Positions 1 through 64,000 of a stretch of 64,000 nt of DNA are shown piece by piece (positions within the stretch are counted from its first letter, which is position 1; the number at the start of each line of letters is the position of its first letter). The notes under the pieces are model-generated. The model saw nothing but the letters and a program-made list of their open reading frames with translations, was not told the origin of the DNA and did not search any database. Origin of the DNA: a virus; IMG/VR virus record IMGVR_UViG_3300045988_159436; one strand, 5' to 3'. The position numbers and the translations under genes were made by a program.

Positions 1-130
1 TATAACTAAGAATAGTATTGATATAGAATATATGTAGTTACAAAAGAATGAATAGTATAAAGAAATAATATTTTGTATAATGTATATTTGTAATTCTAGG
101 AGTGAAAATAAGAAAAAACAGTATTTTATT

Positions 131-205
131 TGTATTTTTATATAATACTTATTTGTATTTTTATATAATACTTATTTGTATTTTTATATAATACTTATTT
201 GTATT
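131..205. repeat. 23-nt direct repeat x3 (tgtatttttatataatacttatt) plus partial 4th copy
   Basis: Exact tandem copies visible at 131-153, 154-176, 177-199. Confidence 0.85.
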
Positions 206-353
206 CAAGAAACCTCTCTTTAAAGGTGAATTTGAAAAGCGATTTCAAATTCATTTTTAAAAATTAAGGAATGGTAATTAAAGGTACACACGTGTGGAGA
301 TAAAAGGGCGTAGAGCTAGATATAGCAAAGGTTGAAGGGTGTGAGAATAAAAA

Positions 354-842
354 ATGTGGATACAGTACAGTCTTGTAGATGTAAGAAATTTAGACATTAT
401 TGAAAAAAAGAATTTCGATGTTGAGACTGATGTTAAAGTGCACAAACTTATAATGGCTCAATGGCAAGAATTAATAAAACATAATGAATATTTAGGAGTA
501 GCCCCAAAAGAGATATCTGTACTTATAAGGTGGGCAATTTCACATTCTTTAGGAGTAAGAATATATATAAAAACAGGATTCAACTATGCAAGAGAAATAG
601 GTTATACAGGTGTTCCACAGATATATGAGTATCTTTTAGGGGGGCCACAGCCATCAATAAGAGGAACTACTAAATGGGTAGATTTTATTATATGTCTTAT
701 TAGAGTAGTGGAGAAACTGACAGGTAGAAGGAATTTAGGTAGCTTGCTTCCTTGCAGGTCAGTAACTTATATGGAACAAATAGAGTGGTTAATAAAATTT
801 TACCTTAGATTTTATAATAGCAAAAGTGATGAATGGGAATAA
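354..842 (+). CDS. hypothetical protein, C-terminus ...SDEWE (member of WE-tail small protein family)
   Basis: ORF track; ends gaatgggaataa like 6 other small ORFs in window. Confidence 0.5.
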   Translation: MWIQYSLVDVRNLDIIEKKNFDVETDVKVHKLIMAQWQELIKHNEYLGVAPKEISVLIRWAISHSLGVRIYIKTGFNYAREIGYTGVPQIYEYLLGGPQPSIRGTTKWVDFIICLIRVVEKLTGRRNLGSLLPCRSVTYMEQIEWLIKFYLRFYNSKSDEWE

Positions 843-984
843 CTTTTTAAGCGAATAACTTAAAAGGTTATTTGCATTTATGAACTTAAATGCAGGAAGA
901 TGCTTAAAGGGAAAATAAAAATTGTAGTCATATTAAAAACTGCAAAATGCAACTTAATACTTAAAAGGAGAAAAATGTGGGGAG

Positions 985-1205
985 AAATAGGTACACAGTC
1001 CCTTTAAAAGAGGTGTAAATGTTACCTTAAATAGTAATAGTTACTAATAACAGCACAATATATAGTAAAAAATTATTATTTATTGTGATATTATACAAAA
1101 TATAGGTACCCACTAATTGAGAAATTGTACCAATATAGCGAACAAGTGTTTGTAAATAGGTACACAGTATATAGCGAACGAGTGTGTGATAGGTACACAC
1201 AGGTG
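985..1205. repeat. iteron-like cluster: ATAGGTACAC(A) x4 and ATATAGCGAAC(A/G)AGTGT x2
   Basis: Direct repeats at 987,1101,1157,1190 and 1132/1169 in an ORF-poor region. Confidence 0.6.
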
Positions 1206-1739
1206 TTCGGTATAATGGTATAGTGTACACTCCACACGTACACAAAAAGGCAAATTGATTACTTTTTCTAGGGGTGGAGATAAAGAATTTTAGCAATTTT
1301 GCCCTATTTTAGCAAAAAACAGCTTATTTTGTCTACTGGTAGGAGACACTGCCATAAAAGCATAAAAAAATAGCCCAAAAGGGCTAAAATTTGAGCATAA
1401 AAATAGGGGTAGAGGATATAACCACTCTTACCCCTATAGAAAGTATATTATTTTATTAGTCGCCGCTTTCCTTTAGCATCCATAATGGTAAGCATATATC
1501 AGGGCTGTAGCAATAGTGATAGCAACCATTTCCCCCGCCAGCTTTTCCCACAGCCATTTAACACCGAATAATGTTGCGTAAAAAATTCCGAATAAATATC
1601 TCATTGTAGTACCTCCATATTAGTATTTGAAGTCGCCTAAAGATTGCCCCAATTTAAACCTTTGCACTTTATCACCCCTTTTATACATAGTGTATCAGAA
1701 GTAGATAGCAATGTCAAGCTTTTTTTTAAAAAATAATCA

Positions 1740-1928
1740 TTGACACTCTCTATCATTATCATTAAGAGAGGATACTTATATGATATATACGCTTATATGT
1801 CATATATGACTGATTTCGAGTTGCAGTATAAAGGATTAGATTTTTTTAAGCTAATAGATGTTATTAAGAATGATTACGAATTAGAGGATACTCTTATTAA
1901 AGAAGTTATAGAGTTTACTAAATACTAG
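1740..1928 (+). CDS. hypothetical small protein
   Basis: ORF followed by hairpin+T-run. Confidence 0.35.
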   Translation: MTLSIIIIKRGYLYDIYAYMSYMTDFELQYKGLDFFKLIDVIKNDYELEDTLIKEVIEFTKY

Positions 1929-1955
1929 CGGGAAATATTCCCGCTTTTCTTTTTT
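1928..1955 (+). terminator. rho-independent terminator (gcgggaaatattcccgc + T-run)
   Basis: GC hairpin followed by ttttcttttt. Confidence 0.6.
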
Positions 1956-2380
1956 ACCCTTTTATGTGAACATATGTTTGCAAAACTCAATCACAAATAT
2001 TTTGATTTGTCAAGTTTTTGAATTGCAGTAAAATAAAGAATATTTAATTTGCTGGCAGTATTCTCACAGAATAAAATGCCTCTTAGACGCTCATATTTGC
2101 CTTGTGAGCGTTTTTATATCAATATAGGATAAACCATAAGCACATATAAAATAAAACTCAATAGCGGGCATTTTCGTTCTCCACAATACACATATACTAT
2201 ATTTATAGTATTGACAAATTAAATATATTGTGCATATTTACAATATTGAAATAAAATATTTATTTTTGTATATTGACAAAACTGTTATTTTATGCTTACC
2301 TTTTTTACCGCCCTTTTTCTTCATCCCCTATATATAATATAATGAAAGGAAAAAAATTGATAAATTTTTCAAAAAAAGTG

Positions 2381-2409
2381 TTGACAATGATATTAAGAGC
2401 TGTTAAGAT
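2381..2409 (+). promoter_or_regulatory. sigma70-like promoter (TTGACA-17-TAAGAT) upstream of 2445 gene
   Basis: -35 consensus, weaker -10. Confidence 0.35.
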
Positions 2410-2444
2410 ATAGGCATAGAGAGATACACAAGGGGGGTAAAAAA

Positions 2445-3899
2445 ATGCAAGAATTTGAATTTGTTGATAATGGAATTTTTAAAAAAAATGGCAAAGACTA
2501 TCTTAATAAAGGGCAAATAGTAATTAATGATATAACATATTACTTTTACATCAGTTCTGATGTACCTTATTTCGCAGGGCTATATTTACCTAATAAAGAA
2601 AAATTTATAGTTATTGCTGTGACTGATGAAAATAAGGGCAGGGAAGCCACAGAAGAAGAACGTGTAATATTACAATGTAAATGTAGAAGGTGCATAAACT
2701 GTGGAGAAGTAATCACTAAAGAAGACTGGATTTGGGTAGACGGAGATACCTTATGCGCTAATTGTTATGAAAATTTATTGGGTGAAGAAATTGAAATATG
2801 TGATATTTGTGGGTGCGCCCATTTTTCTGATAATGATAGAATGATATACATTCAAGAAGAAGAGCAATTAATTTGTGATGAATGCGCTGAACGTCATTAC
2901 TTTCAATGTAGTAATTGCGGAAAATGGACTAAAGAAATACTACCAATGGCTGATGGAGATTACATATGCAACGAATGCTTCGAAACAGGGGACTATTATA
3001 TATGTGACGATTGCGGAAATGTTATAGCCCCTGATACTGACGGCATAATTATACGTAGTGACAGTGTATACTGTGAAGATTGCGCTTCTGAGCATGCAGA
3101 CCCCAATGAAGAATATATACACGAATATTGCTATTCTCCATGCATAATGTTTAATGAAGGGAATGAATTAAATAGTTGCCCGAAAAAGGGGGAAAGATAT
3201 TTCGGACTAGAAATTGAAACAGAATGTACTGGGGATATTACAGAAGTAATAGAAAATGAAAATTACTACTGGGCCACTGATGATAGCAGTATTCAATGTT
3301 TAAATGGGGGCTGTGCCGCTGAAATAGTAACGCAACCGACAACATTTAAAGCATGGCAGAATTACAGTGATGCATTTTTTGATGCTTTAGAAAATAACTG
3401 CGTTACTAATAATTCTTGCGGATTACATATTCATGTCAATAGAAATAGTGTATCAGATGAAACGATTGAAAAAGCAATATTATTTATTAGTAAACATTAT
3501 GAAAAAATAGCAATATTTGCAGATAGGTTGATGTGCAACATATGCAGTTATGCGGGGAATAATTTAGAACATTATAAAGATTTCTATCCTAATAGCAAAT
3601 CTGTTAAGGAAGAAATTAATATTATAAAAAAGGGGAAAGATAATGTACGGCATAAATATTTAGCTATAAATACCTTGCATAAGAATACATATGAATTCCG
3701 CATATTTAACAGCACTGTAGATAAAGATAGAATACTGGCATATATAGAATTTGTAGATGCATTGCTTGAATACTGTTCAGAGAATAACTTTTTACAAATT
3801 TGTAAGTCGGATTTTCTCGACTTAAACAAATATGCGGAAGGATGGGATAAATATAAAAATTTAACACACAGGTTCAGTGTTCTTAATCAAGAATTATAG
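2445..3899 (+). CDS. multi-Zn-ribbon protein with C-terminal amidoligase-like (Amidoligase_2/glutamine-synthetase-like) domain
   Basis: ~8 CxxC...CxxC pairs in N-half; YFGLEIETE, CGLHIHVN, YEFRIFNS motifs resemble GxExE / GxHxH / ExR of amidoligase family. Confidence 0.5.
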   Translation: MQEFEFVDNGIFKKNGKDYLNKGQIVINDITYYFYISSDVPYFAGLYLPNKEKFIVIAVTDENKGREATEEERVILQCKCRRCINCGEVITKEDWIWVDGDTLCANCYENLLGEEIEICDICGCAHFSDNDRMIYIQEEEQLICDECAERHYFQCSNCGKWTKEILPMADGDYICNECFETGDYYICDDCGNVIAPDTDGIIIRSDSVYCEDCASEHADPNEEYIHEYCYSPCIMFNEGNELNSCPKKGERYFGLEIETECTGDITEVIENENYYWATDDSSIQCLNGGCAAEIVTQPTTFKAWQNYSDAFFDALENNCVTNNSCGLHIHVNRNSVSDETIEKAILFISKHYEKIAIFADRLMCNICSYAGNNLEHYKDFYPNSKSVKEEINIIKKGKDNVRHKYLAINTLHKNTYEFRIFNSTVDKDRILAYIEFVDALLEYCSENNFLQICKSDFLDLNKYAEGWDKYKNLTHRFSVLNQEL

Positions 3900-3912
3900 G
3901 GGGTTACGAAAA

Positions 3913-4083
3913 ATGGAAATTTCAGAATTAAAATTTAGAAAATTTAATGGTGAGCGCATCCGCTACACTACAGCAGAACGGCTGATATCATATGAAAATG
4001 TGCTAGTAGTAGAGGAACACTACGGAGCGTATACTCTTATAAATATTAATAACGGTGATATTATCACAGTTTATACAAATTAA
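3913..4083 (+). CDS. hypothetical small protein
   Basis: ATG with GGGGG RBS; start adjusted from ORF track. Confidence 0.35.
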   Translation: MEISELKFRKFNGERIRYTTAERLISYENVLVVEEHYGAYTLININNGDIITVYTN

Positions 4084-4096
4084 AGGGGGCTATATA

Positions 4097-4564
4097 ATGA
4101 GTACATCAGCTTATATTATTACTAAACACAATGACTACTATTGGGGGGCCATGTGTAATTGGGACGGATACCCTGACGGCTTGGGAAGTGATTTGCTTAA
4201 TATGACTATGAAGGATAAGAATAATGATACGATTGAACAACAGATATTTGATACTATTAAAGATGGTGATATGTCATATTTAGGTGAACCCTACATGGAG
4301 GAAGACAGCGAAGCATATAAATTTAAGTCGTTAAAAACCATGTTGCGTAATGTAGTAGGATGTTTTGTTGACTATATCTACTTATATAACTGTGGGCAAT
4401 GGTATGTGGCACGTGCAGGGTATGATATTGATGTTATTGACTTCTATAGATTATCTTTATTCTTTAAGAATAATAATCCACAAGAATTTAGGGGCGAAGA
4501 TTATCAAGAACATATCTTTAGAGATAAAACGCCTGATAGCATTGTTACAATAAGGAGTAAATAA
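4097..4564 (+). CDS. hypothetical protein
   Basis: ORF with RBS aaaggggg upstream of ATG 4097. Confidence 0.5.
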   Translation: MSTSAYIITKHNDYYWGAMCNWDGYPDGLGSDLLNMTMKDKNNDTIEQQIFDTIKDGDMSYLGEPYMEEDSEAYKFKSLKTMLRNVVGCFVDYIYLYNCGQWYVARAGYDIDVIDFYRLSLFFKNNNPQEFRGEDYQEHIFRDKTPDSIVTIRSK

Positions 4565-5090
4565 CAATGGATACTATTAAGAATATGTTGAGAATTGCAG
4601 GAATGACAACAGTTATGACTATCATAGTATTTATAGGCGTAAAATTAGGGCTATACGTAGCAAGTGCTTTAACTACAGTGTTAGGACTGTGACACATAGC
4701 ATAGTGGGAGGGGGTAGCCTATGAGTGATAGATAAATATTATCAATTAGACAACATGGCTATTTATGTAAAATCATTAGTAGTATATAATAGTATTAAGT
4801 ATTATATATTAGATGTGTTTATTGATAATATATTTACTAAGCAATATAATATAAAAGCTTGTGATATATTATTGACAGAAGAACATATTGTTATTAATGA
4901 AGTAAAGTTTATTAGAAACTATTATCAATAATAAACAGTAACCACATGAAAATACATCCGTTTTCATAATGGTTACTGTTTTTGTAACCGTGTGCCTAGT
5001 TACAAATTTTTTTTACAAATTTTTTATCTCACAAAAATCTGGGGTAACTTCAAGAATAATAATAAATAATACAATAGTGAATTTTTTTTT

Positions 5091-5120
5091 CAAAAAAAAA
5101 ATAAGCCTTGAAAAAGGCTT
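5091..5120 (-). terminator. rho-independent terminator for leftward operon
   Basis: aagccttgaaaaaggctt hairpin followed (minus strand) by T-run. Confidence 0.55.
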
Positions 5121-5290
5121 AGAAGAATCGGTCTTCTATATCTGGATGTCTATTACCACCTGTTAAGACCGCACAATATTTTTTATCAGCTTAAAATATA
5201 GGCATACTCTTTTTCATTATTTTCATGTTCAAGACCTTTAAAATATTTCAATAAACGTGCTAATCTGTCTAATATTTGTTCTTTCATCAT

Positions 5291-5581
5291 TTACTCCTTT
5301 GTATATTTTTGGCAATAAGTATGACCATTCATAAAAACAAAATTACAACAATTACATTTATAATTATCTCTGTAAGTGCATTTAGCATCATTATAATATT
5401 TGCAATTAACCCACGGACAATACAATACTCTCTGCCATGAGTATTCGTCTCTAATGTGTACTTGTATTACTACATCTGCTAATTTTACTTTTATCATAAT
5501 CAGTCCTCGTTGAATAATAAAATCGTTGTGGTGAATACTCAGAAGGAGCTTGTGTAATATTGAACTGCCTACACTGCTCAC
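5291..5581 (-). CDS. hypothetical Cys-rich protein
   Basis: ORF track. Confidence 0.45.
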   Translation of the reverse strand: MSSVGSSILHKLLLSIHHNDFIIQRGLIMIKVKLADVVIQVHIRDEYSWQRVLYCPWVNCKYYNDAKCTYRDNYKCNCCNFVFMNGHTYCQKYTKE

Positions 5582-5610
5582 AATTAACTTTTATGCAATG
5601 AGGGCAATAG

Positions 5611-5892
5611 TTAAGATACTTCATTTAATTCACCTAACTCTTTAAGTGTTAGTGATTTTTCCCCTAATGCTTCTCTAACTGCATTATAGTTACGTAAAGC
5701 AATATCTATATCATAATAAAACTGTGAAATGATTTCTTCCTCAGTTCCAGAATATAAATATTGGTCAGAATCTCCACAAGTCTCACAGTACAAATCCTCA
5801 TAAGGTATTTCGTCTTCTGAGGTATAATAACCCCCTAAATGGCTTTCATATAAGTACATTATACTCCTCCTAGCATAAAAACTATCTTGCAA
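5611..5892 (-). CDS. hypothetical protein
   Basis: ORF track. Confidence 0.45.
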   Translation of the reverse strand: MQDSFYARRSIMYLYESHLGGYYTSEDEIPYEDLYCETCGDSDQYLYSGTEEEIISQFYYDIDIALRNYNAVREALGEKSLTLKELGELNEVS

Positions 5893-6059
5893 AGTAAAGC
5901 GGCGAAAATAATAAGATAAGCAATAAGAGAAGTCACTATAGCCGCTCTGCGAAAACCTGTAGTATAAAGCATCTCTAAGAAAAAATCGGAAAAAGCAATG
6001 CCTATTCCAAAATAAATAAACATAATTACAACATAAAATAAAACCATTATTTCCACCAC
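5859..6059 (-). CDS. hypothetical small membrane protein
   Basis: highly hydrophobic 66 aa. Confidence 0.3.
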   Translation of the reverse strand: MVEIMVLFYVVIMFIYFGIGIAFSDFFLEMLYTTGFRRAAIVTSLIAYLIIFAALLCKIVFMLGGV

Positions 6060-6370
6060 GTTTCTAGTTTAAAATTTGTTTCACCAGTTTCTTTTTCAAA
6101 AAGTTTTTTTACAAGTTTTCCTAAATCTTTTTCTGTGCTTGCTTTGAGTGCTTCTGAATTGTGCAAAAATACTTTCATTACAGTTCCTGAGGACAAAACA
6201 AAGTCATACATTTGAGAAACTGAAATGGTATGTTCACATTTAGAACAAATTAGAGTAAGGGTGTTAATATACTCTGAGACATAATCACAAGTAGGACATC
6301 CCCCATAGCTTTCTTCATCTGATTCGATATTGAGTAAATAACCATCTTTTAATTGCAATAAGTATTCCAT
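6047..6370 (-). CDS. hypothetical protein
   Basis: ORF track. Confidence 0.45.
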   Translation of the reverse strand: MEYLLQLKDGYLLNIESDEESYGGCPTCDYVSEYINTLTLICSKCEHTISVSQMYDFVLSSGTVMKVFLHNSEALKASTEKDLGKLVKKLFEKETGETNFKLETWWK

Positions 6371-6514
6371 AATCTTCCTCCTAAAATAAACTTAAAATAG
6401 CTGTTATTGCTAATAGTATAGCACCAATAGATGCACAATACATTGTAGTAAAAAGTAGAGCGAAAGCTATAAGCTTAGTAGCTGTTTTTTGAAACAATTT
6501 AAAACCTTTTATAA

Positions 6515-6706
6515 TCAATCACCTCTATTTTTATATTGATTTCTCCACAATTTGCTATGAAATAAAGGTTTATTCGGACCTATATTAACAATAGCTCCAA
6601 TAATAACCAACGGAAGCATAATTGGGAAAGCAAAAATAAATAAACATAACCAACCTAAACCTGATACAAAATCATCTGCTGAGTCTCTTTTCTGCGTTTG
6701 TTTCAT
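6515..6706 (-). CDS. hypothetical membrane protein
   Basis: hydrophobic core. Confidence 0.4.
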   Translation of the reverse strand: MKQTQKRDSADDFVSGLGWLCLFIFAFPIMLPLVIIGAIVNIGPNKPLFHSKLWRNQYKNRGD

Positions 6707-6776
6707 AATATCAAATCCTTTCTAAATAAAAATCACCTTTTCTATGCTTTTATTATAACATGAAAAGGTGATTTTG

Positions 6777-7046
6777 TCAAGGTGTTATCCAACAAGTTTT
6801 TATATCTTTTATATCTAAGTCAAGTATAGCTTTTTTATTCATTTGATATGGGTGTAAAGGCTTCCTACTTGGAATAAATTTAGGTTTAAAATCAGTATAG
6901 CTAACTCTTATTTTTGGATAATTTATACTAATTACTTCTAAAGGCATATCAGGAGTAATTAAAACTGTGTAAGGAACTCTTACATTAAATAGGACTACTG
7001 GGCATTGTATAGAATTTTTTAAGTATACTGTATCTCCTATTTTCAT
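6777..7046 (-). CDS. hypothetical protein
   Basis: ORF track. Confidence 0.4.
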   Translation of the reverse strand: MKIGDTVYLKNSIQCPVVLFNVRVPYTVLITPDMPLEVISINYPKIRVSYTDFKPKFIPSRKPLHPYQMNKKAILDLDIKDIKTCWITP

Positions 7047-7058
7047 TACTATCTCCTT

Positions 7059-7562
7059 CTACATTAGTTTCTTTAATTCTTGCAAAAATGGACAATTAAA
7101 TAGAGATTCTGCAATACTTAGTTTTTTTGCATGTTCGATTGCTTCATCAGCATTTCCAAAAGTTTTTATAACCTCTTTATCCTTATTTAATATATGATAT
7201 TCATAAACAGGATAATATTGACCTAAATTCTTGTTCCAAAAAATAACCTGACGTGCTATTGAATATAGAGCTAATTCAAAGTCACAATAAACAATTTGAA
7301 ATTTAAAACATTCAATTATAAATTGTTCAAGCCATTTTTTAAACATATCCCCTAAAATCATTTCTGGTGGACAACTCTTTTTTGAAAAAATACGTTCTTC
7401 TGCTCTACCACATTTAGCGCATATTACCTTGATTTTATACTCTTCTAATGTTTCTGTATATTGCATTTTTAAATATTTGCAACAATCGTGGTCTAATAAT
7501 TTACGCATTAAAAAATGATTGCAAGAATAGCAATAACGCCTAAAGTGATTAAAAATCTCCAT
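7059..7562 (-). CDS. hypothetical protein
   Basis: ORF track. Confidence 0.45.
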   Translation of the reverse strand: MEIFNHFRRYCYSCNHFLMRKLLDHDCCKYLKMQYTETLEEYKIKVICAKCGRAEERIFSKKSCPPEMILGDMFKKWLEQFIIECFKFQIVYCDFELALYSIARQVIFWNKNLGQYYPVYEYHILNKDKEVIKTFGNADEAIEHAKKLSIAESLFNCPFLQELKKLM

Positions 7563-7771
7563 AAGTTTACGCCATATTTTGCAATAAATCCTTCTCTAAA
7601 TTCTTTGATATTATCAAGAGTATCTTCAAGGTCTTCTTTTATTTCTTGCAGTTTATCTTTAAATTCCGTTAATTCTTCATCAGTCATTTTTTTAATAACA
7701 TCTCTAAGCTCTTTATGAGCTTTCTTTACATTTTGAATTTTTGTATCAAGCAATTCTTTATTAGTCATTTT
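7508..7771 (-). CDS. hypothetical coiled-coil protein with C-terminal TM helix
   Basis: ATG (MTNKELLD) preferred over upstream GTG. Confidence 0.4.
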   Translation of the reverse strand, partial: KMTNKELLDTKIQNVKKAHKELRDVIKKMTDEELTEFKDKLQEIKEDLEDTLDNIKEFREGFIAKYGVNLWRFLITLGVIAILAIIF

Positions 7772-8253
7772 AAATTCCTTTCCAACATACCTCTCTTGCA
7801 ATTTCACTAAGAGGAATTACTCTATATCCCATTTCCTCTAGGGATACGTTAAAATGTCTGCAAACAGACTCTATTTTAGCTGAATTATGTAAATGCCCAT
7901 GAACATTAACATCATAGTGATGAAAAATTTTAGGTTCATGGCTAAATATAAAATTTATCCCTTGATATTTTAAAGGGTATTCTTTGCAAATAATATCAAA
8001 ATATTTTTGATATATTTTTTTTGGAGAAAATATCGTGATTTCCTAATGTCAATATTTTCTTCCCTTTTAATTCTTTAAAGATTCTTAAATCTACTATTGA
8101 CCAAGCAATATCTCCTAAGCAAATAACAGTATCTTCCTCTGCAACTAAATCATTCCAGTTAGTAATGATTTGCAATTCATAATCATCGGGTCTATTGCAT
8201 AATTTTTTAATTTCTTGATGCCCAAAATGAGTATCAGCTATTACCCAAATCAT
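7770..8253 (-). pseudogene. calcineurin-like metallophosphoesterase interrupted by frameshift in an A8 run (plus-strand T8 at 8021-8028)
   Basis: N part has DTHFGH...GD...GNHD; removing one A restores a frame encoding VHGHLH motif through to a stop at 7770. Confidence 0.6.
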
Positions 8254-8624
8254 TATTCTCTCCTTTGATTTTTCTTATGATTTAATATTGCTTTATTCCA
8301 ACAAGACGTACAATCCTTATCTTCACAGCACTTTGAATTATTTTTCATTCCTAAAACTTTGGGACAAAAGTTTCTAGTAATATAATCAAAATTAAGTGCG
8401 GCATAATAAGACATATTATAATATTTTCTTGATTTAATAAATTCATCACAATAATAGTTTTCATTATCTAGATAAGTTCTTTTTATTGTTGTTACCATGT
8501 TTTTTACTCCCTTTCTTTTTGATTGTAATACTATTATACCACATTTTTTTCTTTTTGTCAAGTGTTTTTTAAAATTTTTTAAAAAAATATGCTTTAAGAA
8601 AGAAAGAAGCAAAGAAAGAAACAA
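8253..8624 (-). CDS. hypothetical Cys-rich protein
   Basis: ORF track. Confidence 0.45.
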   Translation of the reverse strand: MFLSLLLSFLKHIFLKNFKKHLTKRKKCGIIVLQSKRKGVKNMVTTIKRTYLDNENYYCDEFIKSRKYYNMSYYAALNFDYITRNFCPKVLGMKNNSKCCEDKDCTSCWNKAILNHKKNQRRE

Positions 8625-8797
8625 TATATAACTACGTTATATATTGTCTCTATATATATATTTAATAATATTATATTATTATATTAATAATAATTATATA
8701 GGGTAGCACAAAAATGAAGATTTGTCAATAGATTTTTTAGAGAAATTTGTGAAATCTTTGTGAATTATTTTTAGTTAAATTTTTTTGCAAAAAAGTG

Positions 8798-8826
8798 TTG
8801 ACAAACGCTAAAAATTATGGTATAAT
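8798..8826 (+). promoter_or_regulatory. sigma70-type promoter TTGACA-17-TGgTATAAT
   Basis: consensus -35/-10 with extended -10. Confidence 0.7.
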
Positions 8827-8855
8827 GTTAATACATTCTGAAATGAGGTGTAGAA

Positions 8856-9161
8856 ATGAAAGAAGAAGACATTGTAGATTTACCGTTATATGACTTGTTT
8901 AAATTTCTTGCAGAAAAAAATGCAGGAGAGGTTTTAATAATTAGGGGTATTTTTACAAAAGCGCAAGATGCTATGTTAGCAAGTGCTGATAAATTTTTAA
9001 AGAAACTTTCTGAGGAAAGTGAAAAAGAGAATTACGAAGTCAATTTATCAATGGCTATTCAATGTTATGCACAGGCATTGTTTATAGGCGAAAAAATAGA
9101 ATTGTGTGATAGTGTAAGCTATGATTTAACACCTGAATGTTTTAAAGGTGTTGACAATTAA
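8856..9161 (+). CDS. hypothetical protein
   Basis: ORF downstream of consensus promoter. Confidence 0.5.
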   Translation: MKEEDIVDLPLYDLFKFLAEKNAGEVLIIRGIFTKAQDAMLASADKFLKKLSEESEKENYEVNLSMAIQCYAQALFIGEKIELCDSVSYDLTPECFKGVDN

Positions 9162-9179
9162 CCAAAAGTGTGATATAAT
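9151..9179 (+). promoter_or_regulatory. sigma70-type promoter TTGACA-17-TATAAT
   Basis: consensus. Confidence 0.65.
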
Positions 9180-9208
9180 ACAATAAAAATTGCAAAGTTG
9201 GTGGCAGA

Positions 9209-9457
9209 ATGAATAAAGAATTAGCTTTAGAACAAATTGATGCTTGTATCTTAATGCTTGAACAGATTAGGCAGTCTATAACAGGCGAGGGCGGGGACAC
9301 ACCCAAGCAGTTTTGGATTGACTCTGATGGAGTTAAGCATTTTGAAAAAGACCCTTACATACTTGATGGAGATGTTTTTTGCTGTGGCGAGCGTTGTAGG
9401 GTAGATAACGATAAATATATCTGTCAAGTATGCGGGTCAAAATATAGATGTAAATAG
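9209..9457 (+). CDS. hypothetical Cys-rich small protein
   Basis: ORF track. Confidence 0.45.
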   Translation: MNKELALEQIDACILMLEQIRQSITGEGGDTPKQFWIDSDGVKHFEKDPYILDGDVFCCGERCRVDNDKYICQVCGSKYRCK

Positions 9458-9467
9458 AGGTGGTTTT

Positions 9468-9920
9468 ATCAAGAAGCTAATAAGTGTTTTAGCAACACTA
9501 CTTCTGATGCTCTTTTTGGTTCTGCCAACAGACAAATCAAATTCAACACCAAGAGTTGATGCTTCGGAAATAAAAGTAGAATATGAACTTAAACCGCCAA
9601 AAATTATTTCTTACGATATGTTGGCAACAGCTTATACAGCGGCAGAAGATGAATGTGGAAGACCTTCTTGGCACCCAGATTATGGCAGAACTGCTTCTGG
9701 TGAATTTGTGAGAGAGGGAATTATAGCCGCAGATACAAGCGTGTTGCCTATGCACAGCAGGGTTTACATTATTGCTGGTGAATACAGTGGTTACTACGAG
9801 GTTAAAGATACTGGTGGAGCTATTGTAGGCAATAGAATAGATATTTATTTTCCAACAAAAGCGCAGGCATATAAATTCGGCAGAAGAAATGTTACTGTGC
9901 AGTTGATAAAGGAGCAGTAA
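9468..9920 (+). CDS. secreted 3D-domain (MltA/YabE-like) cell-wall binding protein; start uncertain (signal peptide precedes first ATG at 9507)
   Basis: TAYT...GxTASG...AADxSVLPMHSxVYI...DTGGAIVGNRIDIYF motif; hydrophobic leader upstream of ATG. Confidence 0.65.
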   Translation: MKKLISVLATLLLMLFLVLPTDKSNSTPRVDASEIKVEYELKPPKIISYDMLATAYTAAEDECGRPSWHPDYGRTASGEFVREGIIAADTSVLPMHSRVYIIAGEYSGYYEVKDTGGAIVGNRIDIYFPTKAQAYKFGRRNVTVQLIKEQ

Positions 9921-10382
9921 ATGCAGAGATTTGAAAGAATTTACAAAGATGCAAAATTGCCGACAAGAAAGACGGCAAGAAGTGCTGGTTATGATATGTA
10001 CTGTTATAGGGATACAGAAATTCCTCCTGTTTATTCTTTAAAAGATGGACAAGTAAGAATTTCTCTTACGCCTACTTTAGTGTCATTGGGAGTAAAAGCA
10101 AGGCTTGAATCAGATAAATTTTTACTTATGGCACCAAGAGGTTCTTTGTGCAAAAGAAACCTCGCATTAGGCAACACAGTAGGTGTTATAGATGCTGATT
10201 ATTTTGGCAATAAAACAAATGATGGAGAGATTTTTGCGGCAGTCATAAATTTTGGAGATGAGCCTGTAGTATTAAAAGCAGGTGAAAGAATTGTTCAAGG
10301 AATTATTTCATCATATGATAAAGTAGACTATGATGATACAACAGAAGAACGTGCTGGTGGTTTTGGTTCTACAGGAAATTAA
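9921..10382 (+). CDS. dut: dUTP diphosphatase (dUTPase)
   Basis: SAGYDMY, GVIDADYFGN, GERIVQ, RAGGFGSTGN motifs. Confidence 0.9.
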   Translation: MQRFERIYKDAKLPTRKTARSAGYDMYCYRDTEIPPVYSLKDGQVRISLTPTLVSLGVKARLESDKFLLMAPRGSLCKRNLALGNTVGVIDADYFGNKTNDGEIFAAVINFGDEPVVLKAGERIVQGIISSYDKVDYDDTTEERAGGFGSTGN

Positions 10383-10391
10383 AAATAATAC

Positions 10392-10420
10392 TTGACAAAA
10401 TTAAAAAAGTGTGGTATAAT
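10392..10420 (+). promoter_or_regulatory. sigma70-type promoter (family copy cTTGACAAAAtTAAAAAAGTGTGGTATAAT)
   Basis: consensus. Confidence 0.7.
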
Positions 10421-10452
10421 ATATACATAATAAAAAACAAAGGAGAATTCGA

Positions 10453-10836
10453 ATGGATAAGATTAAGTATGTAGTAAACAAAGAAAAAGGAACAGTAACT
10501 GCTATTGCAACTAATTGTCGTGGAGATGTTGTACGCAAAACAAATAAACTTGCAAAAGGTGCAGGTGCTTGGTATACTTTTGATGCTTCTGTAATTCCTG
10601 ATACATTAAGTGCAACAACAAGAGTTCATGGAGCAGATGTGTTTGATGAAGAACAAGGCAAAGCATTGGCTCGAAAAAAATTGCTTTTAAAATATCATAA
10701 AGAAAGCCTGAAATCATTGCATTCTTGCTTGCAGGCTCATGCAAGACTTATGTTATCTCTTGATACACTTTACAATAAAGAATGCGAGAAGGTAGCAAGC
10801 TATAAACAAGAATGGGAAACTCTTAAAAAAGGGTGA
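10453..10836 (+). CDS. hypothetical protein
   Basis: ORF track. Confidence 0.5.
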   Translation: MDKIKYVVNKEKGTVTAIATNCRGDVVRKTNKLAKGAGAWYTFDASVIPDTLSATTRVHGADVFDEEQGKALARKKLLLKYHKESLKSLHSCLQAHARLMLSLDTLYNKECEKVASYKQEWETLKKG

Positions 10837-11054
10837 CTATAGATTAGGTTATTGCTTATCCTATGCTCCATAGACGTAGCTAGAGTAGAAAGCGAAAGGG
10901 CGAATTAACCAGCGATAAAGGTTACTACGAGATGAAGGTTGTGCACTGACCTTATTCGATACCCTCCCGCTATCAGGGTGTTGATTTACAGTGCTTGAAT
11001 CACTAAACAAAAAAACAGATGTGACCGCTACAGCTTACCAGGCTGGCGGTCTAT

Positions 11055-11140
11055 GGAGGATTAGCCTAATGGTAAGGCATCAGTCTTGAAAACTGACGTG
11101 CGATTAAAGTCGTTTGTGGGTTCGAGTCCCATGTCCTCCT
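11055..11140 (+). tRNA. tRNA-Ser(TGA), type II
   Basis: cloverleaf by eye, long variable arm, CCA encoded. Confidence 0.7.
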
Positions 11141-11146
11141 CCACAT

Positions 11147-11222
11147 GAGTCAGTGTATTCTTGGGGTAAGGAAACGGTCTGCAAAACCGTTAAAATTCAC
11201 GGTTCAACTCCGTGCTGACTCT
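11147..11222 (+). tRNA. tRNA-Cys(GCA)-like (atypical D-arm)
   Basis: acceptor GAGTCAG/CTGACTC, anticodon loop ctGCAaa. Confidence 0.5.
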
Positions 11223-11239
11223 CCAATAAAAAATAATGC

Positions 11240-11268
11240 TTGACAAATACACAAAAGTGTGATATAAT
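11240..11268 (+). promoter_or_regulatory. sigma70-type promoter inside tRNA array
   Basis: TTGACA-17-TGtGATATAAT. Confidence 0.65.
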
Positions 11269-11279
11269 ATATATATAGT

Positions 11280-11350
11280 GCGGTAATAGTTTAAGGGTAA
11301 AACTTTAGCCTTCCAAGCTAATGTTACGAGTTCGATTCTCGTTTACCGCT
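11280..11350 (+). tRNA. tRNA-Gly(TCC)
   Basis: cloverleaf by eye. Confidence 0.7.
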
Positions 11351-11355
11351 CCAAT

Positions 11356-11426
11356 GGGCTGTTAGTTTAACGGTAGAACAGTGGTCTCCAAAACCATTAA
11401 TGGGGGTTCGATTCCTTCACGGCTCG
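11356..11426 (+). tRNA. tRNA-Trp(CCA)
   Basis: cloverleaf by eye. Confidence 0.7.
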
Positions 11427-11430
11427 CCAT

Positions 11431-11502
11431 ACTTAGGTAGTTCAATGGTAGAATCCCGCTCTGTTAAAGCGGTAGTTGTTGGTTCGAGTCCAACCCTAAG
11501 TG
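11431..11502 (+). tRNA. tRNA-Asn(GTT)
   Basis: cloverleaf by eye. Confidence 0.75.
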
Positions 11503-11507
11503 CCAAT

Positions 11508-11578
11508 GGAGGGTTAAGTCAACGGTAGACTAGGCAACTTATAATTGCTTAATATTGGTTCGATTCCAGTACCCTCAA
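11508..11578 (+). tRNA. tRNA-Ile(TAT) (AUA-reading) - acceptor 1:72 mismatch
   Basis: anticodon loop ctTATaa; good D and T arms. Confidence 0.5.
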
Positions 11579-11583
11579 CCAAT

Positions 11584-11657
11584 CTTTGTGTGGCGCAGTT
11601 TGGTAGCGCATTCGCTTTGGGAGCGAAGGGTCGCAGGTTCAAATCCTGCCACAAAGA
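11584..11657 (+). tRNA. tRNA-Pro(TGG)
   Basis: cloverleaf by eye. Confidence 0.75.
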
Positions 11658-11801
11658 CCAAAGACTATAAAAGGATAGGGCACTCCCTAGCGCAAAGTGG
11701 AGGATGCGGATTTCCGCTGTCGTAATGGCATCGTCTAAAAAAATCCTTTTAATTTGCCAGAGTAAAGCTAGCAAATGCTCTGGCATTAGATTGCGGGTGG
11801 G

Positions 11802-11875
11802 AGGCAAGGTGTTCTCGCAAGCCTCATAAGCTTGTTTAAGGTGGGTTCGATTCCCATACCCGCTCCCAAATAAAA
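11802..11875 (+). tRNA. tRNA-Met/Ile2(CAT), 5' end uncertain
   Basis: anticodon arm caagc-ctCATaa-gcttg, T arm gtggg-ttcgatt-cccat. Confidence 0.45.
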
Positions 11876-11937
11876 GTTCTAGCTTGGGCATAAGCTCTGG
11901 GGCTACCGTAGATAGGGACATTTCCCTATCACTTAAT

Positions 11938-12010
11938 GTGAATATAGCTTAGTTGGTAAAGCACTTGACTTTTAATCAAGATAGCGGAGGTTCAATTCCT
12001 CCTATTCACA
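11938..12010 (+). tRNA. tRNA-Lys(TTT)
   Basis: cloverleaf by eye. Confidence 0.75.
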
Positions 12011-12022
12011 CCAATTAATAAT

Positions 12023-12058
12023 GCAGGGGTTGCATAGTTGGCGATTGCACCAGACTGT
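12023..12058 (+). tRNA. 5' half of a tRNA split by HNH-gene insertion (acceptor GCAGGGG, D arm)
   Basis: pairs perfectly with 3' half at 12664-12688; anticodon arm cannot be completed by eye. Confidence 0.4.
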
Positions 12059-12073
12059 AAAGGAGCATAAAAA

Positions 12074-12667
12074 ATGCTTTGCGAAAACTGTAATAAAGAG
12101 CATAATGGAAGTTATGGTTCTGGAAGATTTTGTTCTAAAGAATGTGCTAAGTCTTTTTCTACCAAAAATAAAAGAAAACTAATAAACGAAAAGGTTAGTA
12201 ACAGTTTAAAAGGACGCATTGTTTCGGATTTAACTAGGAGAAAAATATCAGATGCTGGAAAAGGGAGAAGACATACAGAAGAGACTAAGAAGAAAATACA
12301 AAAAAGCAAATTAGAATTTTATAAAGAAGAAGAAAACATTCTTAAAATATCTATAGCGCATCTTGTCCAAAAAGGCAAGAATATAAATTCTATCTTAGAT
12401 GTTAGTCCTAGAACAGTGACTAAAATTTTAAAAAGGTTAAAAATTGGTTGCTCGTTGTGTGGTTGGGATAAAGCCACTTGCGACATTCACCATATTAAAG
12501 GCAGAAAAATAGTTAATCCTAATGCTCATAGTAATTTAACTTACATTTGTCCAAACTGTCATAGATTAGTACATGCGGGTTTAGTGGATTCAAAAGAGTT
12601 AGTGACACTTGAACAACATATAGGAGATAGGTGGAAAGAATACTATTTTAGAAAAGAGACACCGTAG
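12074..12667 (+). CDS. HNH homing endonuclease with N-terminal Zn finger and NUMOD3-like repeats
   Basis: CDIHHIKGR...N...CPNCHRLVH. Confidence 0.75.
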   Translation: MLCENCNKEHNGSYGSGRFCSKECAKSFSTKNKRKLINEKVSNSLKGRIVSDLTRRKISDAGKGRRHTEETKKKIQKSKLEFYKEEENILKISIAHLVQKGKNINSILDVSPRTVTKILKRLKIGCSLCGWDKATCDIHHIKGRKIVNPNAHSNLTYICPNCHRLVHAGLVDSKELVTLEQHIGDRWKEYYFRKETP

Positions 12668-12688
12668 GTTCGATTCCTACTCCCTGCA
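12664..12688 (+). tRNA. 3' half of split tRNA (T arm + acceptor TCCCTGC)
   Basis: gtagg-ttcgatt-cctac then tccctgc-a-cca. Confidence 0.4.
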
Positions 12689-12694
12689 CCATAT

Positions 12695-12728
12695 TTCCCA
12701 TTAGCTCAATGGATAGAGCACAGGTCTT
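12695..12728 (+). tRNA. tRNA-Arg(TCT) exon 1 (ends after U34 of anticodon loop)
   Basis: TTCCCAT-TA-GCTC...GAGC-A-CAGGT-CTT|. Confidence 0.55.
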
Positions 12729-13339
12729 TAAAGATAGGAGCGTTCATGTGGAACATTAAGAAAATTGTAAGTAAAGGTGATTATTTATATGCTTTAGTTC
12801 CTGAACATCCAAAAGCAACTAAGAATGGTTACGTTCTTTTACATAGGATTGTTATGGAAAATCATCTTGGTCGGTTACTTAATGCGAATGAAGTTGTACA
12901 TCATAAAAATTTGAATAAGAAAGATAACAACATCAAAAATTTAGAAATTTTGTCTATAAGAGAGCATGCTAAAAAACATGGATTAAAACTAAAGAAACAC
13001 ATGGTTTTGTTAAAATGTCCTTGTTGCAAGAAAGTGTTCTCGCTAGCTCGAAATAAATCTTTTTTAGTAAAGAAGACAAAATATAATTGTAACTGTTGTA
13101 GTTGTTCTTGTAGAGGTAAATTAACAAAAATGATACAGCTTCAAGGAGTAACACTTGAACTGGAAGATGCTATATCGGAGAATCTCTTAACGGAATATTT
13201 GCTAAACAAAGCCGAAGACAACTCCGAGGAAACCTTCTTACAAGGGGTTCTGTAGAGACTATACGCATCTTACCTGAAATGGTAAAGAAATAGTCCAGAC
13301 TACAACACATATGTGGCTATAGAAATATAGAGTAGTAAG
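12729..13339 (+). mobile_element. tRNA intron (group I-like) carrying HNH endonuclease
   Basis: follows U, ends in G; 3' exon restores anticodon loop cttCTaa, stem, T arm and acceptor ATGGGAA. Confidence 0.5.
12746..13255 (+). CDS. HNH endonuclease (HNH_3) with C-terminal Cys cluster
   Basis: VVHHKNLNKKDNNIKNLEIL. Confidence 0.75.
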   Translation: MWNIKKIVSKGDYLYALVPEHPKATKNGYVLLHRIVMENHLGRLLNANEVVHHKNLNKKDNNIKNLEILSIREHAKKHGLKLKKHMVLLKCPCCKKVFSLARNKSFLVKKTKYNCNCCSCSCRGKLTKMIQLQGVTLELEDAISENLLTEYLLNKAEDNSEETFLQGVL

Positions 13340-13377
13340 CTAAACCTTGTGTGCAGGTTCGATTCCTGCATGGGAAA
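13340..13377 (+). tRNA. tRNA-Arg(TCT) exon 2
   Basis: ctaa-acctt-gtgt-gcagg-ttcgatt-cctgc-atgggaa-a-cca. Confidence 0.55.
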
Positions 13378-13750
13378 CCAAATAGATTATAATAGCTTGG
13401 GGTTAAAATAAAATAGTGAGTCTAGATAACCATTAGTGACTTAGGGCGCATTAAGTTGGGTCAGCAACAGAAAAATCTGACACATTGGTCTGCTAGGGAC
13501 TTTAAAAAACTCACGCCTTTTGTTCATAGAGACAGAAGTTAGCCATTGATAGTATATATTTAACTGTATAAGTATATGCCGAGGCTTTATCAGTTCGCAC
13601 TGAGCTAATTTACAGCTAGGTATAGAGCCGAAGAAGAAAGTGCCAACCAAGCCATTTTATATACTAGGACTAAAGGGTAGAACGGTCAGCTACCGCCACA
13701 GAGAAGCTCTGGTAGGAGATGCTGGGTTGACAGCCAGCTTAGTTCTTATT

Positions 13751-13823
13751 TGCCAGATAGTGTAATGGTAACACAGCAGACCTTGACTCTGTTAAGTGTA
13801 GGTTCGAGTCCTACTCTGGCATC
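13751..13823 (+). tRNA. tRNA-Gln(TTG) (C33 in loop)
   Basis: cloverleaf by eye. Confidence 0.6.
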
Positions 13824-13828
13824 CATAT

Positions 13829-13900
13829 TGAAGCATAATACAAGGGTTAGTATGCTGTGCTGATAACGCAGAAATGATGGTTCAACTCCATCTGCTTCAA
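13829..13900 (+). tRNA. tRNA-Ile(GAT)
   Basis: cloverleaf by eye. Confidence 0.7.
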
Positions 13901-13904
13901 CCAT

Positions 13905-13978
13905 GTCCTATTACCCCAATCGGCAGAGGGAACGGACTTAAAATCCGTACAGTCTCAGTTCGAATCTGAGATAGGACA
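13905..13978 (+). tRNA. tRNA-Leu(TAA) with short variable arm (atypical type I)
   Basis: anticodon loop ctTAAaa. Confidence 0.5.
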
Positions 13979-13985
13979 CCAAAAT

Positions 13986-14058
13986 GGCATATTAGTCTAA
14001 TGGCTAGGACACAACACTTTCAATGTTGGGATGGCGAGTTCAATTCTCCCATATGTCA
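13986..14058 (+). tRNA. tRNA-Glu(TTC)
   Basis: cloverleaf by eye. Confidence 0.7.
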
Positions 14059-14064
14059 CCATAC

Positions 14065-14134
14065 ATGCCTTTAGCTTAGTTGGTTAAAGCGGCTGGTTGA
14101 AGCCCAGCAGAGTCCGTTCGATTCGGAGAGGCAT
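14065..14134 (+). tRNA. tRNA-Phe(GAA)
   Basis: cloverleaf by eye. Confidence 0.65.
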
Positions 14135-14139
14135 ACCAT

Positions 14140-14212
14140 GCTAGTGTAGCTCAATAGGTAGAGCAACGGCTTTGTAAGCCGTGGGTTGCGGGTTCAATTC
14201 CTGCCACTAGCT
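14140..14212 (+). tRNA. tRNA-Thr(TGT)
   Basis: cloverleaf by eye. Confidence 0.75.
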
Positions 14213-14354
14213 CCATTTTAAAAATTGAATAGTTAGGGAAAGCCCTAGCTATTTTTGTTTATATGCAATAAACTTTATAAAAAACACTGTTACAACTGTA
14301 AAAAACAAAATAATTTATTTGCAAAGGAAGTGTTTGTTATAAGGAGTGTTCAAA

Positions 14355-15302
14355 GTGATTACTAAGGTGAAAAAGCGGGATGGAAGAATTGTAGATTATG
14401 ATTCTTCTAAAATTGTTAATGCGATTCTAAAAGCTTTTAAAAGTTTAGGAATGTTAGAAGGAAAAGAAGTAAGGTTAGCAAACAAGATAGAATCTAAAAT
14501 TAAAGAGACAGCAGAAAGTATTCCAGAAGTTGAATTTATTCAAGATATGATTGAAAAAGAGTTAATGGCATCAAATTTTAAAAATGTAGCGAAAGAGTTT
14601 ATTTTATATAGGGAAAAAAGAAATAGAGAGCGGGAAAGAGATTCTGCGTTAAGAAAAGAAATATTAAGTAAAATAGAATGTACAAATGTGATGAATCAAA
14701 ATGCAAATGTAGATGAAGAAAGTTTTGGTGGCAGAAAATTTGAAAGTGCCGCAGTAATACATAAAGATATTGCGTTAAATGATTTAATGTCAAGTGATGT
14801 AGCTAAAGCACATAAAGAGGCAAGAATTTATATTCACGATTTAGATAGTTATAGTGTTGGGATGAGCAACTGCTTGTTTTCGGATTTAGTACCGCTATTG
14901 ACAAATGGTTTTATTACAAGAAATGGTGATGTAAGAGGGGCAGGAAGCTTTAGCACTGCTTGCCAATTAGTAGCTGTAATATTTCAGGCTCAAAGCCAAT
15001 GTCAGTTTGGTGGAATAGCTTCTGCACATATAGATAGAGATTTAGCACCATTTGTAAAAAAGAGTTTTGTAAAACATTTCAAAAATGGTATGAAATATGT
15101 AGAGCAAAAAGAAATAGATAAAGAATTGGAATATTTTTTAGGCTTTTTAAAAAACAATGAAGAGAATATACATATAGATAATGATGTCTTTAAGAAATAT
15201 GAAAAGGCATATGAATACGCAAATGCTATGTTAGAGCTTGAAGGAAAACAGAGTACAGAAGCAATGTATCATAATTTAAATACCTTAGAGAGTCGCCCAG
15301 GT
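14355..15302 (+). CDS. nrdD: anaerobic ribonucleoside-triphosphate reductase NrdD exon 1 (ATP-cone + N-terminal catalytic region); 3' junction approximate (15293 or 15302)
   Basis: ATP cone VKKRDGRIVDYD..; class III RNR-like segments; frame ends at a stop inside the intron. Confidence 0.7.
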
Positions 15303-16451
15303 AGGAGAACTGCCTGTTAGAGATGGAAACACTTTAATGTAATCGGGCAAAATCGGTAAATTCTAAAAAATTGGAGAATATATGAAGAAATTAGATGTAG
15401 AAATAGAAAATGAAATTATTAAATATTATATTGAATATTTTTATAGCTGTCGTAAGATAAGTAAAGATTTAGGAATAAGTGGAGCTACTGTTTTAAATGT
15501 TTTAAAAAGAAATGGGATTCCTACGAGAACAAAGGGAGGAATTTATGAATTGCCTACTTCTTTATTGGTGCAAAAATATAGAGAAGGGGTTTCTATAATT
15601 CAGCTTTCTAAAGAATATCAAGTATGTGTTCAAACTATTGCAAATTATTTGGCAAAAGCGGAAATTAATTTAAATAACATATATTACAATAAGAAATTGG
15701 ACAGAAACTATTTTGATAAAATAGACACATACGATAAGGCTTATTATTTAGGCTTTTTGATTTCTGATGGTAGCGTAGGCACTTCTACAAATAAAATTGA
15801 TTTAACGTTAAAAAAATCAGATAGTTATATTTTAGACGTTTTAAGTTCTAAAATTAATAATACTAATCCTATATATTTTTCTAAAAGAGGAGAGGCTTCT
15901 TTAACTTTTAAGTCTAAAGAAATAAAAAATGCTTTAGCAAAATATGGAGTAATTCCTAATAAAACGTTTAAAACTTATTTACCTGAACTTGAAATGTCTT
16001 TAATGCCACATTTAATTCGAGGTTTAATAGATGGAGATGGTTGGGTATCATTTAAATCTCACGCTATTGGTTTTTGTGGCTCTGTTGAGCTAGTAGGACA
16101 AGTTAGAGATTTTTTAGTAAAAATTCTAGGCGTTTTTCCTGTAAAAATTATTGAACATTCAAGTATTTGTCAAGTTAATTGGGCATCAAAAAATGATATT
16201 ATAAAAATAGGAAATTATATTTATAAAGATAAACAAGATTGTTTTCTACATAGGAAATTCAATAATTTTATGAAAATACCGAGATAACTTAATATGTAAT
16301 AGTATTAAGTATTGTAGAGCGTAGCGATTGAACCTCTAAGAGAATATAATATCGCCAAGAGTGTCCGATACCCTAACAAGTAAAGTTGAGGGTAAAAATG
16401 TACGCCGAACTTATGGGAAACCATAAGAACTATGAGATAAAAAGCTTGTAG
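15303..16451 (+). mobile_element. group I-like intron 1 in nrdD with LAGLIDADG HEG
   Basis: starts after U, ends in G; shares gggcaaaatcggt and a ~75-nt 3' core with intron 3. Confidence 0.6.
15382..16287 (+). CDS. LAGLIDADG homing endonuclease (two-motif)
   Basis: YLGFLISDGSV and LIRGLIDGDGWV. Confidence 0.85.
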   Translation: MKKLDVEIENEIIKYYIEYFYSCRKISKDLGISGATVLNVLKRNGIPTRTKGGIYELPTSLLVQKYREGVSIIQLSKEYQVCVQTIANYLAKAEINLNNIYYNKKLDRNYFDKIDTYDKAYYLGFLISDGSVGTSTNKIDLTLKKSDSYILDVLSSKINNTNPIYFSKRGEASLTFKSKEIKNALAKYGVIPNKTFKTYLPELEMSLMPHLIRGLIDGDGWVSFKSHAIGFCGSVELVGQVRDFLVKILGVFPVKIIEHSSICQVNWASKNDIIKIGNYIYKDKQDCFLHRKFNNFMKIPR

Positions 16452-16766
16452 GATAACAAATTGAGTCAATTACCTTTTACTTCAATTAACTATGGTTTAG
16501 ATATAACGCCAGAAGGAAGATTAGTAACAAAATGGTTATTAAATGCTTCTATTGAGGGAATAGGCAAAAATCATTTAACTCCGATTTTTCCAATAAGTAT
16601 TTTTCAATACAAAAAAGGGGTTAATGATAGAGAGGGAACTCCTAATTATGATTTAAAAAAATTAGCCATAAAGAGTTTAAGTAAAAGGATATATCCAAAC
16701 ATTGTAAATTGTGATTGGAGTAAAAATCCTGCTTCAAACATTGATGAAGAAATGGCTACAATGGGT
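16452..16766 (+). CDS. nrdD: NrdD exon 2
   Basis: ...SQLPFTSINYGLD...EEMATMG| ends at G of conserved MG-CR junction. Confidence 0.65.
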
Positions 16767-17012
16767 AAGTGGAACTTAGCCCATTTAAAACCCTTTGAAC
16801 GCCGTCAGGCGGTGTGACCAGTAGGTTGCTAACGGTTAGGACTCTTTGAGTTGAGACCGTGCTAAGGTTCATATATTGTGATGAACAAAGTGTATCGACT
16901 AGCCGTGATGAGTGTAGCGGCGTAGGGACGGAGATAGACACCGTATCCGAAGCGGAGGGCTGTTTTTAAACAGATAATATAGTCAGTACCACTAGCGATA
17001 GTGGAGAATACG
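16767..17012 (+). mobile_element. small ORF-less group I-like intron 2 in nrdD (246 nt, GC-richer, structured)
   Basis: splits conserved ..MG|CRTLIG..; follows U, ends G; stop codons in reading frame. Confidence 0.55.
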
Positions 17013-17897
17013 TGTAGAACCCTGATAGGTAAAGATAGACATGGAATGGGGTATAAGAAAGACGGTAGAGGTAATGCTTGCCCTGTAACTATTAATTTAC
17101 CTAGAATTGGAATAAAACATGGCATTTGCTTAGGCAAACCATTAGATTTAGAAGGATTTTGGAAAGAGCTTGATGAAGTATTAGATTTAACAGAAAAGAG
17201 CTTAATAGAGAGATTCTTTTATATGTGTAAGCAGAGTGTAAAAGCCGCTCCGTTTATGTATAACAATAATATTGTTGCTGATGCAAAATTGGCAAGAGAA
17301 AAAGGCATTTATGAAACATTAAAGCATTTTACATTAGGATTTGGATATATTGGTATTGCTGAAATGTGTCAAGCACTGTTTGGTGCAGACCATTATGAGT
17401 CTAAAGAGAGTTTGGATTTTGCTTTGAAAGTTGTTGAGCATATTTATCAAAGAACGGTTGAAGCAAGTGAAAAGCATAATTTGAATTTCTCTTGTTATGC
17501 TACTCCTGCTGAAACATTGGCATATAAATATGCTTTGGCTTTAAAGAAAGAGTTTGGAGTAATACCTAATGTTACAGATAGGGAATATATAACTAATTCA
17601 CATCATGTTCCAGTTTGGCAACAAGCATCTATTTTTGAAAAATTAGATATTGAAGCTAAATTCTGTAAATACCCCACGGCAGGCTGTATTACTTATATTG
17701 AGTTTGAAGCAGATGCAATGAAAAATGAACAAGCGGTAGAGGATATTATGGATTACGCAATGTCTATAGATGTTCCCTATTTAGCTTATAATTTTCCTAT
17801 TGATGTTTGCCATGATTGCGGATTACAGAGTGATATCCCAAGTGTTTGCCCGAATTGCGGAAGCAATAATATTTTACGTTTAAGAAGGGTTACAGGT
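17013..17897 (+). CDS. nrdD: NrdD exon 3 (..CRTLIGKDRHGMG..CPVTINLPRIG.. C-terminal Zn ribbon CHDCG..CPNCG, ..RVTG)
   Basis: class III RNR motifs; glycyl radical motif RVTG|Y split by intron 3. Confidence 0.7.
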
Positions 17898-18199
17898 TAT
17901 TGAATAGCCGTATTTACAAGAAATTGTAAATATAATTATTGGGCAAAATCGGTGAACCCTAAAATTTTTACTTGACAATACTTAAGAAATGTGATAAGTT
18001 TAAAAAAATTAAGGGAATACCGAGGTAAGTTATTAGATAGCGAAAGGCTGATAGCTACTGTAGAGCGTAGCAGGTGAATAAATATAATCCTGCCAAGAGT
18101 GTCCGATACCCTAACAAGTAAAGTTGAGGGTAAAAATGTACGCCGAACTTATGGGAAACCGTAAGAAGTTAGGATAAAAAGCCTAGCGATAACATAATT
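17898..18199 (+). mobile_element. ORF-less group I-like intron 3 in nrdD (302 nt), homologous to intron 1 core
   Basis: 16357-16428 nearly identical to 18094-18166; boundaries follow U / end G. Confidence 0.55.
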
Positions 18200-18331
18200 G
18201 TATTTAACCGTTGACTACCGAAATTTTAATAAAGGCAAACAAAAAGAGTGTGAAGATAGGGTCAAGCATACTAAATACACAAAATTAAGATATGATGCTT
18301 ATGATGATTTAAAAACTAAACAAACAAAATA
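18200..18331 (+). CDS. nrdD: NrdD exon 4 (YLTVDYRNFNKGKQKECEDRVKHT...)
   Basis: continues glycyl-radical region like T4 NrdD (RVCGYLG..FNAGKQEEVKRRVKH). Confidence 0.6.
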
Positions 18332-18350
18332 ATTATTAGGTGGTATTAAA

Positions 18351-18920
18351 ATGTCAAAAAAAGTTATTTTAATAAGTGGGAAAGCCAGAAGCGGAAAAGA
18401 TACTTTAGCAAGGGTATTAAAGGATTATTTAAAAGAACAGGGCAAAGATGTATTAATTACTCATTATGCTGATAGCTTGAAGTATATTTGCGAAACAGTT
18501 TTTAAATGGGATGGTAAAAAAGATGAAAAAGGTCGGCAATTATTAATAGATATTGGTGAATCTGTAAGAAAATATAATCAAAATTATTGGGTAGATTGCT
18601 TAAAGTCTGCAATAAAAGGAGTAGAGAGAGATAGTCCAAGTCTTTCTTCTAATTCTGTTTATATTGTTGCTGATTGTCGTTACGAAAATGAAATAATGGA
18701 AATGAAAGAATTTTCTCCTTTGGTTATCAGGGTGGAGAGAGAGCATCAATTATTTAGAAACGGTTTAACTTTAAAGCAGTCTTTAAGTGCTAGTGAAACA
18801 GAGCTAGATGATTTTTCATCTTTTGATGTGACTATCTATAATGATTTTGAAACTATGGAAGAATATGAAAAATATATTCGAGAAGTTGTTGTAAAAGAGG
18901 TGTTGGAATGGTTGATGTAA
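18351..18920 (+). CDS. P-loop (deoxy)nucleotide monophosphate kinase-like protein
   Basis: ISGKARSGKDT Walker A. Confidence 0.55.
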   Translation: MSKKVILISGKARSGKDTLARVLKDYLKEQGKDVLITHYADSLKYICETVFKWDGKKDEKGRQLLIDIGESVRKYNQNYWVDCLKSAIKGVERDSPSLSSNSVYIVADCRYENEIMEMKEFSPLVIRVEREHQLFRNGLTLKQSLSASETELDDFSSFDVTIYNDFETMEEYEKYIREVVVKEVLEWLM

Positions 18921-19993
18921 CTCCTCAGACTTGTAAAGTAGGAACATTCAAAGAGCTTGAAAGCACAGAAGGTTTTTATATAGCACAAGAGAAGTTAGAT
19001 GGGCATAGAGCGTGTATGCACATAGGGACAGAGTTTAATAGAATAATGTTGCGTGGCTTTTCTAAGAAGACAGGACAAAGAGACGAAGCAACAGATAAAT
19101 TGCCACATTTAAGAGACTTTGATTTGCATACACTGACAGGAACAGTTTTAGATGGTGAGTTAGTTTTTGGAGATGATTCTCACTTTTTTGAAGTCCAGAA
19201 AGTTATTGGAGCAACGCCTGAAAATGCAATAGCATTTCAGAAAAAAAATGGATATTTAACTTTTAAAGTATTTGACATTGTTTATTATAATGGTAAAGAT
19301 ATAAAAGACTTACCTCTTATTGAGCGGTTAAAAATTTTAGATAATATTAGATATATGTTTAGTGATTATATCAAAATGGTGCCAAGTTATTTTATAGAGA
19401 ATTGTAAAACACAGGGGGCTATTTTTGAATTAACCCAAGATGTTAGAAAGCCTACTAAATCTTTTGCAGACCTTTTAACGTTTTTTTGGTCTTGCGGTAA
19501 AGAGGGATTGGTATTGAAAGATATTTTTGCACCCTATGTAGAAAAAAGGAGCGGTAATTTTTTGAAGTATAAGAGTATAAAAACAGCAGACTTAGTTATT
19601 ATGGGGTTTGAATCACCATCAAGTCTTTATAATGGTAAATTAAGTGATGATGATTTATTATTAAAGTGGAAATATTGGGAAACAACAAGTTTTGGAACAA
19701 GGATTCCAGTCACTAAATCCTATTATAATAAATGGGTAGGCGGGGTAGTTTGCGGAGCTTATAAAGATAATAAGTTAGTTTACGTTTGTACTGCAAGTAA
19801 TTTATCAGATGAATTAAAAGCGGAAATAAAAGAGAATGGAAAAGATTCATATATAGGTAAAGTTGTGGAGATACAATATCAGAATTCTTTGATAAGCAAA
19901 GATGGTAGAGTAGTTACGTTAATTAATCCAAGATTCATTAGATTTAGAGAAGATAAGTCTGCTAAAGAATGTTTACAAGGAGATATAACTTGA
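18908..19993 (+). CDS. ATP-dependent DNA ligase
   Basis: motif I KLDGHR, III LDGELV, IV EGLVLK, V FLKYK. Confidence 0.8.
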   Translation: MVDVTPQTCKVGTFKELESTEGFYIAQEKLDGHRACMHIGTEFNRIMLRGFSKKTGQRDEATDKLPHLRDFDLHTLTGTVLDGELVFGDDSHFFEVQKVIGATPENAIAFQKKNGYLTFKVFDIVYYNGKDIKDLPLIERLKILDNIRYMFSDYIKMVPSYFIENCKTQGAIFELTQDVRKPTKSFADLLTFFWSCGKEGLVLKDIFAPYVEKRSGNFLKYKSIKTADLVIMGFESPSSLYNGKLSDDDLLLKWKYWETTSFGTRIPVTKSYYNKWVGGVVCGAYKDNKLVYVCTASNLSDELKAEIKENGKDSYIGKVVEIQYQNSLISKDGRVVTLINPRFIRFREDKSAKECLQGDIT

Positions 19994-20778
19994 AGCGTAA
20001 AGAAGATATAATATTTGAGGATTTACGAAAACATATCGTAACCTTTAGAACAGATGAAGAGGTAGCCTATTTCACAAACCTTTCAGATATTCATTGGGGT
20101 CTTTGTAACAGAGAATTATTTATAGAGACATTCAATTATTTAATGTCAATTCCTAATATGTATGTGGGCATAGGGGGAGATGCAGGAAATGGTGCAACAA
20201 AGCTTTCTAAGTCTGATGTTACAGAAGAGTGGTCAATAGGTGATAAACAGGTATACGAGTTAGCAGAAATAATGAAGCCTTATGCTGATAGAATTTTGTA
20301 TATTATAGATGGAAACCATTGGGCAGGAAGAAGGAAACATGATTCATATTTTACTCCTGAACTTATGTTAGCAACATTGATAGGTAAGCCTGAAATTTAT
20401 ATGGCAGAGTTTTGTTTTCTCTATTTTAATGTAGGCAGTAATTGTTATATTCATTTTGTTCAACATCAAGCACCAAAACGAGATGGTGTTTGGGATTGGA
20501 TAAACGCTACTGTTATATGGCGAGAACATCATCATCAGCGGTATAAAAAAGAGCGAGTAGTAATAGAGCACAATAAGTTCACAAAAGAGCCTAGACCAGA
20601 GATTACATATGAGGTTTGGGGGGGAACTTTCCAAGTATATCCATCATATGCTAAAACAAAAGGATATAGAGTTGGGATTCCTGGCTGTTATGTTGCAGAG
20701 ATGCGTGGAGAGCGGAAAAAGAAAATATTTTTATGGACAGATGATGAATTTATTCATTTAATGTCAAAAAAAGAATAA
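19990..20778 (+). CDS. calcineurin-like metallophosphoesterase (TTG start coupled to ligase stop; ATG at 19969 alternative)
   Basis: DIHWG ... GIGGDAGNG ... IIDGNHW. Confidence 0.55.
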   Translation: MKRKEDIIFEDLRKHIVTFRTDEEVAYFTNLSDIHWGLCNRELFIETFNYLMSIPNMYVGIGGDAGNGATKLSKSDVTEEWSIGDKQVYELAEIMKPYADRILYIIDGNHWAGRRKHDSYFTPELMLATLIGKPEIYMAEFCFLYFNVGSNCYIHFVQHQAPKRDGVWDWINATVIWREHHHQRYKKERVVIEHNKFTKEPRPEITYEVWGGTFQVYPSYAKTKGYRVGIPGCYVAEMRGERKKKIFLWTDDEFIHLMSKKE

Positions 20779-20805
20779 AAAATTAAAATATTTTAAAAAA
20801 ATCTA

Positions 20806-20834
20806 TTGACAAATCTATAAATTTATGGTATAAT
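20806..20834 (+). promoter_or_regulatory. sigma70-type promoter
   Basis: TTGACA-17-TGgTATAAT. Confidence 0.7.
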
Positions 20835-20865
20835 AATAACACAATGAAAAGAGTGATGAAATAAT

Positions 20866-20979
20866 ATGAAACGTATTTCAAAGCGTGAGTATGATAAATT
20901 ACAGCAAAAAGAACGTGAAACAGGCAAACGATTAACTTTTAGAAGCAAAAATGGATATTGGATTATAGGGAGACATTAA
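20866..20979 (+). CDS. small basic protein (37 aa)
   Basis: ATG after promoter, followed by terminator. Confidence 0.35.
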   Translation: MKRISKREYDKLQQKERETGKRLTFRSKNGYWIIGRH

Positions 20980-20994
20980 CCTATATATTATAAT

Positions 20995-21029
20995 AAACCT
21001 AGTATTCTTTACTAGGTTTATTTATTTTT
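20995..21029 (+). terminator. rho-independent terminator
   Basis: aaacctagt-attcttt-actaggttt + T-run. Confidence 0.65.
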
Positions 21030-21043
21030 AGATAGAGGTATTT

Positions 21044-22651
21044 ATGGCACAAGATATGTTTTCGACTACAGAATTAGTTAATAAAATTTTTGATTTTTGC
21101 TATCTTTTGTCAGGCAAAGAAATGTTTTCGTATCAAGCACATTTCAGCAAGAGAATTATAAGAGCAGTAATAGAAAATGATTCTGAGACTTTAACAGCTT
21201 TAATGTCTCGTCAGAGTGGAAAGAGCTTTACAGTTAGTAATACTGTTTCAGGCTTAATTATTTTTCTTCCAATATTGGCAAATATGCCAATGTTCTCTGA
21301 TGATAAAAGATTTAGATTATTTAAAGATGGTGTAATGGTAGGAATCTTTGCTCCAACAAAAGCGCAATCACAGATTATATTTGAAAACATAAAAGATTGT
21401 GTTTCTTGTTCTTCTGCATTAGAAGTATTAACAAATCCTGATTTTAATGTAAGGTTCGGAACATTTAATGGTGAAAAGATAACATTAGAGTTTAACAACT
21501 TAAATATAAAATCTACCGTTACTTGCAAAAGTGCAAGTGAGGGTTCAAATATAGAAGGTGGTTCATACCATATTTTAATATGTGATGAAGCACAGGATAT
21601 TAGTAATTTTAAATTTAAAAAGTCTATTTTCCCAACAGTTTCATTTTATAATGGAACAAAGATTTTAATTGGAACACCTAATATTAGCAAGAACTTTTTT
21701 TATGACACTATTCAGTTAAATAAAAAACGCTGGGAAAATGAGGAAATAAGATTAAAAAGCCATTTTGAATTTGATTGTGATGTGGTAGTAAAAGCTAATC
21801 CACATTATGCTAAGACTTTAGAATCAGCTAAAATGATTTTAGGGGAAAATAGCGAAGAATATCAAATGAGTTATAAATTAAAATGGATGTTCCAATATGG
21901 AATGTTTATAGATGCCAATAAGTTCATTGAAGAACCTATAGCAATGAAAGATAAAGATAGAGAATATATATGTTATGATACTCAGTGCATAGTAGGAATT
22001 GATATAGGTAAGTCACAGGACAGCACAGTAGTAACAGTGGGACTTCCAGATTATACAAATCCTATAATAGTAGAGCAAGCAACAGAAGCAGGAGTTCCTG
22101 ACTATGTTTTATATGATGTGAGAATTTTAGACTGGTTAGAAATAGTTGGAGACAATTATGAAGAGCAGTATTATAAGATAATGGATTTCTTGAAGAATTT
22201 TACAGTTAAAGGTATTGTAGTAGATGGAACAGGAGTAGGTGCGCCAGTTGTTGATAGACTTGCGGCTAATTTAAAATGTCCTGTTGTGCCTTTTGTGTTT
22301 ACAGTTCCTTCAAAATCTGCATTAATGAAATATTTTGATGCTTACTTAAAAGCTAATTGCTTCCATTATCCAGCTTCTCCTAAAACTGCCGAAACAGTAG
22401 AATTTAAAAAATTTCAAGAGCAGTTTTTGGAATTGCAAAAAGAGTACCAAAATAATCATTTGGTAGTGCGACATCCAAAAGAAAGAAATAAGCACGATGA
22501 TTACCCTTTTAGTGCCGCATTAATGGTGTGGGGATTAAAAACGGAAATGGGAGCACCAGAATTAGTTACAGAAAATGAGTTCTTTAAAACAAATTCTAGT
22601 AGCTATCATTTCACAAATAGATTAAATCAAAGATTAAGAAGAAGGTGGTGA
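21044..22651 (+). CDS. terminase large subunit
   Basis: ATPase Walker B LICDEAQDI; size and position before portal. Confidence 0.75.
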   Translation: MAQDMFSTTELVNKIFDFCYLLSGKEMFSYQAHFSKRIIRAVIENDSETLTALMSRQSGKSFTVSNTVSGLIIFLPILANMPMFSDDKRFRLFKDGVMVGIFAPTKAQSQIIFENIKDCVSCSSALEVLTNPDFNVRFGTFNGEKITLEFNNLNIKSTVTCKSASEGSNIEGGSYHILICDEAQDISNFKFKKSIFPTVSFYNGTKILIGTPNISKNFFYDTIQLNKKRWENEEIRLKSHFEFDCDVVVKANPHYAKTLESAKMILGENSEEYQMSYKLKWMFQYGMFIDANKFIEEPIAMKDKDREYICYDTQCIVGIDIGKSQDSTVVTVGLPDYTNPIIVEQATEAGVPDYVLYDVRILDWLEIVGDNYEEQYYKIMDFLKNFTVKGIVVDGTGVGAPVVDRLAANLKCPVVPFVFTVPSKSALMKYFDAYLKANCFHYPASPKTAETVEFKKFQEQFLELQKEYQNNHLVVRHPKERNKHDDYPFSAALMVWGLKTEMGAPELVTENEFFKTNSSSYHFTNRLNQRLRRRW

Positions 22652-22655
22652 TAGT

Positions 22656-24239
22656 TTGGATTTGGTATCAGGTTATCGTTCACTTTTAACAAAAATGGTA
22701 GAACCATTTGTTAGACTGAATGATAAAACTTCTTATTTAGGAGAAGCAGACCTTGCAAGGCTTGCTGAATATGAGAAGTTTTGGAATTTCTTTTTAGGGT
22801 ATCATTTTGATTATATCGCCACTAGCGAAGATTCACCACAAACCACTCAAAATTGGTGCAGACGTTTTGTAAATAAATATGTTAGCACTGAATTTAATGG
22901 TGGTTTTACTTTTAAATTTGATAAAGAGTTTGAAAAAGATATACAAAGTTTTGTAAACGGAATATGGGATGACAATAATGGCTCGGAGCTAATGATGAAT
23001 GTTGGGCAGTGCAAATCTGTTACAGGAGATGCTTATATTCATGTTCATTATGAAAGTCCTAGCGAAATTAACGACCCTTTTGGAATGTATCCTAAAGGAA
23101 GAATACGTTTATTTAGTATCCCTTCAAGTATTGTTTTTCCCAAATATAAAGATGGGTATAATGGTTCTCCCGATGCTTTAGAGTCGGTGTCTATTATTTA
23201 TAATGTTGAGAGAGAACCAGCTTTATTTACTGGTAAAAAAACAATTACAATTAAATATATTTATACTAAAGACGAGGTAAGGAAACAAGAAGATGGAAAA
23301 GATGATGTGGTTATTCCTAACCCATATGGGATTATTCCAATCGTACATTTTAGAAATTTACCCTTGTCTGGCTCTAATTTCGGTTTATCTGACTTAGAAG
23401 ATATTATACCATTAAACTTAGAGTTAAACGCTAAATGTTCTGATGTTTCTGAAATATTAACTTATCATGCCGCACCAACAACAATTATTACTGGTGCAAG
23501 AATAGCTAATCTTGAAAGAGGCGCAAATAACGTTTGGGGTGGATTGCCTAAAGATGCTAAAGTGTTCAATTTGGAACTGCAAGGAGATTTAGGTGCAAGC
23601 ATAAGTTATATTGGTAACACTAAAACTAATATGTTTGAGATTGCTAATATGCCTAAATTAGCTATAGGTGGAGAAGCACCGCCTGCAAATTTAAGTGGAA
23701 CAGCTTTTCAAATAGCTTTTATGCCTTTAATAGATTTAATAAAGACAAAACAAGTAATGACAGGAGCTTCTGTTCAACTTGTGAATAAAATCATTCTATT
23801 AATTGGTTTAAAAGAAAAGATGATTTCTGTAAAAGAGTCAGATAGGTTTAAATTATTTACTCATAGAGTTGTTTTTGGAGATATTTTGCCCCGAGATATG
23901 GTTCAAGAATTGAGTCAAATTCAGCAAGAAATGAAAGCTGGATTAGAGAGCAGAGAAAATGCTTTAGAAAGACTTAAAAAGGATTCTCCACAAGCATTAC
24001 TTAAAGAGATAGATAAAGATAGTAAAGAAAATCCTTTATATTATGGAATTGCTCCTGTAAGTATGCCAGCAGGAAATAGATTAGTAAATCCTGCCGATGG
24101 TTCAGTAATGTTAGAACCAGAGAAGGAAGAAATTCCAGTAGAAAATAATGCTAATCCTCAAATGGATTTTAAAAATAAGGTTGGAACTAATAGAGATGGT
24201 AAAGAAAAAAAACTCTTTACTGGATTAGAGAAAACCTAA
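22656..24239 (+). CDS. portal protein
   Basis: size/position; TTG start with RBS. Confidence 0.65.
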   Translation: MDLVSGYRSLLTKMVEPFVRLNDKTSYLGEADLARLAEYEKFWNFFLGYHFDYIATSEDSPQTTQNWCRRFVNKYVSTEFNGGFTFKFDKEFEKDIQSFVNGIWDDNNGSELMMNVGQCKSVTGDAYIHVHYESPSEINDPFGMYPKGRIRLFSIPSSIVFPKYKDGYNGSPDALESVSIIYNVEREPALFTGKKTITIKYIYTKDEVRKQEDGKDDVVIPNPYGIIPIVHFRNLPLSGSNFGLSDLEDIIPLNLELNAKCSDVSEILTYHAAPTTIITGARIANLERGANNVWGGLPKDAKVFNLELQGDLGASISYIGNTKTNMFEIANMPKLAIGGEAPPANLSGTAFQIAFMPLIDLIKTKQVMTGASVQLVNKIILLIGLKEKMISVKESDRFKLFTHRVVFGDILPRDMVQELSQIQQEMKAGLESRENALERLKKDSPQALLKEIDKDSKENPLYYGIAPVSMPAGNRLVNPADGSVMLEPEKEEIPVENNANPQMDFKNKVGTNRDGKEKKLFTGLEKT

Positions 24240-24457
24240 CCTTCAAAAAAGGTATAATATAGATACTTTATAAAAGAAGGAGGTGGTAGAGTGTCAGCGG
24301 AGAAATATATGAAGCCATCAAATGCTAATACAAATATTACCCCAGCGGTAAAGTTGCAGGTTGATAAAAAACCTGCTAACAGGATGCCTACCAATGGTAC
24401 AAAGGTTTCAATGAAACCACAAGGTAAGTAATTGTTATTTATTAGGAGGAAGAATTA

Positions 24458-25144
24458 ATGTCAGAAGAAGAAAAGGGTACACAAGTGACTGGTCAAGAAC
24501 CTGCACCAGCGCAGAACACACAAACACAAGTAGATATAGATGCGTTATTGTCCAAAGCGAGGGAGCAGGAAAAAGCAAAACTGTATCCTGAGATTGAGAA
24601 ATTAAAAGGTGAGCTAAAAATTAAAAGTGAAAAGCTTAATGCTGAGATTTTAAAATCCAATGGACTTGAAGATACTGTAGCAGAAAGAGATAAAGAGATA
24701 ACACGGCTTAAAGACTTGATTGAAAAAGCAAAACAGGAGGGACAATCTTTGGGTAAAGAAGAATTGGAAGCTCTCACAAAAGAGCGGGATGAATTAAAAG
24801 CAGAGGTAGAAAAAGCTAGAGCTGAATTTGAAGCTTACAAACAATCACAAGAAGTGGAAGCATATAAAGCTTCTAAATTAAGTGATATTGACGAAGATTT
24901 CAAAGACTTAGTAATAGGTTCTACTAAGGAAGAAATTGATAGTACATATGCAAAAGCAAAAGCTTTGCAAGATAAAGTTAAAGAAAAATATAAACCAAAT
25001 CTGGGATTACCAACACCAGATATGAATAATATTTTTGAATCAAAAAATAAAGATGCTTTAGCATTTGTCAGAGACATGGATAACCAAACTTATGAAGCTT
25101 TGCGAAAAGTAATGTTTGGAGATTCAGGAAATCGTAAATTTTAA
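24458..25144 (+). CDS. scaffolding protein (acidic coiled coil)
   Basis: composition and position before capsid gene. Confidence 0.6.
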   Translation: MSEEEKGTQVTGQEPAPAQNTQTQVDIDALLSKAREQEKAKLYPEIEKLKGELKIKSEKLNAEILKSNGLEDTVAERDKEITRLKDLIEKAKQEGQSLGKEELEALTKERDELKAEVEKARAEFEAYKQSQEVEAYKASKLSDIDEDFKDLVIGSTKEEIDSTYAKAKALQDKVKEKYKPNLGLPTPDMNNIFESKNKDALAFVRDMDNQTYEALRKVMFGDSGNRKF

Positions 25145-25161
25145 TAGGAGTGATTTTTTAA

Positions 25162-25834
25162 ATGTCTGAAAACCAAACACCAAAATTCCCAACAGCGAAT
25201 GATATTAATACAATTATTCGTGAGGGTGGTACTGAATTAGCCGCAGGTAATGCGATTCGCTTAATTAACGAATTAAAACCTGTGTATTCTAGAGAATTAG
25301 ACTATCAAGCTGAACCAGTTATGAGATTTTATCAGTTTGCGGCTGTAAAAACTGAGTTAATGACTCAACCTGGCAATACTATAAAAATGTTGACTTACAA
25401 AAACTTAGAGTTGCCGCCAGAATTGCTTGAAGGTGAGAGAATTAAATCTCAAACTTTAAGCTCTACAATGAAAGAAATTGTTGTTACAGAGCATGGTACT
25501 GCAACAGCAATTACTTCATTATCTTTACAGTTCTCTTTTGTTGACCAGATGGCTAACAGCTTAAAATTGCTGGGCAGAAATATTGGTCACGCAATCGAAT
25601 GTGAATTGAGAGATACTGCTTGCACAGGTGATGTAGGCACTTCTAAAATTTTTGGACGTAAAAAAGATGCGGCTAAAATTTCTGCAAGAGGTGATATTGC
25701 CACAGGTGCAAATGAATTATCAGTAGCAACTATTAAAGATGCTGTTGAAATTCTGTCAACTAACAATGCACCGAAAATTGGTGGCAATTATTACATTTGC
25801 TTCGTACATCCTTATTGTGGGGACTTGGCGGCGT
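25162..25834 (+). CDS. major capsid protein exon 1 (HK97-fold-like)
   Basis: ..TIKDAVEILSTNNAPK..GNYYICFVHPY.. then stop immediately inside intron. Confidence 0.65.
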
Positions 25835-26726
25835 AAGTCGTCTTGAAAAATAACGTGAAAACATGGAAGCCTAAGTCAGAGTTGTTCACTGATAAGGTAA
25901 TCATGTGAGAAGGCAGGATACATTAATGAATAGCTTACAGCAAGAAATTTTAATAGGAAAATTGTTGGGAGATGGAAGCATCTCTAAAGTATCAGAAAAA
26001 ACAGCAAGATTTAATATAGGTCAGTCTATAAAACAAGAAGATTATGTCAATCACCTTTATGGCATATTTAAAGATATGTGTGGTACTCCACCGAGAAAAC
26101 AGAAAAGTGGAGAATATACTACAGTTTATTTTAACTCATTGTCTTCTTTTGAATTAATGGACATTTATAAGCTATTTGTAAATGACGGTATAAAAGGAGT
26201 TCCTCAAAATATTGAAGAATTACTGACAGTAAGAGGGTTAGCTTATTGGTTTATGGATGATGGGACAAGTTCCTATGTTTCCATAACAAAAAGATTAAAA
26301 ACCAGAAATGCTTTTGCAATGTTTTGTACTGATGCGTTTAACGATAAAGATATAGATTTATTGAGAAATGCTTTGTTCAAAAACTTCGGAATCAAAAGTA
26401 GTGTGGCTAGTCCAAAATCAAGAAAAGGAAAAAGAATTTATATTGGAACAGATGAGACCCAGAAACTCTTTGATTTAATTGAGCCTTTTATAATCGACAG
26501 TATGTCATATAAAATAAAAAGACCTTACATACTGTAAAATATCTGTGCCCTTGCAACGACTATGGACGTTACTTCCTTGAAAAGAGGAAGATGAGATAGT
26601 CTGGACTTATAGGAAACTATAAGAGGGGATTCCGTTAGGGAGTTGTACGCCCTACATTGAAGTGTTTCCCCCGCCAAGAAATTGGTCATAAAAGTAACAG
26701 ATAGCATCAATCAAGAACATTGCGGG
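25835..26726 (+). mobile_element. group I-like intron A in capsid gene carrying LAGLIDADG HEG
   Basis: 5' region cgtgaaaacatggaa..atcatgtgagaagg repeated in intron B; 3' core gagatagtctg..aagagggg..cccgccaagaaattggtca. Confidence 0.5.
25905..26537 (+). CDS. LAGLIDADG homing endonuclease
   Basis: LLGDGSISK and YWFMDDGTSS. Confidence 0.8.
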   Translation: MRRQDTLMNSLQQEILIGKLLGDGSISKVSEKTARFNIGQSIKQEDYVNHLYGIFKDMCGTPPRKQKSGEYTTVYFNSLSSFELMDIYKLFVNDGIKGVPQNIEELLTVRGLAYWFMDDGTSSYVSITKRLKTRNAFAMFCTDAFNDKDIDLLRNALFKNFGIKSSVASPKSRKGKRIYIGTDETQKLFDLIEPFIIDSMSYKIKRPYIL

Positions 26727-26756
26727 ATGACCCAGCTTGGATGAAGACAGCGGCGT
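26727..26756 (+). CDS. putative capsid mini-exon (~10 codons, YDPAWMKTAA); boundaries uncertain
   Basis: in-frame join satisfying U/G splice rules; gcggcgt 5' splice context duplicated at 25828-25834 and 26750-26756. Confidence 0.3.
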
Positions 26757-26892
26757 AAGCCGATAGCATTAGTCCACTTGTGCAGAAATGCACTCGATTA
26801 AACTTCGTGAAAACATGGAACTCCTAAACCGAAAGGCATGGCAATCATGTGAGAAGGTTATGTGAAAATCTATTTTAAAAGGAGTAACGAAA

Positions 26893-27477
26893 GTGAAACA
26901 AGTAATTAAAGATTATCCAAATTATTTGATAACTACATCTGGAAAAGTTCTTTCCGCTTATAAAGGGGGAGAAGAGCTAGTTCCTAGAGTTGGAACTAGA
27001 GGATACGCTTATGTAAATCTTTATAACGAAAAAGGCAGAAAAACAAAAAAGATACATAGACTTGTAGCTGAAACGTTTATACCTAACCCAGAAAATAAGC
27101 CTATGGTAAATCATAAAGACGGAAACAAGTTAAATAATCATGTAGAGAATTTAGAATGGGTAACACCCTCTGAAAATGCTCAACATGCTGTTGATAATGG
27201 GTTGCTGTCTTTTGATACAGAAGCACATAAAAGAGCTTCTCGTGAAAATGGCAAAATGTTTGGTGGAAGGTGTGGCAGAAAGATTTTCGCCATGAATGTT
27301 ATAAATGGATATATAAAAACTTTTAAGAGCGTGTCAGAAGCTGTGAAATATTTAAATGTGACAGAAAACTCATTAAGAACAGCTCTTAAAAAAAGTAAGT
27401 GTATAAATGGTTATCATGTTTGGTATACAGATACCCTTGCAACGACTATGGACGAAGAGCCCAAAATAGGGTTATGA
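26893..27477 (+). CDS. HNH homing endonuclease (NUMOD4 + HNH_3 + AP2-like)
   Basis: PNYLITTSGKV.., HHKDGNKLNNHVENLEWVTPSEN. Confidence 0.8.
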   Translation: MKQVIKDYPNYLITTSGKVLSAYKGGEELVPRVGTRGYAYVNLYNEKGRKTKKIHRLVAETFIPNPENKPMVNHKDGNKLNNHVENLEWVTPSENAQHAVDNGLLSFDTEAHKRASRENGKMFGGRCGRKIFAMNVINGYIKTFKSVSEAVKYLNVTENSLRTALKKSKCINGYHVWYTDTLATTMDEEPKIGL

Positions 27478-27727
27478 GATAGTCTAACCTTGTGGGAAAC
27501 CGCAAGAGGGTTACTCAGGTGTAAAGACACCTTAAAGAAGTAGTAGCCCCGCCAAGAAATTGGTCAGTACCCTTAACGTAGTGGGGGAAAGTAATAGGAA
27601 CTGTAATGCAAGTAACTACGGCGCACCAGAACAGTTATTTAGCGGTAGATTTTGCCGCTGTGCTTGAATAAAAACAAGTACAAAGAACTCTGCTAAACGG
27701 TTGGCTTTAAAAAGCCTATGAATTATC

Positions 27728-27756
27728 TTGACAATCAGGAAACAATATGGTATAAT
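27728..27756 (+). promoter_or_regulatory. sigma70-type promoter inside capsid intron
   Basis: TTGACA-17-TGgTATAAT. Confidence 0.6.
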
Positions 27757-27989
27757 GTTAAGCTAATAAGTGAACCCCAATGGGGCAATACCGTACTAAA
27801 GAAGTCATTTATATGAGATATAAATTGACTGAAAAAGTCTAACGACTATACACAGAGTACCTTGAATGTTTAACATGGGTAAAGAGATAGTCTGACCACA
27901 TAGGTAACTATGTGAGGGGTAGTCAAGTGTAAAGACACTTATAGAAGCACGCCCCCGCTTACTTTTGTAAGTAAAATGGGTATTTACCG

Positions 27990-28312
27990 CCCATAGTAAC
28001 AATTTGGAAATCGGTAGAATAGATGATGTTCGTTTTATTGAGACAACTATGATGCCTAATGGTGCCGCACCTGCTGGTGATAATATCGCTGGTTATAAAG
28101 CTGATTTAAAGGGTGCAGGCAAAAATAGCATTGATGTATACCAAGCTGTTTTATTTGGTGAAGATTACTACGCTATGGCAGTAGCTTTACCGCCTGAAAT
28201 CAGAACAGATACTCCACAAGATTTCCAACGTGAGTTAAAACTCGGTTGGTATGGAATTTGGGGCACTAAATCCTTGAATCCTACTCATGGCGTTATCATT
28301 GAAACTGCTTAA
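27990..28312 (+). CDS. major capsid protein terminal exon (..HSNNLEIGRIDDVRFIETTMMP..)
   Basis: GxIGxxxxVRFIET motif typical of HK97-like capsid C-termini; no ATG/RBS of its own. Confidence 0.65.
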
Positions 28313-28335
28313 TAAATGAGCAGGGAGGGGATTAA

Positions 28336-28800
28336 ATGGCTGAAAAATTAACGGATACTGATGTATTCTATATGGAGCAAGCCCCAGAAGTTGTTGCCAG
28401 TAAAACAGGAGCTGACGTCAATGACGTGTTCTTCGCAGAACAAGACCCTAGTAAATTGGCAAAAACTCTTGATGTCTCAGAGGATTCTGTATTTCATTAC
28501 AAGCAAGACCCAAATCTGCTTGCTAATGAGTATGCTGGTGGGGATACCCCTACGCCAGTTACGCTGGTAAGCATAGCGGTAACAACACCGCCCACAAAAA
28601 CAACATATGCAATCGGTGAAGCATTAGACATCACTGGTATGGTTGTAACTGGAACTTACAGCGATTCTAGCACTAAAGTTGAAACTGTGACAACAGATAA
28701 TGTTACAGGCTTTGATAGTGCAGAAGCTGGCGAAAAAACTTGTACTGTAACTGTAAGTGGCAAAACTGCTACATTCACTGTTACAGTATCAGCTTCATAA
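28336..28800 (+). CDS. head decoration/Ig-like (Big_3-type) domain protein
   Basis: C-terminal Ig-like domain shared with major tail protein. Confidence 0.5.
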   Translation: MAEKLTDTDVFYMEQAPEVVASKTGADVNDVFFAEQDPSKLAKTLDVSEDSVFHYKQDPNLLANEYAGGDTPTPVTLVSIAVTTPPTKTTYAIGEALDITGMVVTGTYSDSSTKVETVTTDNVTGFDSAEAGEKTCTVTVSGKTATFTVTVSAS

Positions 28801-28811
28801 GAACCTTTTAA

Positions 28812-28842
28812 GGGAAGGGGATAATTCCCTTCCCTATTTTTA
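28812..28842 (+). terminator. rho-independent terminator
   Basis: gggaagggg-ataa-ttcccttccc + T-run. Confidence 0.7.
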
Positions 28843-28848
28843 TAATAT

Positions 28849-29103
28849 ATGGAGGATTTAAAATTGGCTAGAAATCAAACACCAGAAGTTAAAGAAGTGG
28901 CTAAAGAAGCAGTAGTAGATTTAGACGTTTTAGAAGTTAAAGAAGTAAAACCTGTTGCCAAAACAGTAGAAGTTCGCACTAAAATTGATGTAGAATTTTA
29001 TTTTGGAGATGCTTGGGTTTATATGAAAAAAGGGCAAACCTACAAAGTATCACAGGAATTAAAAAATTATTTAGCTGAGAGAAACGCTTTAGACGTTTTA
29101 TAA
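28849..29103 (+). CDS. hypothetical head protein
   Basis: ORF track. Confidence 0.4.
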   Translation: MEDLKLARNQTPEVKEVAKEAVVDLDVLEVKEVKPVAKTVEVRTKIDVEFYFGDAWVYMKKGQTYKVSQELKNYLAERNALDVL

Positions 29104-29115
29104 GGGAGGGGTAAT

Positions 29116-29856
29116 ATGGATACAACAAAAGATTTGTTAGTATCTTATTTAACAGATAGCTTAATGTTATCTGCACCTCTTATTAACCAAGACCCTGCTT
29201 TTGCTCAACTACAGGAAGATATGCCTAAGATAGTAGAGCAGAGCGCAAAAAGACTTGGGAAGACAGTAGAAGAAATAACGCCTGATGAAGAATATATTGT
29301 TATTTTATATGCTAAACTTGAAGTTTTTCAAAGATTAGCTTTAGCAGTAGCACCTGAATTTGATGTGACGGTAGAGCAAGCCTCCTTCAAAAAAGGTAAT
29401 AGGTTCTTTCATTATACTGCTTTAGCACAAGAAGTACAGACAGAGCTTGAAACTAACGCTAGTATTTATACTGTGATAGTAAAGCCTGTAACAGTTGCGA
29501 CAAAAGATGGAACTATAAGAAATTATAATCTTTCCAGAGAGCAAACTGTTAAATTATCAATAGATTCAGTTGGCACAAACAGTATTGAGTTATCATGGAA
29601 TAAATTTGATTTATCCTACGGTGAATTTAGAAGATACGCATTGTATTATGGTTTAGAGCCAATGTATGATGAATATGCAGATACTGTTTTAGATATTTCT
29701 AAAGCTTTAACAACACAGATGTTTTATGACATAAATAGAATTAAGTACAGATTAAATAATTTATCTGCAAATACAACGTACTATATAGTTCTGGTTTTTG
29801 AAGGAAGAAACGGAGCAAAGTCATTAGTTTCACAAGAGGTAATGACAAATGAATGA
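29116..29856 (+). CDS. head-tail connector/head completion protein with FN3-like domain
   Basis: position; FN3-like segment. Confidence 0.4.
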   Translation: MDTTKDLLVSYLTDSLMLSAPLINQDPAFAQLQEDMPKIVEQSAKRLGKTVEEITPDEEYIVILYAKLEVFQRLALAVAPEFDVTVEQASFKKGNRFFHYTALAQEVQTELETNASIYTVIVKPVTVATKDGTIRNYNLSREQTVKLSIDSVGTNSIELSWNKFDLSYGEFRRYALYYGLEPMYDEYADTVLDISKALTTQMFYDINRIKYRLNNLSANTTYYIVLVFEGRNGAKSLVSQEVMTNE

Positions 29857-30310
29857 TAAAGAATGGGTTGAAAGTTCTTTGCACGAAGTATACCAAATAA
29901 TGGGTGTATTAAATATGTCTTATGAATACATTCCACTTTTAGAGGAGCGGTATACTGATGAAGGGTTAATGGTATTGGATTATGACTACGAAAATCGTAT
30001 CCCAATAACTGCCGCAATGAATACTGATAAAGAGGGTGACCCAGATTTAGATTACGAACGCAAGGATTTAAAAAACACTCGTGAGAATGTTACAATTCAA
30101 TTCACTCGTAGCAGTATTCTTCCACATACAGTAAAAGCCAGAGATGCAATAGATGTGACTATTGGCGATAGCACTGAAAGATATATTATACTTGGAAATG
30201 ATAATGGAATCGTTTTAAGTGGTATTTATTACAGTGTGAGAGCTACCGCAGTGTCTGGTGCTCTTCAAGATTATGAGGTGCTTAACAATGGGATTGAAGC
30301 TACGTTTTAA
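29849..30310 (+). CDS. head-tail joining protein
   Basis: position. Confidence 0.35.
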   Translation: MNDKEWVESSLHEVYQIMGVLNMSYEYIPLLEERYTDEGLMVLDYDYENRIPITAAMNTDKEGDPDLDYERKDLKNTRENVTIQFTRSSILPHTVKARDAIDVTIGDSTERYIILGNDNGIVLSGIYYSVRATAVSGALQDYEVLNNGIEATF

Positions 30311-30734
30311 TGCCAAAGGTAAGAGCAGTAAAAATCTTGATGGGTTTACAGAAGTATTACAACAGTACAGTATAAAGATGTCTTTATATGGTGCTTCTGG
30401 GGTAAAAAAAGCGGCAGATATGCTTTTAAAATGGTCACAAGAGCTAGTACCAGTAGACACAGGTGAATTAAAGCGGTCTGGAAAAGTTGTTAAAATAACA
30501 GATAGCGCAAGTAGTGCAAGAATGGTTTATCAAGTACAATATGAGGCATTAGCTCCGTGGGGGAATAGTAGCACAGGAACTTTTAATTATGCTTGGATAC
30601 AGCATGAAGATTTAACCTTGCGGCATCCAAACGGAGGACAAGCCAAATATTTGGAATTCCCATATAGGTCTAATAAACAGTTATTAATGAGCATTATTAA
30701 AGAAGCTACAAAGAAAGGAATGGAAGCACGATGA
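30287..30734 (+). CDS. tail terminator/gp10-like protein
   Basis: position; ATG at 30287 preferred. Confidence 0.35.
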
Positions 30735-31120
30735 CATTTGCTACGAGTGTTGCAAAATATTTAGAGAGCTTAGATTATGGAAAAGTCGGTAAAGATATTT
30801 TCATAAACAACATTCCTTTAACTAATTCTAACAAAGCTTTAAATATTGCTGTTTATGATACTCCTTCTTATGCTATTGTTGGTAGAGCAAGGAATAGTGT
30901 TGATTTTACTTGTCAGATTAGAGTGAGAGCTTCAAAAGCTGAACAAGTGTTAAGCTGTATTAACAGCATATATAAATTACTGAATACTGGGATAATGGTT
31001 GACCCAGAAGGTAAAAAATTTCATGTAAAGCAAGTTAATCCACCACAATTTTTAACTTATGATGAAAGCAATAGGGTAAATTGGGTGTTAAATATAACTG
31101 CTTTGAGTGGAACTTATTAG
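30731..31120 (+). CDS. tail completion protein
   Basis: position. Confidence 0.35.
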   Translation: MTFATSVAKYLESLDYGKVGKDIFINNIPLTNSNKALNIAVYDTPSYAIVGRARNSVDFTCQIRVRASKAEQVLSCINSIYKLLNTGIMVDPEGKKFHVKQVNPPQFLTYDESNRVNWVLNITALSGTY

Positions 31121-31136
31121 AAAGGACGAATGATTA

Positions 31137-31952
31137 ATGGCTATGGATATTACCGCCTTACGTCTTATGGAGTTAAAAGATGTAAAGGTTTCAAGAATGA
31201 TTTCTGATTCCGCTGATGCAGAGCCAACTTATGAAAATCCTGTAGATTTAGCTGGTGCGTTATCATTCCAAGTATCCCCTGAATTAGAGAATAAGATTCT
31301 GTATGGTGATTCAACTATTATGGATTCATATTCTCGTACTACTAGCATTAACTTTACAGTTACGAATTCTGTTGTAAGCTTATCGGGATTAGAAGTTATT
31401 ATGGGTGGTCAAATCACAAGAGCAGGTGCTAATAAAGCTGAAACTGTTATTTATGAGTTGACTGCTAAAAATGCTACACCACCTTACTTTAAAATTGAAG
31501 GTAAGTGGGATTATGCGGGTGAAACTATTGGAGATGCCCACATTGTACTTTATAAGTGTCGTGTAAGCGAACCACCAGATTTCACAGTAAATGATTCTAG
31601 TGGAGATTTTGGTGATTGTTCTTTTACAGGAACAGCAATGCCTACTCGTAAAAGTGGACATTGGTGGCAGTTAATTCTTAATAAAGAGGAAAAAGAAATT
31701 GAAATCCCAAGTGAATTAACAAGCATTTCTGTAAAAACTCCTCCAACAAAAACAACTTATTCTATTGGAGAAACTTTGGAATTAGATGGATTAGTAGTTG
31801 AAGGAACTTATGAAGGTGGGACAAAAAGAAATTTAACAATCACAATGGCAAACATTAGTGGTTTTGATAGTTCTTCTGCCGCCGCAAATCAAACAGTAAC
31901 TACTACTGTTGGAAAATTAACAACAACTTTTAAAGTCACAATTAGAGCTTAA
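31137..31952 (+). CDS. major tail protein with C-terminal Ig-like domain (lambda gpV-like architecture)
   Basis: position before chaperones/TMP; Big_3-like C-terminal domain. Confidence 0.6.
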   Translation: MAMDITALRLMELKDVKVSRMISDSADAEPTYENPVDLAGALSFQVSPELENKILYGDSTIMDSYSRTTSINFTVTNSVVSLSGLEVIMGGQITRAGANKAETVIYELTAKNATPPYFKIEGKWDYAGETIGDAHIVLYKCRVSEPPDFTVNDSSGDFGDCSFTGTAMPTRKSGHWWQLILNKEEKEIEIPSELTSISVKTPPTKTTYSIGETLELDGLVVEGTYEGGTKRNLTITMANISGFDSSSAAANQTVTTTVGKLTTTFKVTIRA

Positions 31953-31956
31953 TCAA

Positions 31957-31980
31957 GAGGGGAAATCTCCCCTCTTTTTT
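31957..31980 (+). terminator. rho-independent terminator
   Basis: gaggggaaatctcccctc + T6. Confidence 0.7.
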
Positions 31981-32000
31981 AATATTTTTTAAAAAATCTA

Positions 32001-32029
32001 TTGACAATTTAGAAGAAATGTGTTATAAT
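32001..32029 (+). promoter_or_regulatory. sigma70-type promoter
   Basis: TTGACA-17-TGtTATAAT. Confidence 0.65.
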
Positions 32030-32061
32030 ATAGTAGTAAAAATGAATAGTGAGGTAAAATA

Positions 32062-32421
32062 ATGTCTAAACAATTACAAATATTAAAACCTAAAGCATAT
32101 GAATTTCTTTTAGGAGATAAACAAGTAGCATTATCTTATGATTTAAATGCTTTTGCTCTTTTAGAAGAAGAATATGGTTCTATTGAAGAAGCTTTTGCAA
32201 GAATGCAAGGAGCAGAAGGCAAGGGCGTAAAAATAAAAGATACTCTTAATTTTTTAAGAGCAGGATTAATTTCAAGTTGTCCTGATATTACAAATGAAGA
32301 AATTGGGGCTTGTTTAAATGCCTCTAATGTTCCTGTATTAATGGAGTATATTTCTGGCGCAGTACAATCTTCTTTACCTTCACAAGATGAAGTAGAAGCT
32401 ACACCAGAAGCAAAAAACTAA
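32062..32421 (+). CDS. tail assembly chaperone G
   Basis: position before TMP. Confidence 0.65.
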   Translation: MSKQLQILKPKAYEFLLGDKQVALSYDLNAFALLEEEYGSIEEAFARMQGAEGKGVKIKDTLNFLRAGLISSCPDITNEEIGACLNASNVPVLMEYISGAVQSSLPSQDEVEATPEAKN

Positions 32422-32720
32422 AAACATCTCTCTCCAAAGATAGCGGGGAAGAAGAGGGATGGGATTGGGTAGCATACTATTATTTTTCCAAAAGAATATT
32501 ACATTTTAGTGATTATGAATTTTGGAGTAGCACTCCTCGCAAGATATTCGGATTATTGGAATATCATATAAAATATGAAAAAAGCAGAACAGAAATTCCA
32601 GAAAATGTGCAACAGGGTATTGGAAAAGGTTCCAAAATTCCTAAAATAAACAATAACACAGTAAAAAAAATGGGAATAGAAGACTTTGTAAAAATGGGTG
32701 GAGGAGTTATTAAAAAATAA
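32062..32720 (+). CDS. tail assembly chaperone GT fusion via -1 programmed frameshift at A_AAA_AAC (32412-32418)
   Basis: -1 frame open from before G stop to 32720; encodes ..SDYEFWSSTPRKIFGLLEYH.. T-like extension. Confidence 0.6.
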
Positions 32721-32752
32721 CTCCTTCTTTTTATTTAGAAAGGAAGATACAA

Positions 32753-35700
32753 GTGAGTGATTATGATGTAGGTAAACTTGTCGCTTCCATTGAGCTAGAT
32801 TCTTCGCAAATGGCGAAAGACATAAAAACAATCACTTCACAATTAAAAACTTTAAATACTTCCTTTAATAGTTCAAGCAAAGATATAGATAATGCGATTG
32901 GTAAAGTCACACAAGCAGTGACTAAGAATAGTAACTCAATGCGTAGTGGCTTTACTTCTATTTCTAATTCTTATCGAGATACAAGTAAAACAATAACAAC
33001 TTTATCATCTGGTATTAGAACAGCAATGTCTACAATGTCTAGAACAGTTGATATAAGTTTTAAATCTTTGGCTAATACAATAAAAACTAGCAGTGCTTCA
33101 AATGCAAATGCAATAAAAGCGATGAGTAATGCAAATTCTACTGCAATGGCAAGAATGAGCAGTTCTGTAAGTTCTGCTACTGCTACAATGACTAAAGGGT
33201 TTGCAACAATTCAAGCGCAGAGTAAATTAACAACAGAAGCATTAAGAGCGAATGAGCAAACACTTTTAGCCTTAAAAAATTCATATACCGCTTTAGGAGC
33301 TTCAATGACAGCGGGAATGACAAAAGGATTTGCTTCTGTAGCAAGTGCTATGCAACAACAAACACAGGTTATTGTCAGCGCATTAAAGAGTGTACAATTA
33401 CAAGCTGTTGCTACACAAACAAGTTTGAATAGTATAAAAGCACCTAATCTTGATATGTCAAAAGTTGGATATCAAGGAAACGGTGTAAATAGAGTATATG
33501 GAACATTAGGAACAGCACCCAATCAAGTGTTCGGCAATTTAGGCAGAATGGATTCATCAGCGGCAAATATAACAAGTGGATTGAATACTGCTAAAAACGC
33601 AATGAATGGTTTAGCTAGTTCAGCATCAAAAGCTTTTGATGTTTTTGCTAATATATCTTTTAAAGTCTTTTTGCTTGAACAAGGTGTTAGGCAAATTGCC
33701 TCTATTTTTAATTCTCTTATCTCTCCTGGAATGAATTTTGCCTCCTCTATGGAAACACTGAGATTAGGTTATTCTGGTATTATTTCTTCCACATTACAAC
33801 AAGATGAAAAAGATATACCTTTTAATAGAGCATTAGAAATTTCAGATGCTTTATTAATGAAAATGCAGGATGAAGCTTTAAAAACTTCTTTAACAATGGA
33901 AGAATTAGGTGGAGCTTTGCAATCCACAATGGCATTAGGTATAGATGCTGGAATGAGTTTACAGCAAGTTCTTGATTTAACTGTTGTTGGAGCACAGGCT
34001 GTTAAAACATTTGGATTAAGCAATCAACAGGTAGTACAGGAATTAAGAGGATTGATTTCTGGTGAAGCAATCAGACCTGGCGTTGATATGCTTGCTACTG
34101 TTTTGGGATATACAACAGCAACAGTAAATAAACTTCGTGAAGAAGGAACACTTTATGAAGATGTAATGAAACGTATGGCTGGTTTCCAAGCGGCAAGCAA
34201 TGAGTTTCAAAATACTTGGGCAGGCTTAATTTCCAACTTAGATGATGGTATTTCCAGAGTATTCGGAACTGCAATGAAAAGTAGTGGGTTATTTGAAACA
34301 TTTAAAGAGCAAGCATTAAAATTACAACAAGTATTTTTTACTATTAATAAAACTATGGAACAGCAAGATAATGGAGAAATGAAAGAAGTATTTACTACTA
34401 CTTTAAATGAATCCACTTTAAATATTGTAGAAAAAATATATTCTGCTATGGCAAAATTAATAAAAGCACTTTCTCCAATAATAGACCTTTTAGGAAAAAT
34501 TTCTAATATTATATTAACTGGGGTAGCAGATAGTTTAGATTTACTTGCAACTGGATTAGCAGTTATTAGTGCCGCTTTAACTCCTTTATGGACAGGATTA
34601 GGCATAGTTATGGATTTACTTTCTGAGGTTCAAGGTTATTTTACAGAACTTCTTGATGTATTATTAAGTAATACTGATATGCTTGCTGGAATGACATTAG
34701 GGCTTGGAGCTTTAGCTGTTGCTTTATTATTTTTAATAAATCCAATATTAGGTGTTGTAGGGGCTATAGGAGCAATAGGGTTAGCTTGGGATACTTTAAC
34801 AGATACTACTAATTCTTTTGGTGAATACTTTAGATTAAAAATGTCACAATTTGTAGCACAAGCAAAAGCAGTTGGCATGGCAATGAAGGATTTATTCACT
34901 TTAAATTTTTCTGGAAATAGCGATAAGCAGTATCTTCAAGAAGCCGCTGATTATGGTAATGCCGCTGATAAGGCTTGGAAATCAGCGGGAGATGCAATAG
35001 CTGGTAGAATTACAAAAATCAAAGAAGATGCTGAAAAAATGCGTAAGGATGCAGAAGAATTATTTAAAGGATTAAGCAAAAAAAGTTATGGAGACGAAAA
35101 AGCTGGCAAAAAAGGTAAAGGTGCTGGAAAAGAAGCAAGTAATGCTTACAAGTTATTAGATGCTGATTTGAAGAAAGCAAATGCTTCTTTTAAAGCTCAG
35201 TTAAAAGAAATAGAAGATGCCTTTAAAAATAATCAATTATCTACACAGGATTATATAGAGGCATATTTAAAGAATAAACAAGGGCAGATAGATAAACAAA
35301 TTGAAATATTAAAGGCTAAGATAGATATTGCGAAAAGTCTTGGTCAAGAAAATGATGTTGAGAAATTCTCTACAGAGTTGGAGAAGCTTGAAATAGATAG
35401 AGCGGAAGCATTAGCAGAAGCAAATAGAAAACTTGTAGATTCTTATAAGAAGTTACAAGATACATATGATTCGATTTCTAAATCTTATCATGGCTTATAT
35501 GGAGCAACAGAAGCATCAACTACATTAGATATTATCAATGAATTAGGAGACTCCTATACAAGAACTGTTGTAGAGCTTAAAACAGCACAAGAGAGATTAG
35601 CACAAGCAACACAAGAGAGTGATTCAAAACAGATAGAGTTATGGAATAATTGGGTAGAAAAAGGAAAAGAAGCAGAGAAACAGATATTAGCAATAGCAAG

Positions 35701-37243
35701 AGCTAAAAGACAAGAATATGAAATCACACAAGCACAGGCACAAGTGGAAGCTGTTCAACTGCAATCTATAAGAAGAGAGAACGAAATTAATCATCTTGTA
35801 GAGCAGAGTAGAATGGATAGTTTAACAGCAGAAGGAAGAATTTTTTATGAACGTCAGCAATATGTTGATGATTATGTTAAAACTTATGCTAAATTAGTTG
35901 CTTTATATGAAACGGAAGCAGATTATGCCGCTAAAGCAGGAAGCTTAGAAAAACAAAATGAATGGGTAAAAAAAGCAGAAGATGCAAGAGCGGCAATGAA
36001 ATCTATTGTTGAAGAAGTTCCACCATTTCAAAAGAAATTAAGAGAAGGTTTTTCAGATGGCTTGGCAGGAATGTTTGATGATTTAACAGAAGGAAAAAGC
36101 TGGAAAGAATCTTTTCAGAATTTCGCAAGCAATCTTTTAAAAGAATGGGCTTCTATGTGGCATAAAAGATTAGCACAAGATATAACTAATAAATTGTTTG
36201 ATGCGGTTCTTCCAAAAGGGGAAAAAGCATTAACAATAGATACAGAATTTGATGTACAAGTTAATGAGTATAAAGAAGAAATAAAAGCTCAAATGGAACA
36301 GGGCGTACAGGCAGTAACAGAAGGTTCTTTAAATATTAAAGGGCAATTTGATGCTTTGATTCCCACATTACAGCAATTTGGAGAAACTGTTCAAGTAGCA
36401 ATGGCAAAGATGTCTTCTGGCTCTGGTCAAGAAGCTGGTTTAGGTGGAATCGCAACTGGCGCAGGAGGGTTTTCCATAGGAGAATCAATGACTGGCGCAA
36501 ATTATGGTGGGATGTCTTTAGAGAACGAAAGTTTAGTTGATAGCTTAAAAAACCAGTTTAATGGGTTAACACTTACTGCAAAAGATTTTGGTCAGTCAAT
36601 GGGAACTTTAAATGGTTTATTGGCAAAAAATGCAGGAGCGCAAAAATTAGATAATAAATTAACTATGCAAGCTGGATTGCAGGCACTCCCTAATATGTTA
36701 ATGGGGTTAGCTATGGTTTCTGGTAACGAAGGTTTAATGAAATTTGCTATGGCATTACAGGTAGTAATGGCAGTTATTCAAATGATAAATGCTATGAGTA
36801 GTGTGAGCGGATTTGCTACTGGTGGTTATGTTTCTGGCGCAGGAACAGGAACCAGTGATAGTATTCCTGCAATGTTATCAAATGGAGAATATGTTTTAAC
36901 TGCAAAAACAGTGAAACGTCTTGGAGTAGATTATCTTGATAGATTAAATGAAGGTAAAGCACTCGCTCCTTCAATGGCTAAATTGCCTAAGTTTAAATTT
37001 GCAGAAGGAGGATTAGTAGAAGCATCTAAATCACAGGAAAATTTAAATCAAAATCAAGTAACTAAAACGGAAGAAACAGGCGAGGGAATACAAATTACTT
37101 TTGCACCTGTATTTCAATCGCTAGACCCAGAGGCTAACATGAAAGCTTTTGACCAGCAATATCCTTTATTGGAGAAGCGAATAATAGATGCGATGAGAAC
37201 TAAGCAAGTTATGAGACAGGCAGTGAAAGGAGCGGTAACTTAA
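32753..37243 (+). CDS. tail tape measure protein (1496 aa)
   Basis: size, helical repeats, position. Confidence 0.8.
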   Translation: MSDYDVGKLVASIELDSSQMAKDIKTITSQLKTLNTSFNSSSKDIDNAIGKVTQAVTKNSNSMRSGFTSISNSYRDTSKTITTLSSGIRTAMSTMSRTVDISFKSLANTIKTSSASNANAIKAMSNANSTAMARMSSSVSSATATMTKGFATIQAQSKLTTEALRANEQTLLALKNSYTALGASMTAGMTKGFASVASAMQQQTQVIVSALKSVQLQAVATQTSLNSIKAPNLDMSKVGYQGNGVNRVYGTLGTAPNQVFGNLGRMDSSAANITSGLNTAKNAMNGLASSASKAFDVFANISFKVFLLEQGVRQIASIFNSLISPGMNFASSMETLRLGYSGIISSTLQQDEKDIPFNRALEISDALLMKMQDEALKTSLTMEELGGALQSTMALGIDAGMSLQQVLDLTVVGAQAVKTFGLSNQQVVQELRGLISGEAIRPGVDMLATVLGYTTATVNKLREEGTLYEDVMKRMAGFQAASNEFQNTWAGLISNLDDGISRVFGTAMKSSGLFETFKEQALKLQQVFFTINKTMEQQDNGEMKEVFTTTLNESTLNIVEKIYSAMAKLIKALSPIIDLLGKISNIILTGVADSLDLLATGLAVISAALTPLWTGLGIVMDLLSEVQGYFTELLDVLLSNTDMLAGMTLGLGALAVALLFLINPILGVVGAIGAIGLAWDTLTDTTNSFGEYFRLKMSQFVAQAKAVGMAMKDLFTLNFSGNSDKQYLQEAADYGNAADKAWKSAGDAIAGRITKIKEDAEKMRKDAEELFKGLSKKSYGDEKAGKKGKGAGKEASNAYKLLDADLKKANASFKAQLKEIEDAFKNNQLSTQDYIEAYLKNKQGQIDKQIEILKAKIDIAKSLGQENDVEKFSTELEKLEIDRAEALAEANRKLVDSYKKLQDTYDSISKSYHGLYGATEASTTLDIINELGDSYTRTVVELKTAQERLAQATQESDSKQIELWNNWVEKGKEAEKQILAIARAKRQEYEITQAQAQVEAVQLQSIRRENEINHLVEQSRMDSLTAEGRIFYERQQYVDDYVKTYAKLVALYETEADYAAKAGSLEKQNEWVKKAEDARAAMKSIVEEVPPFQKKLREGFSDGLAGMFDDLTEGKSWKESFQNFASNLLKEWASMWHKRLAQDITNKLFDAVLPKGEKALTIDTEFDVQVNEYKEEIKAQMEQGVQAVTEGSLNIKGQFDALIPTLQQFGETVQVAMAKMSSGSGQEAGLGGIATGAGGFSIGESMTGANYGGMSLENESLVDSLKNQFNGLTLTAKDFGQSMGTLNGLLAKNAGAQKLDNKLTMQAGLQALPNMLMGLAMVSGNEGLMKFAMALQVVMAVIQMINAMSSVSGFATGGYVSGAGTGTSDSIPAMLSNGEYVLTAKTVKRLGVDYLDRLNEGKALAPSMAKLPKFKFAEGGLVEASKSQENLNQNQVTKTEETGEGIQITFAPVFQSLDPEANMKAFDQQYPLLEKRIIDAMRTKQVMRQAVKGAVT

Positions 37244-37671
37244 TGTATAATTTAGATATAAGTACAAATGAAGATTATTATGATTATCTTATAAATGAGC
37301 AAGTTACTGGAATAGCCGCTTTAAAAGTTTATAGTTATACATTATCTTATAATACTTTAATTGATGAAAAATTTACAGGGAATGAACAGCGTAGAGATGT
37401 ATGGTCACAGCCCAGAAGAACTTGGACATTGGAATTTCAAAAATCACCAGAATTAGGGCGTAAATTAGAGGATTTTTTTAAGGCACATTTGGGAAGAAGA
37501 ACAGCTTTTAGATTTAAATGGGTAAAAGAGAATTCTGATGGTGAAGATATGGGCGGCGATGATGAATGGTATTATGTAAGATTCAATACTGATACTTATA
37601 GCACAGATATAGATTATCTTGGGTATAGACACACTACTTTAGAAATAATTGAGGTGAGAAACAATCAATGA
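37243..37671 (+). CDS. minor tail protein (lambda gpM-like)
   Basis: position. Confidence 0.4.
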   Translation: MYNLDISTNEDYYDYLINEQVTGIAALKVYSYTLSYNTLIDEKFTGNEQRRDVWSQPRRTWTLEFQKSPELGRKLEDFFKAHLGRRTAFRFKWVKENSDGEDMGGDDEWYYVRFNTDTYSTDIDYLGYRHTTLEIIEVRNNQ

Positions 37672-38282
37672 GTATAGGAATACCAGAACAGATTGAACGT
37701 TATCTTGCAGACCCAGAAATAACAACAAGATTATTAGTTGTTATAGAGTATAGTGATGAAAATATTTATAGATTTATAGTGGATGAAAGTGTAGATGAAG
37801 TAATAATAAATGGAGAAACATATTTAAGTGCCGCTATTACAAGAAGTGATAGAGAAGAAAATTCTGATATGTCAATCGAAACCTTAACACTGACAATGTC
37901 TAATCATTGGCAAGGATGGGCGGCAATTTTAGCTAATCAAGGAAATAATTTTATAAATAAACCTTGTAAAATTTACGAATGGATGCCAGAATTTCCAGAA
38001 GAAAAGCCTATATTAATTTATGATGGTGTTCTAGACAATATTAATATGACAGCCAGCACTTTTGAAGTTAAAGTAGTTAGAAGTATGGGTGATTATCAGC
38101 AAGAAAGTCCTAATATGACTTTTGACCCTAATTGCCAGTTTCAATTTAAAGATGAAAGATGTCGATATGTTGGAGAGTATTTTGAATGCGGCAAAACTTT
38201 AGCGGATTGTATGAATAGGCATAATGAAGAGCGTTTTGGGGGACATCCTTCTGTTCCAAGAGAAACGGTAATTCGGAGCTAG
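37668..38282 (+). CDS. minor tail protein (lambda gpL-like, C-terminal Cys cluster)
   Basis: CQFQFKDERCRYVGEYFECGKTLADC. Confidence 0.45.
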   Translation: MSIGIPEQIERYLADPEITTRLLVVIEYSDENIYRFIVDESVDEVIINGETYLSAAITRSDREENSDMSIETLTLTMSNHWQGWAAILANQGNNFINKPCKIYEWMPEFPEEKPILIYDGVLDNINMTASTFEVKVVRSMGDYQQESPNMTFDPNCQFQFKDERCRYVGEYFECGKTLADCMNRHNEERFGGHPSVPRETVIRS

Positions 38283-38290
38283 GAGATATT

Positions 38291-38656
38291 ATGATTCCAA
38301 AAGAAGAAGCATATAAATTTGTAGGAAAATCTTTTGTTCAATTCACAGATGATAATAAGGCGTGGGGGTGTCTTGCGCCTTATTATTTAATACATCCAGA
38401 ATTTAAAGATTTTTTTACATTAGAGGATACTAAAGAGTTTTTAAAATTAGCAAAAGAACGTTTTCAAGAAATAAAATTAGAAGATATTAAATATGGTGAT
38501 TTTATAGCCATTTTAATGCCTTTAGGTCTATGGCATATAATGGTTTATATAGACGATGGAAAATATATTCATTGTACAAAAGATACTGGTGTTGTAGTTG
38601 AGAAACTAACACCAGCATATAAAGCTAGGATAAAGGGGGTATTTAGATGGGCGTAG
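38291..38656 (+). CDS. tail tip protein, possible NlpC/P60-like (gpK-like)
   Basis: Cys...His spacing, position. Confidence 0.35.
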   Translation: MIPKEEAYKFVGKSFVQFTDDNKAWGCLAPYYLIHPEFKDFFTLEDTKEFLKLAKERFQEIKLEDIKYGDFIAILMPLGLWHIMVYIDDGKYIHCTKDTGVVVEKLTPAYKARIKGVFRWA

Positions 38657-41625
38657 TTGGAGCTGTACTTGGATTTGTTTTTTCTGTAGCATCTTATGTA
38701 GTTAGTAGACGTGAAATGAAAAAAATGAAAAAGACTGCTAAAAGAACCTATTCTGATACGATGGCTACTGAAACATCTAATACAATGCCTATTCCTATTA
38801 TATATGGGACAGTAAAAAATGCAGGAAATTTAATTTATTCTAAATTATGGGATAATAACCAAAGAGTAGCAAAACTTATAGTATTTTGTGATGGTAAAAT
38901 AAAAGGAATAAGAGATATAAAATTAGATGATATAAATATAAATAGTTCAGATTTTGAAGGTGTAAGTTATAATACTTATATTGGAGATGGTGAGCAACTA
39001 ATTGATAGCAGGGTAGATGGTGTAAATAATTCCCAAAGAGCACAAAAAGTAGGTGGACTGAAATATGATGCTTATTTAGCCTTAGAAGCTAAAGCAAATG
39101 ATAAATTATCGGGCAATTTTAATGTTACAGCAATGATAGATGGTAAGATAGTAAAGTGCTATACATCAGAAACTGACTATTCAGAAAAATGGACTAATAA
39201 TCCTGCTTGGTGTGTGCTAGATTTTTTAACTTGCTATAATGGTGTAGGTCTTAGTATGGATGAGATTGATTTACCAAGTTTTATAGAGGCGGCAAGTTTT
39301 TATGACGAGAAAGACTATACATTAAATATATGTTTAGATGAAACTCAGTCAAGACTTGATTGGGTATCTACTATGTTAAATTGTTGTCGTTCAAGCTTAG
39401 TCTATAAAAATGGAAAATACTCTTTATTTGTTGAAAAGAAAGATGAAGTAGTACAAAGCTTTGACCCTGATTCTATAAATAATTTGGAGATTTGGTGGTC
39501 TCCTATGGAAGACATTCCAGATAGGATTTATGTTCAATATATAGACCCAGAAAATGAATGGGTGAAGGTTAACGCACAAGCAGAGGCAGTTAGTCCTTTG
39601 AGAAAACAGCCTAGAATAGAAACTTATGAATTATATGGTGTCACTAATTTTGACCAAGCTAGCAGATTGGCATGGTTTTATTTAAATCAAGCAATAACTT
39701 GTAAAATGTACGTAAGATTTAGTACAGATAGACGAGCTTTGAATAGAACAGTTGGAGATGTTATCAGTTTAACTGATTATATAACAGAGTTTCAAAATAA
39801 GCAGTTTAGAATTATAAAAATCACAGATAAACAAGATGGTGGAATAGAGCTTACTTGTAGAGAGTATAATCCAAGTATTTATAGTGAAGAAAAAGGAGCA
39901 ACAGAACCTGTAATAAATGATTCTACTTTAGCAGACCCTACAGAACCTCCACCAGCAGTTGTTTATTTAGATAATGAACAAGAATACTATGTACTTCCTG
40001 ATAAAACTGTTGTTTCAAGAATTTTTATTAAATATACATATCCAAGTTATTTTTATTCAAGAGGTGTGAGAGTTTGGTATAGATTGCAGGGGGATGAAAC
40101 TTGGTCATTTGGTGGAATATTTGATGACGGTTCTAATATTGCTGTAATCGAAAATATGGAAATTTTAAAAACTTATGAATTCAAATTAGTACATGAAAAT
40201 AGATATAATAAATTTTCAAATCCAACATATACGCCTTTAATTTTTATAACAGGAAATAATATAGCACCAGATATGCCACAAGATTTTGTTGGTTATGAAG
40301 CAGTAGGTGGGTTTAATTTAAGTTGGTCAGCAAATAAAGAAAGAGATATAGACCATTATGAATTATATTCTGGGGTTGTTTCAGAAAGCACTAAGATAGC
40401 AGATGTTACTGGAACAAGTTATTTTTACTCAACAGGTATGGGAGAATATAGATTCTTATTAATAGCTGTTGATACTATGGGAAATATGTCTGTTCCTGCA
40501 AAATTGGATTTACAAATTGCTAGACCTGCTAATGTTACAGGTTTTGATTGTGTACAAAATGAGCGTAATATAGAGTTTAGATGGAATAAAGTAAAAGGTG
40601 CTACTTATTATATAATAAGAGAGGGCTCTAGTTGGGAATATGGTAATTTTATAGGAAGTAGTGCTGGTCAAACATTTACATTGCCTTTTGCACAGGCAAC
40701 ACAAGTAGATTTTTGGATGAAAGCTTATACAGAATATGGTGTTCCTTGTGAGTTTGCTTCTTATTGTACTGTAAGAATAGCTTCTATTCCTAATAGAAAT
40801 ATGATTTATACTTATGATGCTGTAGAAGATGAGTGGAAAGGTATAAAATCATTTGGGCATATAAATGCTGGAGGATTTCAATTAGATGATAATAATTTAA
40901 GTGCAGAATATATTTATGAGATAGAGTTAGACCAAGAATACTGTTCAAGAAATTGGATAGAAAAAGTTATAAAACCTTTTAATCCAGAGAAGGAACAAAA
41001 ATGGAAAGATTTAAAATTTACTTGGAATTCTGAAACAGCTAAACAAACAACTTGGATGCCAGTTGGTACAGATTTTACTTTTAATAGTTCTACAGAGATT
41101 GCTGTATATTTAGGAGAAAAAGATTCTACATCAGTAGATTATTGGACATTAGATGAAACGCTTTTAAGCAATAAAGGAATTAAACCTAATCCTGATTATG
41201 GTATTGCTACTTATGGAATGGCGAGATTTCATAAAGGGTTATTAATGGATGGAAATAGTATGGTAAAATGGCAGGATATAAATATACCAAAAATATTTTC
41301 TCTTTCTGTTAATGTAAAAATTCCTATTGATTCTGATTATTCATATGCTATTTTAACTTTAAAAAACTCTAAGACTGGGGATTGGATGCTTTTAAGCTAT
41401 AGTAGTGATGGGGATAATTTTGTGTTAACTACTGATACTGGATTAGAAATATCGGCAGGAGACTTTTCATTTCCAAATGATAATTTAACTTTTATTTTAT
41501 CACAAGGAGATGGGTATTTAAATTTGATAGTGTATAGTTCTGTATTTTCTTTATTTAAAAATAATAAAATAGCGTATACAGATTATAAAACTTATGATAG
41601 TATTGCTTTATACAGCGATATTTAA
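38647..41625 (+). CDS. central tail fibre/host-specificity protein (gpJ-like) with FN3 domains
   Basis: size; two FN3-like modules. Confidence 0.55.
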   Translation: MGVVGAVLGFVFSVASYVVSRREMKKMKKTAKRTYSDTMATETSNTMPIPIIYGTVKNAGNLIYSKLWDNNQRVAKLIVFCDGKIKGIRDIKLDDININSSDFEGVSYNTYIGDGEQLIDSRVDGVNNSQRAQKVGGLKYDAYLALEAKANDKLSGNFNVTAMIDGKIVKCYTSETDYSEKWTNNPAWCVLDFLTCYNGVGLSMDEIDLPSFIEAASFYDEKDYTLNICLDETQSRLDWVSTMLNCCRSSLVYKNGKYSLFVEKKDEVVQSFDPDSINNLEIWWSPMEDIPDRIYVQYIDPENEWVKVNAQAEAVSPLRKQPRIETYELYGVTNFDQASRLAWFYLNQAITCKMYVRFSTDRRALNRTVGDVISLTDYITEFQNKQFRIIKITDKQDGGIELTCREYNPSIYSEEKGATEPVINDSTLADPTEPPPAVVYLDNEQEYYVLPDKTVVSRIFIKYTYPSYFYSRGVRVWYRLQGDETWSFGGIFDDGSNIAVIENMEILKTYEFKLVHENRYNKFSNPTYTPLIFITGNNIAPDMPQDFVGYEAVGGFNLSWSANKERDIDHYELYSGVVSESTKIADVTGTSYFYSTGMGEYRFLLIAVDTMGNMSVPAKLDLQIARPANVTGFDCVQNERNIEFRWNKVKGATYYIIREGSSWEYGNFIGSSAGQTFTLPFAQATQVDFWMKAYTEYGVPCEFASYCTVRIASIPNRNMIYTYDAVEDEWKGIKSFGHINAGGFQLDDNNLSAEYIYEIELDQEYCSRNWIEKVIKPFNPEKEQKWKDLKFTWNSETAKQTTWMPVGTDFTFNSSTEIAVYLGEKDSTSVDYWTLDETLLSNKGIKPNPDYGIATYGMARFHKGLLMDGNSMVKWQDINIPKIFSLSVNVKIPIDSDYSYAILTLKNSKTGDWMLLSYSSDGDNFVLTTDTGLEISAGDFSFPNDNLTFILSQGDGYLNLIVYSSVFSLFKNNKIAYTDYKTYDSIALYSDI

Positions 41626-41637
41626 GGAGGAAAATTA

Positions 41638-42096
41638 ATGTTTAATGAAAATATAGCTTTAGATTGTTCAATGGTTGGGGAGTTGTTTGATAAAGATGGA
41701 AATTTAAAGCAGTTAGTGGAAAAGCATAATATGATTTTGAATGCTGGATTTGATTTTATTTGTGATTGTATTGGAAAATCTTCTGGTAGACCTACAAATT
41801 TAACACATATTGCTGTAGGGACAGGTAGCGCTAGCACACTAGCTACAGATTTAGGGTTAAAACAAGAGTGTGTAAGAAGCACAGCAACTTATACGCATAC
41901 TAAAGGCACAAAATTTTTCACTATGGTAGCTACTTTTGCCCCTGGGGTTGGAACAGGTTCTTTGACTGAAACTGGGTTATGTAATGCTTCTTCTGGAGGG
42001 GTTACAATGGATAGAGTTGTTTTTCCAGTAGTAAATAAAGAAGCAACAGATACTTTTAAAGTGACATTCCAATTTAAATTAGCAGAAAAGGCATAA
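41638..42096 (+). CDS. hypothetical tail protein
   Basis: ORF track. Confidence 0.4.
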   Translation: MFNENIALDCSMVGELFDKDGNLKQLVEKHNMILNAGFDFICDCIGKSSGRPTNLTHIAVGTGSASTLATDLGLKQECVRSTATYTHTKGTKFFTMVATFAPGVGTGSLTETGLCNASSGGVTMDRVVFPVVNKEATDTFKVTFQFKLAEKA

Positions 42097-42100
42097 ATAA

Positions 42101-43168
42101 ATGCCAACAGTAGAGATTTATACAGATGAGCCTAGACAAGCCAGAATAAATGAGATTCCTTTAAAAATTAATACAATACATAAAAAAATCAAGGATTTTA
42201 GATTACAGGATAAGGGCGTAAGAATTGCTTATGATTTAGAGCTTAATGATACAGTATCTCGACAAGTTTCTTTTGAAAGAAGTTTTAAAGAAGAATTAGA
42301 AATAGAAGATAAGATTACTAAATTTTTTGAGAAAAAAACAGTATATAATTTAGAGACAGAAGAAATAGCAGAAAAGTTTACAGAAAAATTCTTTGAAAGC
42401 AGGATAGAAATTCAGGAATCTTTGAATAAAATATACGAATTAAATTTAGTAGAAGAATTAGAAATAGAAGATAAGATTACTAAATTTTTTGAGAAAAAAA
42501 CAGTATATAATTTAGAGACAGAAGAAATAGCAGAAAAGTTTACAGAAAAATTCTTTGAAAGCAGGATAGAAATTCAGGAATCTTTGAATAAAATATACGA
42601 ATTAAATTTAGTAGAAGAATTAGAAATAGAAGAATTAAAAGCTAAAGAATTGAGTAAGACATTTGAAGTATTTGTAGAATTAATAGAGATTTATTTAAGA
42701 CATGCTGGAACTGTATTAAGTGATTTAACTCTTTATAATGTTGCTTTAAATGAAACAAATTTTGACCAAGCAATAACTCCTGCTGGATATGATAGATTTA
42801 AAACAATGTTAACTGGGGATTATATTTACCAAAAAGCTTTATTTAGGTTTATTTTATCCGCTACAACTACAAGCGGTGAAAGACCAAATACAAGGGAGTA
42901 TATGCATAAAGTAGATGTTCCTGATACCTTTGAGACAGGAACAATAGAATTTGAGACTAATTGGAATCCTGCTACATATGAATTTAGTAGAGAATTTCAC
43001 ATTGTGCCAGAAGTTACCTATACTATTATTAGAGTTGAAAATATGGAAGAATTAAATCAAGCAGTAGTTTTACCAATAGAAGTTACAACTAAACATATAA
43101 TCGCACAATTAAAAGTTGGCAGTAAATATGTTAATGGTGCCGTTTCATTTTCTGCTAGAGGATATTAA
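42101..43168 (+). CDS. tail-associated protein containing perfect 168-bp (56-aa) tandem duplication
   Basis: 42289-42456 == 42457-42624. Confidence 0.5.
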   Translation: MPTVEIYTDEPRQARINEIPLKINTIHKKIKDFRLQDKGVRIAYDLELNDTVSRQVSFERSFKEELEIEDKITKFFEKKTVYNLETEEIAEKFTEKFFESRIEIQESLNKIYELNLVEELEIEDKITKFFEKKTVYNLETEEIAEKFTEKFFESRIEIQESLNKIYELNLVEELEIEELKAKELSKTFEVFVELIEIYLRHAGTVLSDLTLYNVALNETNFDQAITPAGYDRFKTMLTGDYIYQKALFRFILSATTTSGERPNTREYMHKVDVPDTFETGTIEFETNWNPATYEFSREFHIVPEVTYTIIRVENMEELNQAVVLPIEVTTKHIIAQLKVGSKYVNGAVSFSARGY

Positions 43169-43179
43169 GGAGGGATAAT

Positions 43180-43788
43180 ATGCAAAAATTAGTTACGATT
43201 GAAGAGGCTTGGACGTTAGCAAATTCATTAGGTTATATAAATGATAATTTTAGAAGTTTATTAACAAATAATGCTGGAACAGCATTTCCTTCTACAGAGT
43301 TAGAGTTAGGGATGTCTTGTTTTCGAACTGACCAGTTAAAAATGTATAATTTAGTAAATGTAGAAAGAGAGATTTGGGTTTTAACAATGGATTTAACTCA
43401 AACATATGTTACTAAAGAATATGTAGATAATATTAAAATACCATTGAGTAGGGTTACGGATTTAATTGATTCTGTTACAAATAAAATTAAAGATAATTTA
43501 ATTAATTCTGGATTAGATAATGGACAAGTAGTTGTGGTTGGGGATGGAAACAAAATTGCTACTTCTTTAATTGATACTGGAACTGCATCTGGACAAATTC
43601 CAATAATCAATAAAAATAATAAAGTTGAAATGGGATTAATTGATACAGGAACAACAGCAGGAAAAATTCCTATGCTTCAAGCCGAAGGTAAATTGCCTGC
43701 ATCTACATTGCCTAACAATTTAGCAACTTTTAATGATGCAGGAGAATTAGTATTTCCAAATAAAAATAGAATATTTGTAGGTAGTTAA
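43180..43788 (+). CDS. tail fibre-like protein
   Basis: ORF track. Confidence 0.4.
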   Translation: MQKLVTIEEAWTLANSLGYINDNFRSLLTNNAGTAFPSTELELGMSCFRTDQLKMYNLVNVEREIWVLTMDLTQTYVTKEYVDNIKIPLSRVTDLIDSVTNKIKDNLINSGLDNGQVVVVGDGNKIATSLIDTGTASGQIPIINKNNKVEMGLIDTGTTAGKIPMLQAEGKLPASTLPNNLATFNDAGELVFPNKNRIFVGS

Positions 43789-43789
43789 T

Positions 43790-45082
43790 ATGTCTAATGT
43801 AGATAGCAAGAATAAATTAAAAATGGTTATAGGGGGCGTTAAATATGGACTCCCTCTTTACGATAGTTATAATGATTTTTATAATAAAAAGTATGCAACA
43901 ATTTTATTGTCAAATGGAGATATCAGGTATATTGGATTGACACCAGATAGGTCAGATTTGACGGTTAATGCAGGATGTTATTTATCAGATAAAAAGCATT
44001 ATTTTCTTATAAGAGAAATAACTTCTAATTCAATTAATGCAGGAGGAAGTTTTTGGCAATATATTGCAAATAGTCAAACATTTCAATACCAGAAAATTAT
44101 TTCTACAATGGCTTATGCCCCTGAAAGCGGAATTTATAGAGTTGTTTTTAAAATAAAATGGTCTGGAAGTTATAATGATTATCATAATTATAGATACAAT
44201 AGTTTCTATAGATTCACTGTAAAACAAGGCGATAAAGTTCTAGCAGATACTGGTGAACATAGTTTAGCAGAAAGTATTTTTTATCCTTATTCTACTGGGA
44301 ATGCCTCACAATCTTCACAGGCAAGTGTTGCTAAATGGATGACATTAGGGGAACAGAGATTGTATTTAAAAGCTGGAAGTAATGCTTTTGATTTATGGTT
44401 AGGAATGCGTTTTGATAATAATAAACATGCCGCCGCATATGTTTCTCCTTTTCAAGTAGAAGCAACATATTTAAATTCTAATCAATTAGATGCTTTTTAT
44501 GATGATGGTATATTTAAATGCCCAGATAATGTTGATAAAATAAATGTTATAATGGCGGGTGGCGGTGGCGGTGGCGGCGCCTTAGTTCGTGTAAAGTATA
44601 AAAGTTATTCTGAACATTCAACTAATGTTTCATATTCTTATGGTTCTAATGATGGAAGTGATGGTCAATTTATAAATCGAGAAATTGCAGTTACTCCAAA
44701 TGCTTCGTATCCTGTTTTTATCGGAAAAGGTGGAGCCGCTAGTACCGATAATTTAAAAATAGAACTTGGAGAATATACTTTTTCCACTCCTGGGAATTAT
44801 GCCGCAGGAGATGGAAAAGATGGAACAGCTACTACTGCCTTTGGGCTTACTGCTAATGGAGGTAAAGGTGGTTATGGAGGACTTTTAACCATTTATGATT
44901 CTCACCGCACAAGAGAATTTATAAAAAGACCCCCAACAACTACAGAAAGTGCTAATGGAGGTAAAGGTGGTTCTTTAGTTACTCAATCATGGGGTGGAAT
45001 ATTTGACAGATATACAGGAGACATGAAAAATGCTTCAAATGGAGGCAATGGATATGTAAAGATAGAGTATTCAAAAAATTGA
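43790..45082 (+). CDS. glycine-rich tail fibre/receptor-binding protein (GGGGGGGAL, GGKGGYGG)
   Basis: Gly-rich motifs. Confidence 0.45.
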   Translation: MSNVDSKNKLKMVIGGVKYGLPLYDSYNDFYNKKYATILLSNGDIRYIGLTPDRSDLTVNAGCYLSDKKHYFLIREITSNSINAGGSFWQYIANSQTFQYQKIISTMAYAPESGIYRVVFKIKWSGSYNDYHNYRYNSFYRFTVKQGDKVLADTGEHSLAESIFYPYSTGNASQSSQASVAKWMTLGEQRLYLKAGSNAFDLWLGMRFDNNKHAAAYVSPFQVEATYLNSNQLDAFYDDGIFKCPDNVDKINVIMAGGGGGGGALVRVKYKSYSEHSTNVSYSYGSNDGSDGQFINREIAVTPNASYPVFIGKGGAASTDNLKIELGEYTFSTPGNYAAGDGKDGTATTAFGLTANGGKGGYGGLLTIYDSHRTREFIKRPPTTTESANGGKGGSLVTQSWGGIFDRYTGDMKNASNGGNGYVKIEYSKN

Positions 45083-45092
45083 GGTGATATAG

Positions 45093-45521
45093 TTGGCATA
45101 CCAAAAATTTACTGGTGAAGAATTTATTGATACAGAATTAACACCAAAATTAAATGATAATTTTGATGCTGTACGTTCTGGGAATGCAGGAACAGTTTTC
45201 CCAACAGAAAATTTAGTAATTGGAATGAAATTTTTTGATACAAGTTCAAATAAAGAATATACTTTAGTTAATTTAAATCCTATAGAATGGAAAAAATTAG
45301 GTGGAACAGTAATAAGAAGAACGTTTACTTTAGCAGATTGGGTAAAGAGCGGGAATAATTATATTTATAATCTTGGAGATGGACAGTATTCGGTAACTGG
45401 GGTAGGAGCGCAAAGTGGGAGCTCTTATAAGAGTGTGTTGATAGATGTTACTAATAATAACTTAGTTTCCATATCTGTTTTTAGTGGATACGTAGATTAT
45501 ACAGAATATAATGAAGAGTAG
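45093..45521 (+). CDS. tail fibre N-terminal anchor protein (paralog of N-terminus of 52692 fibre)
   Basis: MAYQKFTGEEFIDTELTPKLNDNFDAV vs MAYEAFTGEEYIDTDLVAKLNQNYDAC. Confidence 0.5.
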   Translation: MAYQKFTGEEFIDTELTPKLNDNFDAVRSGNAGTVFPTENLVIGMKFFDTSSNKEYTLVNLNPIEWKKLGGTVIRRTFTLADWVKSGNNYIYNLGDGQYSVTGVGAQSGSSYKSVLIDVTNNNLVSISVFSGYVDYTEYNEE

Positions 45522-45533
45522 GAGTGATAATTT

Positions 45534-47348
45534 TTGGAACATATAACTAAACAAGAAGATGTAACAGTAACTAGAATAGTAAGCTCTTTAAATACTTTAG
45601 ATGATGAAAATATGGTGGTAGTGTCCACTACAGAGCCAGAGAAGAAAAAAGATGGATTAATATGGGTTAATCCAAATCAAGAAGAAGCGGAAAAATTGGT
45701 TTATGTAGGACATACAGTTGGTGACATTTATCCCATTAGTTATACAGAGTTAGATTCAGGTCAGTTAATATTAAATGGTCAGTTAATAAGCAGAGAAATA
45801 TATGGTGTGTTATGGGATTGGTTGCAAAAACACCCTAGTTTAATAAAAACAGAAGTAGAGTGGAATGCATATTTAGCATCAACAAATAATGTATGTTGCC
45901 CATATTTTAGTATGGGAACTACTGAAACTAATTTTAGATTGCCTAAATATAGTGGAGTATTTATTAGAGCTGATTCTGATATAACTAAAATTAATCAATT
46001 TAGTGAAGATACACAAAGAAATATTCTTGGACAATTTACAACTTTTCGTACAAGTTGGGATGATGGTACTGGAGAATTACTTTTTGGAGTGAGTGGAGCT
46101 TTTGCAAAAGTAGAAACTGGTAATAATATGGACAGTATTCATCAAGATGGCTCAGACAGACAACAGCAAACTATAAATTTCGACGCTTCACGTTCAGTAG
46201 GCGCAGAGCATACTGGCGAAGAAGTAAAACCTAAATCAATAAATCAAATATGGGTTATTCAAGCTGTAGGAACTATTACTAATCAAACAAGTATTGATGT
46301 AAGTGCTATTCAAGAAGAAGTGCAACAATTAATGGATTTTGGGAATTATCAAGTAGCTTGCATTAAGGATAAATCCAATTATTTTTCAAGAGATAGTTTA
46401 TTTACTTCAAACAAAACGTCTATTGTTATTCCTAAGAATATGCGGATAAATATAAATGGAGAGGCTTATATAAGCACACGTAATGTCACTCTTAATACTT
46501 CAACATTAGGTGAAAATCTAGCGGGTAAAGATGTTTATATTTATGCCTTAGCAGGTTCTGGAACAGAGCCAGATTTTGTATTATCTTTAAATAGTACAGT
46601 TCCTACAGGATATACAGCAGAAAATAGCCGTAAAATAGGTGGTTTTCATTGTTTATGTAAAGATGTTGGGATTATAGAAGGGCATGCTTTATCTGGATAT
46701 GTTGCAGGGGATATCTTACCAGCAACAAGATGGGATTTAGAACACCGCCCAAAAGGAAATCCAGAAGGATTTGCTTATGAAGAATTAACGGATTGTTGGA
46801 TTGCGATTTATCTGCCAAGTTGGGACGGAACTAAATTAGTCAGTGTTTATAATGGAGTTATTGCTGATGGAAGCTCTGCTAAAAAATGGCATGGAGAAGC
46901 TTTTTATGAGCAATTTGTAAAACAAGGAATGCGTTTAGTTTGGCGGCACGAATTTCAAATGGGAGCAAAAGGTTCTAATGAACAAACAAATATTCAAGGT
47001 TCATCTGACCCTAATACTACAGGTGGGCATGTAGATACGGCTGGAAGAAGAATGATTAGTAATATAGGATTAGAAGATTGTTGTGGTGTATTATGGCAAT
47101 TTTCAATGGATTTAGGCTTTGCTGGCGGGTCTGGTTGGACAAATTCTACTTATAACTCTAATGTAGACGATAGAAGTTATGGACGAACATATGGAACGCT
47201 TTATCGCTTGCTGTTGGGTTCTAGCTGGAATGTTGGCTCGTATTGCGGTTCTCGTTCGGCTAATTGCAATGATTCTTCGGCTTATGTGTCTGTCCACAAC
47301 TCTTCTCGTAGTGCGTCTGAGCCGAGAATTGAAAATTTGAGAAACTAA
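45534..47348 (+). CDS. DGR target protein: receptor-binding protein with C-terminal C-type-lectin-like variable region
   Basis: VR occupies last ~37 codons. Confidence 0.8.
   Translation: MEHITKQEDVTVTRIVSSLNTLDDENMVVVSTTEPEKKKDGLIWVNPNQEEAEKLVYVGHTVGDIYPISYTELDSGQLILNGQLISREIYGVLWDWLQKHPSLIKTEVEWNAYLASTNNVCCPYFSMGTTETNFRLPKYSGVFIRADSDITKINQFSEDTQRNILGQFTTFRTSWDDGTGELLFGVSGAFAKVETGNNMDSIHQDGSDRQQQTINFDASRSVGAEHTGEEVKPKSINQIWVIQAVGTITNQTSIDVSAIQEEVQQLMDFGNYQVACIKDKSNYFSRDSLFTSNKTSIVIPKNMRININGEAYISTRNVTLNTSTLGENLAGKDVYIYALAGSGTEPDFVLSLNSTVPTGYTAENSRKIGGFHCLCKDVGIIEGHALSGYVAGDILPATRWDLEHRPKGNPEGFAYEELTDCWIAIYLPSWDGTKLVSVYNGVIADGSSAKKWHGEAFYEQFVKQGMRLVWRHEFQMGAKGSNEQTNIQGSSDPNTTGGHVDTAGRRMISNIGLEDCCGVLWQFSMDLGFAGGSGWTNSTYNSNVDDRSYGRTYGTLYRLLLGSSWNVGSYCGSRSANCNDSSAYVSVHNSSRSASEPRIENLRN
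47208..47320 (+). repeat. DGR variable repeat (VR)
   Basis: 113 nt; 15 mismatches to TR, all at TR adenines. Confidence 0.85.
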
Positions 47349-47495
47349 GAAACCGAGAAAAAGTTTGGATAGTTGGACAGAGAGGTCTAGAAACCGAGAG
47401 ACCGAGACTAAAATTTTTAGTTGTGAGAAAATAAAGAAGATTATATAATAATATTATATAAGGGCATATATGATACTTAGATTGGCAAGATTTTT

Positions 47496-47608
47496 TTGCT
47501 GTTGAGTTCTAACTGGAATAATGGCACGAATTGCAGTTCTCGTTCAGCTAATTGCAATGATTCATCAGCTAATGTGAATGTCAACAACTCTTCTCGTAGT
47601 ACGTCTGA
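47496..47608 (+). repeat. DGR template repeat (TR)
   Basis: non-coding copy, Asn-codon (AAY) rich in VR frame. Confidence 0.85.
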
Positions 47609-47759
47609 TACGTGGGTGATTTTAAAGCAGGTGCGGCTTACCCTCGGCTGATTATATATGCCTCACTGAAAAGTGAAATACAAAACAGGGAGAAATAGGG
47701 GCTAGTAAAGTAATTGAACGTCCTTATTTCTAAATTTTATTAAATTAAAAGGATAATTA

Positions 47760-48776
47760 ATGAAAAGAAAAGGAAATTTATGGACTAAAATAATAGACAA
47801 AAGCAATTTATATTTGGCTTTTGAGAAAGCTAAAAGACATAAAAGTTGGCAAAGAAAGGTTAAAATTATAGAAGCAAATTTAGATTATTATATTGAAAAG
47901 TTACAAAATGATTTGATAACAGGTCAATATAAAACTGCTGAATATAAGTTAAAAACAATTTATGAGCCAAAGAAAAGAGATATTTATATTTTGCCATTTT
48001 ATCCAGATAGGATAGTTCATCACGCTATTATGAATGTTTTAGAGCCTATATGGGATAATAGATTTATTTATAATAGTTATGCTTGTCGAAAAAATAAAGG
48101 TCAACATAAAGGCAGTATAAAATGTATGGAATACACTAGAAAGTTTAAATATTGTTTGAAATGTGATATAAGTAAATTTTATCCTTCTATTAATCACAGG
48201 CTTCTAAAGAAAGTGATACGTAAAAAAATAAAATGTAAAAAGACTTTAAATTTATTAGATGAGATAATTGATAGTGTTGATACGCCTGTAAATGTTCCTA
48301 TAGGAAATTATTTAAGTCAGTGGTTTGGAAACTTATATTTAAATGAGTTAGATGTTTTTCTAAAGCAAGAGAATTGTGTAAAAAATTATTTAAGATATTG
48401 CGATGATTTTTTATTATTTTCTGATGATAAAACATATTTAAATAAAATGGCTAAAATAATAAATGAATATGTAGTTAATATTTTAGAATTAAAACTTAGC
48501 AAATGTGTTTTGTTTCCAACAGCACAAGGAGTTGATTTTTTAGGATATAGACATTTCCATGCTGGTTATGTTTTGGTAAGAAAATCAACAGCTAAAAGAA
48601 TGAAGCGTAGGATTAAAAGATTAAAATATGAATTATTAAAGAATAAAATAAGTCAAGATAAGGCTTTATCTGTTGTAGCAAGTTTATCTGGGGGGTTAAG
48701 ATGGGCTAATAGTTACAATTTAAAAATGTCTTTAGAGCTAGAATTATTAAAAAAGGAATTAGGAGGAAACTCTTAG
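47760..48776 (+). CDS. DGR reverse transcriptase
   Basis: PIGNYLSQWFGNLYLNELD and YCDDFLLF motifs. Confidence 0.85.
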   Translation: MKRKGNLWTKIIDKSNLYLAFEKAKRHKSWQRKVKIIEANLDYYIEKLQNDLITGQYKTAEYKLKTIYEPKKRDIYILPFYPDRIVHHAIMNVLEPIWDNRFIYNSYACRKNKGQHKGSIKCMEYTRKFKYCLKCDISKFYPSINHRLLKKVIRKKIKCKKTLNLLDEIIDSVDTPVNVPIGNYLSQWFGNLYLNELDVFLKQENCVKNYLRYCDDFLLFSDDKTYLNKMAKIINEYVVNILELKLSKCVLFPTAQGVDFLGYRHFHAGYVLVRKSTAKRMKRRIKRLKYELLKNKISQDKALSVVASLSGGLRWANSYNLKMSLELELLKKELGGNS

Positions 48777-49055
48777 GTGGACAAGTTCAGTAGTTTTGCA
48801 GAAGAAAGATTAGTTGGAGATAAGGTTAGTGTTTCTGACATTTTAAATAAAGAAATAACAGTTTTATCTTATAAAATAATGAAAAGTAAAATAGAAGATG
48901 ATAATTATGCTCAAATTCAAATTGAAATAAATGGTGAAAAGAAAGTTGTATTTACAAGTTCTAAAGTTTTAAAAGACCAATTAGAAACTTATAAAGACCA
49001 TATTCCTTTTATTGCAACAATAATTAAAACAAGAAAATATTTTTCTTTTAGTTAA
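48777..49055 (+). CDS. hypothetical protein (possible DGR accessory)
   Basis: immediately downstream of RT. Confidence 0.35.
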   Translation: MDKFSSFAEERLVGDKVSVSDILNKEITVLSYKIMKSKIEDDNYAQIQIEINGEKKVVFTSSKVLKDQLETYKDHIPFIATIIKTRKYFSFS

Positions 49056-49067
49056 GGGGGAAATGTA

Positions 49068-49355
49068 ATGATAGGCTATCCAAAACATTTAAATACAAAA
49101 GCAGATTATGAATATGTAAAAAGTAATTTTCCAAAGGAAATGTGGGAAAATGATTTTCGTGTTTTATTGGAGACCGCACATGATTGGTTTTTTATTAGAG
49201 AATTAGAAAAAGGAGAGGTTCCTGTATTATTAGAAAATCAAAAGATAGAAAAAACGGAAGAAAAAGATTGTTTATTTGAATATAAATATGATGAAAATTG
49301 CACATTAAATAGATTAGGATTTACAATAGAAGAAATTGAAGAATATTTAAAATAA
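49068..49355 (+). CDS. hypothetical protein
   Basis: ORF track. Confidence 0.4.
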   Translation: MIGYPKHLNTKADYEYVKSNFPKEMWENDFRVLLETAHDWFFIRELEKGEVPVLLENQKIEKTEEKDCLFEYKYDENCTLNRLGFTIEEIEEYLK

Positions 49356-49358
49356 TAG

Positions 49359-49387
49359 TTGACAATTTTTACATAATATGGTATAAT
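49359..49387 (+). promoter_or_regulatory. sigma70-type promoter
   Basis: TTGACA-17-TGgTATAAT. Confidence 0.65.
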
Positions 49388-49451
49388 ATTTATAGTGTTC
49401 AGATAACAGCTATGACTGTTAAGTTATTACTTAAAATTTAATAAGTAATGC

Positions 49452-49480
49452 TTGACAGTCTTTTTATTTTATGTTATAAT
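49452..49480 (+). promoter_or_regulatory. sigma70-type promoter
   Basis: TTGACA-17-TGtTATAAT. Confidence 0.65.
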
Positions 49481-49489
49481 AGTATTGAG

Positions 49490-49699
49490 GTGGAGGAAAT
49501 ATTGAAAGATTTTGAGAAACGTTTAAGTAAACAAAATTTTATGTTAATTAAAGTAAATGAATATTATTTTATTAGAAAAAGCAGAGCGTTTAAAAATAGT
49601 TATATGGTATTAGATTCAAAAGGGTATTTGATAGATTGTTTACAAGAAAAAATAGTTCGGCAAGTTTTTTTAGGCATAGATTTGGGGGAATGGGAATGA
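49490..49699 (+). CDS. WE-tail family small protein A (..GEWE*), start uncertain (GTG 49490/TTG 49502)
   Basis: C-terminal module FLGIDLGEWE. Confidence 0.45.
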   Translation: MEEILKDFEKRLSKQNFMLIKVNEYYFIRKSRAFKNSYMVLDSKGYLIDCLQEKIVRQVFLGIDLGEWE

Positions 49700-49911
49700 T
49701 TAAAAAACCTAATAATAATTGTAAATTATGCAAGTGTCTTCATAACTATAGCTATTTTAAAAAAGGTGAGTATTATTGGGCTGAATTAGGAGAACGTTTT
49801 TTTGCTGGTGCAGTTGTAGTATATTTTGGGAAGGACAGACATAATATGTGCTCTGTGGTTTTTTCCGACTTTTTCATTAAATTTCGATGGGAGGATTCAC
49901 AATGGGAATGA
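49690..49911 (+). CDS. WE-tail family small protein B (MGM.. ..QWE*)
   Basis: ATGGGAAT start overlaps previous EWE-stop. Confidence 0.5.
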   Translation: MGMIKKPNNNCKLCKCLHNYSYFKKGEYYWAELGERFFAGAVVVYFGKDRHNMCSVVFSDFFIKFRWEDSQWE

Positions 49912-50108
49912 GGATAACAGTAACTCCAAAAAGACAACTTATACATTATAATTTAAATGAGCAATATATAGCAGTGCCTGTATTTAGTGTGTATGGAAGT
50001 ATGGAATATAATATTTATAATAAAAAAGGCAATCTTTTAAATTCTTGGGTATCCCAAGAGTCATTATTTAATTTTTTTAAAAAGGTAGTAGATAAAGAAT
50101 GGGAATAA
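49902..50108 (+). CDS. WE-tail family small protein C (MGM.. ..KEWE*)
   Basis: same junction architecture. Confidence 0.5.
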   Translation: MGMRITVTPKRQLIHYNLNEQYIAVPVFSVYGSMEYNIYNKKGNLLNSWVSQESLFNFFKKVVDKEWE

Positions 50109-50308
50109 AGTTAGTAAAGGCAAAAGATAATTCGGCTCATTTTAGTCGTGGAGAGTTGTATAAAGTAACCCCATATAAAACTATGTATGGAGAAACAAAA
50201 TATACTATTTATACTGAGAATGGGTGGTTTATAAAAAGTTTTGTAACAGAAGGGGAATTACTTTATTTTTTTGATGTAGTTAATAATTATAATTTTGGAT
50301 GGGAATAA
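50099..50308 (+). CDS. WE-tail family small protein D (MGI.. ..FGWE*)
   Basis: same junction architecture. Confidence 0.5.
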   Translation: MGIKLVKAKDNSAHFSRGELYKVTPYKTMYGETKYTIYTENGWFIKSFVTEGELLYFFDVVNNYNFGWE

Positions 50309-50323
50309 AAGGAGGAAATAAAA

Positions 50324-50701
50324 ATGGAACCAATTATTAGTCCGTGGGTATTTTATTTTATTGATAAGTTAGATGAGGTGTCTGGATTGCCTTTATCAAT
50401 TTTTGCTTTTGGAATGTTAACAAATTTTATATTAGTTATGGTTACTGAAACATCAGAAGAGTTTAAAAGGTGGTTTTTTCCAAAAGCGTGGTTAGCACTT
50501 TTTTTGCTATCAGTTATGTTTGTTTTTTTAGTTCCTACAAAAGAAACGGCATACAAAATGATTATAGCAAATTATGTAACGCCTAACAGTATTTCTATAG
50601 TAAAAGAAGCCACAGAAGATAACATTGCTTCTTTAATAGATAAAATAGCAGTTGCTTCACAGGCATTATCAGGAAGGGAGAAAGAATCAAAATCCAAATG
50701 A
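50324..50701 (+). CDS. membrane protein (2 TM)
   Basis: hydrophobic segments. Confidence 0.45.
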   Translation: MEPIISPWVFYFIDKLDEVSGLPLSIFAFGMLTNFILVMVTETSEEFKRWFFPKAWLALFLLSVMFVFLVPTKETAYKMIIANYVTPNSISIVKEATEDNIASLIDKIAVASQALSGREKESKSK

Positions 50702-50898
50702 AACAGATAGAAAAAGTAAAGAAATTATATAAACCAAAATTTGAAATAGTAAGAGCAGAGAAAGTAAAAGATAATTATATATTATTCTTAGATGATAAAA
50801 ATATTATATTAGAAGAAGATGCTTTTAAATCATTATTTGAGCTTTATAGTGCTTTAGTTTCTTACTATGATGTAAGAAAGGATGAAACAAATGATTGA
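50698..50898 (+). CDS. hypothetical small protein
   Basis: ORF track. Confidence 0.4.
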   Translation: MKQIEKVKKLYKPKFEIVRAEKVKDNYILFLDDKNIILEEDAFKSLFELYSALVSYYDVRKDETND

Positions 50899-50952
50899 AT
50901 TATTCAATAGGGATTGTTTTGAAGTAGCAAAACGTAGAATAGAGGAAATAAA

Positions 50953-51486
50953 ATGATTATACGCAAAGATGATTATTTTAAAGTTCGTACTTTTTTTAAG
51001 TATGATGGTAATTCCTTTTTTAAAGGAGATTTATTACGAATAGTAAATAGTTGGTCAGATGAGGAAGCGGACTTTTGTAGTGAGTATTTTGAGTTATTTT
51101 TAAAGAAAAACAATTTAATGTTTAATCAAAAGTTTCAGGTTTTGGATTATGATGGAAAATATGCTGTTGGTAATGGGGCAAAATTTTGGATAGCAGATAA
51201 TAAACTTCATTGTGATAATCCAGAGATGAATACTCGGCTTATTATGTTAGAACTATTTGCTGGTAATTGTAGTGTAAAACAATTTCCTTATTATCCCACA
51301 AATGGTGATGTATATTTTTATGTCTATATGGACGGAAGCAATAATCAGGGAGTTGTATCTAAGGGAGTATTTTATGGTAATTTAGTAGACCAGCTTTTGC
51401 GAAGTTTAGGAAAATGTTATAGAACTAGAAACGAAGCAGAAGAGCATTTAAAAGAGGATGTTAATTTTTTATTAAAAGGAAGATGA
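50953..51486 (+). CDS. hypothetical protein
   Basis: ORF track. Confidence 0.45.
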   Translation: MIIRKDDYFKVRTFFKYDGNSFFKGDLLRIVNSWSDEEADFCSEYFELFLKKNNLMFNQKFQVLDYDGKYAVGNGAKFWIADNKLHCDNPEMNTRLIMLELFAGNCSVKQFPYYPTNGDVYFYVYMDGSNNQGVVSKGVFYGNLVDQLLRSLGKCYRTRNEAEEHLKEDVNFLLKGR

Positions 51487-51490
51487 AAAA

Positions 51491-51742
51491 ATGGAAACTA
51501 AATTATTAATTATTTTAGAAAGTTTAGAAAACAAAGGGGATATAAATTCTGAAATAGATTTATCTGAAACAGGTTATACTCCAAAAGTTATTAAAGAAGC
51601 ATTACAGTCTTTAGGTTATAAAATGGTTAGTGGTTCTTGGGATTGTTACGATTTTTCAGAGGAATATGAGAAAGAGGGGGCATCAAATGTGGTGCTATCT
51701 TTTAATGCAGAAACTTTTAAATTCACAATAATGGGGGTATAA
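51491..51742 (+). CDS. hypothetical small protein
   Basis: ORF track. Confidence 0.4.
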   Translation: METKLLIILESLENKGDINSEIDLSETGYTPKVIKEALQSLGYKMVSGSWDCYDFSEEYEKEGASNVVLSFNAETFKFTIMGV

Positions 51743-51768
51743 AAATAACACTAGAAGATATTGCAGTA

Positions 51769-52065
51769 ATGAGCGCAAAAGTTCCGCAAGAATTGTTAAT
51801 TTCTTATATACAAAATGTGTCTTTAATTTATCTTATAGCGATTTTTGTTGGCATCCTTTTCTTGGTATCTGTTATCCTTTTTCTGGCATATTGGTTAAAG
51901 AATGGGTTAGAAACGTTAGATGAGGGGACATTAACTATTATCGCACTTTTTTTAGTAAGCACTTCTCTTTTTACTATTGGAGCTTCTTTTCAGGCTTTTG
52001 AAAGTTTTATTTTTTATTTTAATTGCTATTTTAATCCATTAGTTATGATATTACAGGCGGTGTAA
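51769..52065 (+). CDS. membrane protein (3 TM)
   Basis: hydrophobic. Confidence 0.4.
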   Translation: MSAKVPQELLISYIQNVSLIYLIAIFVGILFLVSVILFLAYWLKNGLETLDEGTLTIIALFLVSTSLFTIGASFQAFESFIFYFNCYFNPLVMILQAV

Positions 52066-52070
52066 AAATA

Positions 52071-52277
52071 ATGTATAAAGTTTGGGTAGTAATAAGTGGA
52101 AAAAAATACTGGATAAAAAGTGCTGATTTTTTCCAAATTAGTGGAACGCAAATTGAAAACTCTGATGATGTAAAAATTTATCTTACTAAGGAAGATGCAG
52201 AAGAGGCATTAAAGCAGGTTCGTATAGATATGAGAGGGACAGCTACAGATTCAGGAATATTAGAAATTATGAAGTAA
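52071..52277 (+). CDS. small protein, YKVW..GKKYW family (paralog 1)
   Basis: paralogous to next ORF. Confidence 0.4.
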   Translation: MYKVWVVISGKKYWIKSADFFQISGTQIENSDDVKIYLTKEDAEEALKQVRIDMRGTATDSGILEIMK

Positions 52278-52289
52278 GAGGTTATAAAA

Positions 52290-52562
52290 ATGGCATATAA
52301 AGTTTGGATAACAGCACGTGGGAAGAAATATTGGGTAACAAAATTTGTAAACATTGCAGGAGTTCTTGAAATTCATTTTACACAAGATATAACAGATAAT
52401 GTAGCTATATATCCCAGTAAGGATATAGCAAGACGAGCATTAATAGCTACTTTAAATCATATACCAGAAGCTGTAGAAGGAGGAATGTTGGAAATTCCTG
52501 CAAAAATAATTAAAAAAAAAAGGTTGACAAAAATCCGAAAGTATGCTATAATAGACATATAA
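52290..52562 (+). CDS. small protein, YKVW..GKKYW family (paralog 2)
   Basis: paralogy. Confidence 0.4.
   Translation: MAYKVWITARGKKYWVTKFVNIAGVLEIHFTQDITDNVAIYPSKDIARRALIATLNHIPEAVEGGMLEIPAKIIKKKRLTKIRKYAIIDI
52524..52552 (+). promoter_or_regulatory. sigma70-type promoter (within 3' end of 52290 ORF) for tail fibre operon
   Basis: TTGACA-17-TGcTATAAT. Confidence 0.6.
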
Positions 52563-52582
52563 ATAAAGAGTAAAAACAATGG

Positions 52583-52608
52583 GGAAGCTCTGAAAGGGCT
52601 TCCTTTTT
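52583..52608 (+). terminator. rho-independent terminator
   Basis: ggaagctctgaaagggcttcc + T5. Confidence 0.55.
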
Positions 52609-52691
52609 AGCATATTGAATGGAGGGTTGAAATGGTAGAGAATAAAATGCCATTATATTTCAATGCTGGGGAATTGGGCGGGGTGAGATGA

Positions 52692-54569
52692 ATGGCTTAT
52701 GAAGCTTTCACTGGTGAAGAGTATATAGATACAGATTTAGTAGCGAAACTAAATCAAAATTATGATGCTTGCGGAAAACTGGCAAGTAAAAACACATGGT
52801 CAGCAGATAATGACTTTACAGCAGGTTTGACAGTAAACAAAACTCCTACAGTAAATACTGATGTATCGAATAAAAAATATGTAGATGATAGTATAGCTAA
52901 CGGAGATGTAAATTCGGCTAAATATTTAAACATAACGAATTTTATCCCTTCAAATAGCGATTTTAATGATTACAAAACTCCTGGAAAATATCAAGTACAA
53001 AGCTATACAGTAGCAAGCACAATGGCAAATATCCCCACTAGCTATAATGATGCAACGCCAAGGAGCGGTGTATTAAGTGTATTGATTGGATTTAATGCCC
53101 TTAGAACAAGTTTAGTCCAGATTTATCGAACTTATGGGAGTAGTTATGTAGTTTCAAGAACGTATCAACGCTGTTTTTACCATGAAAATAGTCGTTGGAC
53201 TGCATGGCGAGAAATTGCTTGTACTGATGAAGTAGGCTTATTAAATCAAGCAAATACCTATACAGCATTAAATATTTTCAGGGCAAATATTGGCGTATCT
53301 AACGGAACTGCGGCAGGTAGCAGTGGTACTGTAAGTTTTGGTGTTTCTCCGACAGGTGAAACAGTACAAGCAAGAATTGGAACAGATAATTTAGGTGGAT
53401 TATTTTATTACGCAAGCACAAATCAACCTCATGTATTTAGAGTTGGAACGAATAATAATGTGTTTGTCATACGTGACGATAATACAAAAGTAACTTTTTC
53501 TAGCAATAATAAGTCCTTTGCAACGGTCACACATGATGGTGTTGCAAAATGGTTAGGTAATGCTAATACAGCAACAAAGTTACAAACCGCACGCACAATA
53601 AATGGAGTATCTTTTGATGGCACAGCAAACATTACAATAGCTGACTCTACAAAGCTCCCTATTGCTGGTGGAACAATGACAGGTAATTTAACACTTAAAG
53701 GCAATCCAACAGCAGATTTGATGGCGGCTACAAAAAAATATGTAGATGATAGTGTTGCAAGTGCAACAGCTGGTTTACTGAGTTCTAACAATATTTGGAC
53801 TGGCAGTAATACATATAATAGGGATATTCATATAACAAATGGTTCGTCCGCTGGTTCGAGTGGTACGTTATATTTAGGTGTTAAACCTGCGAATGAAACA
53901 GTACAAGCAAGAATTGGAACAGATAATTTAGGTGGATTATTTTATTACGCAAGCACAAATCAACCTCATGTATTTAGAGTTGGAACGAATAATAATGTGT
54001 TTGTCATACGTGACGATAATACAAAAGTAACTTTTTCTAGCAATAATAAGTCCTTTGCAACGGTCACACATGATGGTGTTGCAAAATGGTTAGGTAATTC
54101 TGCCACAGCAACAAAACTAGCAACTGCAAGGACTATCACAGCAAATCTTGCAAGTAGCACTGCTGGTAGCTTTGACGGCTCGGCAAATATAACAGTCGGA
54201 GTTACTGGTACTTTACCAATCGCAAATGGTGGAACAGGTTTAACTTCTGCTCCTTCTATGTTAGTAAACCTTGCTAGTACAACAGCCACATCTCCGTTAC
54301 AGGCATCTCCACGTCCAGGTGTGACAGGGACTTTACCGATAGCAAACGGCGGCACTGGACAGACAACAGCGGCAGGAGTAAGAAATGCTTTAGGGCTGGG
54401 AAACACGACAGGAGCAGTTCCTATAGCAAATGGAGGAACAGGTGCAACAACAGCCGCCGCCGCAAGGACTGCATTAGGATGTGCACCTGCATATACCTAT
54501 AGTACAACTGATTTAACCGCTGGAAGCTCTAAATTAACCACAGGCACACTTTATATTGTGTATGAATAA
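52692..54569 (+). CDS. tail fibre protein with internal ~212-bp direct repeat and IANGGTGxT collagen-like repeats
   Basis: N-terminal anchor paralogous to 45093; repeats 53358-53570 and 53896-54108. Confidence 0.6.
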   Translation: MAYEAFTGEEYIDTDLVAKLNQNYDACGKLASKNTWSADNDFTAGLTVNKTPTVNTDVSNKKYVDDSIANGDVNSAKYLNITNFIPSNSDFNDYKTPGKYQVQSYTVASTMANIPTSYNDATPRSGVLSVLIGFNALRTSLVQIYRTYGSSYVVSRTYQRCFYHENSRWTAWREIACTDEVGLLNQANTYTALNIFRANIGVSNGTAAGSSGTVSFGVSPTGETVQARIGTDNLGGLFYYASTNQPHVFRVGTNNNVFVIRDDNTKVTFSSNNKSFATVTHDGVAKWLGNANTATKLQTARTINGVSFDGTANITIADSTKLPIAGGTMTGNLTLKGNPTADLMAATKKYVDDSVASATAGLLSSNNIWTGSNTYNRDIHITNGSSAGSSGTLYLGVKPANETVQARIGTDNLGGLFYYASTNQPHVFRVGTNNNVFVIRDDNTKVTFSSNNKSFATVTHDGVAKWLGNSATATKLATARTITANLASSTAGSFDGSANITVGVTGTLPIANGGTGLTSAPSMLVNLASTTATSPLQASPRPGVTGTLPIANGGTGQTTAAGVRNALGLGNTTGAVPIANGGTGATTAAAARTALGCAPAYTYSTTDLTAGSSKLTTGTLYIVYE

Positions 54570-54581
54570 AGAGGTGCGAAA

Positions 54582-55193
54582 ATGGCAAAAAGCATTTATA
54601 TAGGTGTAGATGGTAAAGCAAGAAAAGCAAAGAATATATACATTGGAGTAGACGGCAAGGCAAGAAAAGTCAAAAAAATGTATATAGGAGTAAATGGCGT
54701 AGCAAGATTATGTTACACGTCCGAAGTAACAGTAACGGTCACAATCGTACAATCAGCAAATCAAACAATAACAGTAATTTGCAATGGCAATTCATATACA
54801 TCAACATTCACAGCAGAAGCAGGGTCAACTTATACGGCAAGTATATCAGCAAGTACAGGTTATAATGCAGGCACATTAAGCAGTACAAGTGGAACATTGA
54901 CAGATAATATCACTATTAGTGCAACAGCCGCTACCTTGAAAACCTATACTTATACGATTAATCAGCCTACAGGTGGAACGATTACTGTTACAGTTGATGG
55001 AGTTGCATATACATCAACCTTTACTGTTCAGCATGGCAAAACTGCAAGCAATTTGTGTACGCCGAATAGTGGATACACCTTTAAGACATTTACATTGTCA
55101 GGAAGCTATCAAACTGCAAGCGCAAATACATTAGCAATAAATGGCGATGCTGAAATTGGAGCTGTATTAGAAAAGGAGGACGAAGATGTTTAA
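54582..55193 (+). CDS. tail fibre-associated protein (IYIGVDGKARK x3 N-terminal repeats)
   Basis: ORF track. Confidence 0.45.
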   Translation: MAKSIYIGVDGKARKAKNIYIGVDGKARKVKKMYIGVNGVARLCYTSEVTVTVTIVQSANQTITVICNGNSYTSTFTAEAGSTYTASISASTGYNAGTLSSTSGTLTDNITISATAATLKTYTYTINQPTGGTITVTVDGVAYTSTFTVQHGKTASNLCTPNSGYTFKTFTLSGSYQTASANTLAINGDAEIGAVLEKEDEDV

Positions 55194-55461
55194 TTGGTTG
55201 ATAAAATTATTAGGCGGGAAAACAAAATCGGAATATGAAGATATGCAAAAAGAACTAAATGAAAAATGTGCTAAATTATCAAACACATTAGACAGTTATG
55301 CGAATCTTGATTTTGTTGCAAGTGGTGAATATTCTTTTAGTGTAAAAGCAAATTCACCTTATAGTATTTTAGTTAAAAAAGGTCAAAATCTTATAATCAC
55401 TGGTTATAACAAAGATGGAGAGCTTTTAGAAAAAATTGATGTAAATAAGGAGGACGAATAA
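55186..55461 (+). CDS. hypothetical small protein (MFNWLIK..)
   Basis: ORF track. Confidence 0.4.
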   Translation: MFNWLIKLLGGKTKSEYEDMQKELNEKCAKLSNTLDSYANLDFVASGEYSFSVKANSPYSILVKKGQNLIITGYNKDGELLEKIDVNKEDE

Positions 55462-55997
55462 AATGTTTAATAAATTAATTAGGGGGGGGGCAGGCAGATA
55501 AAGAATTGTCTGTCAGCCGTCTTCCAAAATTACAATTACACGCACTAACTGATAATCCTATGAATATTACAGTCACAGGGAATATTACGGTTAGTGCGAC
55601 ACTAGAAAATAGTGGACAAATAGGTTTAACGGTCGGTCAATATACTTATGGCGGAAATCATTGGCAGTACGGTTATAGTAGCGCAGACTATGCATCAGAT
55701 CAAGTATATGGCAGTCTAAGTCCTGATACGTTCTATGGAATTAAAATAACTTCATTAATCGCAGGATTAATAGTTGATCCTAGTAGTCAGCAGCCTTTGC
55801 TACATATACTATTGATATCTTTTGCTAATAGTTTAAGTCAGAGTTCGATAAAAGTGACAATTAATAATAAGACTTATACGCTTAGTGCCCCTAATGGAAG
55901 CGCCTATTATTATGTAAATTTACCTGATAATGATACATCATTAGTGATGTGGTTACAATCACAGGTAGGTAAGACCATAACTGTAAACCTAGAGTAG
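55462..55997 (+). pseudogene. receptor-binding tip cassette paralog 1; ATG 55462 (strong AAGGAGG RBS) is out of frame with body because of G9 tract 55482-55490 (putative phase-variable)
   Basis: G8 would fuse MFNKLIRGG.. to ..SVSRLPKLQLHALTDNPMNITVTGN..; as written it terminates after 12 codons. Confidence 0.5.
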
Positions 55998-56046
55998 CAT
56001 TATTTTCAATATGTAATATTCCTCTGTGAGAAATCGGAGGAAAAAG

Positions 56047-56466
56047 ATGGCTTTGACAGACAATCCTATGAGTTTAGTGGTTACAGGCAATGTAACAGTT
56101 GGGGCAACATTAGAAGCAAGTGTACCGACTACTGAAACAAGATTGTTGAGTACTATGGATGTGAATACAACGGTTACTATTACAGTGCCTGCGGGTGTAA
56201 AAGTATTAAAAGTATCAGGTGCTGTAGACCATGAACACGAAGGTGAAGTAGCTTTAGATGTATATTCAGTAAATAGCAAAAAATATTGGTTATCTGTATA
56301 TAATTACGGATATGCTAGTGATATTTGGTATGTAGGAGTTACACCCAATAAAAGTTATACATTAAAGTTATCAACTGATAGCGAAACTGGCACTGAATCT
56401 GGAAGTGTAACTATTAGTTATTCACAATCAATTAACAATCAAACGCCTAAAGTAACCGATTACTAA
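56047..56466 (+). CDS. receptor-binding tip cassette paralog 2 (MALTDNPMSLVVTGNV...TPKVTDY)
   Basis: conserved N and C termini, variable middle. Confidence 0.55.
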   Translation: MALTDNPMSLVVTGNVTVGATLEASVPTTETRLLSTMDVNTTVTITVPAGVKVLKVSGAVDHEHEGEVALDVYSVNSKKYWLSVYNYGYASDIWYVGVTPNKSYTLKLSTDSETGTESGSVTISYSQSINNQTPKVTDY

Positions 56467-56487
56467 ACTCAAAATCTGCCGTATATT

Positions 56488-56901
56488 ATGGCTTTAACTG
56501 ATAATCCAATGTCAATTATCGTGACAGGCAATGTCACCATAGGAGCTAGCTTAGAGGCTAGTATTCCTAGTGGGGAAGTTACTTTAGCACATGGCAGTAC
56601 CTTTACAGTTCCCGCAGGAATAACAGTATTAAGAGCTTCATTTAATCAATCTGGATATTTAAGTTTGATTACGTATGTAGGTGTAACACCCAATAAATCC
56701 TATAAATTGTATTCTAATTGGACTGAATATAATTATGGAGAAGGTGAAGAATACTTGTTGTATAATGCTAACAATAATAAATCTTGGATTGATTATACTA
56801 TAGGCAATTTAGATGTTGATACTGGTTACACTGAGCTGAATTTTAAACTCGAATGGTCGCCTACTATCAATTCACACGCAGTAGAAGTTACAGACTATTA
56901 A
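56488..56901 (+). CDS. receptor-binding tip cassette paralog 3: constant N-terminus + variable C-terminal cassette A
   Basis: MALTDNPMSIIVTGNVTIGASLEASIP...SPTINSHAVEVTDY. Confidence 0.55.
   Translation: MALTDNPMSIIVTGNVTIGASLEASIPSGEVTLAHGSTFTVPAGITVLRASFNQSGYLSLITYVGVTPNKSYKLYSNWTEYNYGEGEEYLLYNANNNKSWIDYTIGNLDVDTGYTELNFKLEWSPTINSHAVEVTDY
56535..56569. repeat. 35-bp inverted repeat, left copy (caccataggagctagcttagaggctagtattccta), internal dyad TAGGAG..TATTCCTA
   Basis: perfect inverted copy at 57203-57237. Confidence 0.85.
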
Positions 56902-57237
56902 TAATCAGTAATATTAGGAGATTTCGCATTAATAGTTGGAGACCAAGATATCAAAATTCTAGCTCTATCATCCCTAGCACTTATCCAATATTTACTAGAG
57001 CTAGAATAATAGCAATAATAAAAATCATTGCTACCAACCACGACTGTTAACGTATATGTTTTTCCACCAGTTACTCCTACATAATTAGGAGATTTTTCCC
57101 CCACATCCTGAACTTCAACAACTTTTATATTAGTGGGTATAGTCACACTCCATTTATTTGTAGAGCCCGGCGATGAATATGTAGGAGATTGTACACTTCC
57201 TGTAGGAATACTAGCCTCTAAGCTAGCTCCTATGGTG
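56898..57237 (-). other. promoterless inverted C-terminal cassette B (..TGSVQSP...SPTINAKSPNITDY) convergent with cassette A
   Basis: homology to paralogs begins exactly at the inverted repeat; upstream minus-strand sequence is non-homologous. Confidence 0.5.
57203..57237. repeat. 35-bp inverted repeat, right copy
   Basis: reverse complement identical to 56535-56569. Confidence 0.85.
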
Positions 57238-57262
57238 AGGGGATTTAAGAAAGGAATTGTAG

Positions 57263-57850
57263 ATGGTAAAAATACTAATAATGGTACTATTTTTCTTGTT
57301 CCCCACATTAGCGGATGCTCATGTTGTAATGGGTGGTGATAGGGGAGAAACAATGAAGAATATAAAAATAGTAGAAAATTATTTTAAAAATAATTTTAAT
57401 TTAACTTTACATAGAGATGTTGCTGTTATTAATGTTGGTTCAGTAAAAGAATATGCGGATTTGTTAAAATACTTTAAAATAAATAATGCAGAAGAAATAG
57501 CTCAAAAAAGTGGAGCGGTAACATCTCGAAATTCTGTAATAGTTATAAATACTGCTGGAACAGATAAGAGTGATAGATTGTTTCTTTTAGCGCATGAAAT
57601 GACACATCAATATCAGTTCCAGCAGAAGGGAAAAGCGGCTACAGAAGATATGGCAATGCTTGAAGGATTTGCTGATTTAATAGCCAATGACATAAGTGGA
57701 GCTTACATATCTATTGAAAATTATGGAATAAAGCGGGAAGATTTAAAGAGTTATTCAGATTTCAACGAAGCACAAAAACAGTATGGAAATAAGGTATATG
57801 AACAGGCAAGATATTATGCAAGAAAAGAGAAGTTTTTAGATTATTACTAA
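57263..57850 (+). CDS. secreted HExxH zinc metallopeptidase-like protein
   Basis: signal peptide; LLAHEMTHQYQF. Confidence 0.45.
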   Translation: MVKILIMVLFFLFPTLADAHVVMGGDRGETMKNIKIVENYFKNNFNLTLHRDVAVINVGSVKEYADLLKYFKINNAEEIAQKSGAVTSRNSVIVINTAGTDKSDRLFLLAHEMTHQYQFQQKGKAATEDMAMLEGFADLIANDISGAYISIENYGIKREDLKSYSDFNEAQKQYGNKVYEQARYYARKEKFLDYY

Positions 57851-57913
57851 GGAGCGTATAAAATGACTCATAGTGTGGGGAAAGTTGATAAAAAATAAGG
57901 AGGATGCTTTATC

Positions 57914-58129
57914 TTGAAAATTGTAGATAAGTTTTATATTCGGTGTGTTAGTTATTTTGCACAAGAAGAGTGTGAAGAGTTGTGTTTACAGTTATTTCAA
58001 TTAAGTGATGAAGTTCTTGCCTTATCAAATGAAGTAAACATAATGCTATTTGATTGTTTTGATTTAAAGAAAGTATACTTAAATCAACGAGCATTAAATT
58101 GTTTAAGGAAAGCGGAAATTTGTCCGTAA
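57914..58129 (+). CDS. hypothetical small protein
   Basis: ORF track. Confidence 0.35.
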   Translation: MKIVDKFYIRCVSYFAQEECEELCLQLFQLSDEVLALSNEVNIMLFDCFDLKKVYLNQRALNCLRKAEICP

Positions 58130-58143
58130 GAAATGAGGTTAAT

Positions 58144-58482
58144 ATGAAGGAATATCTATATAAGATATTTAAATTAGTTTTTAAAAATCGTTATGATAAA
58201 GATGTATTAAAACTAAAAGATGAAATTTATGAATTACGCAAAGAAAAGGTAGAAAAAGTTAGAGAATGTGAACAAGTTAGACGTGAATTAATGGGAGTTA
58301 AAAAAAGAATGTCAGCTTTAGATAATTCTAGATTAGAAGATGAAGTAAAGGTAAATGAATTAATAGCCCATTTAAAAGAATGTGAAGAACAAATAGAAGA
58401 ATTAAATGAAAAAGTAAAGAATCTTCAAAGTAAAAATAAAGGCTTAACAACACAGATAAAAAACATGAAAGAAGGAAAATAA
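58144..58482 (+). CDS. coiled-coil protein
   Basis: heptad-rich K/E sequence. Confidence 0.4.
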   Translation: MKEYLYKIFKLVFKNRYDKDVLKLKDEIYELRKEKVEKVRECEQVRRELMGVKKRMSALDNSRLEDEVKVNELIAHLKECEEQIEELNEKVKNLQSKNKGLTTQIKNMKEGK

Positions 58483-58585
58483 TATGGGACTCTACACAAA
58501 ACTAAAGAATGCGGCAAATAATTTCATAGAGGTTATGTGTAGAGGTTTGGAACGTCTACACTATCTGTAAGAACGGAGGGGTGTA

Positions 58586-58897
58586 GTGAATAGGGATTTT
58601 GAGACAGAATTAAGAGAAGATTTAGCAGTAATAAAAACAAAGCAACAAAGCAACTCAGAAAGTCTTGGAGTGTTCTTAGAAAAAACACAAACACAAGAAG
58701 TAGAATTAAAGACAGTAGAAAATAATATAAAGACAATTTTCAAAAGATTAGATGAAATGAGAGCAGAAGCAAAGGAAAATAAAGTAGAGCTAAATAAAGT
58801 TATAGATGATAAGTGTTCTGATATTTTTAGATTAGCAACATTTTTATCAGGAATAATAAGTATGTTTATAAGCATACTTGCACTTATTTTAAAGTAA
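58586..58897 (+). CDS. putative holin/lysis regulator (coiled coil + C-terminal TM)
   Basis: C-terminal hydrophobic helix, position before endolysin. Confidence 0.35.
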   Translation: MNRDFETELREDLAVIKTKQQSNSESLGVFLEKTQTQEVELKTVENNIKTIFKRLDEMRAEAKENKVELNKVIDDKCSDIFRLATFLSGIISMFISILALILK

Positions 58898-58909
58898 TGG
58901 GGTTTTATA

Positions 58910-59251
58910 ATGTTTGAGAAGCTAAAGAATATTATCAAATCAAAAATTCTTGTAAAGCCTAGAATTGCTGGTGGGAGTTTAAAGCTTCTCTATATAATGA
59001 TTGCATTAATAATAACAACTGTTTTAGCTTATATATTTGCTTGGGCATACCAAGCGATATTTAAAGGCGTAATAGCATTACCTGATTTATTAGCCTTAAC
59101 GAAAGTTTTATTCTCCCCAGAAGCAATCGCCGCTATATTCTTTTATGGGGCATCCATAATAGATAAAGACGGAGATGGAGAGAGCGACAAATTAGAAAAA
59201 GAAGCACAGAAGGAAGATAAAAAAGAAGGTGGATGTAATGTACGAAAGTAA
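58910..59251 (+). CDS. putative holin (2 TM + charged C-terminus)
   Basis: topology, position. Confidence 0.45.
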   Translation: MFEKLKNIIKSKILVKPRIAGGSLKLLYIMIALIITTVLAYIFAWAYQAIFKGVIALPDLLALTKVLFSPEAIAAIFFYGASIIDKDGDGESDKLEKEAQKEDKKEGGCNVRK

Positions 59252-59690
59252 ACATTGGAGCGTAACAGAATGGGATTGTTGGCGCAGAAACAGTAATGAA
59301 TATGCGTGGGACAATGAAAATGGGAAGTTATGCACGAATAATGAAAAAACAGCAAATTTATTTAAAATATTAGATATGCTGAGAGATTGGAATTTTAATT
59401 GGGTAGTAAATACTACAGTTTATCACTCTGAGTATGGAACAGATTTCAAATCTGGTTATAGAACTGTAGACGATGGCGTTAATGCGGCGTGTGGTGGAGC
59501 ATTAGGAAGTTATCACACGAAAGGATGTGCCGCAGATATTCATATCGCTGGTCAAGATGATACTGATACTGCTTTAGCAGACACCGTTTTAGCGGCGGCA
59601 AAAGCGTGGGGATTAGAAGACCAGTTAGGAATAGGTTATTATGGTGATTGGATTCATATAGATACCAGAGGAGTAACTTCGAGATGGTAA
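59229..59690 (+). CDS. endolysin, peptidase M15 (VanY/L-Ala-D-Glu peptidase-like)
   Basis: SYHTKGCAADIHI and DWIHIDTR zinc-binding motifs. Confidence 0.6.
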   Translation: MDVMYESKHWSVTEWDCWRRNSNEYAWDNENGKLCTNNEKTANLFKILDMLRDWNFNWVVNTTVYHSEYGTDFKSGYRTVDDGVNAACGGALGSYHTKGCAADIHIAGQDDTDTALADTVLAAAKAWGLEDQLGIGYYGDWIHIDTRGVTSRW

Positions 59691-59728
59691 TAGGAGGAAC
59701 TGCAAGAATAGTCTTGTAGGAAAGAAAT

Positions 59729-60043
59729 ATGGTTAGTACAATTACAGTAGATAATTTTAAGTGTAAATGTTGTGGGGCAACGCCTAAAGTGAGTAAACGG
59801 CTGTTGAAAATATTGAATGATATACAGACAAACGTTGGCTCTGAATTAACAATATTATCACCTACTTGTAAAGACCAAGAATTTAAAAAGTTATTAAAAG
59901 CTTGTGTCATTTTAGTTCCTAAACTTTATACTGTTGATGATTTAGCGGACTTAGCGATACTGTATAACGCAGATGGTATAAGAAGGTTATATAAATATAA
60001 AGCAGTATATGTAGATGTTTTAGGAAATAAAATGGATTATTAA
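59729..60043 (+). CDS. hypothetical protein
   Basis: ORF track. Confidence 0.4.
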   Translation: MVSTITVDNFKCKCCGATPKVSKRLLKILNDIQTNVGSELTILSPTCKDQEFKKLLKACVILVPKLYTVDDLADLAILYNADGIRRLYKYKAVYVDVLGNKMDY

Positions 60044-60044
60044 T

Positions 60045-60070
60045 CCCTTACTAAGTAAGGGATTTTTTTT
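60045..60070 (+). terminator. rho-independent terminator
   Basis: cccttactaagtaaggg + T8. Confidence 0.7.
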
Positions 60071-60071
60071 A

Positions 60072-60100
60072 TTGACAAAATTAAAAAAGTATGGTATAAT
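60072..60100 (+). promoter_or_regulatory. sigma70-type promoter (family copy)
   Basis: TTGACA-17-TGgTATAAT. Confidence 0.7.
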
Positions 60101-60112
60101 AGATTTAACGAG

Positions 60113-60376
60113 GTGATAGTAATGGAAATGTTGGCATTGAAAAGTGGCGTAGATTATCGAACGTTTAGGTTTATATTTGGAACTGACAAACTTTCTTATA
60201 AAGCTTCTCATAATCTTTGGAAAAAGCTTTCTACTGGTGTATCAAAAAAGCATTTAAACTTAGAATCAGTTGAAGGTGTACTAATTTATAATTTTGAATA
60301 CTCTAATGGAAAGTATTGTTATTTTCCTGAGTTTTGGTTTGAAGAAGTTAGGTATTCTGATATTGAATGGGAGTAA
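60113..60376 (+). CDS. WE-tail family small protein (..SDIEWE*)
   Basis: C-terminal module. Confidence 0.5.
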   Translation: MIVMEMLALKSGVDYRTFRFIFGTDKLSYKASHNLWKKLSTGVSKKHLNLESVEGVLIYNFEYSNGKYCYFPEFWFEEVRYSDIEWE

Positions 60377-60379
60377 AAA

Positions 60380-60622
60380 ATGGTAAAATTAAAGGAAGGA
60401 TTAAGGCATGCTGAGTGGCTTTGGTTTATGCACAATTCAATACAGTTTAGAAATGCTTGTTATGTAGATGCTAATATATTATGGAATATGTTAAAAGATG
60501 GGGTTTCAGAAGATGCCTTAAAAATCAGAGATGATAGTACAGGTTATAAAGAAATCTGTTATAAAGAAGTTAAATATGCCTTACCTATAAAGTGGTGTTT
60601 GCCAATTTTTGAATGGGAATAA
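60380..60622 (+). CDS. WE-tail family small protein (..PIFEWE*)
   Basis: C-terminal module. Confidence 0.5.
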   Translation: MVKLKEGLRHAEWLWFMHNSIQFRNACYVDANILWNMLKDGVSEDALKIRDDSTGYKEICYKEVKYALPIKWCLPIFEWE

Positions 60623-60629
60623 AAAACAC

Positions 60630-60658
60630 TTGACAAAAGGAAAAAAGTGTGGTATAAT
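60630..60658 (+). promoter_or_regulatory. sigma70-type promoter (family copy)
   Basis: TTGACA-17-TGgTATAAT. Confidence 0.7.
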
Positions 60659-60683
60659 AGTATAAAAGATAGGAGATGGTTTA

Positions 60684-61001
60684 ATGAGTTTATTAGTGGA
60701 TATGTACGAATTAAAAACAGAGGAATATATTAAGACGAGAAAACAAACAGCAGAAGTTATTGAGACTTTAAGAGCATTAAGGGATACAAATACAAATCCT
60801 TTATATCGTAAAGCAATGAATGAGGCTATTAGGGAAATTAAGCAAATTGGATTTGCAAGAAAAGGTAAAATTACAAACTGTTTGGGAAAACTTTTTGAAG
60901 AGGAATCCGCAGAATATAGACGTAAACTTAGCGATATTGAAACTGAGGACTCTATACGTACATTAGAGTCTATTTCTTGTAGACATTTTCAGGGTTTTTG
61001 A
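60684..61001 (+). CDS. hypothetical protein
   Basis: ORF track. Confidence 0.45.
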   Translation: MSLLVDMYELKTEEYIKTRKQTAEVIETLRALRDTNTNPLYRKAMNEAIREIKQIGFARKGKITNCLGKLFEEESAEYRRKLSDIETEDSIRTLESISCRHFQGF

Positions 61002-61010
61002 TTAATAAAA

Positions 61011-62501
61011 ATGGCTATTAAAGTTTTTATAAGTAACTCTCAATTATTAAAAAACTTAACAGATATAGAAAAAGAACGAATAAAAAAAGATTTAACTTTT
61101 AAAAATCCTGAATATGAAAGTATTCTTAAATTCTCTAGATGGGGTAGCACTAAAGTTCCAGAATTTCTTTATTATTATAAAGAAGTAGGGGATAGCTTAG
61201 AAGTTCCTAGAGGATATAAGATACCTTTTAATTATGAAGTAGTAGAAGATACCTCAATTAGTTTTAATAATATAGAATATCCATCAGTACAAATCCAGCC
61301 TAGAAAAGTACAACAGGTAGCAATAGAGCATTTCACTGATAATACTGGAACACTTGTTATAAATACAGGGTTAGGTAAGTCAATAATTGGTTTGATGCTG
61401 GCAGGAAAGCTAAAAGAAAGGGTATTAATTATAGTTAATAAAGACGATTTAATAGATGGTTGGCAAAAAGATGCTCTGTTGTGCTATGGGGAAATAGAAA
61501 TAGGTTTAGTAAAAGGCAAGGTTTTCAATATAGGAAAACAAATTACTTTAACTACGATACAGACTCTTTCTAGGCTAGGTGACGAAAAGCTTGATAAATT
61601 AAAAGAAAGTATATCAATGTTAATTTGTGATGAATGTCATAGGTGTTCTGCTAAGATATACAGTGTTCTGAATGGCTTTCCTGCCAGATATCGTTTAGGG
61701 TTAACAGCAACTAAAATGAGAAATGATGGATTAGCAGATGTATTAGATTTAATTTGTGGGCATACATTGTATGAATACAAAGGAGAATTTGAAACTTCTG
61801 ATATTATAGATACAAAAGACATTTTTGTAATAAAGAGAGAGAGTCAGTTGAAATGGAATCCAGTGATTGATTATTACTGGACGAAAAGCGGAGCAAAAGT
61901 AAAAGCATTAGTATATAAAGATAAAGTATTTGCGCCACATACGCCAGAATGGAAAGCTTTAATAACACAGTTATTAAGTACAAAAGAAGTTGATAGTTTA
62001 CCTGTTAATTTACAGGAAGCTTATAAAACTGTATCAGAAGATTTAACATTTAACAGATTAGTTGTTGAAGATATTATAAAAGAATATAATTCAGGAAAAT
62101 CTTGTATAGTGTTTTGTAAAGAGAAAGAGCATATAAATTTATTGTATGATATGTTGGTAGATATATGTCCAAGAATACAAAAATACTATGGAGATATGAA
62201 AGAAACAAAAGCAGAAATAAAAGAAAAAGCAGAAACAAAAGAAGCATTAATTACATTAGCTACTATTTCTATTAGTTGTGAAGGAACTAACGTAAAATCA
62301 TGGGAGAGAGGATTTCTTGTATCTACAGTGGCAAACAAGAAAGATTTAATACAGATTTTAGGAAGGTTACGAAGAACTAAAGATGGTAAGACTAATGTAT
62401 TTTTTTATGATTACAGACATCCTTTTATGGCAATTTTTAATAAGCATGGAGTAAAGAGGGATAAGTGGTATAGAGAAATAGGAATTACAAAAATTATTTA
62501 A
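61011..62501 (+). CDS. superfamily 2 DExH-box helicase
   Basis: TGLGKS (I), LICDECHR (II), QILGRLRR (VI). Confidence 0.75.
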   Translation: MAIKVFISNSQLLKNLTDIEKERIKKDLTFKNPEYESILKFSRWGSTKVPEFLYYYKEVGDSLEVPRGYKIPFNYEVVEDTSISFNNIEYPSVQIQPRKVQQVAIEHFTDNTGTLVINTGLGKSIIGLMLAGKLKERVLIIVNKDDLIDGWQKDALLCYGEIEIGLVKGKVFNIGKQITLTTIQTLSRLGDEKLDKLKESISMLICDECHRCSAKIYSVLNGFPARYRLGLTATKMRNDGLADVLDLICGHTLYEYKGEFETSDIIDTKDIFVIKRESQLKWNPVIDYYWTKSGAKVKALVYKDKVFAPHTPEWKALITQLLSTKEVDSLPVNLQEAYKTVSEDLTFNRLVVEDIIKEYNSGKSCIVFCKEKEHINLLYDMLVDICPRIQKYYGDMKETKAEIKEKAETKEALITLATISISCEGTNVKSWERGFLVSTVANKKDLIQILGRLRRTKDGKTNVFFYDYRHPFMAIFNKHGVKRDKWYREIGITKII

Positions 62502-62507
62502 AAATGC

Positions 62508-62536
62508 TTGACAAAATTAAAAAAGTATGATATAAT
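62508..62536 (+). promoter_or_regulatory. sigma70-type promoter (family copy)
   Basis: TTGACA-17-TGaTATAAT. Confidence 0.7.
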
Positions 62537-62551
62537 GTTAAGACTTAAAGA

Positions 62552-63034
62552 ATGGATGATAAAATGGTTGAATGTAAAATTATAGACTTTTCAGAAGCAG
62601 AGATAGATGATTCACGTTTCAAAGAATTAGCTATGCAGTATGATATGTATAGAAAGACAAAGCTTGAAGCGGAAAAAAGAGTGAAAGAATTAAAAGAACA
62701 GCTAGATGCTTATGTAGAGTCTAATGGCAAAAGTGATTTAAATGGTAATAAGTATTTACCTTTTTTAGATAATAAATATCTAAAAAGAGAGGTAAGAAAA
62801 AGCTATGATGTAATACCTTATATGGCTGAAAGTATTTTGAGAGACTATGGTGTTTTAGATAAAGTTTTAAAGTATGAAGCTTATTATGATATGGAAGTAT
62901 TGGAACATCTTATCGCAGATGGAGTAATACCATTAGAGGTAGCAGAGAAAATGTTTAAAGAAAAATTAAGTTATTCAACTAAAATAGTAGATTTAAAGGA
63001 TGTGAGCGAGGATGCCGAGAAAGAGGAAAGCTAA
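62552..63034 (+). CDS. hypothetical acidic protein
   Basis: ORF track. Confidence 0.45.
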   Translation: MDDKMVECKIIDFSEAEIDDSRFKELAMQYDMYRKTKLEAEKRVKELKEQLDAYVESNGKSDLNGNKYLPFLDNKYLKREVRKSYDVIPYMAESILRDYGVLDKVLKYEAYYDMEVLEHLIADGVIPLEVAEKMFKEKLSYSTKIVDLKDVSEDAEKEES

Positions 63035-63395
63035 AAGAGGCAGACCCGCAGGGCAAATATTACAGGGAAAATTATTTAAAATAAATGGCAAGATACTACG
63101 ATTATATACAAGAGCAAAATTAATAGAAGCTTTTAAATTGGCTGGTATTCCTAGAGGTTCATTAACTTTACGTAATTGGGAAAATACAGGTATTTTACCT
63201 CCTGCCCTAGTGAGAGTAAATAATATTTGTTATTACACACAGGAACAAATAAATGCTATTGTTAGAGTAGCTTTAGAGTGTGGAGTTAGGAGAGGTTTTC
63301 CTATTGAAAAGACTGGATTTTCTGAACGAGTAAAAATTGCTTTACAAAAAGTAAATGAAAGATTGTTTATGCCAGATAAAGAAATGGAGGAATAA
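63012..63395 (+). CDS. putative DNA-binding protein (basic N-terminus RGRPAG, HTH-like core)
   Basis: composition only. Confidence 0.35.
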   Translation: MPRKRKAKRGRPAGQILQGKLFKINGKILRLYTRAKLIEAFKLAGIPRGSLTLRNWENTGILPPALVRVNNICYYTQEQINAIVRVALECGVRRGFPIEKTGFSERVKIALQKVNERLFMPDKEMEE

Positions 63396-63397
63396 AA

Positions 63398-63600
63398 TGG
63401 AAACAATAAAAGTAGGTTTATCAAAAGGTGTAACATTGAATTTAGGTAATTATGAAAGTGCAAAATTTGATTGTTGGATGGAAGCAGAAGTATTAGAAAA
63501 AGAAAGAGATACAACATTAGATTTGTTTTCAGAACTTATTGATAATCGTTTAGAACAAGAAGCAAAGGAACTAGAACGTTCCATAGCAAAACGTAAATGA
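63398..63600 (+). CDS. hypothetical small protein
   Basis: ATG with GGAGG RBS. Confidence 0.4.
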
Positions 63601-64000
63601 TAGTAACAAAAGCACAGGCAAAGAAGTTATTTGGTGGAGCAATAGTAACTTCTGATAAAAGTGGAATTGTAAAATCAACAGAAGATTATAGTAAGTTCAA
63701 ATCTAATGATTGGATAAAATATTTTTCAGATAAAGCAAAAGAACATGATGTAAAGTATCAAGTAGTTAAATATAAAGATACCTCTGTAATTAAATCATTA
63801 ATGGCTACATATCCAAGTGATGAAATAAAAAAGATAATTGATTTCCTTTGGGATTCTGATTACCGTTTTAAAGCAGGTGGCAGGGAAAAAACCTTTATGG
63901 AATATGGCATTTATTTAATGTCAAATGCTTGGTTGAGCAGTTATTATAATTTAGCAATAGCTTATACAGGAGAGAGTTTAACTCCTAAGCGGGGTTGGAA
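63597..64000 (+). CDS. hypothetical protein, 3' end outside window
   Basis: ATG overlapping upstream stop (ATGA). Confidence 0.4.
   Translation, partial: MIVTKAQAKKLFGGAIVTSDKSGIVKSTEDYSKFKSNDWIKYFSDKAKEHDVKYQVVKYKDTSVIKSLMATYPSDEIKKIIDFLWDSDYRFKAGGREKTFMEYGIYLMSNAWLSSYYNLAIAYTGESLTPKRGW

Follow-up and report, generated by a model that had tools for sequence, protein, structure and literature searches.

A survey published in 2026 described group I introns in the tRNA genes of completely sequenced bacteria (PMC13011429). Among them are introns of tRNA-Arg(UCU) genes that carry a PD-(D/E)XK endonuclease in Bacteroidota and Campylobacterota, and a tRNA-Leu intron likewise inserted between positions 34 and 35, after C32 U33 U34 (PMC13011429). 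In the bacterial loci that we parsed, the tRNA-Arg(UCU) introns either have no open reading frame (ORF) and measure 214–375 nt, or are 525–655 nt long and contain a PF11645 PD-(D/E)XK gene. In the ORF-less introns the 5′ splice site is followed by a few bases, the sequence GGAGC, a P2 hairpin and then P3. The classic bacterial tRNA introns of Anabaena and Azoarcus likewise interrupt the anticodon loop and have a compact core and a short P1; for self-splicing of the Anabaena intron the exons must pair in the anticodon stem, to judge from the title of a 1993 paper by Zaug et al. cited in PMC3984707. The same review cites a Synechocystis tRNA-fMet intron that encodes the endonuclease I-Ssp6803I (Bonocora and Shub 2001, in PMC3984707). 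For phages, this 2014 review placed all introns then known in protein-coding genes, despite the many tRNA genes that phages carry (PMC3984707).

The locus described here lies in a viral DNA stretch of 64,000 nt (IMG/VR record IMGVR_UViG_3300045988_159436), which was analysed as a whole and is called the window below. Very probably it is a phage tRNA-Arg(UCU) gene that is functional and in which a mobile group I intron of the bacterial tRNA-intron type separates U34 from C35. Based on its resemblance to other bacterial tRNA introns, the intron probably belongs to subgroup IC3. It has the tRNA, the CTT/CTAA insertion site and a homologous ribozyme (137.4 bits with the bacterial covariance model R1, see below) in common with the bacterial tRNA-Arg(UCU) 34/35 introns (PMC13011429), as well as GGAGC, P2 and the J6/7-P7 sequence, and we assign it to this known bacterial lineage. 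It differs from them in its occurrence in a phage, its endonuclease, the loop that holds the endonuclease gene and the overlap of this gene with the ribozyme: the bacterial PF11645 gene is located between the strands of P6, whereas the unrelated HNH_3 gene of the window is located in the P2 loop and overlaps the ribozyme from the P2 3′ strand to P6.

Other described systems share fewer of these properties or different ones. The Anabaena and Azoarcus introns, unlike the window intron, lie in a different tRNA and contain no ORF. The Synechocystis intron, as represented in PMC3984707, is also a bacterial-type group I intron in an anticodon loop with its own endonuclease targeting the tRNA gene, but it differs in its tRNA (tRNA-fMet), its site (33/34), its endonuclease (PD-(D/E)XK and not HNH) and its bacterial host. 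The introns of I-HmuI (phage SPO1) and I-PfoP3I (Pf-WMP3) likewise combine a phage group I intron with an HNH-family endonuclease, but they interrupt protein-coding genes such as that of DNA polymerase, whereas the window intron interrupts a tRNA gene (PMC3428280). T4 SegB is an endonuclease whose gene is tied to a phage tRNA cluster, but this gene is free-standing, outside any intron and any tRNA gene (PMC2330249). An earlier note on this DNA had called an endonuclease-bearing intron in a phage tRNA-Arg(UCU) gene unusual. For phages this judgement fits the literature that was searched: the 2014 review (PMC3984707) had no intron in a phage tRNA gene, and a search of the literature, mostly outside the subscription journals, returned neither a later case in phages nor any tRNA intron with this arrangement of the endonuclease gene. 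For the tRNA it needs correcting, as introns in bacterial tRNA-Arg(UCU) genes have been reported, with a different endonuclease (PMC13011429).

The insertion site in the tRNA-Arg(UCU) gene

The phage of the window has a T4-type large terminase, an SPP1-type portal protein and a G+C content of 32.5%, and none of the deposited phage genomes is close to it. Its 15 ordinary tRNA genes are clustered at 11055–14215 on the + strand, and all parts of the interrupted gene given below are on the + strand as well. The 5′ exon (12695–12728) comprises the acceptor strand TTCCCAT, the D arm, the anticodon stem strand CAGGT and the loop bases CTT (C32 U33 U34). The 3′ exon (13340–13380) continues the loop with CTAA (C35 U36 A37 A38) and comprises the anticodon stem strand ACCTT, the variable loop, the T arm and the acceptor strand ATGGGAA; the discriminator A is at 13377, and CCA is encoded at 13378–13380. 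Both exons were delimited from the sequence, with ARAGORN and by alignment to an intronless allele. The 611 nt between them (12729–13339) are preceded by U34 and end in G (the omega-G, 13339).

The tRNA finder ARAGORN did not report the split gene in a plain run. With introns allowed, as the earlier note had proposed, it recovered a split tRNA at 12695–13380 but placed the junction wrongly, calling a tRNA-Stop with anticodon TTA and an intron of 603 nt. The spliced candidates TCT, TTT and TTA all obtained the same ARAGORN score (115.3 each), and the tRNA fold alone is therefore insufficient to place the junction.

The placement comes from an uninterrupted allele. By scanning viral contigs for the predicted spliced tRNA sequence, we found L003, a contig of 96.5 kb that is 94–96% identical to window positions 8763–19115. 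The tRNA cluster is shared by L003, in which an intact tRNA-Tyr(gta) is immediately followed by a tRNA-Arg(tct) without interruption. This intronless allele, with the sequence ...GCACAGGTCTTCTAAACCTTG..., is a tRNA-Arg(tct) according to ARAGORN; it is a real allele and no chance resemblance. In the alignment, precisely 12729–13339 is missing from L003, where the anticodon loop is CTTCTAA. The insertion costs no exon base, and the exons differ from L003 at two positions only. Since L003 lacks exactly these 611 nt, the insertion is placed between U34 and C35 (CTT/CTAA). After removal of the insert, the sequence folds into a cloverleaf with the anticodon UCU (ARAGORN 115.3, tRNA-Arg(tct)), and the predicted spliced junction, CUU-CUAA, joins ...CAGGUCUU to CUAAACCUU.

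The ARAGORN call and the tied scores of the three candidates would also suit a different junction, from which a suppressor tRNA (UUA) or a tRNA-Lys(UUU) would result. To this we give hardly any credence: the intronless allele reads CTTCTAA, all family members have the arrangement CTT/...G/CTAA, only the CTT/CTAA site follows U and ends in G, and the match to the bacterial model R1 ends exactly at 13339. A protein-spliced tRNA intron of the archaeal or eukaryal type was also considered and rejected, as its site would be 37/38, the insertion here is at 34/35, and the insert is explained by a group I fold. The gene is thus read as tRNA-Arg(UCU), as in the earlier note, and L003 supports this host gene and fixes the junction CTT/CTAA and the anticodon TCT that the note had given. 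The two halves it had described, the 611-nt insert with U before it and G at its end, and the start of an HNH gene 17 nt into the insert (ORF at 12746) were all found in the sequence.

tRNA-Arg(UCU) is the sole Arg tRNA of the cluster. AGA, the main Arg codon, accounts for 63% of the Arg codons in 19 large ORFs of the window. With one Arg tRNA in the cluster and Arg codons this rich in AGA, selection for a spliceable gene is plausible.

Sequence and covariation of the group I ribozyme

Rfam Intron_gpI (RF00028) matched 13110–13318 with 29.1 bits (E 8.6e-6 in a 301-nt scan), which is under the gathering score of 50, and a wider Rfam scan of 4.3 kb gave no group I match. The Rfam model fits poorly in its P1-P2 part, as expected with the true P2 5′ strand ~400 nt upstream. 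A covariance model specific to the lineage (R1) was built from the cores of eight bacterial ORF-less tRNA-Arg(UCU) introns, with no viral sequence included. R1 matched the window at 13157–13339 over the full model length with 137.4 bits (E 7e-37), ending at the omega-G.

The cores of 11 viral homologues were aligned separately (alignment A1; P3 to P9 including the P3/P7 pseudoknot, 42 pairs in nine helices). In these homologues 97.4% of the cells were paired, and 22 of the 42 pairs had changed on both sides. Slid controls had 32–43% of cells paired and 3–8 two-sided pairs, and none of 500 shuffles reached the observed values. The earlier note's assignment of the insert to the group I introns is thus supported by the Rfam match, by the R1 match of 137 bits and by covariation in P3–P9 and P2.

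The core could be followed helix by helix in the window. P3 is formed by AGATGC (13165–13170) and GCATCT (13265–13270), with compensatory changes in four of its six pairs. P4 and P5 occupy 13175–13227 (P4, 13175–13180 with 13222–13227; P5, 13185–13188 with 13215–13218, the P5 loop lying inside), and the P6 hairpin follows at 13228–13251 (13228–13229 with 13250–13251, and 13233–13236 with 13243–13246); these helices are based on the Rfam match and on the pair counts in A1. J6/7 and the P7 5′ strand, GUAGAGACUAU, are invariant in the family (13252–13262). P7 pairs 13257–13262 with ATAGTC (13290–13295) and has one compensatory pair. The P8 hairpin (13271–13284; 13271–13274 with 13281–13284) shows compensatory changes in three of four pairs, with 100% of cells paired. 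The P9 domain covers 13299–13339: P9 itself (13299–13303 with 13332–13336) encloses two hairpins, one of which, at 13317–13330, has a GAAA loop, and AAG then leads to the omega-G at 13339. Among the family introns that were parsed, 11 of 11 viral and 22 of 22 bacterial ones have an omega-G before CTAA. The conserved J6/7 motif is GUAGAGACUA, and the Azoarcus intron contains a similar one.

Upstream of the core, a long-range P2 was predicted in all 23 introns examined, formed by the 8–9 nt right after GGAGC and the 8–9 nt before P3. In the window, the 5′ strand TTCATGTG (12743–12750), which contains the ATG of the HNH gene, is predicted to form a duplex with the 3′ strand CACTTGAA (13152–13159), with seven pairs and one U.U mismatch. 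Compensatory changes in P2 reach as far as the start codon, with GUG/CAC in L100 and UUG/CAA in both L093 and L096. GGAGC itself is found near the 5′ end in 23/23 introns. It is invariant even in the ORF-less bacterial ones and is therefore a ribozyme element and not merely a ribosome-binding site. Together with the bases before it, this sequence provides a probable internal guide sequence, UAG followed by GAG (12735–12740). In the candidate P1, GAG (12738–12740) would pair with the exon CUU (12726–12728), with U34 opposite G, and in the candidate P10, UAG (12735–12737) would pair with CUA of the 3′ exon (13340–13342), each over 3 bp. The bases of P1 and P10 are invariant, so that covariation can neither test nor support these two helices, which we predict from the order of the bases.

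Two other arrangements were tried and rejected. A guide sequence around 13113 (GAGGT), with the ORF in a P1 loop, had no consistent exon-complement position across the homologues; the site is a stretch of conserved Cys-Arg-Gly codons that is missing in L100, and GGAGC was preferred. A local P2 hairpin, TTCAAG/CTTGAA (13144–13163), was replaced by the long-range P2 of all 23 introns.

The state of the core bears on whether the intron could be a decayed relic that no longer splices, leaving tRNA-Arg dead and the phage dependent on host tRNA. We consider this unlikely, as all family-invariant core positions are present in the window, every helix from P3 to P9 pairs, the match to the bacterial model is full-length at 137 bits, the ORF is intact, the sequence is nearly unchanged across several contigs, and AGA is the main Arg codon. 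What such a relic would explain is the U.U mismatch in P2 and the short P1, and splicing is a prediction here; moreover, the adjoining tRNA-Tyr gene has truly been destroyed by an endonuclease gene, so the phage tolerates the loss of a tRNA. A functional intron is the reading that we prefer and follow below.

The HNH endonuclease gene and its overlap with the ribozyme

The ORF at 12746–13255 encodes an HNH homing endonuclease of 169 aa. Pfam HNH_3 (PF13392) matched residues 31–75 with 44.1 bits (1.6e-11), above the curated cutoff of 24.8, in agreement with the identity proposed in the earlier note, and several PHROGs families of HNH endonucleases matched the protein at about 1e-17. Homologous protein clusters numbered 411 at E ≤ 1e-20, nearly all of them unnamed and from metagenome assemblies. 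No chain was matched in a PDB sequence search with the protein, I-HmuI included. The target and the activity of the endonuclease can be suggested from its position and its family.

With 17 nt before it and 84 nt after it, the ORF leaves too little sequence for a separate ribozyme; it overlaps the ribozyme, a feature absent from the description in the earlier note. In the phage introns, P2 closes a loop of ~400 nt with the HNH gene, and the ATG lies in the P2 5′ strand. From this loop the ORF runs on through the P2 3′ strand, P3, P4, P5 and P6, which make up its last ~100 nt, and its stop codon is the UAG within the conserved J6/7 GUAGAGACUA. The apparent ribosome-binding site GGAG, 5 nt before the ATG, coincides with the likely guide sequence. 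Among the HNH homologues, the C-terminal tails past the P5 loop vary in reading frame and length, which suggests that RNA structure rather than protein function constrains the sequence from there on.

It is very improbable that a free-standing HNH gene landed in tRNA-Arg and inactivated it, with no intron involved. The insertion is exact and zero exon bases are lost, and a group I fold that is conserved, covaries and recurs in ORF-less bacterial introns takes up ~230 nt of the insert. These properties weigh against such a landing more than two observations weigh in its favour, namely that 592 nt with an HNH+NUMOD3 ORF have replaced 10 nt in the tRNA-Tyr gene next door, and that relatives of this very HNH gene are free-standing beside an intact tRNA-Arg(tct). 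We therefore keep to the reading as a group I intron with the HNH gene inside it.

Distribution and probable mobility of the intron

Homologues were sought in viral contigs both with the HNH protein and with the core motif. At least 11 viral tRNA-Arg(UCU) genes, all different, were found to have a homologous intron at CTT/...G/CTAA, and the relatives of the locus include at least 20 viral contigs. The anticodon-stem halves vary among the viral homologues, and their complementarity is kept, which fits the need for exon pairing stated for the Anabaena intron in the title cited in PMC3984707.

The closest contigs differ in which insertions they carry. L003 has neither the Arg intron nor an insert in tRNA-Tyr; in L011, L013 and L014 the Arg gene contains the intron and tRNA-Tyr is intact; and the window, L012 and L010 have both. 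Across several contigs the intron sequence is nearly unchanged, and in the window its ORF is intact. L010 shows one mismatch to window positions 12715–13400, with both flanks ~10% different. A near-identical intron in diverged flanks points to recent transfer, and the pattern agrees with that expected after recent homing with a short co-conversion tract.

In L221, labelled as from a Butyrivibrio MAG, an HNH homologue again lies inside a tRNA-Arg(tct) gene, in an intron of 616 nt. A scan of bacterial genomes for the J6/7-P7 motif returned at least 120 loci, many of which are tRNA introns, and among them was the tRNA-Arg(UCU) lineage of the bacterial survey (PMC13011429); the HNH homologue was in none of the 120 bacterial loci examined. 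Among the deposited phage genomes of INPHARED, the intron core had no DNA match and the HNH domain was matched only in part, with no full-length homologue.

Two kinds of relative have other arrangements of the endonuclease gene. In another viral tRNA-Arg(UCU) gene (L097, 4210–4523), the intron is 240 nt long and most of the HNH ORF has been deleted; it keeps the first ~35 nt (GGAGC, the P2 5′ strand and a remnant, GTGTGGAAAATTGAGA) and the entire core. L224 and L225 (3001–3556), phage contigs from bovine metagenomes, have a free-standing HNH homologue of 156 aa that is 61% identical and is without the C-terminal tail, and 12 nt separate the end of this gene from an intact tRNA-Arg(tct) downstream. 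In this arrangement the endonuclease may not yet have invaded the intron, or may already have left it. Free-standing endonucleases in a phage tRNA cluster are also known from T5, whose tRNA region contains HNH genes.

A model for splicing and homing

In the model that we propose, the tRNA cluster would be transcribed, as we infer, and the intron would fold in the transcript. The exons would pair in the anticodon stem, CUU-GAG would form P1 and CUA-UAG would form P10. The long-range P2 would close over the ~400-nt loop with most of the endonuclease gene, and P3 to P9 would form the catalytic core. Guanosine-initiated transesterification would then join the exons into a 72-nt tRNA plus CCA, and the spliced tRNA-Arg(UCU) would read AGA, the commonest Arg codon of the phage. 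The HNH_3 protein, in turn, would cut or nick the intronless tRNA-Arg(UCU) gene of co-infecting relatives, and repair would copy the intron in (homing).

GGAG appears to be both ribosome-binding site and guide, P2 includes the start codon, and the end of the ORF coincides with P2–P6; for these reasons translation and ribozyme folding probably exclude each other on one RNA molecule, and ribosomes traversing P2–P6 could disrupt the fold. A more far-reaching reading, which we put forward tentatively and with considerable doubt, is that this layout is a built-in switch, in which each precursor is either translated into the endonuclease or folds and releases tRNA-Arg(UCU). If that were so, the phage or the intron could time or ration the tRNA for its main Arg codon, and a further possibility would be that a pool of unspliced precursor escapes host anticodon nucleases. 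Taken with the free-standing relatives, the family would also sample the path by which a free-standing endonuclease enters an ORF-less tRNA intron.

Together with its relatives, the locus shows that phage tRNA genes have been invaded too, and not just protein-coding genes. Standard tRNA finders miss the split gene, so that phage tRNA-Arg(UCU) is under-counted, and the endonuclease of the intron gets labelled as an ordinary HNH gene. ORF-less bacterial introns, bacterial introns with PD-(D/E)XK in P6, phage introns with HNH in P2, the HNH-deleted intron of L097 and free-standing HNH genes beside an intact target tRNA form a natural series for studying how endonucleases colonise ribozymes, with coding and RNA structure in one sequence.

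Neighbouring features of the window

Several further insertions and RNA features were observed around the tRNA-Arg gene. Directly upstream, the tRNA-Tyr(GUA) gene (12023–12690) is destroyed: compared with L003, 592 nt (12062–12653) replace the 10 nt TCTGGCACGT, with which the gene has lost the 3′ anticodon-stem strand and the first part of its variable arm. The insert has an ORF (12074–12667) for a 197-aa HNH+NUMOD3 endonuclease that runs into the T arm. The possibility that the split tRNA at 12023–12690 contains a second intron was rejected, as the insert gave no group I match and 10 nt of tRNA-Tyr are missing relative to L003.

The gene of NrdD (anaerobic ribonucleotide reductase, 14346–17903) is split by two inserts that are not in L003, where NrdD runs uninterrupted over at least 716 aa. 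The first insert (15302–16465, 1164 nt) follows ...ESRPG and contains a 301-aa HTH/LAGLIDADG-like ORF, and the second (16767–17012, 246 nt) has no ORF and follows ...EEMATMG, adjoining GCR. With the boundaries as read, both follow U and end in G, like group I introns. Neither insert had an Rfam match in three scans, and a naive splice did not restore a single reading frame; R1 gave only a weak match in the first insert (16382–16434, 9.4 bits).

Within the tRNA cluster, just before tRNA-Gln, a skipping-rope RNA (RF02924) was detected at 13666–13746 with 49.7 bits (gathering score 36.7). Between tRNA-Arg and this RNA lie 285 nt (13381–13665) that have no ORF and are ~97% conserved in L003; they matched no Rfam family and folded no better than shuffled sequences (z = -0.99).

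One place in the cluster is occupied by tRNA-Lys(UUU) in the window (11938–12013) and by tRNA-Val(UAC) in L003 (5413–5488). About 15 differences fall within 40 nt (11950–11988), and L010 differs from the window where L003 does; the tRNA gene at this site has been either replaced or remodelled. Further downstream, R1 produced a weak partial match at 17949–18065 (14.8 bits, E 0.015). At the point corresponding to window position ~17983, L003 has ~900 nt of extra sequence, part of which is 72% identical to window positions 16162–16463.

Follow-up and report, generated by a model that had tools for sequence, protein, structure and literature searches.

A class III ribonucleotide reductase gene of an uncultured phage with three predicted group I introns

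The interrupted gene in the stretch of phage DNA analysed here (64,000 nucleotides, the window) is nrdD, one gene for a class III (anaerobic) ribonucleotide reductase in an uncultured phage. Its primary transcript very probably carries three group I introns that remove themselves, a reading that rests on the structure of the inserts and on an intronless allele. The source phage has a low-GC genome of ~95 kb, and its nearest cultured relative, judged by TerL, is Bacillus phage BCD7. A close relative, L001, carries an uninterrupted nrdD that is 93–96% identical and serves as the reference for the boundaries below.

Exons, inserts and the spliced product

The gene is organized as follows, with all features on the forward strand:

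14355–15302, forward: nrdD exon 1, 316 codons, ATP-cone and N-terminal NRDD part, ending ...NTLESRPG; read from the ORF and its ribosome-binding site
15303–16463, forward: intron 1, 1161 nt, predicted IA-type group I intron that has a P7.1 hairpin; delimited by comparison with the intronless allele and empty sites
15382–16287, forward: predicted homing endonuclease gene within intron 1; its 301-aa product begins with two HTH modules and has a double-LAGLIDADG core
16464–16766, forward: nrdD exon 2, 101 codons, SQLPFTSINYG...EEMATMG; aligned to L001 5324–5624
16767–17012, forward: intron 2, 246 nt, no ORF, 46.7% GC, predicted group I, T4-like IA2; exact gap against L001 and L017
17013–17897, forward: nrdD exon 3, 295 codons, CRTLIG...RLRRVTG
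17898–18200, forward: intron 3, an ORF-less insert of 303 nt from the intron 1 family; L001 and L208 have this site empty
18201–18332, forward: nrdD exon 4, 43 codons and stop, YLTVDYRNFNKGKQKECEDRVKHT...

The NrdD frame starts with GTG at 14355, 7 nt downstream of AAGGAG. In blastn, exon 1 aligns with the intronless L001 (3360–5320), and the comparison of the whole gene with L001 leaves exactly three gaps, which are the three inserts; chance is thereby excluded. The L001 junctions, read base by base, give the intron coordinates listed above, and further empty sites in L185, L202, L213, L016, L017 and L208 equal the ligated junctions. All three introns are inserted between codons (phase 0), and their excision restores a frame matching the intronless alleles. 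Inteins were considered as the cause of the inserts and are ruled out by in-frame stops 6, 17 and 1 codons past the three 5' splice sites.

A first-pass annotation of this DNA had proposed four exons and three introns, and both the blastn gaps and the gap-free product described below agree with it. The frame does break after GGT at 15302, as that annotation stated, but its start of exon 2 at 16452 is wrong by 12 nt: SRPG|SQLPF (GGT|AGTCAA) is the sequence in L001 and at four other empty sites, which moves the start to 16464. The bases 16452–16463 (GATAACAAATTG) are the conserved 3' tail of the intron family to which introns 1 and 3 belong, and a junction at 16452 would insert four spurious residues (DNKL). 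The second break falls between MG and CR (16766|17013) as described, across an ORF-less insert of 246 nt that is GC-richer than the exons (46.7% versus 31.6%). The third, RVTG|Y at 17897, is followed after one codon by TGA. The 43 codons placed after the third insert are present, although exon 4 begins at 18201 instead of 18200 and the insert measures 303 nt. Every insert follows a U and ends in G, and the empty sites fix the last intron bases at G16463, G17012 and G18200.

Removal of the three inserts yields a NrdD of 755 aa that aligns without gaps to the uninterrupted P0001, with 737 of 755 residues identical (97.6%). Pfam NRDD (PF13597) scores 505 bits over profile positions 2–562 of 562 and the ATP-cone 76 bits, both on an earlier 759-aa splice. 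The spliced protein carries the class III markers, namely the finger-loop Cys in MGC418R, the glycyl-radical motif RVTG712Y and a CHDCG...CPNCG Zn-ribbon, and its C418 and G712 align to T4 C290 and G580. Exon 3 opens with the codon of the catalytic Cys, closes with that of the radical Gly and contains the Zn-ribbon cysteines. Exon 4 supplies the NrdD tail YLTVDYRNFNKGKQKECEDRVKH, with the stop codon at 18330–18332. The exons are free of frameshifts and stops, and the identity to the intronless allele is higher for the protein (97.6%) than for the DNA (~93–96%), as expected under purifying selection. An exact-sequence look-up did not find the spliced 755-aa protein in the protein collection, and a GenBank phage DNA search with the whole region matched intron cores alone, without revealing any near relative of the phage. 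A tblastn search of the 64-kb window with T4 NrdG did not find nrdG, so the enzyme could be active only with a gene from another part of the phage genome or from the host.

Intron structure and the intron 1 endonuclease

The wording 'group I-like' in the first-pass annotation can be upheld and sharpened. Sequence and modelled pairings support the assignment of all three inserts as ordinary group I introns of IA type, with every hallmark in place: a U.G wobble in P1 at the 5' splice site, a terminal G, a P3/P7 pseudoknotted core, P4–P6, P8 and P9. The predicted helices are as follows:

Intron 1, 5' part: P1 15298–15302/15312–15316 (CAGGU/GCCUG; U15302.G15312); P2 15317–15322/15332–15337; P3 15343–15348/16363–16368; P4 15353–15358/16277–16282
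Intron 1, 3' part: P7 16319–16323/16401–16405; P7.1 16324–16328/16351–16355; P8 16371–16377/16385–16392; P9 16410–16416/16421–16427; P9.1 16430–16436/16445–16451; 3' tail GAUAACAAAUUG 16452–16463; terminal G 16463
Intron 2, 5' part: P1 16761–16766/16779–16784 (AUGGGU/GCCCAU); P3 16791–16796/16954–16959; two extra hairpins between P3 and P4, 16800–16811 and 16816–16827; P4 16832–16836/16856–16860; P5 16840–16844/16848–16852; P6 16867–16872/16881–16886
Intron 2, 3' part: P7 16897–16901/16980–16984; P7.1 16902–16905/16918–16921; P7.2 16925–16931/16941–16948; P8 16960–16964/16969–16973; P9 16989–16994/16999–17004; terminal G 17012
Intron 3, 5' part: P1 17895–17900/17904–17909 (GGUUAU/AUAGCC; U17897.G17907), with an in-frame stop within the P1 loop; P2 17911–17919/17924–17932 (GAAA loop); P3 17939–17944/18101–18106; P4 17949–17954/18018–18023; P5 17957–17962/18009–18015; P6a 18029–18036/18049–18055
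Intron 3, 3' part: P7 18065–18069/18139–18143; P7.1 18070–18074/18089–18093; P8 18109–18115/18123–18130; P9 18148–18154/18159–18165; P9.1 18168–18173/18182–18187; terminal G 18200

Introns 1 and 3 share the near-identical 3' core reported in the first pass: they are 84% identical over 156 nt (16310–16463 versus 18056–18200), with an identical run of 69 nt (16354–16422 and 18092–18160) that spans the P3 3' strand, P8, the P7 3' strand and P9. The common 5' element is likewise found, as GGGCAAAATCGGT at 15345–15357 and 17941–17953. The two introns also have the same P7 5' strand and mutually compatible 5' strands of P3 and P4. Across ~100 homologues of this family, covariation is strong in P3, P4, P6, P7, P7.1, P8, P9 and P9.1. 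In 104 distinct homologues, 93.3% of cells are paired, compared with 70.5% after shuffling and 26–44% with partners slid; the covariation score is 0.596 versus 0.177, and changes on both sides are seen in 24 of 28 pairs. P7 changes from G-C to A-U in 12 sequences with zero mismatches, under a search pattern that admitted all four combinations. P3 pairing averages 5.45 versus 4.0 when permuted, and P4, P5, P6 and P6a covary as well. P7.1 and P7.2 between P7 and the P3 3' strand, the mark of IA2, occur in intron 2 only, where they resemble in sequence those of the T4-like phage JSE. Introns 1 and 3 each have just one hairpin there, P7.1, to which a P7.1a may be added, and are therefore not IA2; IA1 and IA3-like are the candidate subgroups. 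Pair counts over 12 introns of the intron 2 family support P3, P4, P5, P6, P7.1, P9 and the two extra hairpins, and P1 is kept in all 12. Introns homologous to intron 2 interrupt MG|CR at exactly the same point in JSE, AM1 and no fewer than eight IMG/VR phages. P10 pairings are short in introns 1 and 2.

Rfam, the check proposed in the first pass, recovered one intron, below the gathering score. At the gathering threshold the whole window returned tRNAs and skipping-rope RNA only, and an E-value search of 15200–18300 gave nothing relevant. Intron 3 searched alone matched RF00028 over the full-length model, starting at 17888, with 30.9 bits (E=2.6e-6) against a gathering score of 50. Introns 1 and 2 gave no RF00028 match even at E<=10, and intron 2 alone had no group I match in Rfam. 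The match to intron 3 omits the bases between P7 and P3', the site of the P7.1 hairpin, which suggests a limit of the model for such introns.

The ORF of intron 1, which the first pass had described as a two-motif LAGLIDADG gene, retains that description after profile search and fold comparison. It lies in the P5 loop, and its final codons overlap the P4 3' strand. The motifs YYLGFLISDGSV and LIRGLIDGDGWV fall at residues ~121–132 and ~211–222, and Pfam HTH_50 is matched. LAGLIDADG_3 (PF14528) reaches 21.9 bits on this ORF, under the curated cut-off of 22.5; among its 356 homologues, many, at ~50% identity, carry PF14528. A single-sequence search of the PDB was marginal (E=0.02), and a profile search matched 2dch with E=3e-7. 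The AF2 model has a pLDDT of 89.3, and its top Foldseek matches in the PDB are LAGLIDADG endonucleases or endonuclease-bearing inteins, including I-LtrWI, PI-PfuI, I-PanMI and I-AniI; bI3 maturase is also among the structural matches. These results support a LAGLIDADG homing endonuclease with a predicted pseudo-dimeric alpha-beta-beta-alpha-beta-beta-alpha fold. Candidate targets are the empty-site sequences GAGAGTCGCCCAGGTAGCCAATTACCTTTTAC of L185, L202 and L213, and the variant CGTCCTGGGTCTCAA at this site in L001 and L017 may be resistant to the enzyme.

Splicing, competing readings and mobility

Each intron would fold into a ribozyme and excise itself in the usual two steps of group I splicing. 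First, a free guanosine docked in P7 would attack the phosphate after the U of the P1 U.G pair, the freed 5' exon would then attack after the terminal G, and the ligated message would encode the 755-aa NrdD. Intron 1 is in principle currently mobile because it carries the gene for a predicted HTH and double-LAGLIDADG endonuclease in its P5 loop, and introns 2 and 3 are ORF-less forms.

The inserts could instead be decayed remnants that no longer splice, in which case nrdD would be a pseudogene. The loss of endonuclease genes from introns 2 and 3 and the sub-threshold or absent Rfam scores fit this reading, which is nonetheless very improbable: all core helices are intact and fit the family consensus, identical copies of introns 2 and 3 occur on several independent contigs, and the exons are uninterrupted by frameshift or stop, with the pattern of identity that purifying selection would give. 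Separate translation of the four nrdD pieces, with assembly of the products into an active enzyme, is scarcely credible. Split reductase genes that function without splicing are documented, as for Aeromonas phage Aeh1 nrdA, which is split by an endonuclease gene, and ORF finders do offer TTG or GTG starts at 16461, 17001 and 18198. No Shine-Dalgarno sequence precedes these starts, however, and they fall within the conserved 3' tails of the introns; the breaks fall within the MG|CR and RVTG|Y motifs, adjoining the catalytic Cys and the radical Gly; the last fragment would have a mere 43 aa; and the conserved ribozyme structure of the inserts would be left unexplained.

Splicing might also need a protein helper, either the LAGLIDADG protein of intron 1 acting as a maturase or a host factor. 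The maturase-related matches of the intron 1 ORF (I-AniI and bI3) point that way, as does the P5 of intron 1, which has just 3 bp and whose halves are separated by the 900-nt ORF. Helper dependence is still unlikely, given relatives that retain intron 2 or 3 without intron 1 and its protein, and an HTH plus LAGLIDADG architecture that is of the DNA enzyme type. Self-splicing in vitro is established for the phage group I introns that have been tested (T4, Twort, SPO1), which also counts against such a need.

With autonomous self-splicing as the preferred reading, the likeness of introns 1 and 3 raises further possibilities. If their cores are interchangeable, a hybrid ribozyme with its 5' half from intron 1 and its 3' half from intron 3 might ligate exon 1 to exon 4, which on the sequences at hand we regard as quite unlikely. 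The reading frame would be preserved, since every junction is in phase 0, and the event, if true, would mean that a phage splices alternatively by skipping exons. In the DNA, recombination between the two copies of the shared 69-nt run could remove exons 2 and 3. More likely than a hybrid ribozyme is an origin of intron 1 from an element of the intron 3 type that relocated to a new site within nrdD, with the endonucleases diverging (34% identity) while gene conversion kept the cores alike.

Close relatives make this locus a compact natural example of the homing-endonuclease life cycle, with three sites for introns and one for an intein within a single gene, and with elements present or absent, with or without an endonuclease gene. 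Among relatives with 93–99% exon identity, each intron and each intron ORF may be there or missing: in some, the P6 loop of intron 2 contains a GIY-YIG gene, or the P5 loop of intron 3 a LAGLIDADG gene paralogous to that of intron 1. Some also have a real intein at the fourth site, which is absent here. Intron 2 sits directly before the codon of the thiyl-radical Cys (T4 C290) and intron 3 directly after that of the glycyl-radical Gly (T4 G580), and the insertion points known from close relatives adjoin the three catalytic residues (T4 C79, C290 and G580). The codons at the intron sites are highly conserved, which is what one would expect if the introns spread by means of endonucleases requiring invariant targets.

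Related phage introns and annotation

The closest counterparts of intron 2 are the IA2 nrdD introns of Escherichia phage JSE and the Lactococcus 949/AM1 group, which share its site, its P1 and its J6/7-P7-P7.1 and P7.2 layout. The AM1 intron has the two extra P3–P4 hairpins and is likewise ORF-less. For both, identity to intron 2 is low outside the core: AM1 reaches ~74% over 84 nt, and JSE is near-identical over ~35 nt only. The JSE intron carries an endonuclease gene and lacks the two hairpins. T4 nrdD (sunY), with I-TevII, offers the same host gene and a group IA intron mobile by a homing endonuclease, and its P7.1 loop motif UGAUGARUGUAG resembles that of intron 2. It has one intron with a GIY-YIG gene, compared with three introns here, and a shared insertion site was rejected: the T4 intron interrupts codon Y180, which comes 11 codons before the intron 1 site.

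Multi-intron phage ribonucleotide reductase genes have already been described, and this nrdD adds one further example and leaves the current understanding of group I introns unchanged. Brochothrix phage A9 nrdE has three introns and an intein, Staphylococcus phage Twort nrdE has two introns, and the nrdD of Jug phage is in four fragments with support from RNA reads. As here, several group I introns, sometimes with inteins, lie near conserved residues of one essential reductase gene. A9 and Twort are other phages with another reductase class, and Jug is another phage with the same class; unlike in all three, two of the three introns here are close paralogues within one gene.

Introns 1 and 3 are members of a phage intron family that is very widespread. 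It extends to Staphylococcus phage ROSA, Bacillus phage vB_BsuS_PJN02 (in a RecD-like helicase gene), Clostridioides phage phiCDKH02 and Leptolyngbya phage Lbo-JY46 (in a DNA polymerase gene). The common core comprises GUAGAGCGUAG, a P7.1 hairpin with a UGAAU...AAAUAUAAU loop, CAAGAGU and AAAAUGUACGCCGAAC, followed by a GAUAAAAAGC loop in P9.1 and the tail GAUAACAnnUG. These phages differ in host gene and in endonuclease type (HNH, LAGLIDADG or none), and the intron is mostly unannotated in their records.

At the locus itself, gene callers break nrdD into fragments, and none of the three introns passes the curated Rfam cut-off. Annotating uncultured phages with their introns taken into account therefore calls for intronless alleles as a reference or for models specific to the intron subgroups. 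Public records hold nrdD pieces of 285 aa and 300 aa, and those that are named are labelled as reductase.

Boundaries of the three nrdD introns

The gene for the class III anaerobic ribonucleotide reductase (RNR), nrdD, starts on the plus strand with GTG at 14355, 7 nt downstream of AAGGAG. The first-pass annotation read its frame as broken three times, and the protein obtained by joining those pieces matches the whole Pfam NRDD profile (505 bits) and carries an ATP-cone at its N-terminus. A search of a large protein collection returned P0001, an uninterrupted NrdD of 755 aa with 97% identity, encoded on L001, a contig from a closely related phage whose gene order matches that of the window. 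A blastn alignment of L001 to the window leaves exactly three gaps within nrdD, confirming the three interruptions, and the junctions read against L001 delimit three introns (I1–I3). Insertion sites are in T4 NrdD numbering, as reconstructed in this analysis.

Introns of nrdD
15303-16463, plus strand: I1, 1161 nt, between T4 G190 and Q191
16767-17012, plus strand: I2, 246 nt, between T4 G289 and C290
17898-18200, plus strand: I3, 303 nt, between T4 G580 and Y581

One boundary had to be moved. Exon 2 starts 12 nt later than the 16452 first assigned to it: in every homologue, SRPG runs directly into SQLPF at the I1 junction, and positions 16452-16463 (GATAACAAATTG) form the 3' tail conserved in this intron family. 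After this correction, the restored 755-aa NrdD aligns to P0001 without gaps, with 737 residues identical, and six more contigs of related phages have empty sites identical to the ligated junctions.

C79, C290, and G580 are established as the catalytic residues of T4 NrdD. Separate translation of the nrdD fragments is unlikely because their apparent starts lack ribosome-binding sites and fall in conserved intron tails, and because the breaks interrupt catalytic motifs. A dead gene is also unlikely, given intact and conserved exons. We favor splicing, in which the nrdD RNA would excise its own introns by the guanosine-initiated two-step pathway. A tblastn search of the 64-kb window with T4 NrdG found no homologue of the activase gene nrdG; downstream of nrdD come a dNMP-kinase-like gene and a DNA ligase gene.

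Conserved, covarying ribozyme structure

I1 and I3 are 84% identical over 156 nt of their 3' halves, including a 69-nt identical run, and both contain GGGCAAAAUCGGU, a 5' element comprising the 5' strands of P3 and P4 with J3/4 between them, bearing out the common core and 5' element noticed at first pass. This family is very widespread: the core is present in 112 GenBank phage records and more than 120 IMG/VR contigs. In the GenBank records, the typical arrangement is a helicase, polymerase, terminase, or tail gene split by an HNH or LAGLIDADG gene, with the core downstream of the latter. In an alignment of 108 3' halves, the helices P7, P7.1, P8, P9, and P9.1 have 93.3% of their cells paired; shuffling lowers this to 70.5%, and sliding the partners to 26-44%. 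Of the 28 pairs, 24 show changes on both sides. Only one P7 pair varies: 92 distinct sequences have G-C there and 12 have A-U, with no mismatches, even though the pattern used for the search left it free to take all four combinations. P3, whose 5' strand lies just upstream of AAAA-UCGGUG and whose 3' strand lies just after CAAGAGU, shows compensatory changes in many variants, UCCUCC/GGAGGA and CAAACC/GGUUUG among them, and pairs better than all 200 permutations. The outer pair of P4 switches between U-A and A-U in perfect register, and P5, P6, and P6a also covary.

A helix order of P3-[P4-P6]-P7-P7.1-P3'-P8-P7'-P9, a U.G in P1, and a G as the last base together make up the group I architecture; the hairpin that separates P7 from P3' identifies both introns as IA type, either IA1-like or IA3-like. 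Rfam group I models were proposed earlier as a check; RF00028 recognizes I3 along the full length of the model, with P1 from 17888, but the match (30.9 bits, E=2.6e-6) is below threshold, confined to I3, and obtained only when I3 is searched alone. The first three bases of I3, UAU, are also the first three of exon 4; hence P1 and P10 share guide bases, and the DNA alignment at this junction has a 4-nt ambiguity.

I2 is an intron of a different kind. By inspection, it has P1 (AUGGGU/GCCCAU), P3 (CCCUUU/GGAGGG), P7 (GACUA/UAGUC), P8, P9, and two hairpins, P7.1 and P7.2, in the interval from P7 to P3'. The IA2 introns of T4 (td and nrdD) and of Twort have this layout, a comparison checked against the T4 and JSE sequences. 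The J6/7-P7-P7.1 segment has blastn matches in T4-like, Aeromonas, Salmonella, and Lactococcus phages, two of which are nrdD introns at the identical junction between MG and CR: that of Escherichia phage JSE, with an endonuclease gene, and that of Lactococcus phage AM1, ORF-less and ~284 nt long. The insertion site is common to known phages. A pattern scan of IMG/VR gave 95 loci, of which at least eight more carry the intron at this junction. Pair counts on 12 introns of this family support P3, P4, P5, P6, P7.1, and P9, together with two extra covarying hairpins (window 16800-16827) between the P3 5' strand and P4. These hairpins occur in most same-site relatives but are absent from contig L144 and from the IA2 introns of T4 and JSE, and may be a novel detail of the I2 lineage.

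Endonucleases and presence/absence polymorphism

The I1 ORF (15382-16287) sits in the P5 loop and extends into the P4 3' strand. Its product has a Pfam HTH_50 domain, a LAGLIDADG_3 match just below threshold, and 356 homologues of ~310 aa, many with PF14528. A profile of 26 homologues matched the LAGLIDADG enzyme 2dch (E=3e-7), and the AlphaFold model (pLDDT 89.3) resembles PDB structures of LAGLIDADG endonucleases; the predicted endonuclease fold agrees with the LAGLIDADG gene assigned to this intron at first pass. Such a protein would cleave intron-less sites. Its public label, on 290 contigs, is 'hypothetical protein'. In relatives, an ORF-containing form of I3 (L017 1130-2043, minus strand; L202 8186-9099) has in its P5 loop a 307-aa HTH-LAGLIDADG paralogue with 34% identity to the I1 protein (E=1e-44). 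The ribozyme cores of I1 and I3, 84-89% identical, are far closer than their endonucleases. An ORF-containing form of I2 in relatives (L185 6878-7443) has a 201-aa GIY-YIG gene in its P6 loop.

Contigs with 93-99% exon identity to the window differ in which elements they carry.

nrdD elements in the window and related phage contigs
Window: I1 with ORF; I2 and I3 without ORFs
L001: none
L017: I3 with ORF only
L208: I2 with ORF only
L185: I2 with ORF, and I3
L202: I2 and I3, each with ORF
L016, L177: ORF-less I2 and I3; intein
L166: I1 3' end at the locus edge, I2 with ORF, and I3

Repeated homing together with loss of endonuclease genes would be expected to give such a pattern. The intein, missing from the window, is a 301-aa in-frame insertion that matches Intein_splicing (E=8e-7), contains a LAGLIDADG motif, and is located before the Cys of GMSN-CLF, between T4 N78 and C79 (L016 5415-6320, minus strand; site ~ window 14864/14868). 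Alleles lacking I1 take two forms. One, CGCCCAGGTAGCCAA in L185, L202, and L213 and CGCCCTGGTAGTCAA in L016, almost matches the ligated junction. The other, CGTCCTGGGTCTCAA in L001 (5310-5330) and L017 (about 3300-3330), differs by several silent changes and may represent endonuclease-resistant targets or co-conversion tracts.

Precedents and neighboring elements

nrdD is known as the most frequently split RNR gene of phages. Multi-intron RNR genes have been described in Brochothrix phage A9 and Twort (both nrdE) and in Jug phage, whose nrdD is split into four fragments and supported by RNA reads. The presence of two closely paralogous introns inside one gene, and the complete set of polymorphic states in relatives, are mildly new details. 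The 90% cluster of P0001 contains many fragments of 285-300 aa, the named ones being labelled as the reductase; one such NrdD fragment, NCBI DAF66459.1 (Caudoviricetes MAG), is found on 87 contigs. Split nrdD is common and is annotated piecemeal in public records.

The major capsid gene (25162-28312) is also in four exons, against an uninterrupted 345-aa gene in L001. Its three inserts have weak RF00028 matches (27-33 bits), and none resembles the nrdD introns.

Other elements in the window
About 25162-25815, 26705-26745, about 27605-27646, 28007-28309: major capsid exons
25905-26537: capsid insert endonuclease gene, LAGLIDADG_2
26893-27477: capsid insert endonuclease gene, HNH_3 and NUMOD
12074-12667: free-standing HNH gene, HNH and NUMOD3, tRNA gene region
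12746-13255: free-standing HNH gene, HNH_3, tRNA gene region

Both free-standing HNH genes are missing from L001, relative to which the window has one extra tRNA (11938-12010). Just upstream of nrdD lie fourteen tRNA genes in two arrays (11055-12010 and 13751-14212), and a skipping-rope RNA (RF02924, 49.7 bits) is located at 13666-13746.

Follow-up and report, generated by a model that had tools for sequence, protein, structure and literature searches.

Group I introns and homing endonuclease genes interrupting a phage major capsid gene of the N4-gp56 type

Exon map of the capsid gene

[quoted passage not shown] Exon 1 (E1, 25162-25812) follows a ribosome binding site (RBS) aggag and comprises 217 codons; it ends with ..YYICFVHP on a U as its last base and aligns to L003:3679-4329. 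The 38 nt of exon 2 (E2, 26705-26742) encode HQSRTLRDDPAW and the first two bases of an Ile codon (L003:4330-4367). Exon 3 (E3, 27604-27646, 43 nt) supplies the third base of this codon followed by NASNYGAPEQLFSG (L003:4368-4410), and exon 4 (E4, 28007-28312) extends from EIGRIDDVRFIETT to IIETA and the stop codon (L003:4411-4716).

Joined, E1-E2-E3-E4 amount to 1038 nt, 987 of which are identical to the uninterrupted allele (L003:3679-4716) with zero gaps. The four exons are all in frame and yield a 345-aa protein that shares 340 of its 345 residues, again gap-free, with the protein of this allele (P0001). P0001 reads ..FVHPHQSRTLRDDPAWINASNYGAPEQLFSGEIGRIDD.., and all codons for this stretch are found in the window, spread over the four exons; the junction peptide FVHP-HQSRTLRDDPAWI-NASNYGAPEQLFSG-EIGRIDD is the same in the joined product and in the uninterrupted allele. 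Of the 51 nucleotide differences from L003, few alter the protein (5 amino-acid changes in all), a sign of purifying selection on the capsid exons. The joined protein matches TIGR04387 (capsid_maj_N4) over its full length with 126.1 bits (cutoff 60) and has a Pfam capsid match across the junctions, whereas the separate fragments match neither the Pfam model nor TIGR04387.

The joined protein is 49% identical to the major head protein of Bacillus phage BCD7. Among GenBank phages, matches to the capsid gene occur at the protein level only, namely to BCD7 and Streptomyces phages; megablast and blastn with the capsid gene or intron 3 gave nothing useful, and no sequence similarity to intron 3 was detected in these phages. 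A scan of genome contigs with the capsid protein found no relative. L026, picked up through 'NYYICFVH', was rejected as a small, unrelated protein. The source phage, tailed and uncultured, is a distant relative of BCD7, and the gene is an MCP gene of the N4-gp56 family. At present the gene is annotated in this lineage in pieces of 224, 234 or 256 aa. For annotation, the four-exon map restores a normal 345-aa capsid protein to an abundant uncultured phage lineage.

A previous sequence-only reading had proposed that the capsid gene is fragmented by group I introns with LAGLIDADG and HNH genes, and this central idea holds. It left the number of introns at two or three, which the intron-less allele settles at three. 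Its exon boundaries have to be revised. The open reading frame 25162-25836 ending in ..FVHPYCGDLAA is present, but the capsid exon within it stops at 25812 (..FVHP); the last exon begins at 28007 (EIGRIDD..) by alignment to the intron-less allele and not at 27990; the mini-exon placed at 26727-26756 is located at 26705-26742, and the second mini-exon (27604-27646, ..NASNYGAPEQLFSG) was overlooked. The gene model built on those boundaries has two introns and one mini-exon, with junctions 25834/26727 and 26756/27990 and the peptide ..FVHPYCGDLAA-YDPAWMKTAA-SHSNNLEIG... These junctions also obey the U/G rule and stay in frame. However, the resulting 341-aa product is 4 aa short of P0001 and replaces HQSRTLRD and INASNYGAPEQLFSG, which are invariant in the uninterrupted P0001 (about 97-98% identical) and conserved in BCD7, and the DNA that this model discards encodes precisely the residues it lacks. 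The P1 and P10 pairings described below match the corrected splice sites and not the earlier ones, and exon 27604-27646 is flanked by a complete ribozyme 3' end and a complete 5' end. We therefore consider the two-intron model hardly tenable.

Anatomy of the three introns

Intron 1 (I1, 25813-26704, 892 nt), which is absent at exactly the same point in L003 and L006, carries its open reading frame in the P6 loop and ends with G26704. Intron 2 (I2, 26743-27603, 861 nt) is a paralogue of I1 with the terminal G at 27603. Intron 3 (I3, 27647-28006, 360 nt) contains no open reading frame and ends with G28006. All three group I introns are located on the plus strand, follow an exonic U and have omega-G as their last base, at sites fixed by the intron-less allele. 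P1 places a U.G wobble at each splice site (uccU/GGGG in I1, uggaU/GUCCA in I2 and agcggU/GCCGCU in I3). P10 comprises 6 bp in both I2 and I3 and is down to ~3 bp in I1, where P1 also has only 4 bp.

The P3-P4-P6 and P7-P3'-P8 core, the P3/P7 pseudoknot and the J8/7-P7 consensus (AGAUAUAGUC-like) could be located in all three introns. I1 folds with P1 at 25809-12/25819-22, P2 at 25827-32/25837-42 (closed by a GUAA loop), P3 at 25852-56/26566-70, P4 at 25861-66/25901-06, P6 at 25910-13/26549-52, P7 at 26558-62/26597-601 and P8 at 26572-77/26585-90, followed by P9 (26606-12/26617-23), P9.1 (26625-29/26667-71) and P9.2 (26674-77/26682-85). The helices of I2 are P1 (26738-42/26772-76), P10 (26766-71/27604-09), P2 with a GAAA loop (26780-84/26789-93), P3 (26804-08/27452-56), P4 (26813-18/26845-50), P7 (27444-48/27480-84), P8 (27458-62/27469-73), P9 (27489-95/27500-06) and P9.1 (27508-15/27542-49). 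For I3, we assign P1 to 27641-46/27654-59, P10 to 27648-53/28007-12, P2 to 27660-66/27675-81, P3 to 27688-92/27853-57, P4 to 27697-701/27790-94, P5 to 27703-07/27712-16, P6 to 27803-14/27818-30, P7 to 27844-48/27888-92, P8 to 27858-61/27878-81 and P9 to 27897-903/27908-14, with P9.1 to P9.3 reaching 27994. P7.1 and P7.2 helices were not seen in introns 1-3; these helices are typical of the IA subgroup, to which the classic phage IA2 introns belong.

A structured core had been described as recurring behind each endonuclease gene and once more downstream. We find a 48-nt core three times, at 26580, 27463 and 27871, with 69-75% identity, but of the motifs ascribed to it gtgtaaagac occurs only in copies 2 and 3 and cccgccaagaaattggtca only in copies 1 and 2. 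The repeated 5' module CGTGAAAACATGGAA...ATCATGTGAGAAGG is indeed found twice, at 25854/25896 and 26806/26840. Two in-frame junction guesses for intron 2, 26737/27599 and 26756/27618, were overruled by the intron-less allele. GAGATAGTCT-like sites elsewhere in the window (2495, 18628 and 46390) have no surrounding intron core, and the total of 6 such sites in the window is not above chance.

Covariation and detection by covariance models

Compensatory changes support the helices in both alignments, which are small (3 sequences for I3, 5 for I1 and I2) and from whose own sequences the structures were drawn. In the alignment of the three I3 variants, paired cells make up 96.2% of the total, and compensatory changes occur at 18 of the 91 pairs, compared with 6.2+/-1.9 in shuffled alignments (0/500 reach the observed value) and 0-4 in slid controls. 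For I1 and I2 together, 95.2% of cells are paired and 19 of 50 pairs are compensatory versus 11.0+/-2.0 in shuffles (0/500). P6 and P7 are invariant and therefore carry no covariation information. The splice-site helices covary with synonymous exon changes, P1 of I3 across its three variants and P10 of I2 by taatgc/gcatta here versus taacgc/gcgtta in L006.

At the gathering threshold, an Rfam search of the whole window returns tRNAs and one skipping-rope RNA and zero introns. The Rfam model Intron_gpI (RF00028), suggested as a check along with the sequence-only reading, gives sub-threshold matches only (27-33 bits, cutoff 50): 27.3 bits for I1 (E=2e-4), 29.0 for I2 and 33.2 for I3 (E=7e-7). 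L006 likewise scores 30.4 bits, below the gathering score of 50. The matches cover J6/7-P7 and J8/7-P7-P9 in all three introns. We attribute this failure to the model rather than to the anatomy, because it is disrupted by open reading frame insertions and by peripheral helices. The lesson for detection is that the standard Rfam model at its curated threshold misses all of these introns. A ToxI-like match at 27557-27592 (22.8 bits versus 50, E=0.45) was taken as chance.

Homing endonuclease genes

Both endonuclease genes proposed before, a LAGLIDADG_2 gene at 25926-26537 and an HNH_3 gene at 26893-27477, are confirmed above the Pfam cutoffs, and both are on the plus strand. The gene in I1 encodes 203 aa from an ATG, with two motifs in one chain (LLGDGS and FMDDGT). 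Its product matches PF03161 (LAGLIDADG_2) with 122.9 bits (cutoff 25) over profile positions 2-168 of 168, and PDB entries 6x1j (E=3.8e-17) and I-SceI 1r7m (E=7.7e-12 over residues 4-198). It is predicted to be a monomeric I-SceI-like LAGLIDADG enzyme that would cleave DNA. The gene in I2 encodes 194 aa from a GTG start with the RBS aaggag; the ribozyme core (P6'-P7-P3'-P8) shares the final 44 nt of this gene, whose stop codon falls within J8/7. Its product reaches 42 bits for HNH_3 (cutoff 24.8), stays just below the cutoff for NUMOD1 (20.9 versus 22.8) and NUMOD4 (20.1 versus 23.4), and aligns to I-HmuI (PDB 1u3e) over residues 5-116 with E=2.4e-13, which suggests an I-HmuI-like HNH enzyme that may nick its target. 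The two proteins are exactly identical to DAF66476.1 and DAF66479.1 and are present on 237 and 148 contigs, respectively.

Endonuclease genes split phage genes in other systems, for example by mobE-type insertions. By analogy, the capsid protein might be assembled from separately translated fragments divided by free-standing endonuclease genes, or the inserts might be inteins. Every exon, however, meets an in-frame stop within 1-8 codons, and the 38-nt and 43-nt exons have neither a start codon nor an RBS. The endonuclease genes have start codons and RBS of their own, so there is no read-through from the capsid exons, and the inserts carry group I cores and no intein blocks. A solution at the protein level is thus extremely improbable.

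Intron distribution and proposed mobility

Among the relatives we observe seven intron configurations, including none, I2+I3, I1+I2+I3, I4 and I1+I4, where I4 denotes a fourth site that is occupied in relatives. The three introns of the window are located within 82 nt of coding sequence, and all four sites fall within 110 nt that encode the most conserved stretch of the capsid protein. The introns are 99.9-100% identical between genomes with exon differences of 1-6%, intron matches of 2113/2113 nt occur alongside exon identities of 93-99%, and the exons show intron-specific co-conversion tracts. Near-identical introns in diverged exons, together with these tracts, indicate recent homing. The I1+I2+I3 arrangement is identical in four IMG/VR contigs of 50-96 kb, which argues against mis-assembly.

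These data also bear on whether the gene is dead or decaying, inactivated by endonuclease cassettes and no longer functionally spliced. The sub-threshold Rfam scores would fit such a decay. Against it stand the four in-frame exons with few amino-acid changes, the compensatory changes that maintain the ribozyme helices, and the fact that no second MCP-like open reading frame was noticed among those examined near the gene. Moreover, the four long contigs and the 148-237 contigs with the endonuclease proteins fit a thriving phage lineage. We regard a dead gene as very unlikely.

We conclude, with a probability of about 0.9, that three mobile group I introns split this N4-gp56-type MCP gene and that homing endonuclease genes reside in two of them. 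Each intron of the late pre-mRNA would fold into a group I core, in which an exogenous G would attack 3' of the U.G pair in P1, and P10 would guide exon ligation after the terminal G. Splicing would yield an E1-E2-E3-E4 mRNA for the 345-aa capsid protein; a product that skips the two mini-exons and joins E1 to E4 would likewise stay in frame. In a mixed infection, the LAGLIDADG and HNH enzymes may cut or nick intron-less capsid alleles, and repair off intron-bearing genome copies would bring in the intron with short flanking exon tracts. Intron 3 is most likely a passenger of intron 2, which is 43 nt away. A scan for intron 3 variants retrieved the same three versions and no others. The L045 version has a LAGLIDADG gene in P6, and intron 3 of the window looks like the counterpart of this version that lost its open reading frame or never gained one. 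With four sites and seven combinations in an essential late gene, the locus represents a compact natural data set on homing that serves equally for the hitch-hiking of introns without open reading frames and for intron-mediated competition between phages.

The promoter inside intron 3

An extended sigma-A/70 promoter motif at 27728-27756 on the plus strand (TTGACA-17-TGgTATAAT, a perfect 12/12 match with TG extension) had been noted before; its presence is confirmed, but its place is the third intron and not the second, within a peripheral hairpin that enlarges the P5 domain. The window holds 15 perfect copies, compared with an estimated ~0.004 per 64 kb expected by chance, and the remaining 14 copies all lie between genes and share the genes' orientation. 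This context could indicate a functional promoter that restarts transcription within intron 3 and so serves exon 4 and, downstream of it, the Big_3 decoration gene (28336-28800). A strong terminator (28811-28835) follows the gene next downstream of the capsid gene, and intron 4 of relatives has the same perfect promoter ahead of its LAGLIDADG gene, which suggests that phage-type promoters inside these introns are used. On the other hand, the copy at 27728 is without the A-rich upstream tract that most other copies have, the perfect promoter is missing from intron 3 of L006 and L045, and a transcript begun at this site would be unable to splice and would contain no translatable exon 4. It also precedes the P6 loop, the site of the endonuclease gene in L045, by ~50 nt, and this closeness makes a vestigial endonuclease promoter equally plausible. 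We regard such a functional role as possible but doubtful.

A broader and rather speculative reading, to which we give still less credence, treats the 110-nt segment with its 38 most conserved residues as a contest zone at the population level, with the four introns (I1, I2+I3 as a pair, and I4) actively sweeping through co-occurring gut-type phages as independently mobile units. Intron 3 might then be kept also by an acquired functional promoter for the decoration gene, or the endonucleases might act as weapons versus intron-less co-infecting relatives. Such use of an endonuclease against co-infecting relatives is reported for PhiPA3 gp210 (PMC11620839).

Comparison with known systems

The locus is a clear further example of a known phenomenon, introns in a phage capsid gene. 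Its proposed rarity was overstated, as the literature already documents phage genes with three introns as well as capsid genes split by introns (PMC11878797, PMC10448857, PMC3706429). A close parallel is orf142 of Staphylococcus phage Twort, where three group I introns are likewise crowded into a short stretch of a protein gene with small exons between them; a low-GC Gram-positive bacterium as host was counted as a further likeness. Landthaler and Shub reportedly showed splicing of the three Twort introns by experiment in 1999, while for the present gene splicing is predicted. The affected gene also differs, being here an N4-gp56-type capsid gene with endonuclease genes in two introns. Passages in PMC11878797 and PMC6669764 cite the three group I introns of orf142.

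ICP1 shares a four-exon, three-intron virion structural gene whose middle intron encodes an HNH_3 enzyme, and its isolates vary in intron content while the splice junctions are kept. The gene, the phage lineage and the host phylum differ, as does the LAGLIDADG gene in the first intron here, and splicing was confirmed by RT-PCR in ICP1 as against its predicted status in our case. Lactococcal phage Tuc2009 and mycobacteriophage LittleE have capsid-gene group I introns (PMC3706429). As in the window, an endonuclease-bearing intron resides in the late structural gene with the highest expression, with U at -1, a terminal G and a junction defined by an intron-less sister phage; by contrast, the HK97-type capsid genes of those unrelated phages contain one intron each, compared with three introns here and four sites in the population.

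In Bastillevirinae, DNA polymerase and terminase genes have two or three introns with splicing in vitro (PMC11878797). Here too, several group I introns occur per gene, most ribozymes are interrupted by an endonuclease open reading frame loop, and standard covariance models either perform poorly on them or pick up just one flank of the open reading frame; the targets, however, are replication and packaging genes rather than a capsid gene. The putative nicking enzyme of intron 2 resembles that of SPO1-type I-HmuI introns (PDB 1U3E), to which it aligns. The route proposed for intron 3 has a counterpart in T4 mobE, which mediates trans-homing of the defunct I-TevIII intron (PMC2790892): an endonuclease-less intron is carried by a neighbouring endonuclease, although the proposed helper here is intron-encoded, 43 nt off, and not a free-standing gene.

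Exon structure of the capsid gene

The 5′ part of the major capsid gene is an open reading frame on the + strand (25162-25836) that ends with ..FVHPYCGDLAA*, and a reading frame without a start codon runs to 28312 on the same strand. The closest annotated relative is the major head protein of Bacillus phage BCD7, which is 49% identical and reads ..FVHPHQSRTLRDDPAWIEASKYGAPEQLFTGEIGRIDDVRFIETT... Searching a large protein collection retrieved P0001, the intron-less 345-aa capsid protein of a sister phage, 97-98% identical and reading ..FVHPHQSRTLRDDPAWINASNYGAPEQLFSGEIGRIDD... Its DNA, locus L003, belongs to a sister genome that is otherwise colinear with the window. The alignment to L003 consists of four blocks and no others, all on the + strand: E1 (25162-25812), E2 (26705-26742), E3 (27604-27646) and E4 (28007-28312). 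Joined, these exons yield 1038 nt, 987 of which are identical to L003 without gaps, and a protein that matches P0001 gap-free in 340/345 residues with an identical junction peptide. The 51 nucleotide differences cause just 5 amino acid changes, a sign of purifying selection on all four exons. The TIGR04387 model of the N4-gp56 capsid family is passed by the joined protein alone (126 bits, cutoff 60), which also has a Pfam capsid match over residues 209-297, while the fragments taken singly have no Pfam match. GenBank calls for this gene in the lineage are fragments only. [quoted passage not shown]

The sequence-only reading, which had proposed an intron-split capsid gene, was correct in kind, and its observation is largely real. 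The exon junctions it placed follow the U/G rule and are in frame, yet they drop exactly the conserved residues and omit E3, and its intron count is corrected to three by the alignment to L003.

Twort orf142 reportedly has three group I introns as well, a case long known for a single phage gene. Two or three introns occur in polymerase and terminase genes of Bastillevirinae (PMC11878797), and the capsid genes of Tuc2009 and LittleE carry a single intron each (PMC3706429), in contrast to three here. Multi-intron phage genes and intron-bearing capsid genes are therefore of an already known kind. What the present case adds is a hotspot of four sites, occupied in a natural series of combinations, as well as an ORF-less intron that bears a consensus promoter.

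Intron anatomy

I1 (25813-26704), I2 (26743-27603) and I3 (27647-28006), all on the + strand, are each preceded by U and end with G. Directly 3′ of each 5′ splice site, a guide sequence pairs with the exon ends. These pairings are P1 AGCGGU/GCCGCU and P10 GAAAUC/GAUUUU in I3, P1 UGGAU/GUCCA and P10 UAAUGC/GCAUUA in I2, and P1 UCCU/GGGG with a weak P10 of ~3 bp in I1. All core helices from P2 to P9 can be placed, including the P3/P7 pseudoknot and the 3′ extensions P9.1 to P9.3; P7.1/P7.2 helices are not evident in the three structures. The endonuclease ORFs of I1 and I2 are located in the P6 loop. Of the repeats reported earlier, the 48-nt core is present three times (26580, 27463, 27871) and the 5′ module twice, but two of the listed motifs occur in only 2/3 copies each. 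A 21-nt block has two identical copies (26548, 27434).

Compensatory changes argue for these folds. The I3 comparison covers the window, L006 and L045 (minus its ORF): 96.2% of cells are paired, and 18/91 pairs show compensatory changes, against 6.2±1.9 in shuffles (0/500 reaching the observed value) and 0-4 in slid controls. In the I1/I2 family of five sequences, 95.2% are paired and 19/50 pairs are compensatory (shuffles 11.0±2.0, 0/500 reaching this value; slid controls ≤4); both sets are small, P6 and P7 are invariant in them, and the structures were derived from the same sequences. P1 of I3 follows synonymous exon changes (agcggt/gccgct, agtggt/gccact, aatggt/gccatt), and P10 of I2 likewise follows synonymous exon changes (taatgc/gcatta vs taacgc/gcgtta).

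The proposed search with Rfam model Intron_gpI (RF00028) finds J6/7-P7 and J8/7-P7-P9 in each of the three introns (E=2e-4 to 7e-7). Because the scores of 27-33 bits lie below the gathering score of 50, the introns fall outside this family by score; by anatomy they are group I introns. The core motif AACGACTAT-N15-45-GAGATAGTCT is also found in unrelated genes of ~20 other viral contigs (L027-L055), which share conserved 3′ ends ..GTAACAA(A/T)TTG. This family of introns thus extends beyond the present group of phages.

Endonuclease genes

I1 encodes a LAGLIDADG_2 ORF of 203/210 aa (25905/25926-26537, + strand; Pfam 122.9 bits), with I-SceI and 6x1j as nearest solved structures. I2 encodes an HNH_3 ORF of 194 aa (26893-27477, + strand; Pfam 42 bits), for which the nearest solved structure is I-HmuI (1u3e) and in which NUMOD1 and NUMOD4 score slightly below the Pfam cutoffs. 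Identical proteins are already deposited in GenBank under TPA metagenome annotations (DAF66476.1, DAF66479.1), and 148-237 contigs encode them. The HNH ORF covers 44 nt of the ribozyme core (27434-27477: P6′, P7, P3′, P8), with its TGA stop inside J8/7, and in I1 the 5′ strand of P6 shares nucleotides with the likely ribosome binding site, GAGAAGG (25906-25913). It is therefore possible that translation competes with folding of the ribozyme.

Intron distribution and mobility

Close relatives on 15 viral contigs and on ENA and Logan contigs carry no intron (L003-5, L015, L021, L024), I1+I2+I3 (L012, L016, L020, L023), I2+I3 (L006-11, L022), I4 only (L013, L017, L018) or I1+I4 (L014, L019). I4, an intron of 1058 nt (L013:5109-6166), is inserted 28 nt 3′ of site 3 and splits the Phe codon of DDVRF|IETT behind its first base; it encodes a 264-aa LAGLIDADG gene and scores 43.9 bits with RF00028. 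Among more distant capsid genes, L033 has an I1-type intron at the same codon, and L045 (reverse strand) has I1 and an I3-type intron without I2. The latter begins after ..ttatttaatggt and holds a 295-aa HTH + LAGLIDADG gene in its P6 loop. L045 thus reveals an ORF-bearing counterpart of the window's I3, whose P6 hairpin is in essence the P6 stem of L045 minus the ORF.

The four sites, at nt 651, 689, 732 and 760 of the spliced coding sequence, all lie within 38 residues that are better conserved than any other such stretch of the protein (ranking first among 308 windows over 118 homologues), with a mean identity of 0.85 vs 0.57 overall. Where genomes differ by 1-6% in their capsid exons, the introns are still 99.9-100% identical, and those of L016 and L023 match the window in 2113/2113 nt. 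The exon alignment reveals co-conversion tracts linked to the introns: I1+I2+I3 alleles are all identical across ~nt 637-748, I4 alleles have a private common tract at ~nt 749-775, and I1+I4 alleles are window-like around site 1 and intron-less-like from nt 690 on. This is the signature expected of endonuclease-driven homing, and it points to independent movement of I1, the I2+I3 pair and I4. ORF-less I3 is found solely beside I2, in support though not proof of its mobilisation as a passenger; a precedent is the trans-homing in T4 of the defunct I-TevIII intron by mobE (PMC2790892). IMG/VR sample 3300045988 (L012, L014, L016-L018, L020-L024) contains five capsid versions, intron-less, I2+I3, I1+I2+I3, I4 and I1+I4. 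Their presence in one metagenome data set suggests that the variants co-occur and could meet in mixed infections.

Promoters and neighbouring features

The promoter at 27728 (+ strand), previously assigned to the second intron, belongs to I3. It is a perfect TTGACA-17-TATAAT with TG extension, one of 15 perfect extended sigma-A/70 promoters in the window, every one with TG at -15/-14, where we estimate a chance expectation of ~0.004 per 64 kb. The other 14 are intergenic and co-oriented with genes (8798, 9151, 10392, 11240, 20806, 32001, 49359, 49452, 52524, 60072, 60630 and 62508 on the + strand; 8561 and 6780 on the - strand), and most of the promoters have an A-rich upstream tract. Consensus promoters of host type seem to serve this phage throughout, also ahead of the terminase and tail modules.

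The motif at 27728 sits in the P5 domain of I3, in a middle hairpin that is enlarged (52 nt in the window vs 21 nt in L006), and is missing from the I3 versions of L006 and L045. I4 has the same perfect promoter ahead of its LAGLIDADG gene. The I3 copy, given its position ~50 nt upstream of the P6 loop, may be the remnant of an endonuclease promoter, or it may be active and serve E4 and the Big_3 decoration-like gene (28336-28800), up to the terminator. This strong intrinsic terminator-like hairpin (28811-28835; 11 bp stem, then a T-run) lies directly 3′ of the Big_3 gene and closes the terminase-to-decoration transcription unit. Elsewhere in the window, 14 tRNA genes are arrayed at 11055-14212; a skipping-rope RNA (RF02924, 49.7 bits against a gathering score of 36.7) lies inside the array at 13666-13746.

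Follow-up and report, generated by a model that had tools for sequence, protein, structure and literature searches.

A DGR, a G-tract and an invertible segment within 12 kb of tail genes in an uncultivated gut phage

Results

The DGR and its target

The DNA analyzed here (the window) is a stretch of 64,000 nucleotides with a GC content of 32.5%. Its source is an uncultivated, apparently virulent siphovirus of the human gut with a genome of ~96 kb. The terminase closest to that of the window phage is from Bacillus phage BCD7, and its host probably belongs to the low-GC Gram-positive bacteria of the gut. The tail genes include a DGR with the following parts.

45534–47348, + strand: DGR target, Mtd-like tail fibre protein, 604 aa, TTG start
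47208–47320, + strand: variable region (VR), approximately the last 45 codons of the target (residues ~559–596 of 604)
47496–47608, + strand: template region (TR), non-coding, between the target and the reverse transcriptase
47760–48776, + strand: DGR reverse transcriptase (RT), 338 aa

The target displays the Pfam mtd_2nd domain (7e-20) and matches a PHROG tail protein family (7.5e-49) plus several tail fibre families; the RT displays the RVT_1 domain (Pfam, 2.7e-17) and adjoins the repeats. TR and VR have 113 nt in common with 87% identity, and all 16 internal mismatches are at TR adenines (7 A>G, 6 A>T and 3 A>C). In four relatives (L015, L017, L018 and L022) the TR has sustained only one or two substitutions, and the VRs differ from each other at many TR-adenine positions. 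Divergence of the VRs while the TR is kept shows that the DGR is active, and its form is that of a textbook element. Copying of the TR by the RT, with errors at adenines only, would rewrite the last ~45 codons of the fibre gene. A reading of the window made earlier from the sequence alone (the sequence-only reading) had proposed that a DGR rewrites the C-terminus of this protein, and the adenine-restricted mismatches, the RT and the divergent VRs of relatives bear this out.

The arrangement resembles that of Bordetella phage BPP-1 (Brt, TR/VR, Mtd): the RT adjoins a non-coding TR, the VR is at the 3′ end of an Mtd-like fibre gene whose product contains the Mtd second domain, and the differences are confined to adenines. 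Unlike BPP-1, the window has the order target-TR-RT, probably a low-GC Gram-positive host, and no recognized Avd-like accessory. The small open reading frames that flank the RT (48777–49055 and 49068–49355) show no Pfam match to Avd or HRDC accessories; such proteins are not universal among DGRs.

Fibre genes and internal repeats

42289–42633, + strand: perfect tandem duplication, 162-bp unit × 2.1, 100% (TRF), within the open reading frame 42101–43168
45093–45521, + strand: 142-aa protein with the shared N-terminal anchor motif (M)AYQKFTGEEFIDTEL...
52524–52552, + strand: candidate sigma-70 promoter, TTGACA-17-TATAAT with TG, called from a 12/12 consensus match only
52692–54569, + strand: second tail fibre, 625 aa, with the same N-terminal anchor
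53287–53586 and 53824–54123, + strand: direct repeat inside 52692, 300 nt, 88% identity, spacing 537 nt
54582–55461, + strand: two conserved module genes, encoding a 203-aa protein with IGVDGKARKVKK repeats and a 91-aa protein

The product of 52692 matches PHROG tail fibre families down to 1.5e-21. Its N-terminus and that of the 45093 product are identical at 18 of 27 residues (E-value = 2e-10), with no similarity past residue 27. The stop codons TAG..TGA TAA separate 45093 from the DGR target, i.e. these are two distinct proteins. The candidate promoter stands upstream of the second fibre module. In the close lineage the 203-aa and 91-aa genes are always found upstream of the small paralogs described below, and in some relatives the second fibre module is swapped out wholesale. 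The two genes with homologous N-termini had been read as alternative fibre genes; the shared 27-aa N-terminus stands, and the two proteins may be alternatives or may be co-assembled.

The direct repeat in 52692, first read as ~212 bp, extends over 300 nt and has a perfect core of 205 bp (53357–53561 identical to 53894–54098). It is a duplicated internal domain; the fibres of relatives are 396–625 aa in length and have from zero to two copies. The repeat in 42101 is a perfect tandem duplication as first read, although the period given by TRF is 162 bp and not 168. The unit is found once in L015 and L017 and twice in L016, and 42101 encodes an unannotated tail-region protein that has no fibre annotation. 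Both repeats are ordinary domain duplications with strain-variable copy number, and the proposal that they are host-range switches is not upheld. Together with the fibre N-terminal homology they represent ordinary modular evolution. The tail module is recombination-prone, as seen in hybrid paralogs (P0121, P0154), C-terminus swaps and deletion derivatives (L095, L096, L115).

The small putative tip paralogs and the G-tract

55463–55997, + strand: tip paralog 1, leader ATG at 55463, RBS AAGGAGG at 55448; OFF in the window
55482–55490, + strand: G9 homopolymer, contingency (slipped-strand) tract, 19 nt past the ATG at 55463
56047–56466, + strand: tip paralog 2, 139 aa, no switch
56488–56901, + strand: tip paralog 3, current form, constant 27-aa N-terminus plus cassette A

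Three small paralogs with a conserved N-terminus of ~27 aa follow the second fibre, the 203-aa and the 91-aa genes. Residues 74–120 are hypervariable, and the same N-terminus is also found with a swapped 409-aa C-terminus. AF2 models paralog 3 as a beta-sandwich (pLDDT 86.8) whose N-terminus is of low confidence.

The G9 tract is the only run of at least eight G or C residues in the window. With nine G residues, translation from the ATG at 55463 reaches a stop after 12 codons, following MFNKLIRGGAGR. One G less places this ATG in frame with the open reading frame 55506–55997, thus the in-frame lengths are G8 or G11. Thirty-six related contigs, drawn from JGI, ENA, NCBI and Logan, show G7 (3 contigs), G8 (15), G9 (12), G10 (3) and G11 (3), i.e. 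18 ON and 18 OFF, with the reservation that homopolymer lengths in contigs may be miscalled. In-frame homologues of paralog 1 (MFNKLIRGGQADKELSVSRLP...HALTDNPM) are present in databases, in-frame products of 162–173 aa have been called in independent assemblies, and the in-frame leader is carried by 10 of the 120 best protein clusters. In distant relatives, tip paralogs have G or C tracts of other kinds in their 5′ leaders, and in one relative (L081) the G-tract and the inverted repeat are on a single gene.

The locus therefore has a frame-setting homopolymer of at least seven residues near the start codon, polymorphic in length and with both states among relatives, as contingency loci do. These comparisons support the tract as a frameshift gate of paralog 1, in agreement with what had been read from the window. 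Polymerase slippage would alter the tract length, and paralog 1 would be translated only at G8 or G11.

Hypermutable polyG tracts are described in receptor-binding genes of Campylobacter phages (Sorensen et al. 2021, as cited in PMC10877375 and PMC12247996), and contingency loci occur in T2/T4 (PMC12633550). As in these, a putative receptor-binding gene of the window has, early in its coding sequence, a homopolymer that sets the frame and varies in length among relatives. The window phage differs in belonging to another phage group and habitat, and its tract gates one paralog of an array; in some relatives the gated gene also carries the inversion switch.

The inverted repeat and the invertible segment

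56534–56569, + strand: left inverted-repeat arm, encodes ...VTIGASLEASIP, with an imperfect internal dyad
56570–57202, no strand: invertible segment, 633 bp, cassette A (+) and cassette B (−) tail to tail
56898–57202, − strand: silent alternative C-terminal cassette B, 101 codons plus stop, in the frame of the arm and without an N-terminus of its own
57203–57238, − strand: right inverted-repeat arm, perfect complement of the left arm
57353–57850, + strand: HEXXH metallopeptidase-like neighbour, weak Pfam matches (DUF6782, BSP), no PHROG match

The arms are 36 nt in length (35 bp in the sequence-only reading), 100% complementary and 633 nt apart, and they bracket two convergent cassettes with overlapping stop codons, an architecture that had been recognized correctly. 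None of 100 sequence shuffles gave a comparable inverted repeat, and only two copies of the arm are found in the window when up to three mismatches are allowed.

Between conserved flanks, ~31 contigs have the segment oriented as in the window and 8 have it flipped (L002, L003, L005, L014, L092, L099 and L113, and likewise L116 for a 684-bp allele). In the flipped relatives cassette B is downstream of the constant N-terminus, and in protein clusters P0094, P0104 and P0107 cassette A is read from the right flank. Each right-flank lineage, and each cassette-B allele, is found with the segment in either orientation; orientation is independent of flank similarity. Inversion would replace the C-terminal ~110 residues of paralog 3, joining the constant N-terminus to cassette B instead of cassette A. 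The deletion derivatives named above are joined at a 5-bp microhomology at the edge of the arm and not at its centre. The 57353–57850 product is HEXXH metallopeptidase-like and not a recombinase.

Discussion

Likeness to known inversion systems

The segment had been likened to the invertible segments Mu G and P1 C. What holds is the logic of a constant N-terminus and alternative C-termini, with both orientations in relatives. Here, as in Mu G/Gin, P1 C/Cin, e14 P/Pin and p15B Min, the coding sequence contains inverted repeats of ~34–36 bp where the constant N-terminal part meets two opposed C-terminal cassettes, and both orientations occur in nature, which for the window is a between-strain comparison. 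What does not hold is a Gin/Cin-type system, since no invertase gene was found next to the segment, elsewhere in the window (open reading frames of at least 70 aa) or in the rest of a relative's genome (those from ~110 aa); thus the segment works like Mu G and P1 C yet is outside that family. Unlike Din-family segments, with their adjacent serine invertase gene, it belongs to an apparently virulent phage without an integrase, the constant part is just 27 aa, the cassettes are ~100–110 aa, and no chaperone gene is alongside. By eye, the arm (TAGGAGCTAGCTTAGAGGCTAGTATTCCTA core) seems unlike the 26-bp gix/hix-type crossover sites.

The best-known programmed inversions of bacteria are linked to recombinases. 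The R64 shufflon (Rci, multiple sfx sites) also yields alternative C-termini of an adhesin-like tip protein by DNA rearrangement. The window, in contrast, has a single pair of sites (two arm copies), no Rci and no tyrosine recombinase found by Pfam, and paralogs 1 and 2 are not involved, their N-terminal DNA having diverged (64–70% identity). Gene-altering programmed inversions and intragenic invertons have been described in bacteria (PMC9881135; bioRxiv 10.1101/2023.03.11.532203). In those as here, inversion within a coding sequence swaps the C-terminal part of a protein; the surveys concern chromosomes and prophages, however, whereas the window element is in a lytic-type phage without a recombinase.

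The inverting enzyme

Pfam searches of window open reading frames of at least 70 aa gave no match to Resolvase or Phage_integrase, and the larger open reading frames (from ~110 aa) of the rest of a relative's ~96-kb genome yielded no serine or tyrosine recombinase either. The phage encodes a RecA homologue (2.8e-47) and a Holliday-junction resolvase (3.8e-20), which would cross over at low frequency within the 33–36 identical bases of the arms. As no site-specific recombinase was found, our leading guess, tentatively held and somewhat short of an even chance, is that the phage's own homologous-recombination machinery performs the inversion. Two points count against this: 33–36 bp is short for RecA-type recombination, and the arm has an imperfect dyad (TAGGA-G-CTAGC / GCTAG-TAT-TCCTA, z = −2.5), which is the form expected of a recombinase-binding site.

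It is possible, though we would not presume it, that inversion is site-specific and is carried out by a host-encoded master invertase acting in trans or by an unrecognized phage recombinase, the 30-bp core containing the dyad being the putative binding site. The dyad has a 4–6-bp centre and folds better than all but 2 of 200 shuffles, the architecture fits Mu G and P1 C, and arms with a single mismatch persist in five relatives (L006, L009, L012, L075 and L114). Arm positions 1–3 remain with the outer flank, therefore exchange is inside the arm. Gut bacteria have invertases that act in trans on several unlinked switches, e.g. RecV of Clostridioides difficile and Mpi of Bacteroides fragilis. 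Against an invertase of this kind are the failure to find a recombinase in the window or in the rest of the relative's genome, the search of 185,579 reference genomes for the dyad pattern, which gave seven unrelated, chance-level matches, and the joining of the deletion derivatives at the arm edge. In addition, long contigs usually cross the segment unbroken, which suggests a low switching rate. If a host invertase is responsible, the segment would be a functional analogue of Mu G and P1 C with an outsourced enzyme.

Do the loci switch?

In public metagenomes the DGR, the G-tract and the inversion all vary in nature, and every state is found. These are comparisons between strains; orientation and G-length contrasts rest on consensus contigs of strains that are 1–7% diverged and not of one clone. 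Hence the suggestion that nothing switches, i.e. that strains are fixed for the tract lengths and orientations that they show, or that these arose in assembly or sequencing, and that the repeat is a relic of duplication followed by inversion. Logan contigs (k = 31) do break at the 36-bp arm, a break with only a technical cause. Both reads and the final k of SPAdes-type assemblies exceed the arm in length, however, so orientation is read directly. Both orientations recur across two flank lineages and both cassette-B alleles, independently of the flank phylogeny, and in the RF2 lineage cassette B lacks its own start codon. Half of the 36 contigs are in frame, the spread of lengths (15 with G8, 12 with G9) is too wide for consensus error, and other lineages have different G or C tracts at the same position of the gene. 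We regard the absence of switching as very improbable.

Role of the putative tip paralogs

We infer that the paralogs are fibre tips, i.e. receptor binders. Their attachment to the second fibre is uncertain, because in one relative (L134) the tip array directly follows the DGR and there is no fibre-2 gene. This array without a preceding fibre gene also fits another role for the TDY-terminated paralogs, e.g. as anti-defence factors, as chaperones of the fibre or as decoration or lectin-like proteins. Neither Pfam nor PHROG has a family that the paralogs match, none of 50,697 deposited phage genomes contains a member, and comparison of folds gives a mixture of weak hits, carbohydrate-binding modules and galectins among them. 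Nevertheless the genes are in the tail module immediately 3′ of a fibre gene, the conserved 27-aa N-terminus bears freely exchanged C-terminal domains, including one of 380 aa, and close relatives differ at hypervariable, surface-like positions. To our knowledge, switching of this kind in phages has in every precedent acted on receptor-binding proteins. A non-receptor role thus seems unlikely; if it were the case, both switches would tune something besides host range.

Three sources of variation in one tail module

All five features that the sequence-only reading had counted as sources of variation within 12 kb are present, close to the coordinates given there, and are non-random; the DGR, the G-tract and the inversion hold as such, and the fibre pair and the repeats do not hold as switches. 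The same reading took the combination to be undescribed in a single phage, and literature searches agree, listing the three separately and giving no phage with all of them. A DGR, a slippage tract and an invertible segment are each already known singly, and the novelty is their co-occurrence. It is likely that this 12-kb stretch of tail genes combines a DGR, G-run slippage and DNA inversion, each with its own putative host-recognition protein as target.

Inversion in the third tip gene

Three putative small tip proteins are encoded after the second fibre gene, and the third gene carries one arm of an inverted repeat that brackets two convergent cassettes. Loci or contigs of relatives are designated here by L numbers and database protein clusters by P numbers.

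52692..54569, second fibre gene (fibre 2)
55463..55997, tip paralog 1
55482-55490, G9 tract in the leader of tip paralog 1
56047..56466, tip paralog 2
56488..56901, tip paralog 3
56534-56569, left arm of the inverted repeat
56570-57202, invertible segment, with cassette A (+ strand, current) and cassette B (- strand, silent)
57203-57238, right arm of the inverted repeat

The inverted repeat is perfect and 36 nt in length, not 35 nt as the sequence-only reading had it, and shuffles of the window gave 0 matches. The left arm codes for ...VTIGASLEASIP of paralog 3. On the minus strand, the right arm is followed by the in-frame, 101-codon cassette B, a homologue of the others with the family motif ...TDY at its end. 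Unrelated sequence precedes the right arm and is without a start codon in one flank lineage, thus cassette B is silent until flipped.

The relatives were found through exact matches to the arm, a selection that biases any comparison of arm and flank conservation. About 31 of the arm-matched contigs are oriented as in the window, and in 8 the interior is flipped with the flanks conserved. Both states are seen for both right-flank types and both cassette B alleles (633 and 684 bp), and orientation does not track flank similarity. L114 and L116 come from sister samples and are 98%–99.9% identical except for a clean inversion, and clusters P0094, P0104 and P0107 are independent records of cassette A read from the right flank. 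Taken together, these comparisons are evidence for an apparent repeated flipping of the segment. Mis-orientation by the assembler is unlikely because the arm is shorter than reads and typical final k-mers. Arm positions 1–3 remain with the outer flank, so the exchange lies further in.

Three metagenome contigs (L098, L101 and L111) stop precisely at the inner arm boundary, as would be expected if both continuations occur in one sample, with assembler settings as a caveat. In L081 the G-tract leader and the inverted repeat are found on one gene. The tip genes of distant relatives (43%–47% identity) have no inverted repeat nearby, thus the inverton is a recent, lineage-specific addition.

The inversions of Mu G and P1 C are the precedent for the paralog 3 segment. 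The layout proposed on that model and both orientations are present. The inversion acts as in Mu G, but without the cognate Din-family invertase that defines that system.

Source of the inversion activity

Window open reading frames of at least 70 aa show no Pfam match to Resolvase, Phage_integrase or related families. The circular map of the relative 3300045988_163979 was walked via loci L029, L047, L071 and L040 and scanned; no recombinase is found among the larger open reading frames of its remaining genome. As this contig itself is without the inversion module, module-bearing contigs were checked for extra open reading frames. These have four only, one of them GIY-YIG-like, and none is a recombinase. 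The gene adjoining the inverton is HEXXH-like. Matches to "Serglycin" in the concatenated Pfam scan are artefacts of Gly-Ser linkers.

The phage's own RecA and resolvase could recombine the 33–36 identical arm bases and thereby invert the segment. Hybrid paralogs, exchanged C-termini and deletions at microhomologies show that the tip module is prone to recombination, which counts for homologous recombination. So does the low switching rate suggested by long contigs, which usually span the segment unbroken. A site-specific recombinase acting in trans is the other candidate; an imperfect dyad inside the arm (z = -2.5) counts for it. The degenerate dyad pattern has 7 unrelated matches in 185,579 reference genomes, about the chance expectation. 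We lean slightly toward homologous recombination, and the trans-acting enzyme is slightly less favoured.

Deletion derivatives are also present. In L095 (5047-5133) and L096 (2172-2258) (ENA ERZ1027052 / ERZ1027056), the constant N-terminus plus TCACCA runs straight into the reverse arm through a 5-bp TAGGA microhomology, with loss of both cassettes. The junction in L115 (4013-4311) connects nucleotide 266 of paralog 2 with the reverse arm at its inner edge.

Homopolymer gating of the first tip gene

The ATG at 55463 is preceded by the ribosome-binding site AAGGAGG. With G9 the frame stops after 12 codons, while a G8 version would read MFNKLIRGGQADKELSVSRLP...HALTDNPM, and of the 120 best database clusters, 10 contain precisely this in-frame product. 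Paralog 1 has His at the position of the initiator Met in paralogs 2 and 3 and therefore depends on the upstream start. Among 36 related contigs (JGI, ENA, NCBI, Logan) the tract is G7 in 3, G8 in 15, G9 in 12, G10 in 3 and G11 in 3, and one half are in frame. No other long run of G or C occurs in the window, and the tract is classed as a contingency locus by the membership tests. The proposal that G9 gates translation of paralog 1 is thus borne out by the out-of-frame G9, the in-frame G8 and the G7–G11 range. A shorter second G-run (G7, 20618-20624) lies within the open reading frame 19969..20778, which is DNA repair exonuclease-like.

Distant relatives (43%–47% identity) have other leaders, with G7–G8 or C8–C10 tracts that occupy the corresponding place in tip paralogs, in arrays of up to six paralogs. 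Homopolymer gating is therefore a conserved theme of this phage group. In L134 (3340-7391; IMG/VR 3300045988_152794) an array of six tip paralogs is directly 3′ of the retroelement reverse transcriptase, as also in L130, L135, L136, L144 and L145. Two paralog leaders in these arrays carry G8 (G7 in L145) and C10 (C8 in L144); the G8 and C10 leaders are both out of frame in the contigs examined. A 91-aa protein with the start MFNWLIKLLGG... resembles the G-tract leader MFNKLIRGG... (window 55186-55240 and 55463-55500), which suggests that the leader originated by duplication of the start of the upstream gene.

The tip protein family

None of the 1,926 database relatives of the tip proteins is annotated. 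The proteins have no Pfam or PHROG family match, tblastn of one paralog against 50,697 deposited phage genomes gives no match, and fold searches give weak or uncharacterised matches only. Among close relatives, variation is concentrated at residues ~74–120. In this region of cassette A (56700-56860), substitutions among 87%–99% identical homologues cluster at a few Asn/Tyr/Ser/Thr/Ile-rich positions, a pattern that resembles the output of a diversity-generating retroelement (DGR). Cassette A was considered as a hypervariable second DGR target and rejected, as the window has no TR-like copy. Diversifying selection on a binding surface is the probable cause of the variation.

The constant 23-aa N-terminus MALTDNPMSIIVTGNVTIGASLE is fused to an unrelated C-terminal domain of ~380 aa in L028 (3386-4615; IMG/VR 3300029466_000010) and L134 (4981-6204), which shows modular exchange of C-terminal heads. 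This domain has repeated motifs and is possibly a beta-propeller. P0121 and P0154 (169 aa) are natural hybrids of the N-terminal two-thirds of paralog 2 and the C-terminal part of cassette A, joined at the conserved YVGVTPNKSYKL. The tip genes directly follow a fibre gene; this position, the variation at residues ~74–120 and the swapped C-termini fit, without proving, an anchor plus receptor-binding head.

The fibre-2/tip/inverton module is also found in a second phage lineage of ~65 kb, i.e. L074 (NCBI GCA_022728295.1, JAIJJQ010000020.1), L073, L075 and L081, where the right flank and the downstream genes (Amidase_2, sigma-70 region 4 protein) are different. The module has thus moved horizontally.

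The DGR fibre and the second fibre

45093, start of the open reading frame for a 142-aa product
45534..47348, Mtd-like fibre open reading frame, DGR target
47208-47320, variable repeat (VR)
47496-47608, template repeat (TR)
47760, start of the reverse transcriptase gene, after the target

BPP-1 provides the precedent for the retroelement. The target displays an Mtd second domain, with PHROG matches to tail and tail-fibre families. VR and TR differ at 16 positions and 16 of 16 are at TR adenines; in an aligned 121-nt slice, 16 of 31 template adenines differ from the VR of the window. In L015, L017, L018 and L022 the TR is nearly invariant and each VR differs at its own subset of TR adenines, which is the signature of an active DGR. 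The earlier claim that a DGR rewrites the C-terminus of the 45534 protein is therefore sustained, and the element is assigned to the DGRs by the membership tests. An Avd-like accessory gene was not recognised.

The 45093 product and the fibre 2 protein (625 aa) are identical at 18 of the first 27 residues and have no other similarity. Thus the homologous N-termini described for two alternative fibre genes are present, but alternative use is unsupported. The 45093 and 45534 open reading frames encode separate proteins; they share a frame, and a fusion by readthrough or stop-codon recoding is ruled out by three stops within five codons. Some relatives keep the DGR fibre at 91%–95% identity with an entirely different second module, thus the second module is an exchangeable cassette. 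It has its own promoter by consensus match.

Both repeats reported for the fibre region exist, with other dimensions. The tandem unit in 42101 is 162 bp, not 168 bp, and is found in one or two copies among relatives. The repeat in 52692, put at ~212 bp, spans 300 nt (88% identity) and contains a perfect core of 205 bp; fibre-2 genes of relatives encode 396–625 aa with 0–2 copies of the duplicated domain. These copy-number differences are ordinary modular variation.

Genome and relatives

The window (32.5% GC) reads as a tailed-phage genome, with terminase, SPP1-type portal, major head protein, tail terminator and baseplate hub genes. A 1,496-aa open reading frame (32753..37243) is placed as tape measure by position alone. 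There are also 15 tRNAs, NrdD, DNA ligase and several homing endonucleases. Among deposited terminases, that of Bacillus phage BCD7 is the nearest (49% identity), and 45000-58000 has no DNA-level match by megablast in 50,697 deposited phage genomes. Related contigs are from human-gut metagenomes.

Comparison with the relative 3300045988_163979 shows a circularly permuted genome of ~96 kb. Outside the window, the relative has genes for DnaB, primase, DNA polymerase A, a RecA homologue, a Holliday-junction resolvase and PD-(D/E)XK nucleases, as well as QueC- and DpdA-like genes. No integrase is found in window open reading frames of at least 70 aa or in the larger ones of the relative's remaining genome. 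QueC, a DpdA-like queuine tRNA-ribosyltransferase homologue, a radical-SAM protein and two zinc-ribbon amidoligase proteins are encoded at L071 2562-5220, L047 19228-19884 and window 2445-3899 (L071 and L047 are parts of the relative outside the window). The QueC, DpdA-like and radical-SAM genes suggest 7-deazaguanine modification of the phage DNA.

NrdD (anaerobic ribonucleotide reductase, 14346-17903) is in three open reading frames (14346..15320, 16461..16817, 17001..17903) with an HTH/LAGLIDADG open reading frame (15382..16287) between the pieces; no group I intron is detected there at the Rfam threshold. The major head protein (25162-28312) also appears interrupted. Its N-terminal part (25162..25836) is followed by LAGLIDADG_2 (25905..26537) and HNH_3 (26893..27477) open reading frames, and a short one (28004..28312) looks like the C-terminal part. 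A skipping-rope RNA (13666-13746; Rfam RF02924, 49.7 bits, E 8e-9) is directly 5′ of the second tRNA cluster.

Precedents and significance

PolyG tracts of Campylobacter phages and contingency loci of T2/T4 are the precedents for the G-tract (PMC10877375, PMC12633550 and the reference list of PMC12247996). The literature searches found the three mechanisms side by side as separate host-range determinants and no description of a single phage that combines all three, in agreement with the suggestion that the combination is undescribed. Each mechanism is already known; it is the inverton without an invertase and the combinatorial design that are chiefly of note.

A tentative, rather doubtful overall reading is that widespread virulent human-gut phages practise combinatorial bet-hedging on an unannotated receptor-binding tip family. 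The homopolymer-gated arrays would be conserved, one lineage would have added an invertase-less inverton (flipped by its own RecA/resolvase or by a host master invertase), and the DGR fibre would be separate. If true, it would be the first description of programmed inversion in a lytic phage by a recombinase-independent or host-enzyme-dependent route, and of a phage that combines all three switch classes.

Host range sets the chief practical limit to phage therapy and is central to the dynamics of phages and bacteria in the gut. In one abundant uncultivated gut lineage, the module may produce adsorption variants in advance, on three time scales, where the DGR would give a large space of point variants, the G-tract an ON/OFF state and the inversion an A/B choice. 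If flipping is by general recombination or a host invertase, such variation would escape searches that look for a recombinase close by, and enzyme-less programmed inversion may be under-counted in phage genomes. The tip family is a candidate new family of receptor-binding proteins of gut Bacillota phages.
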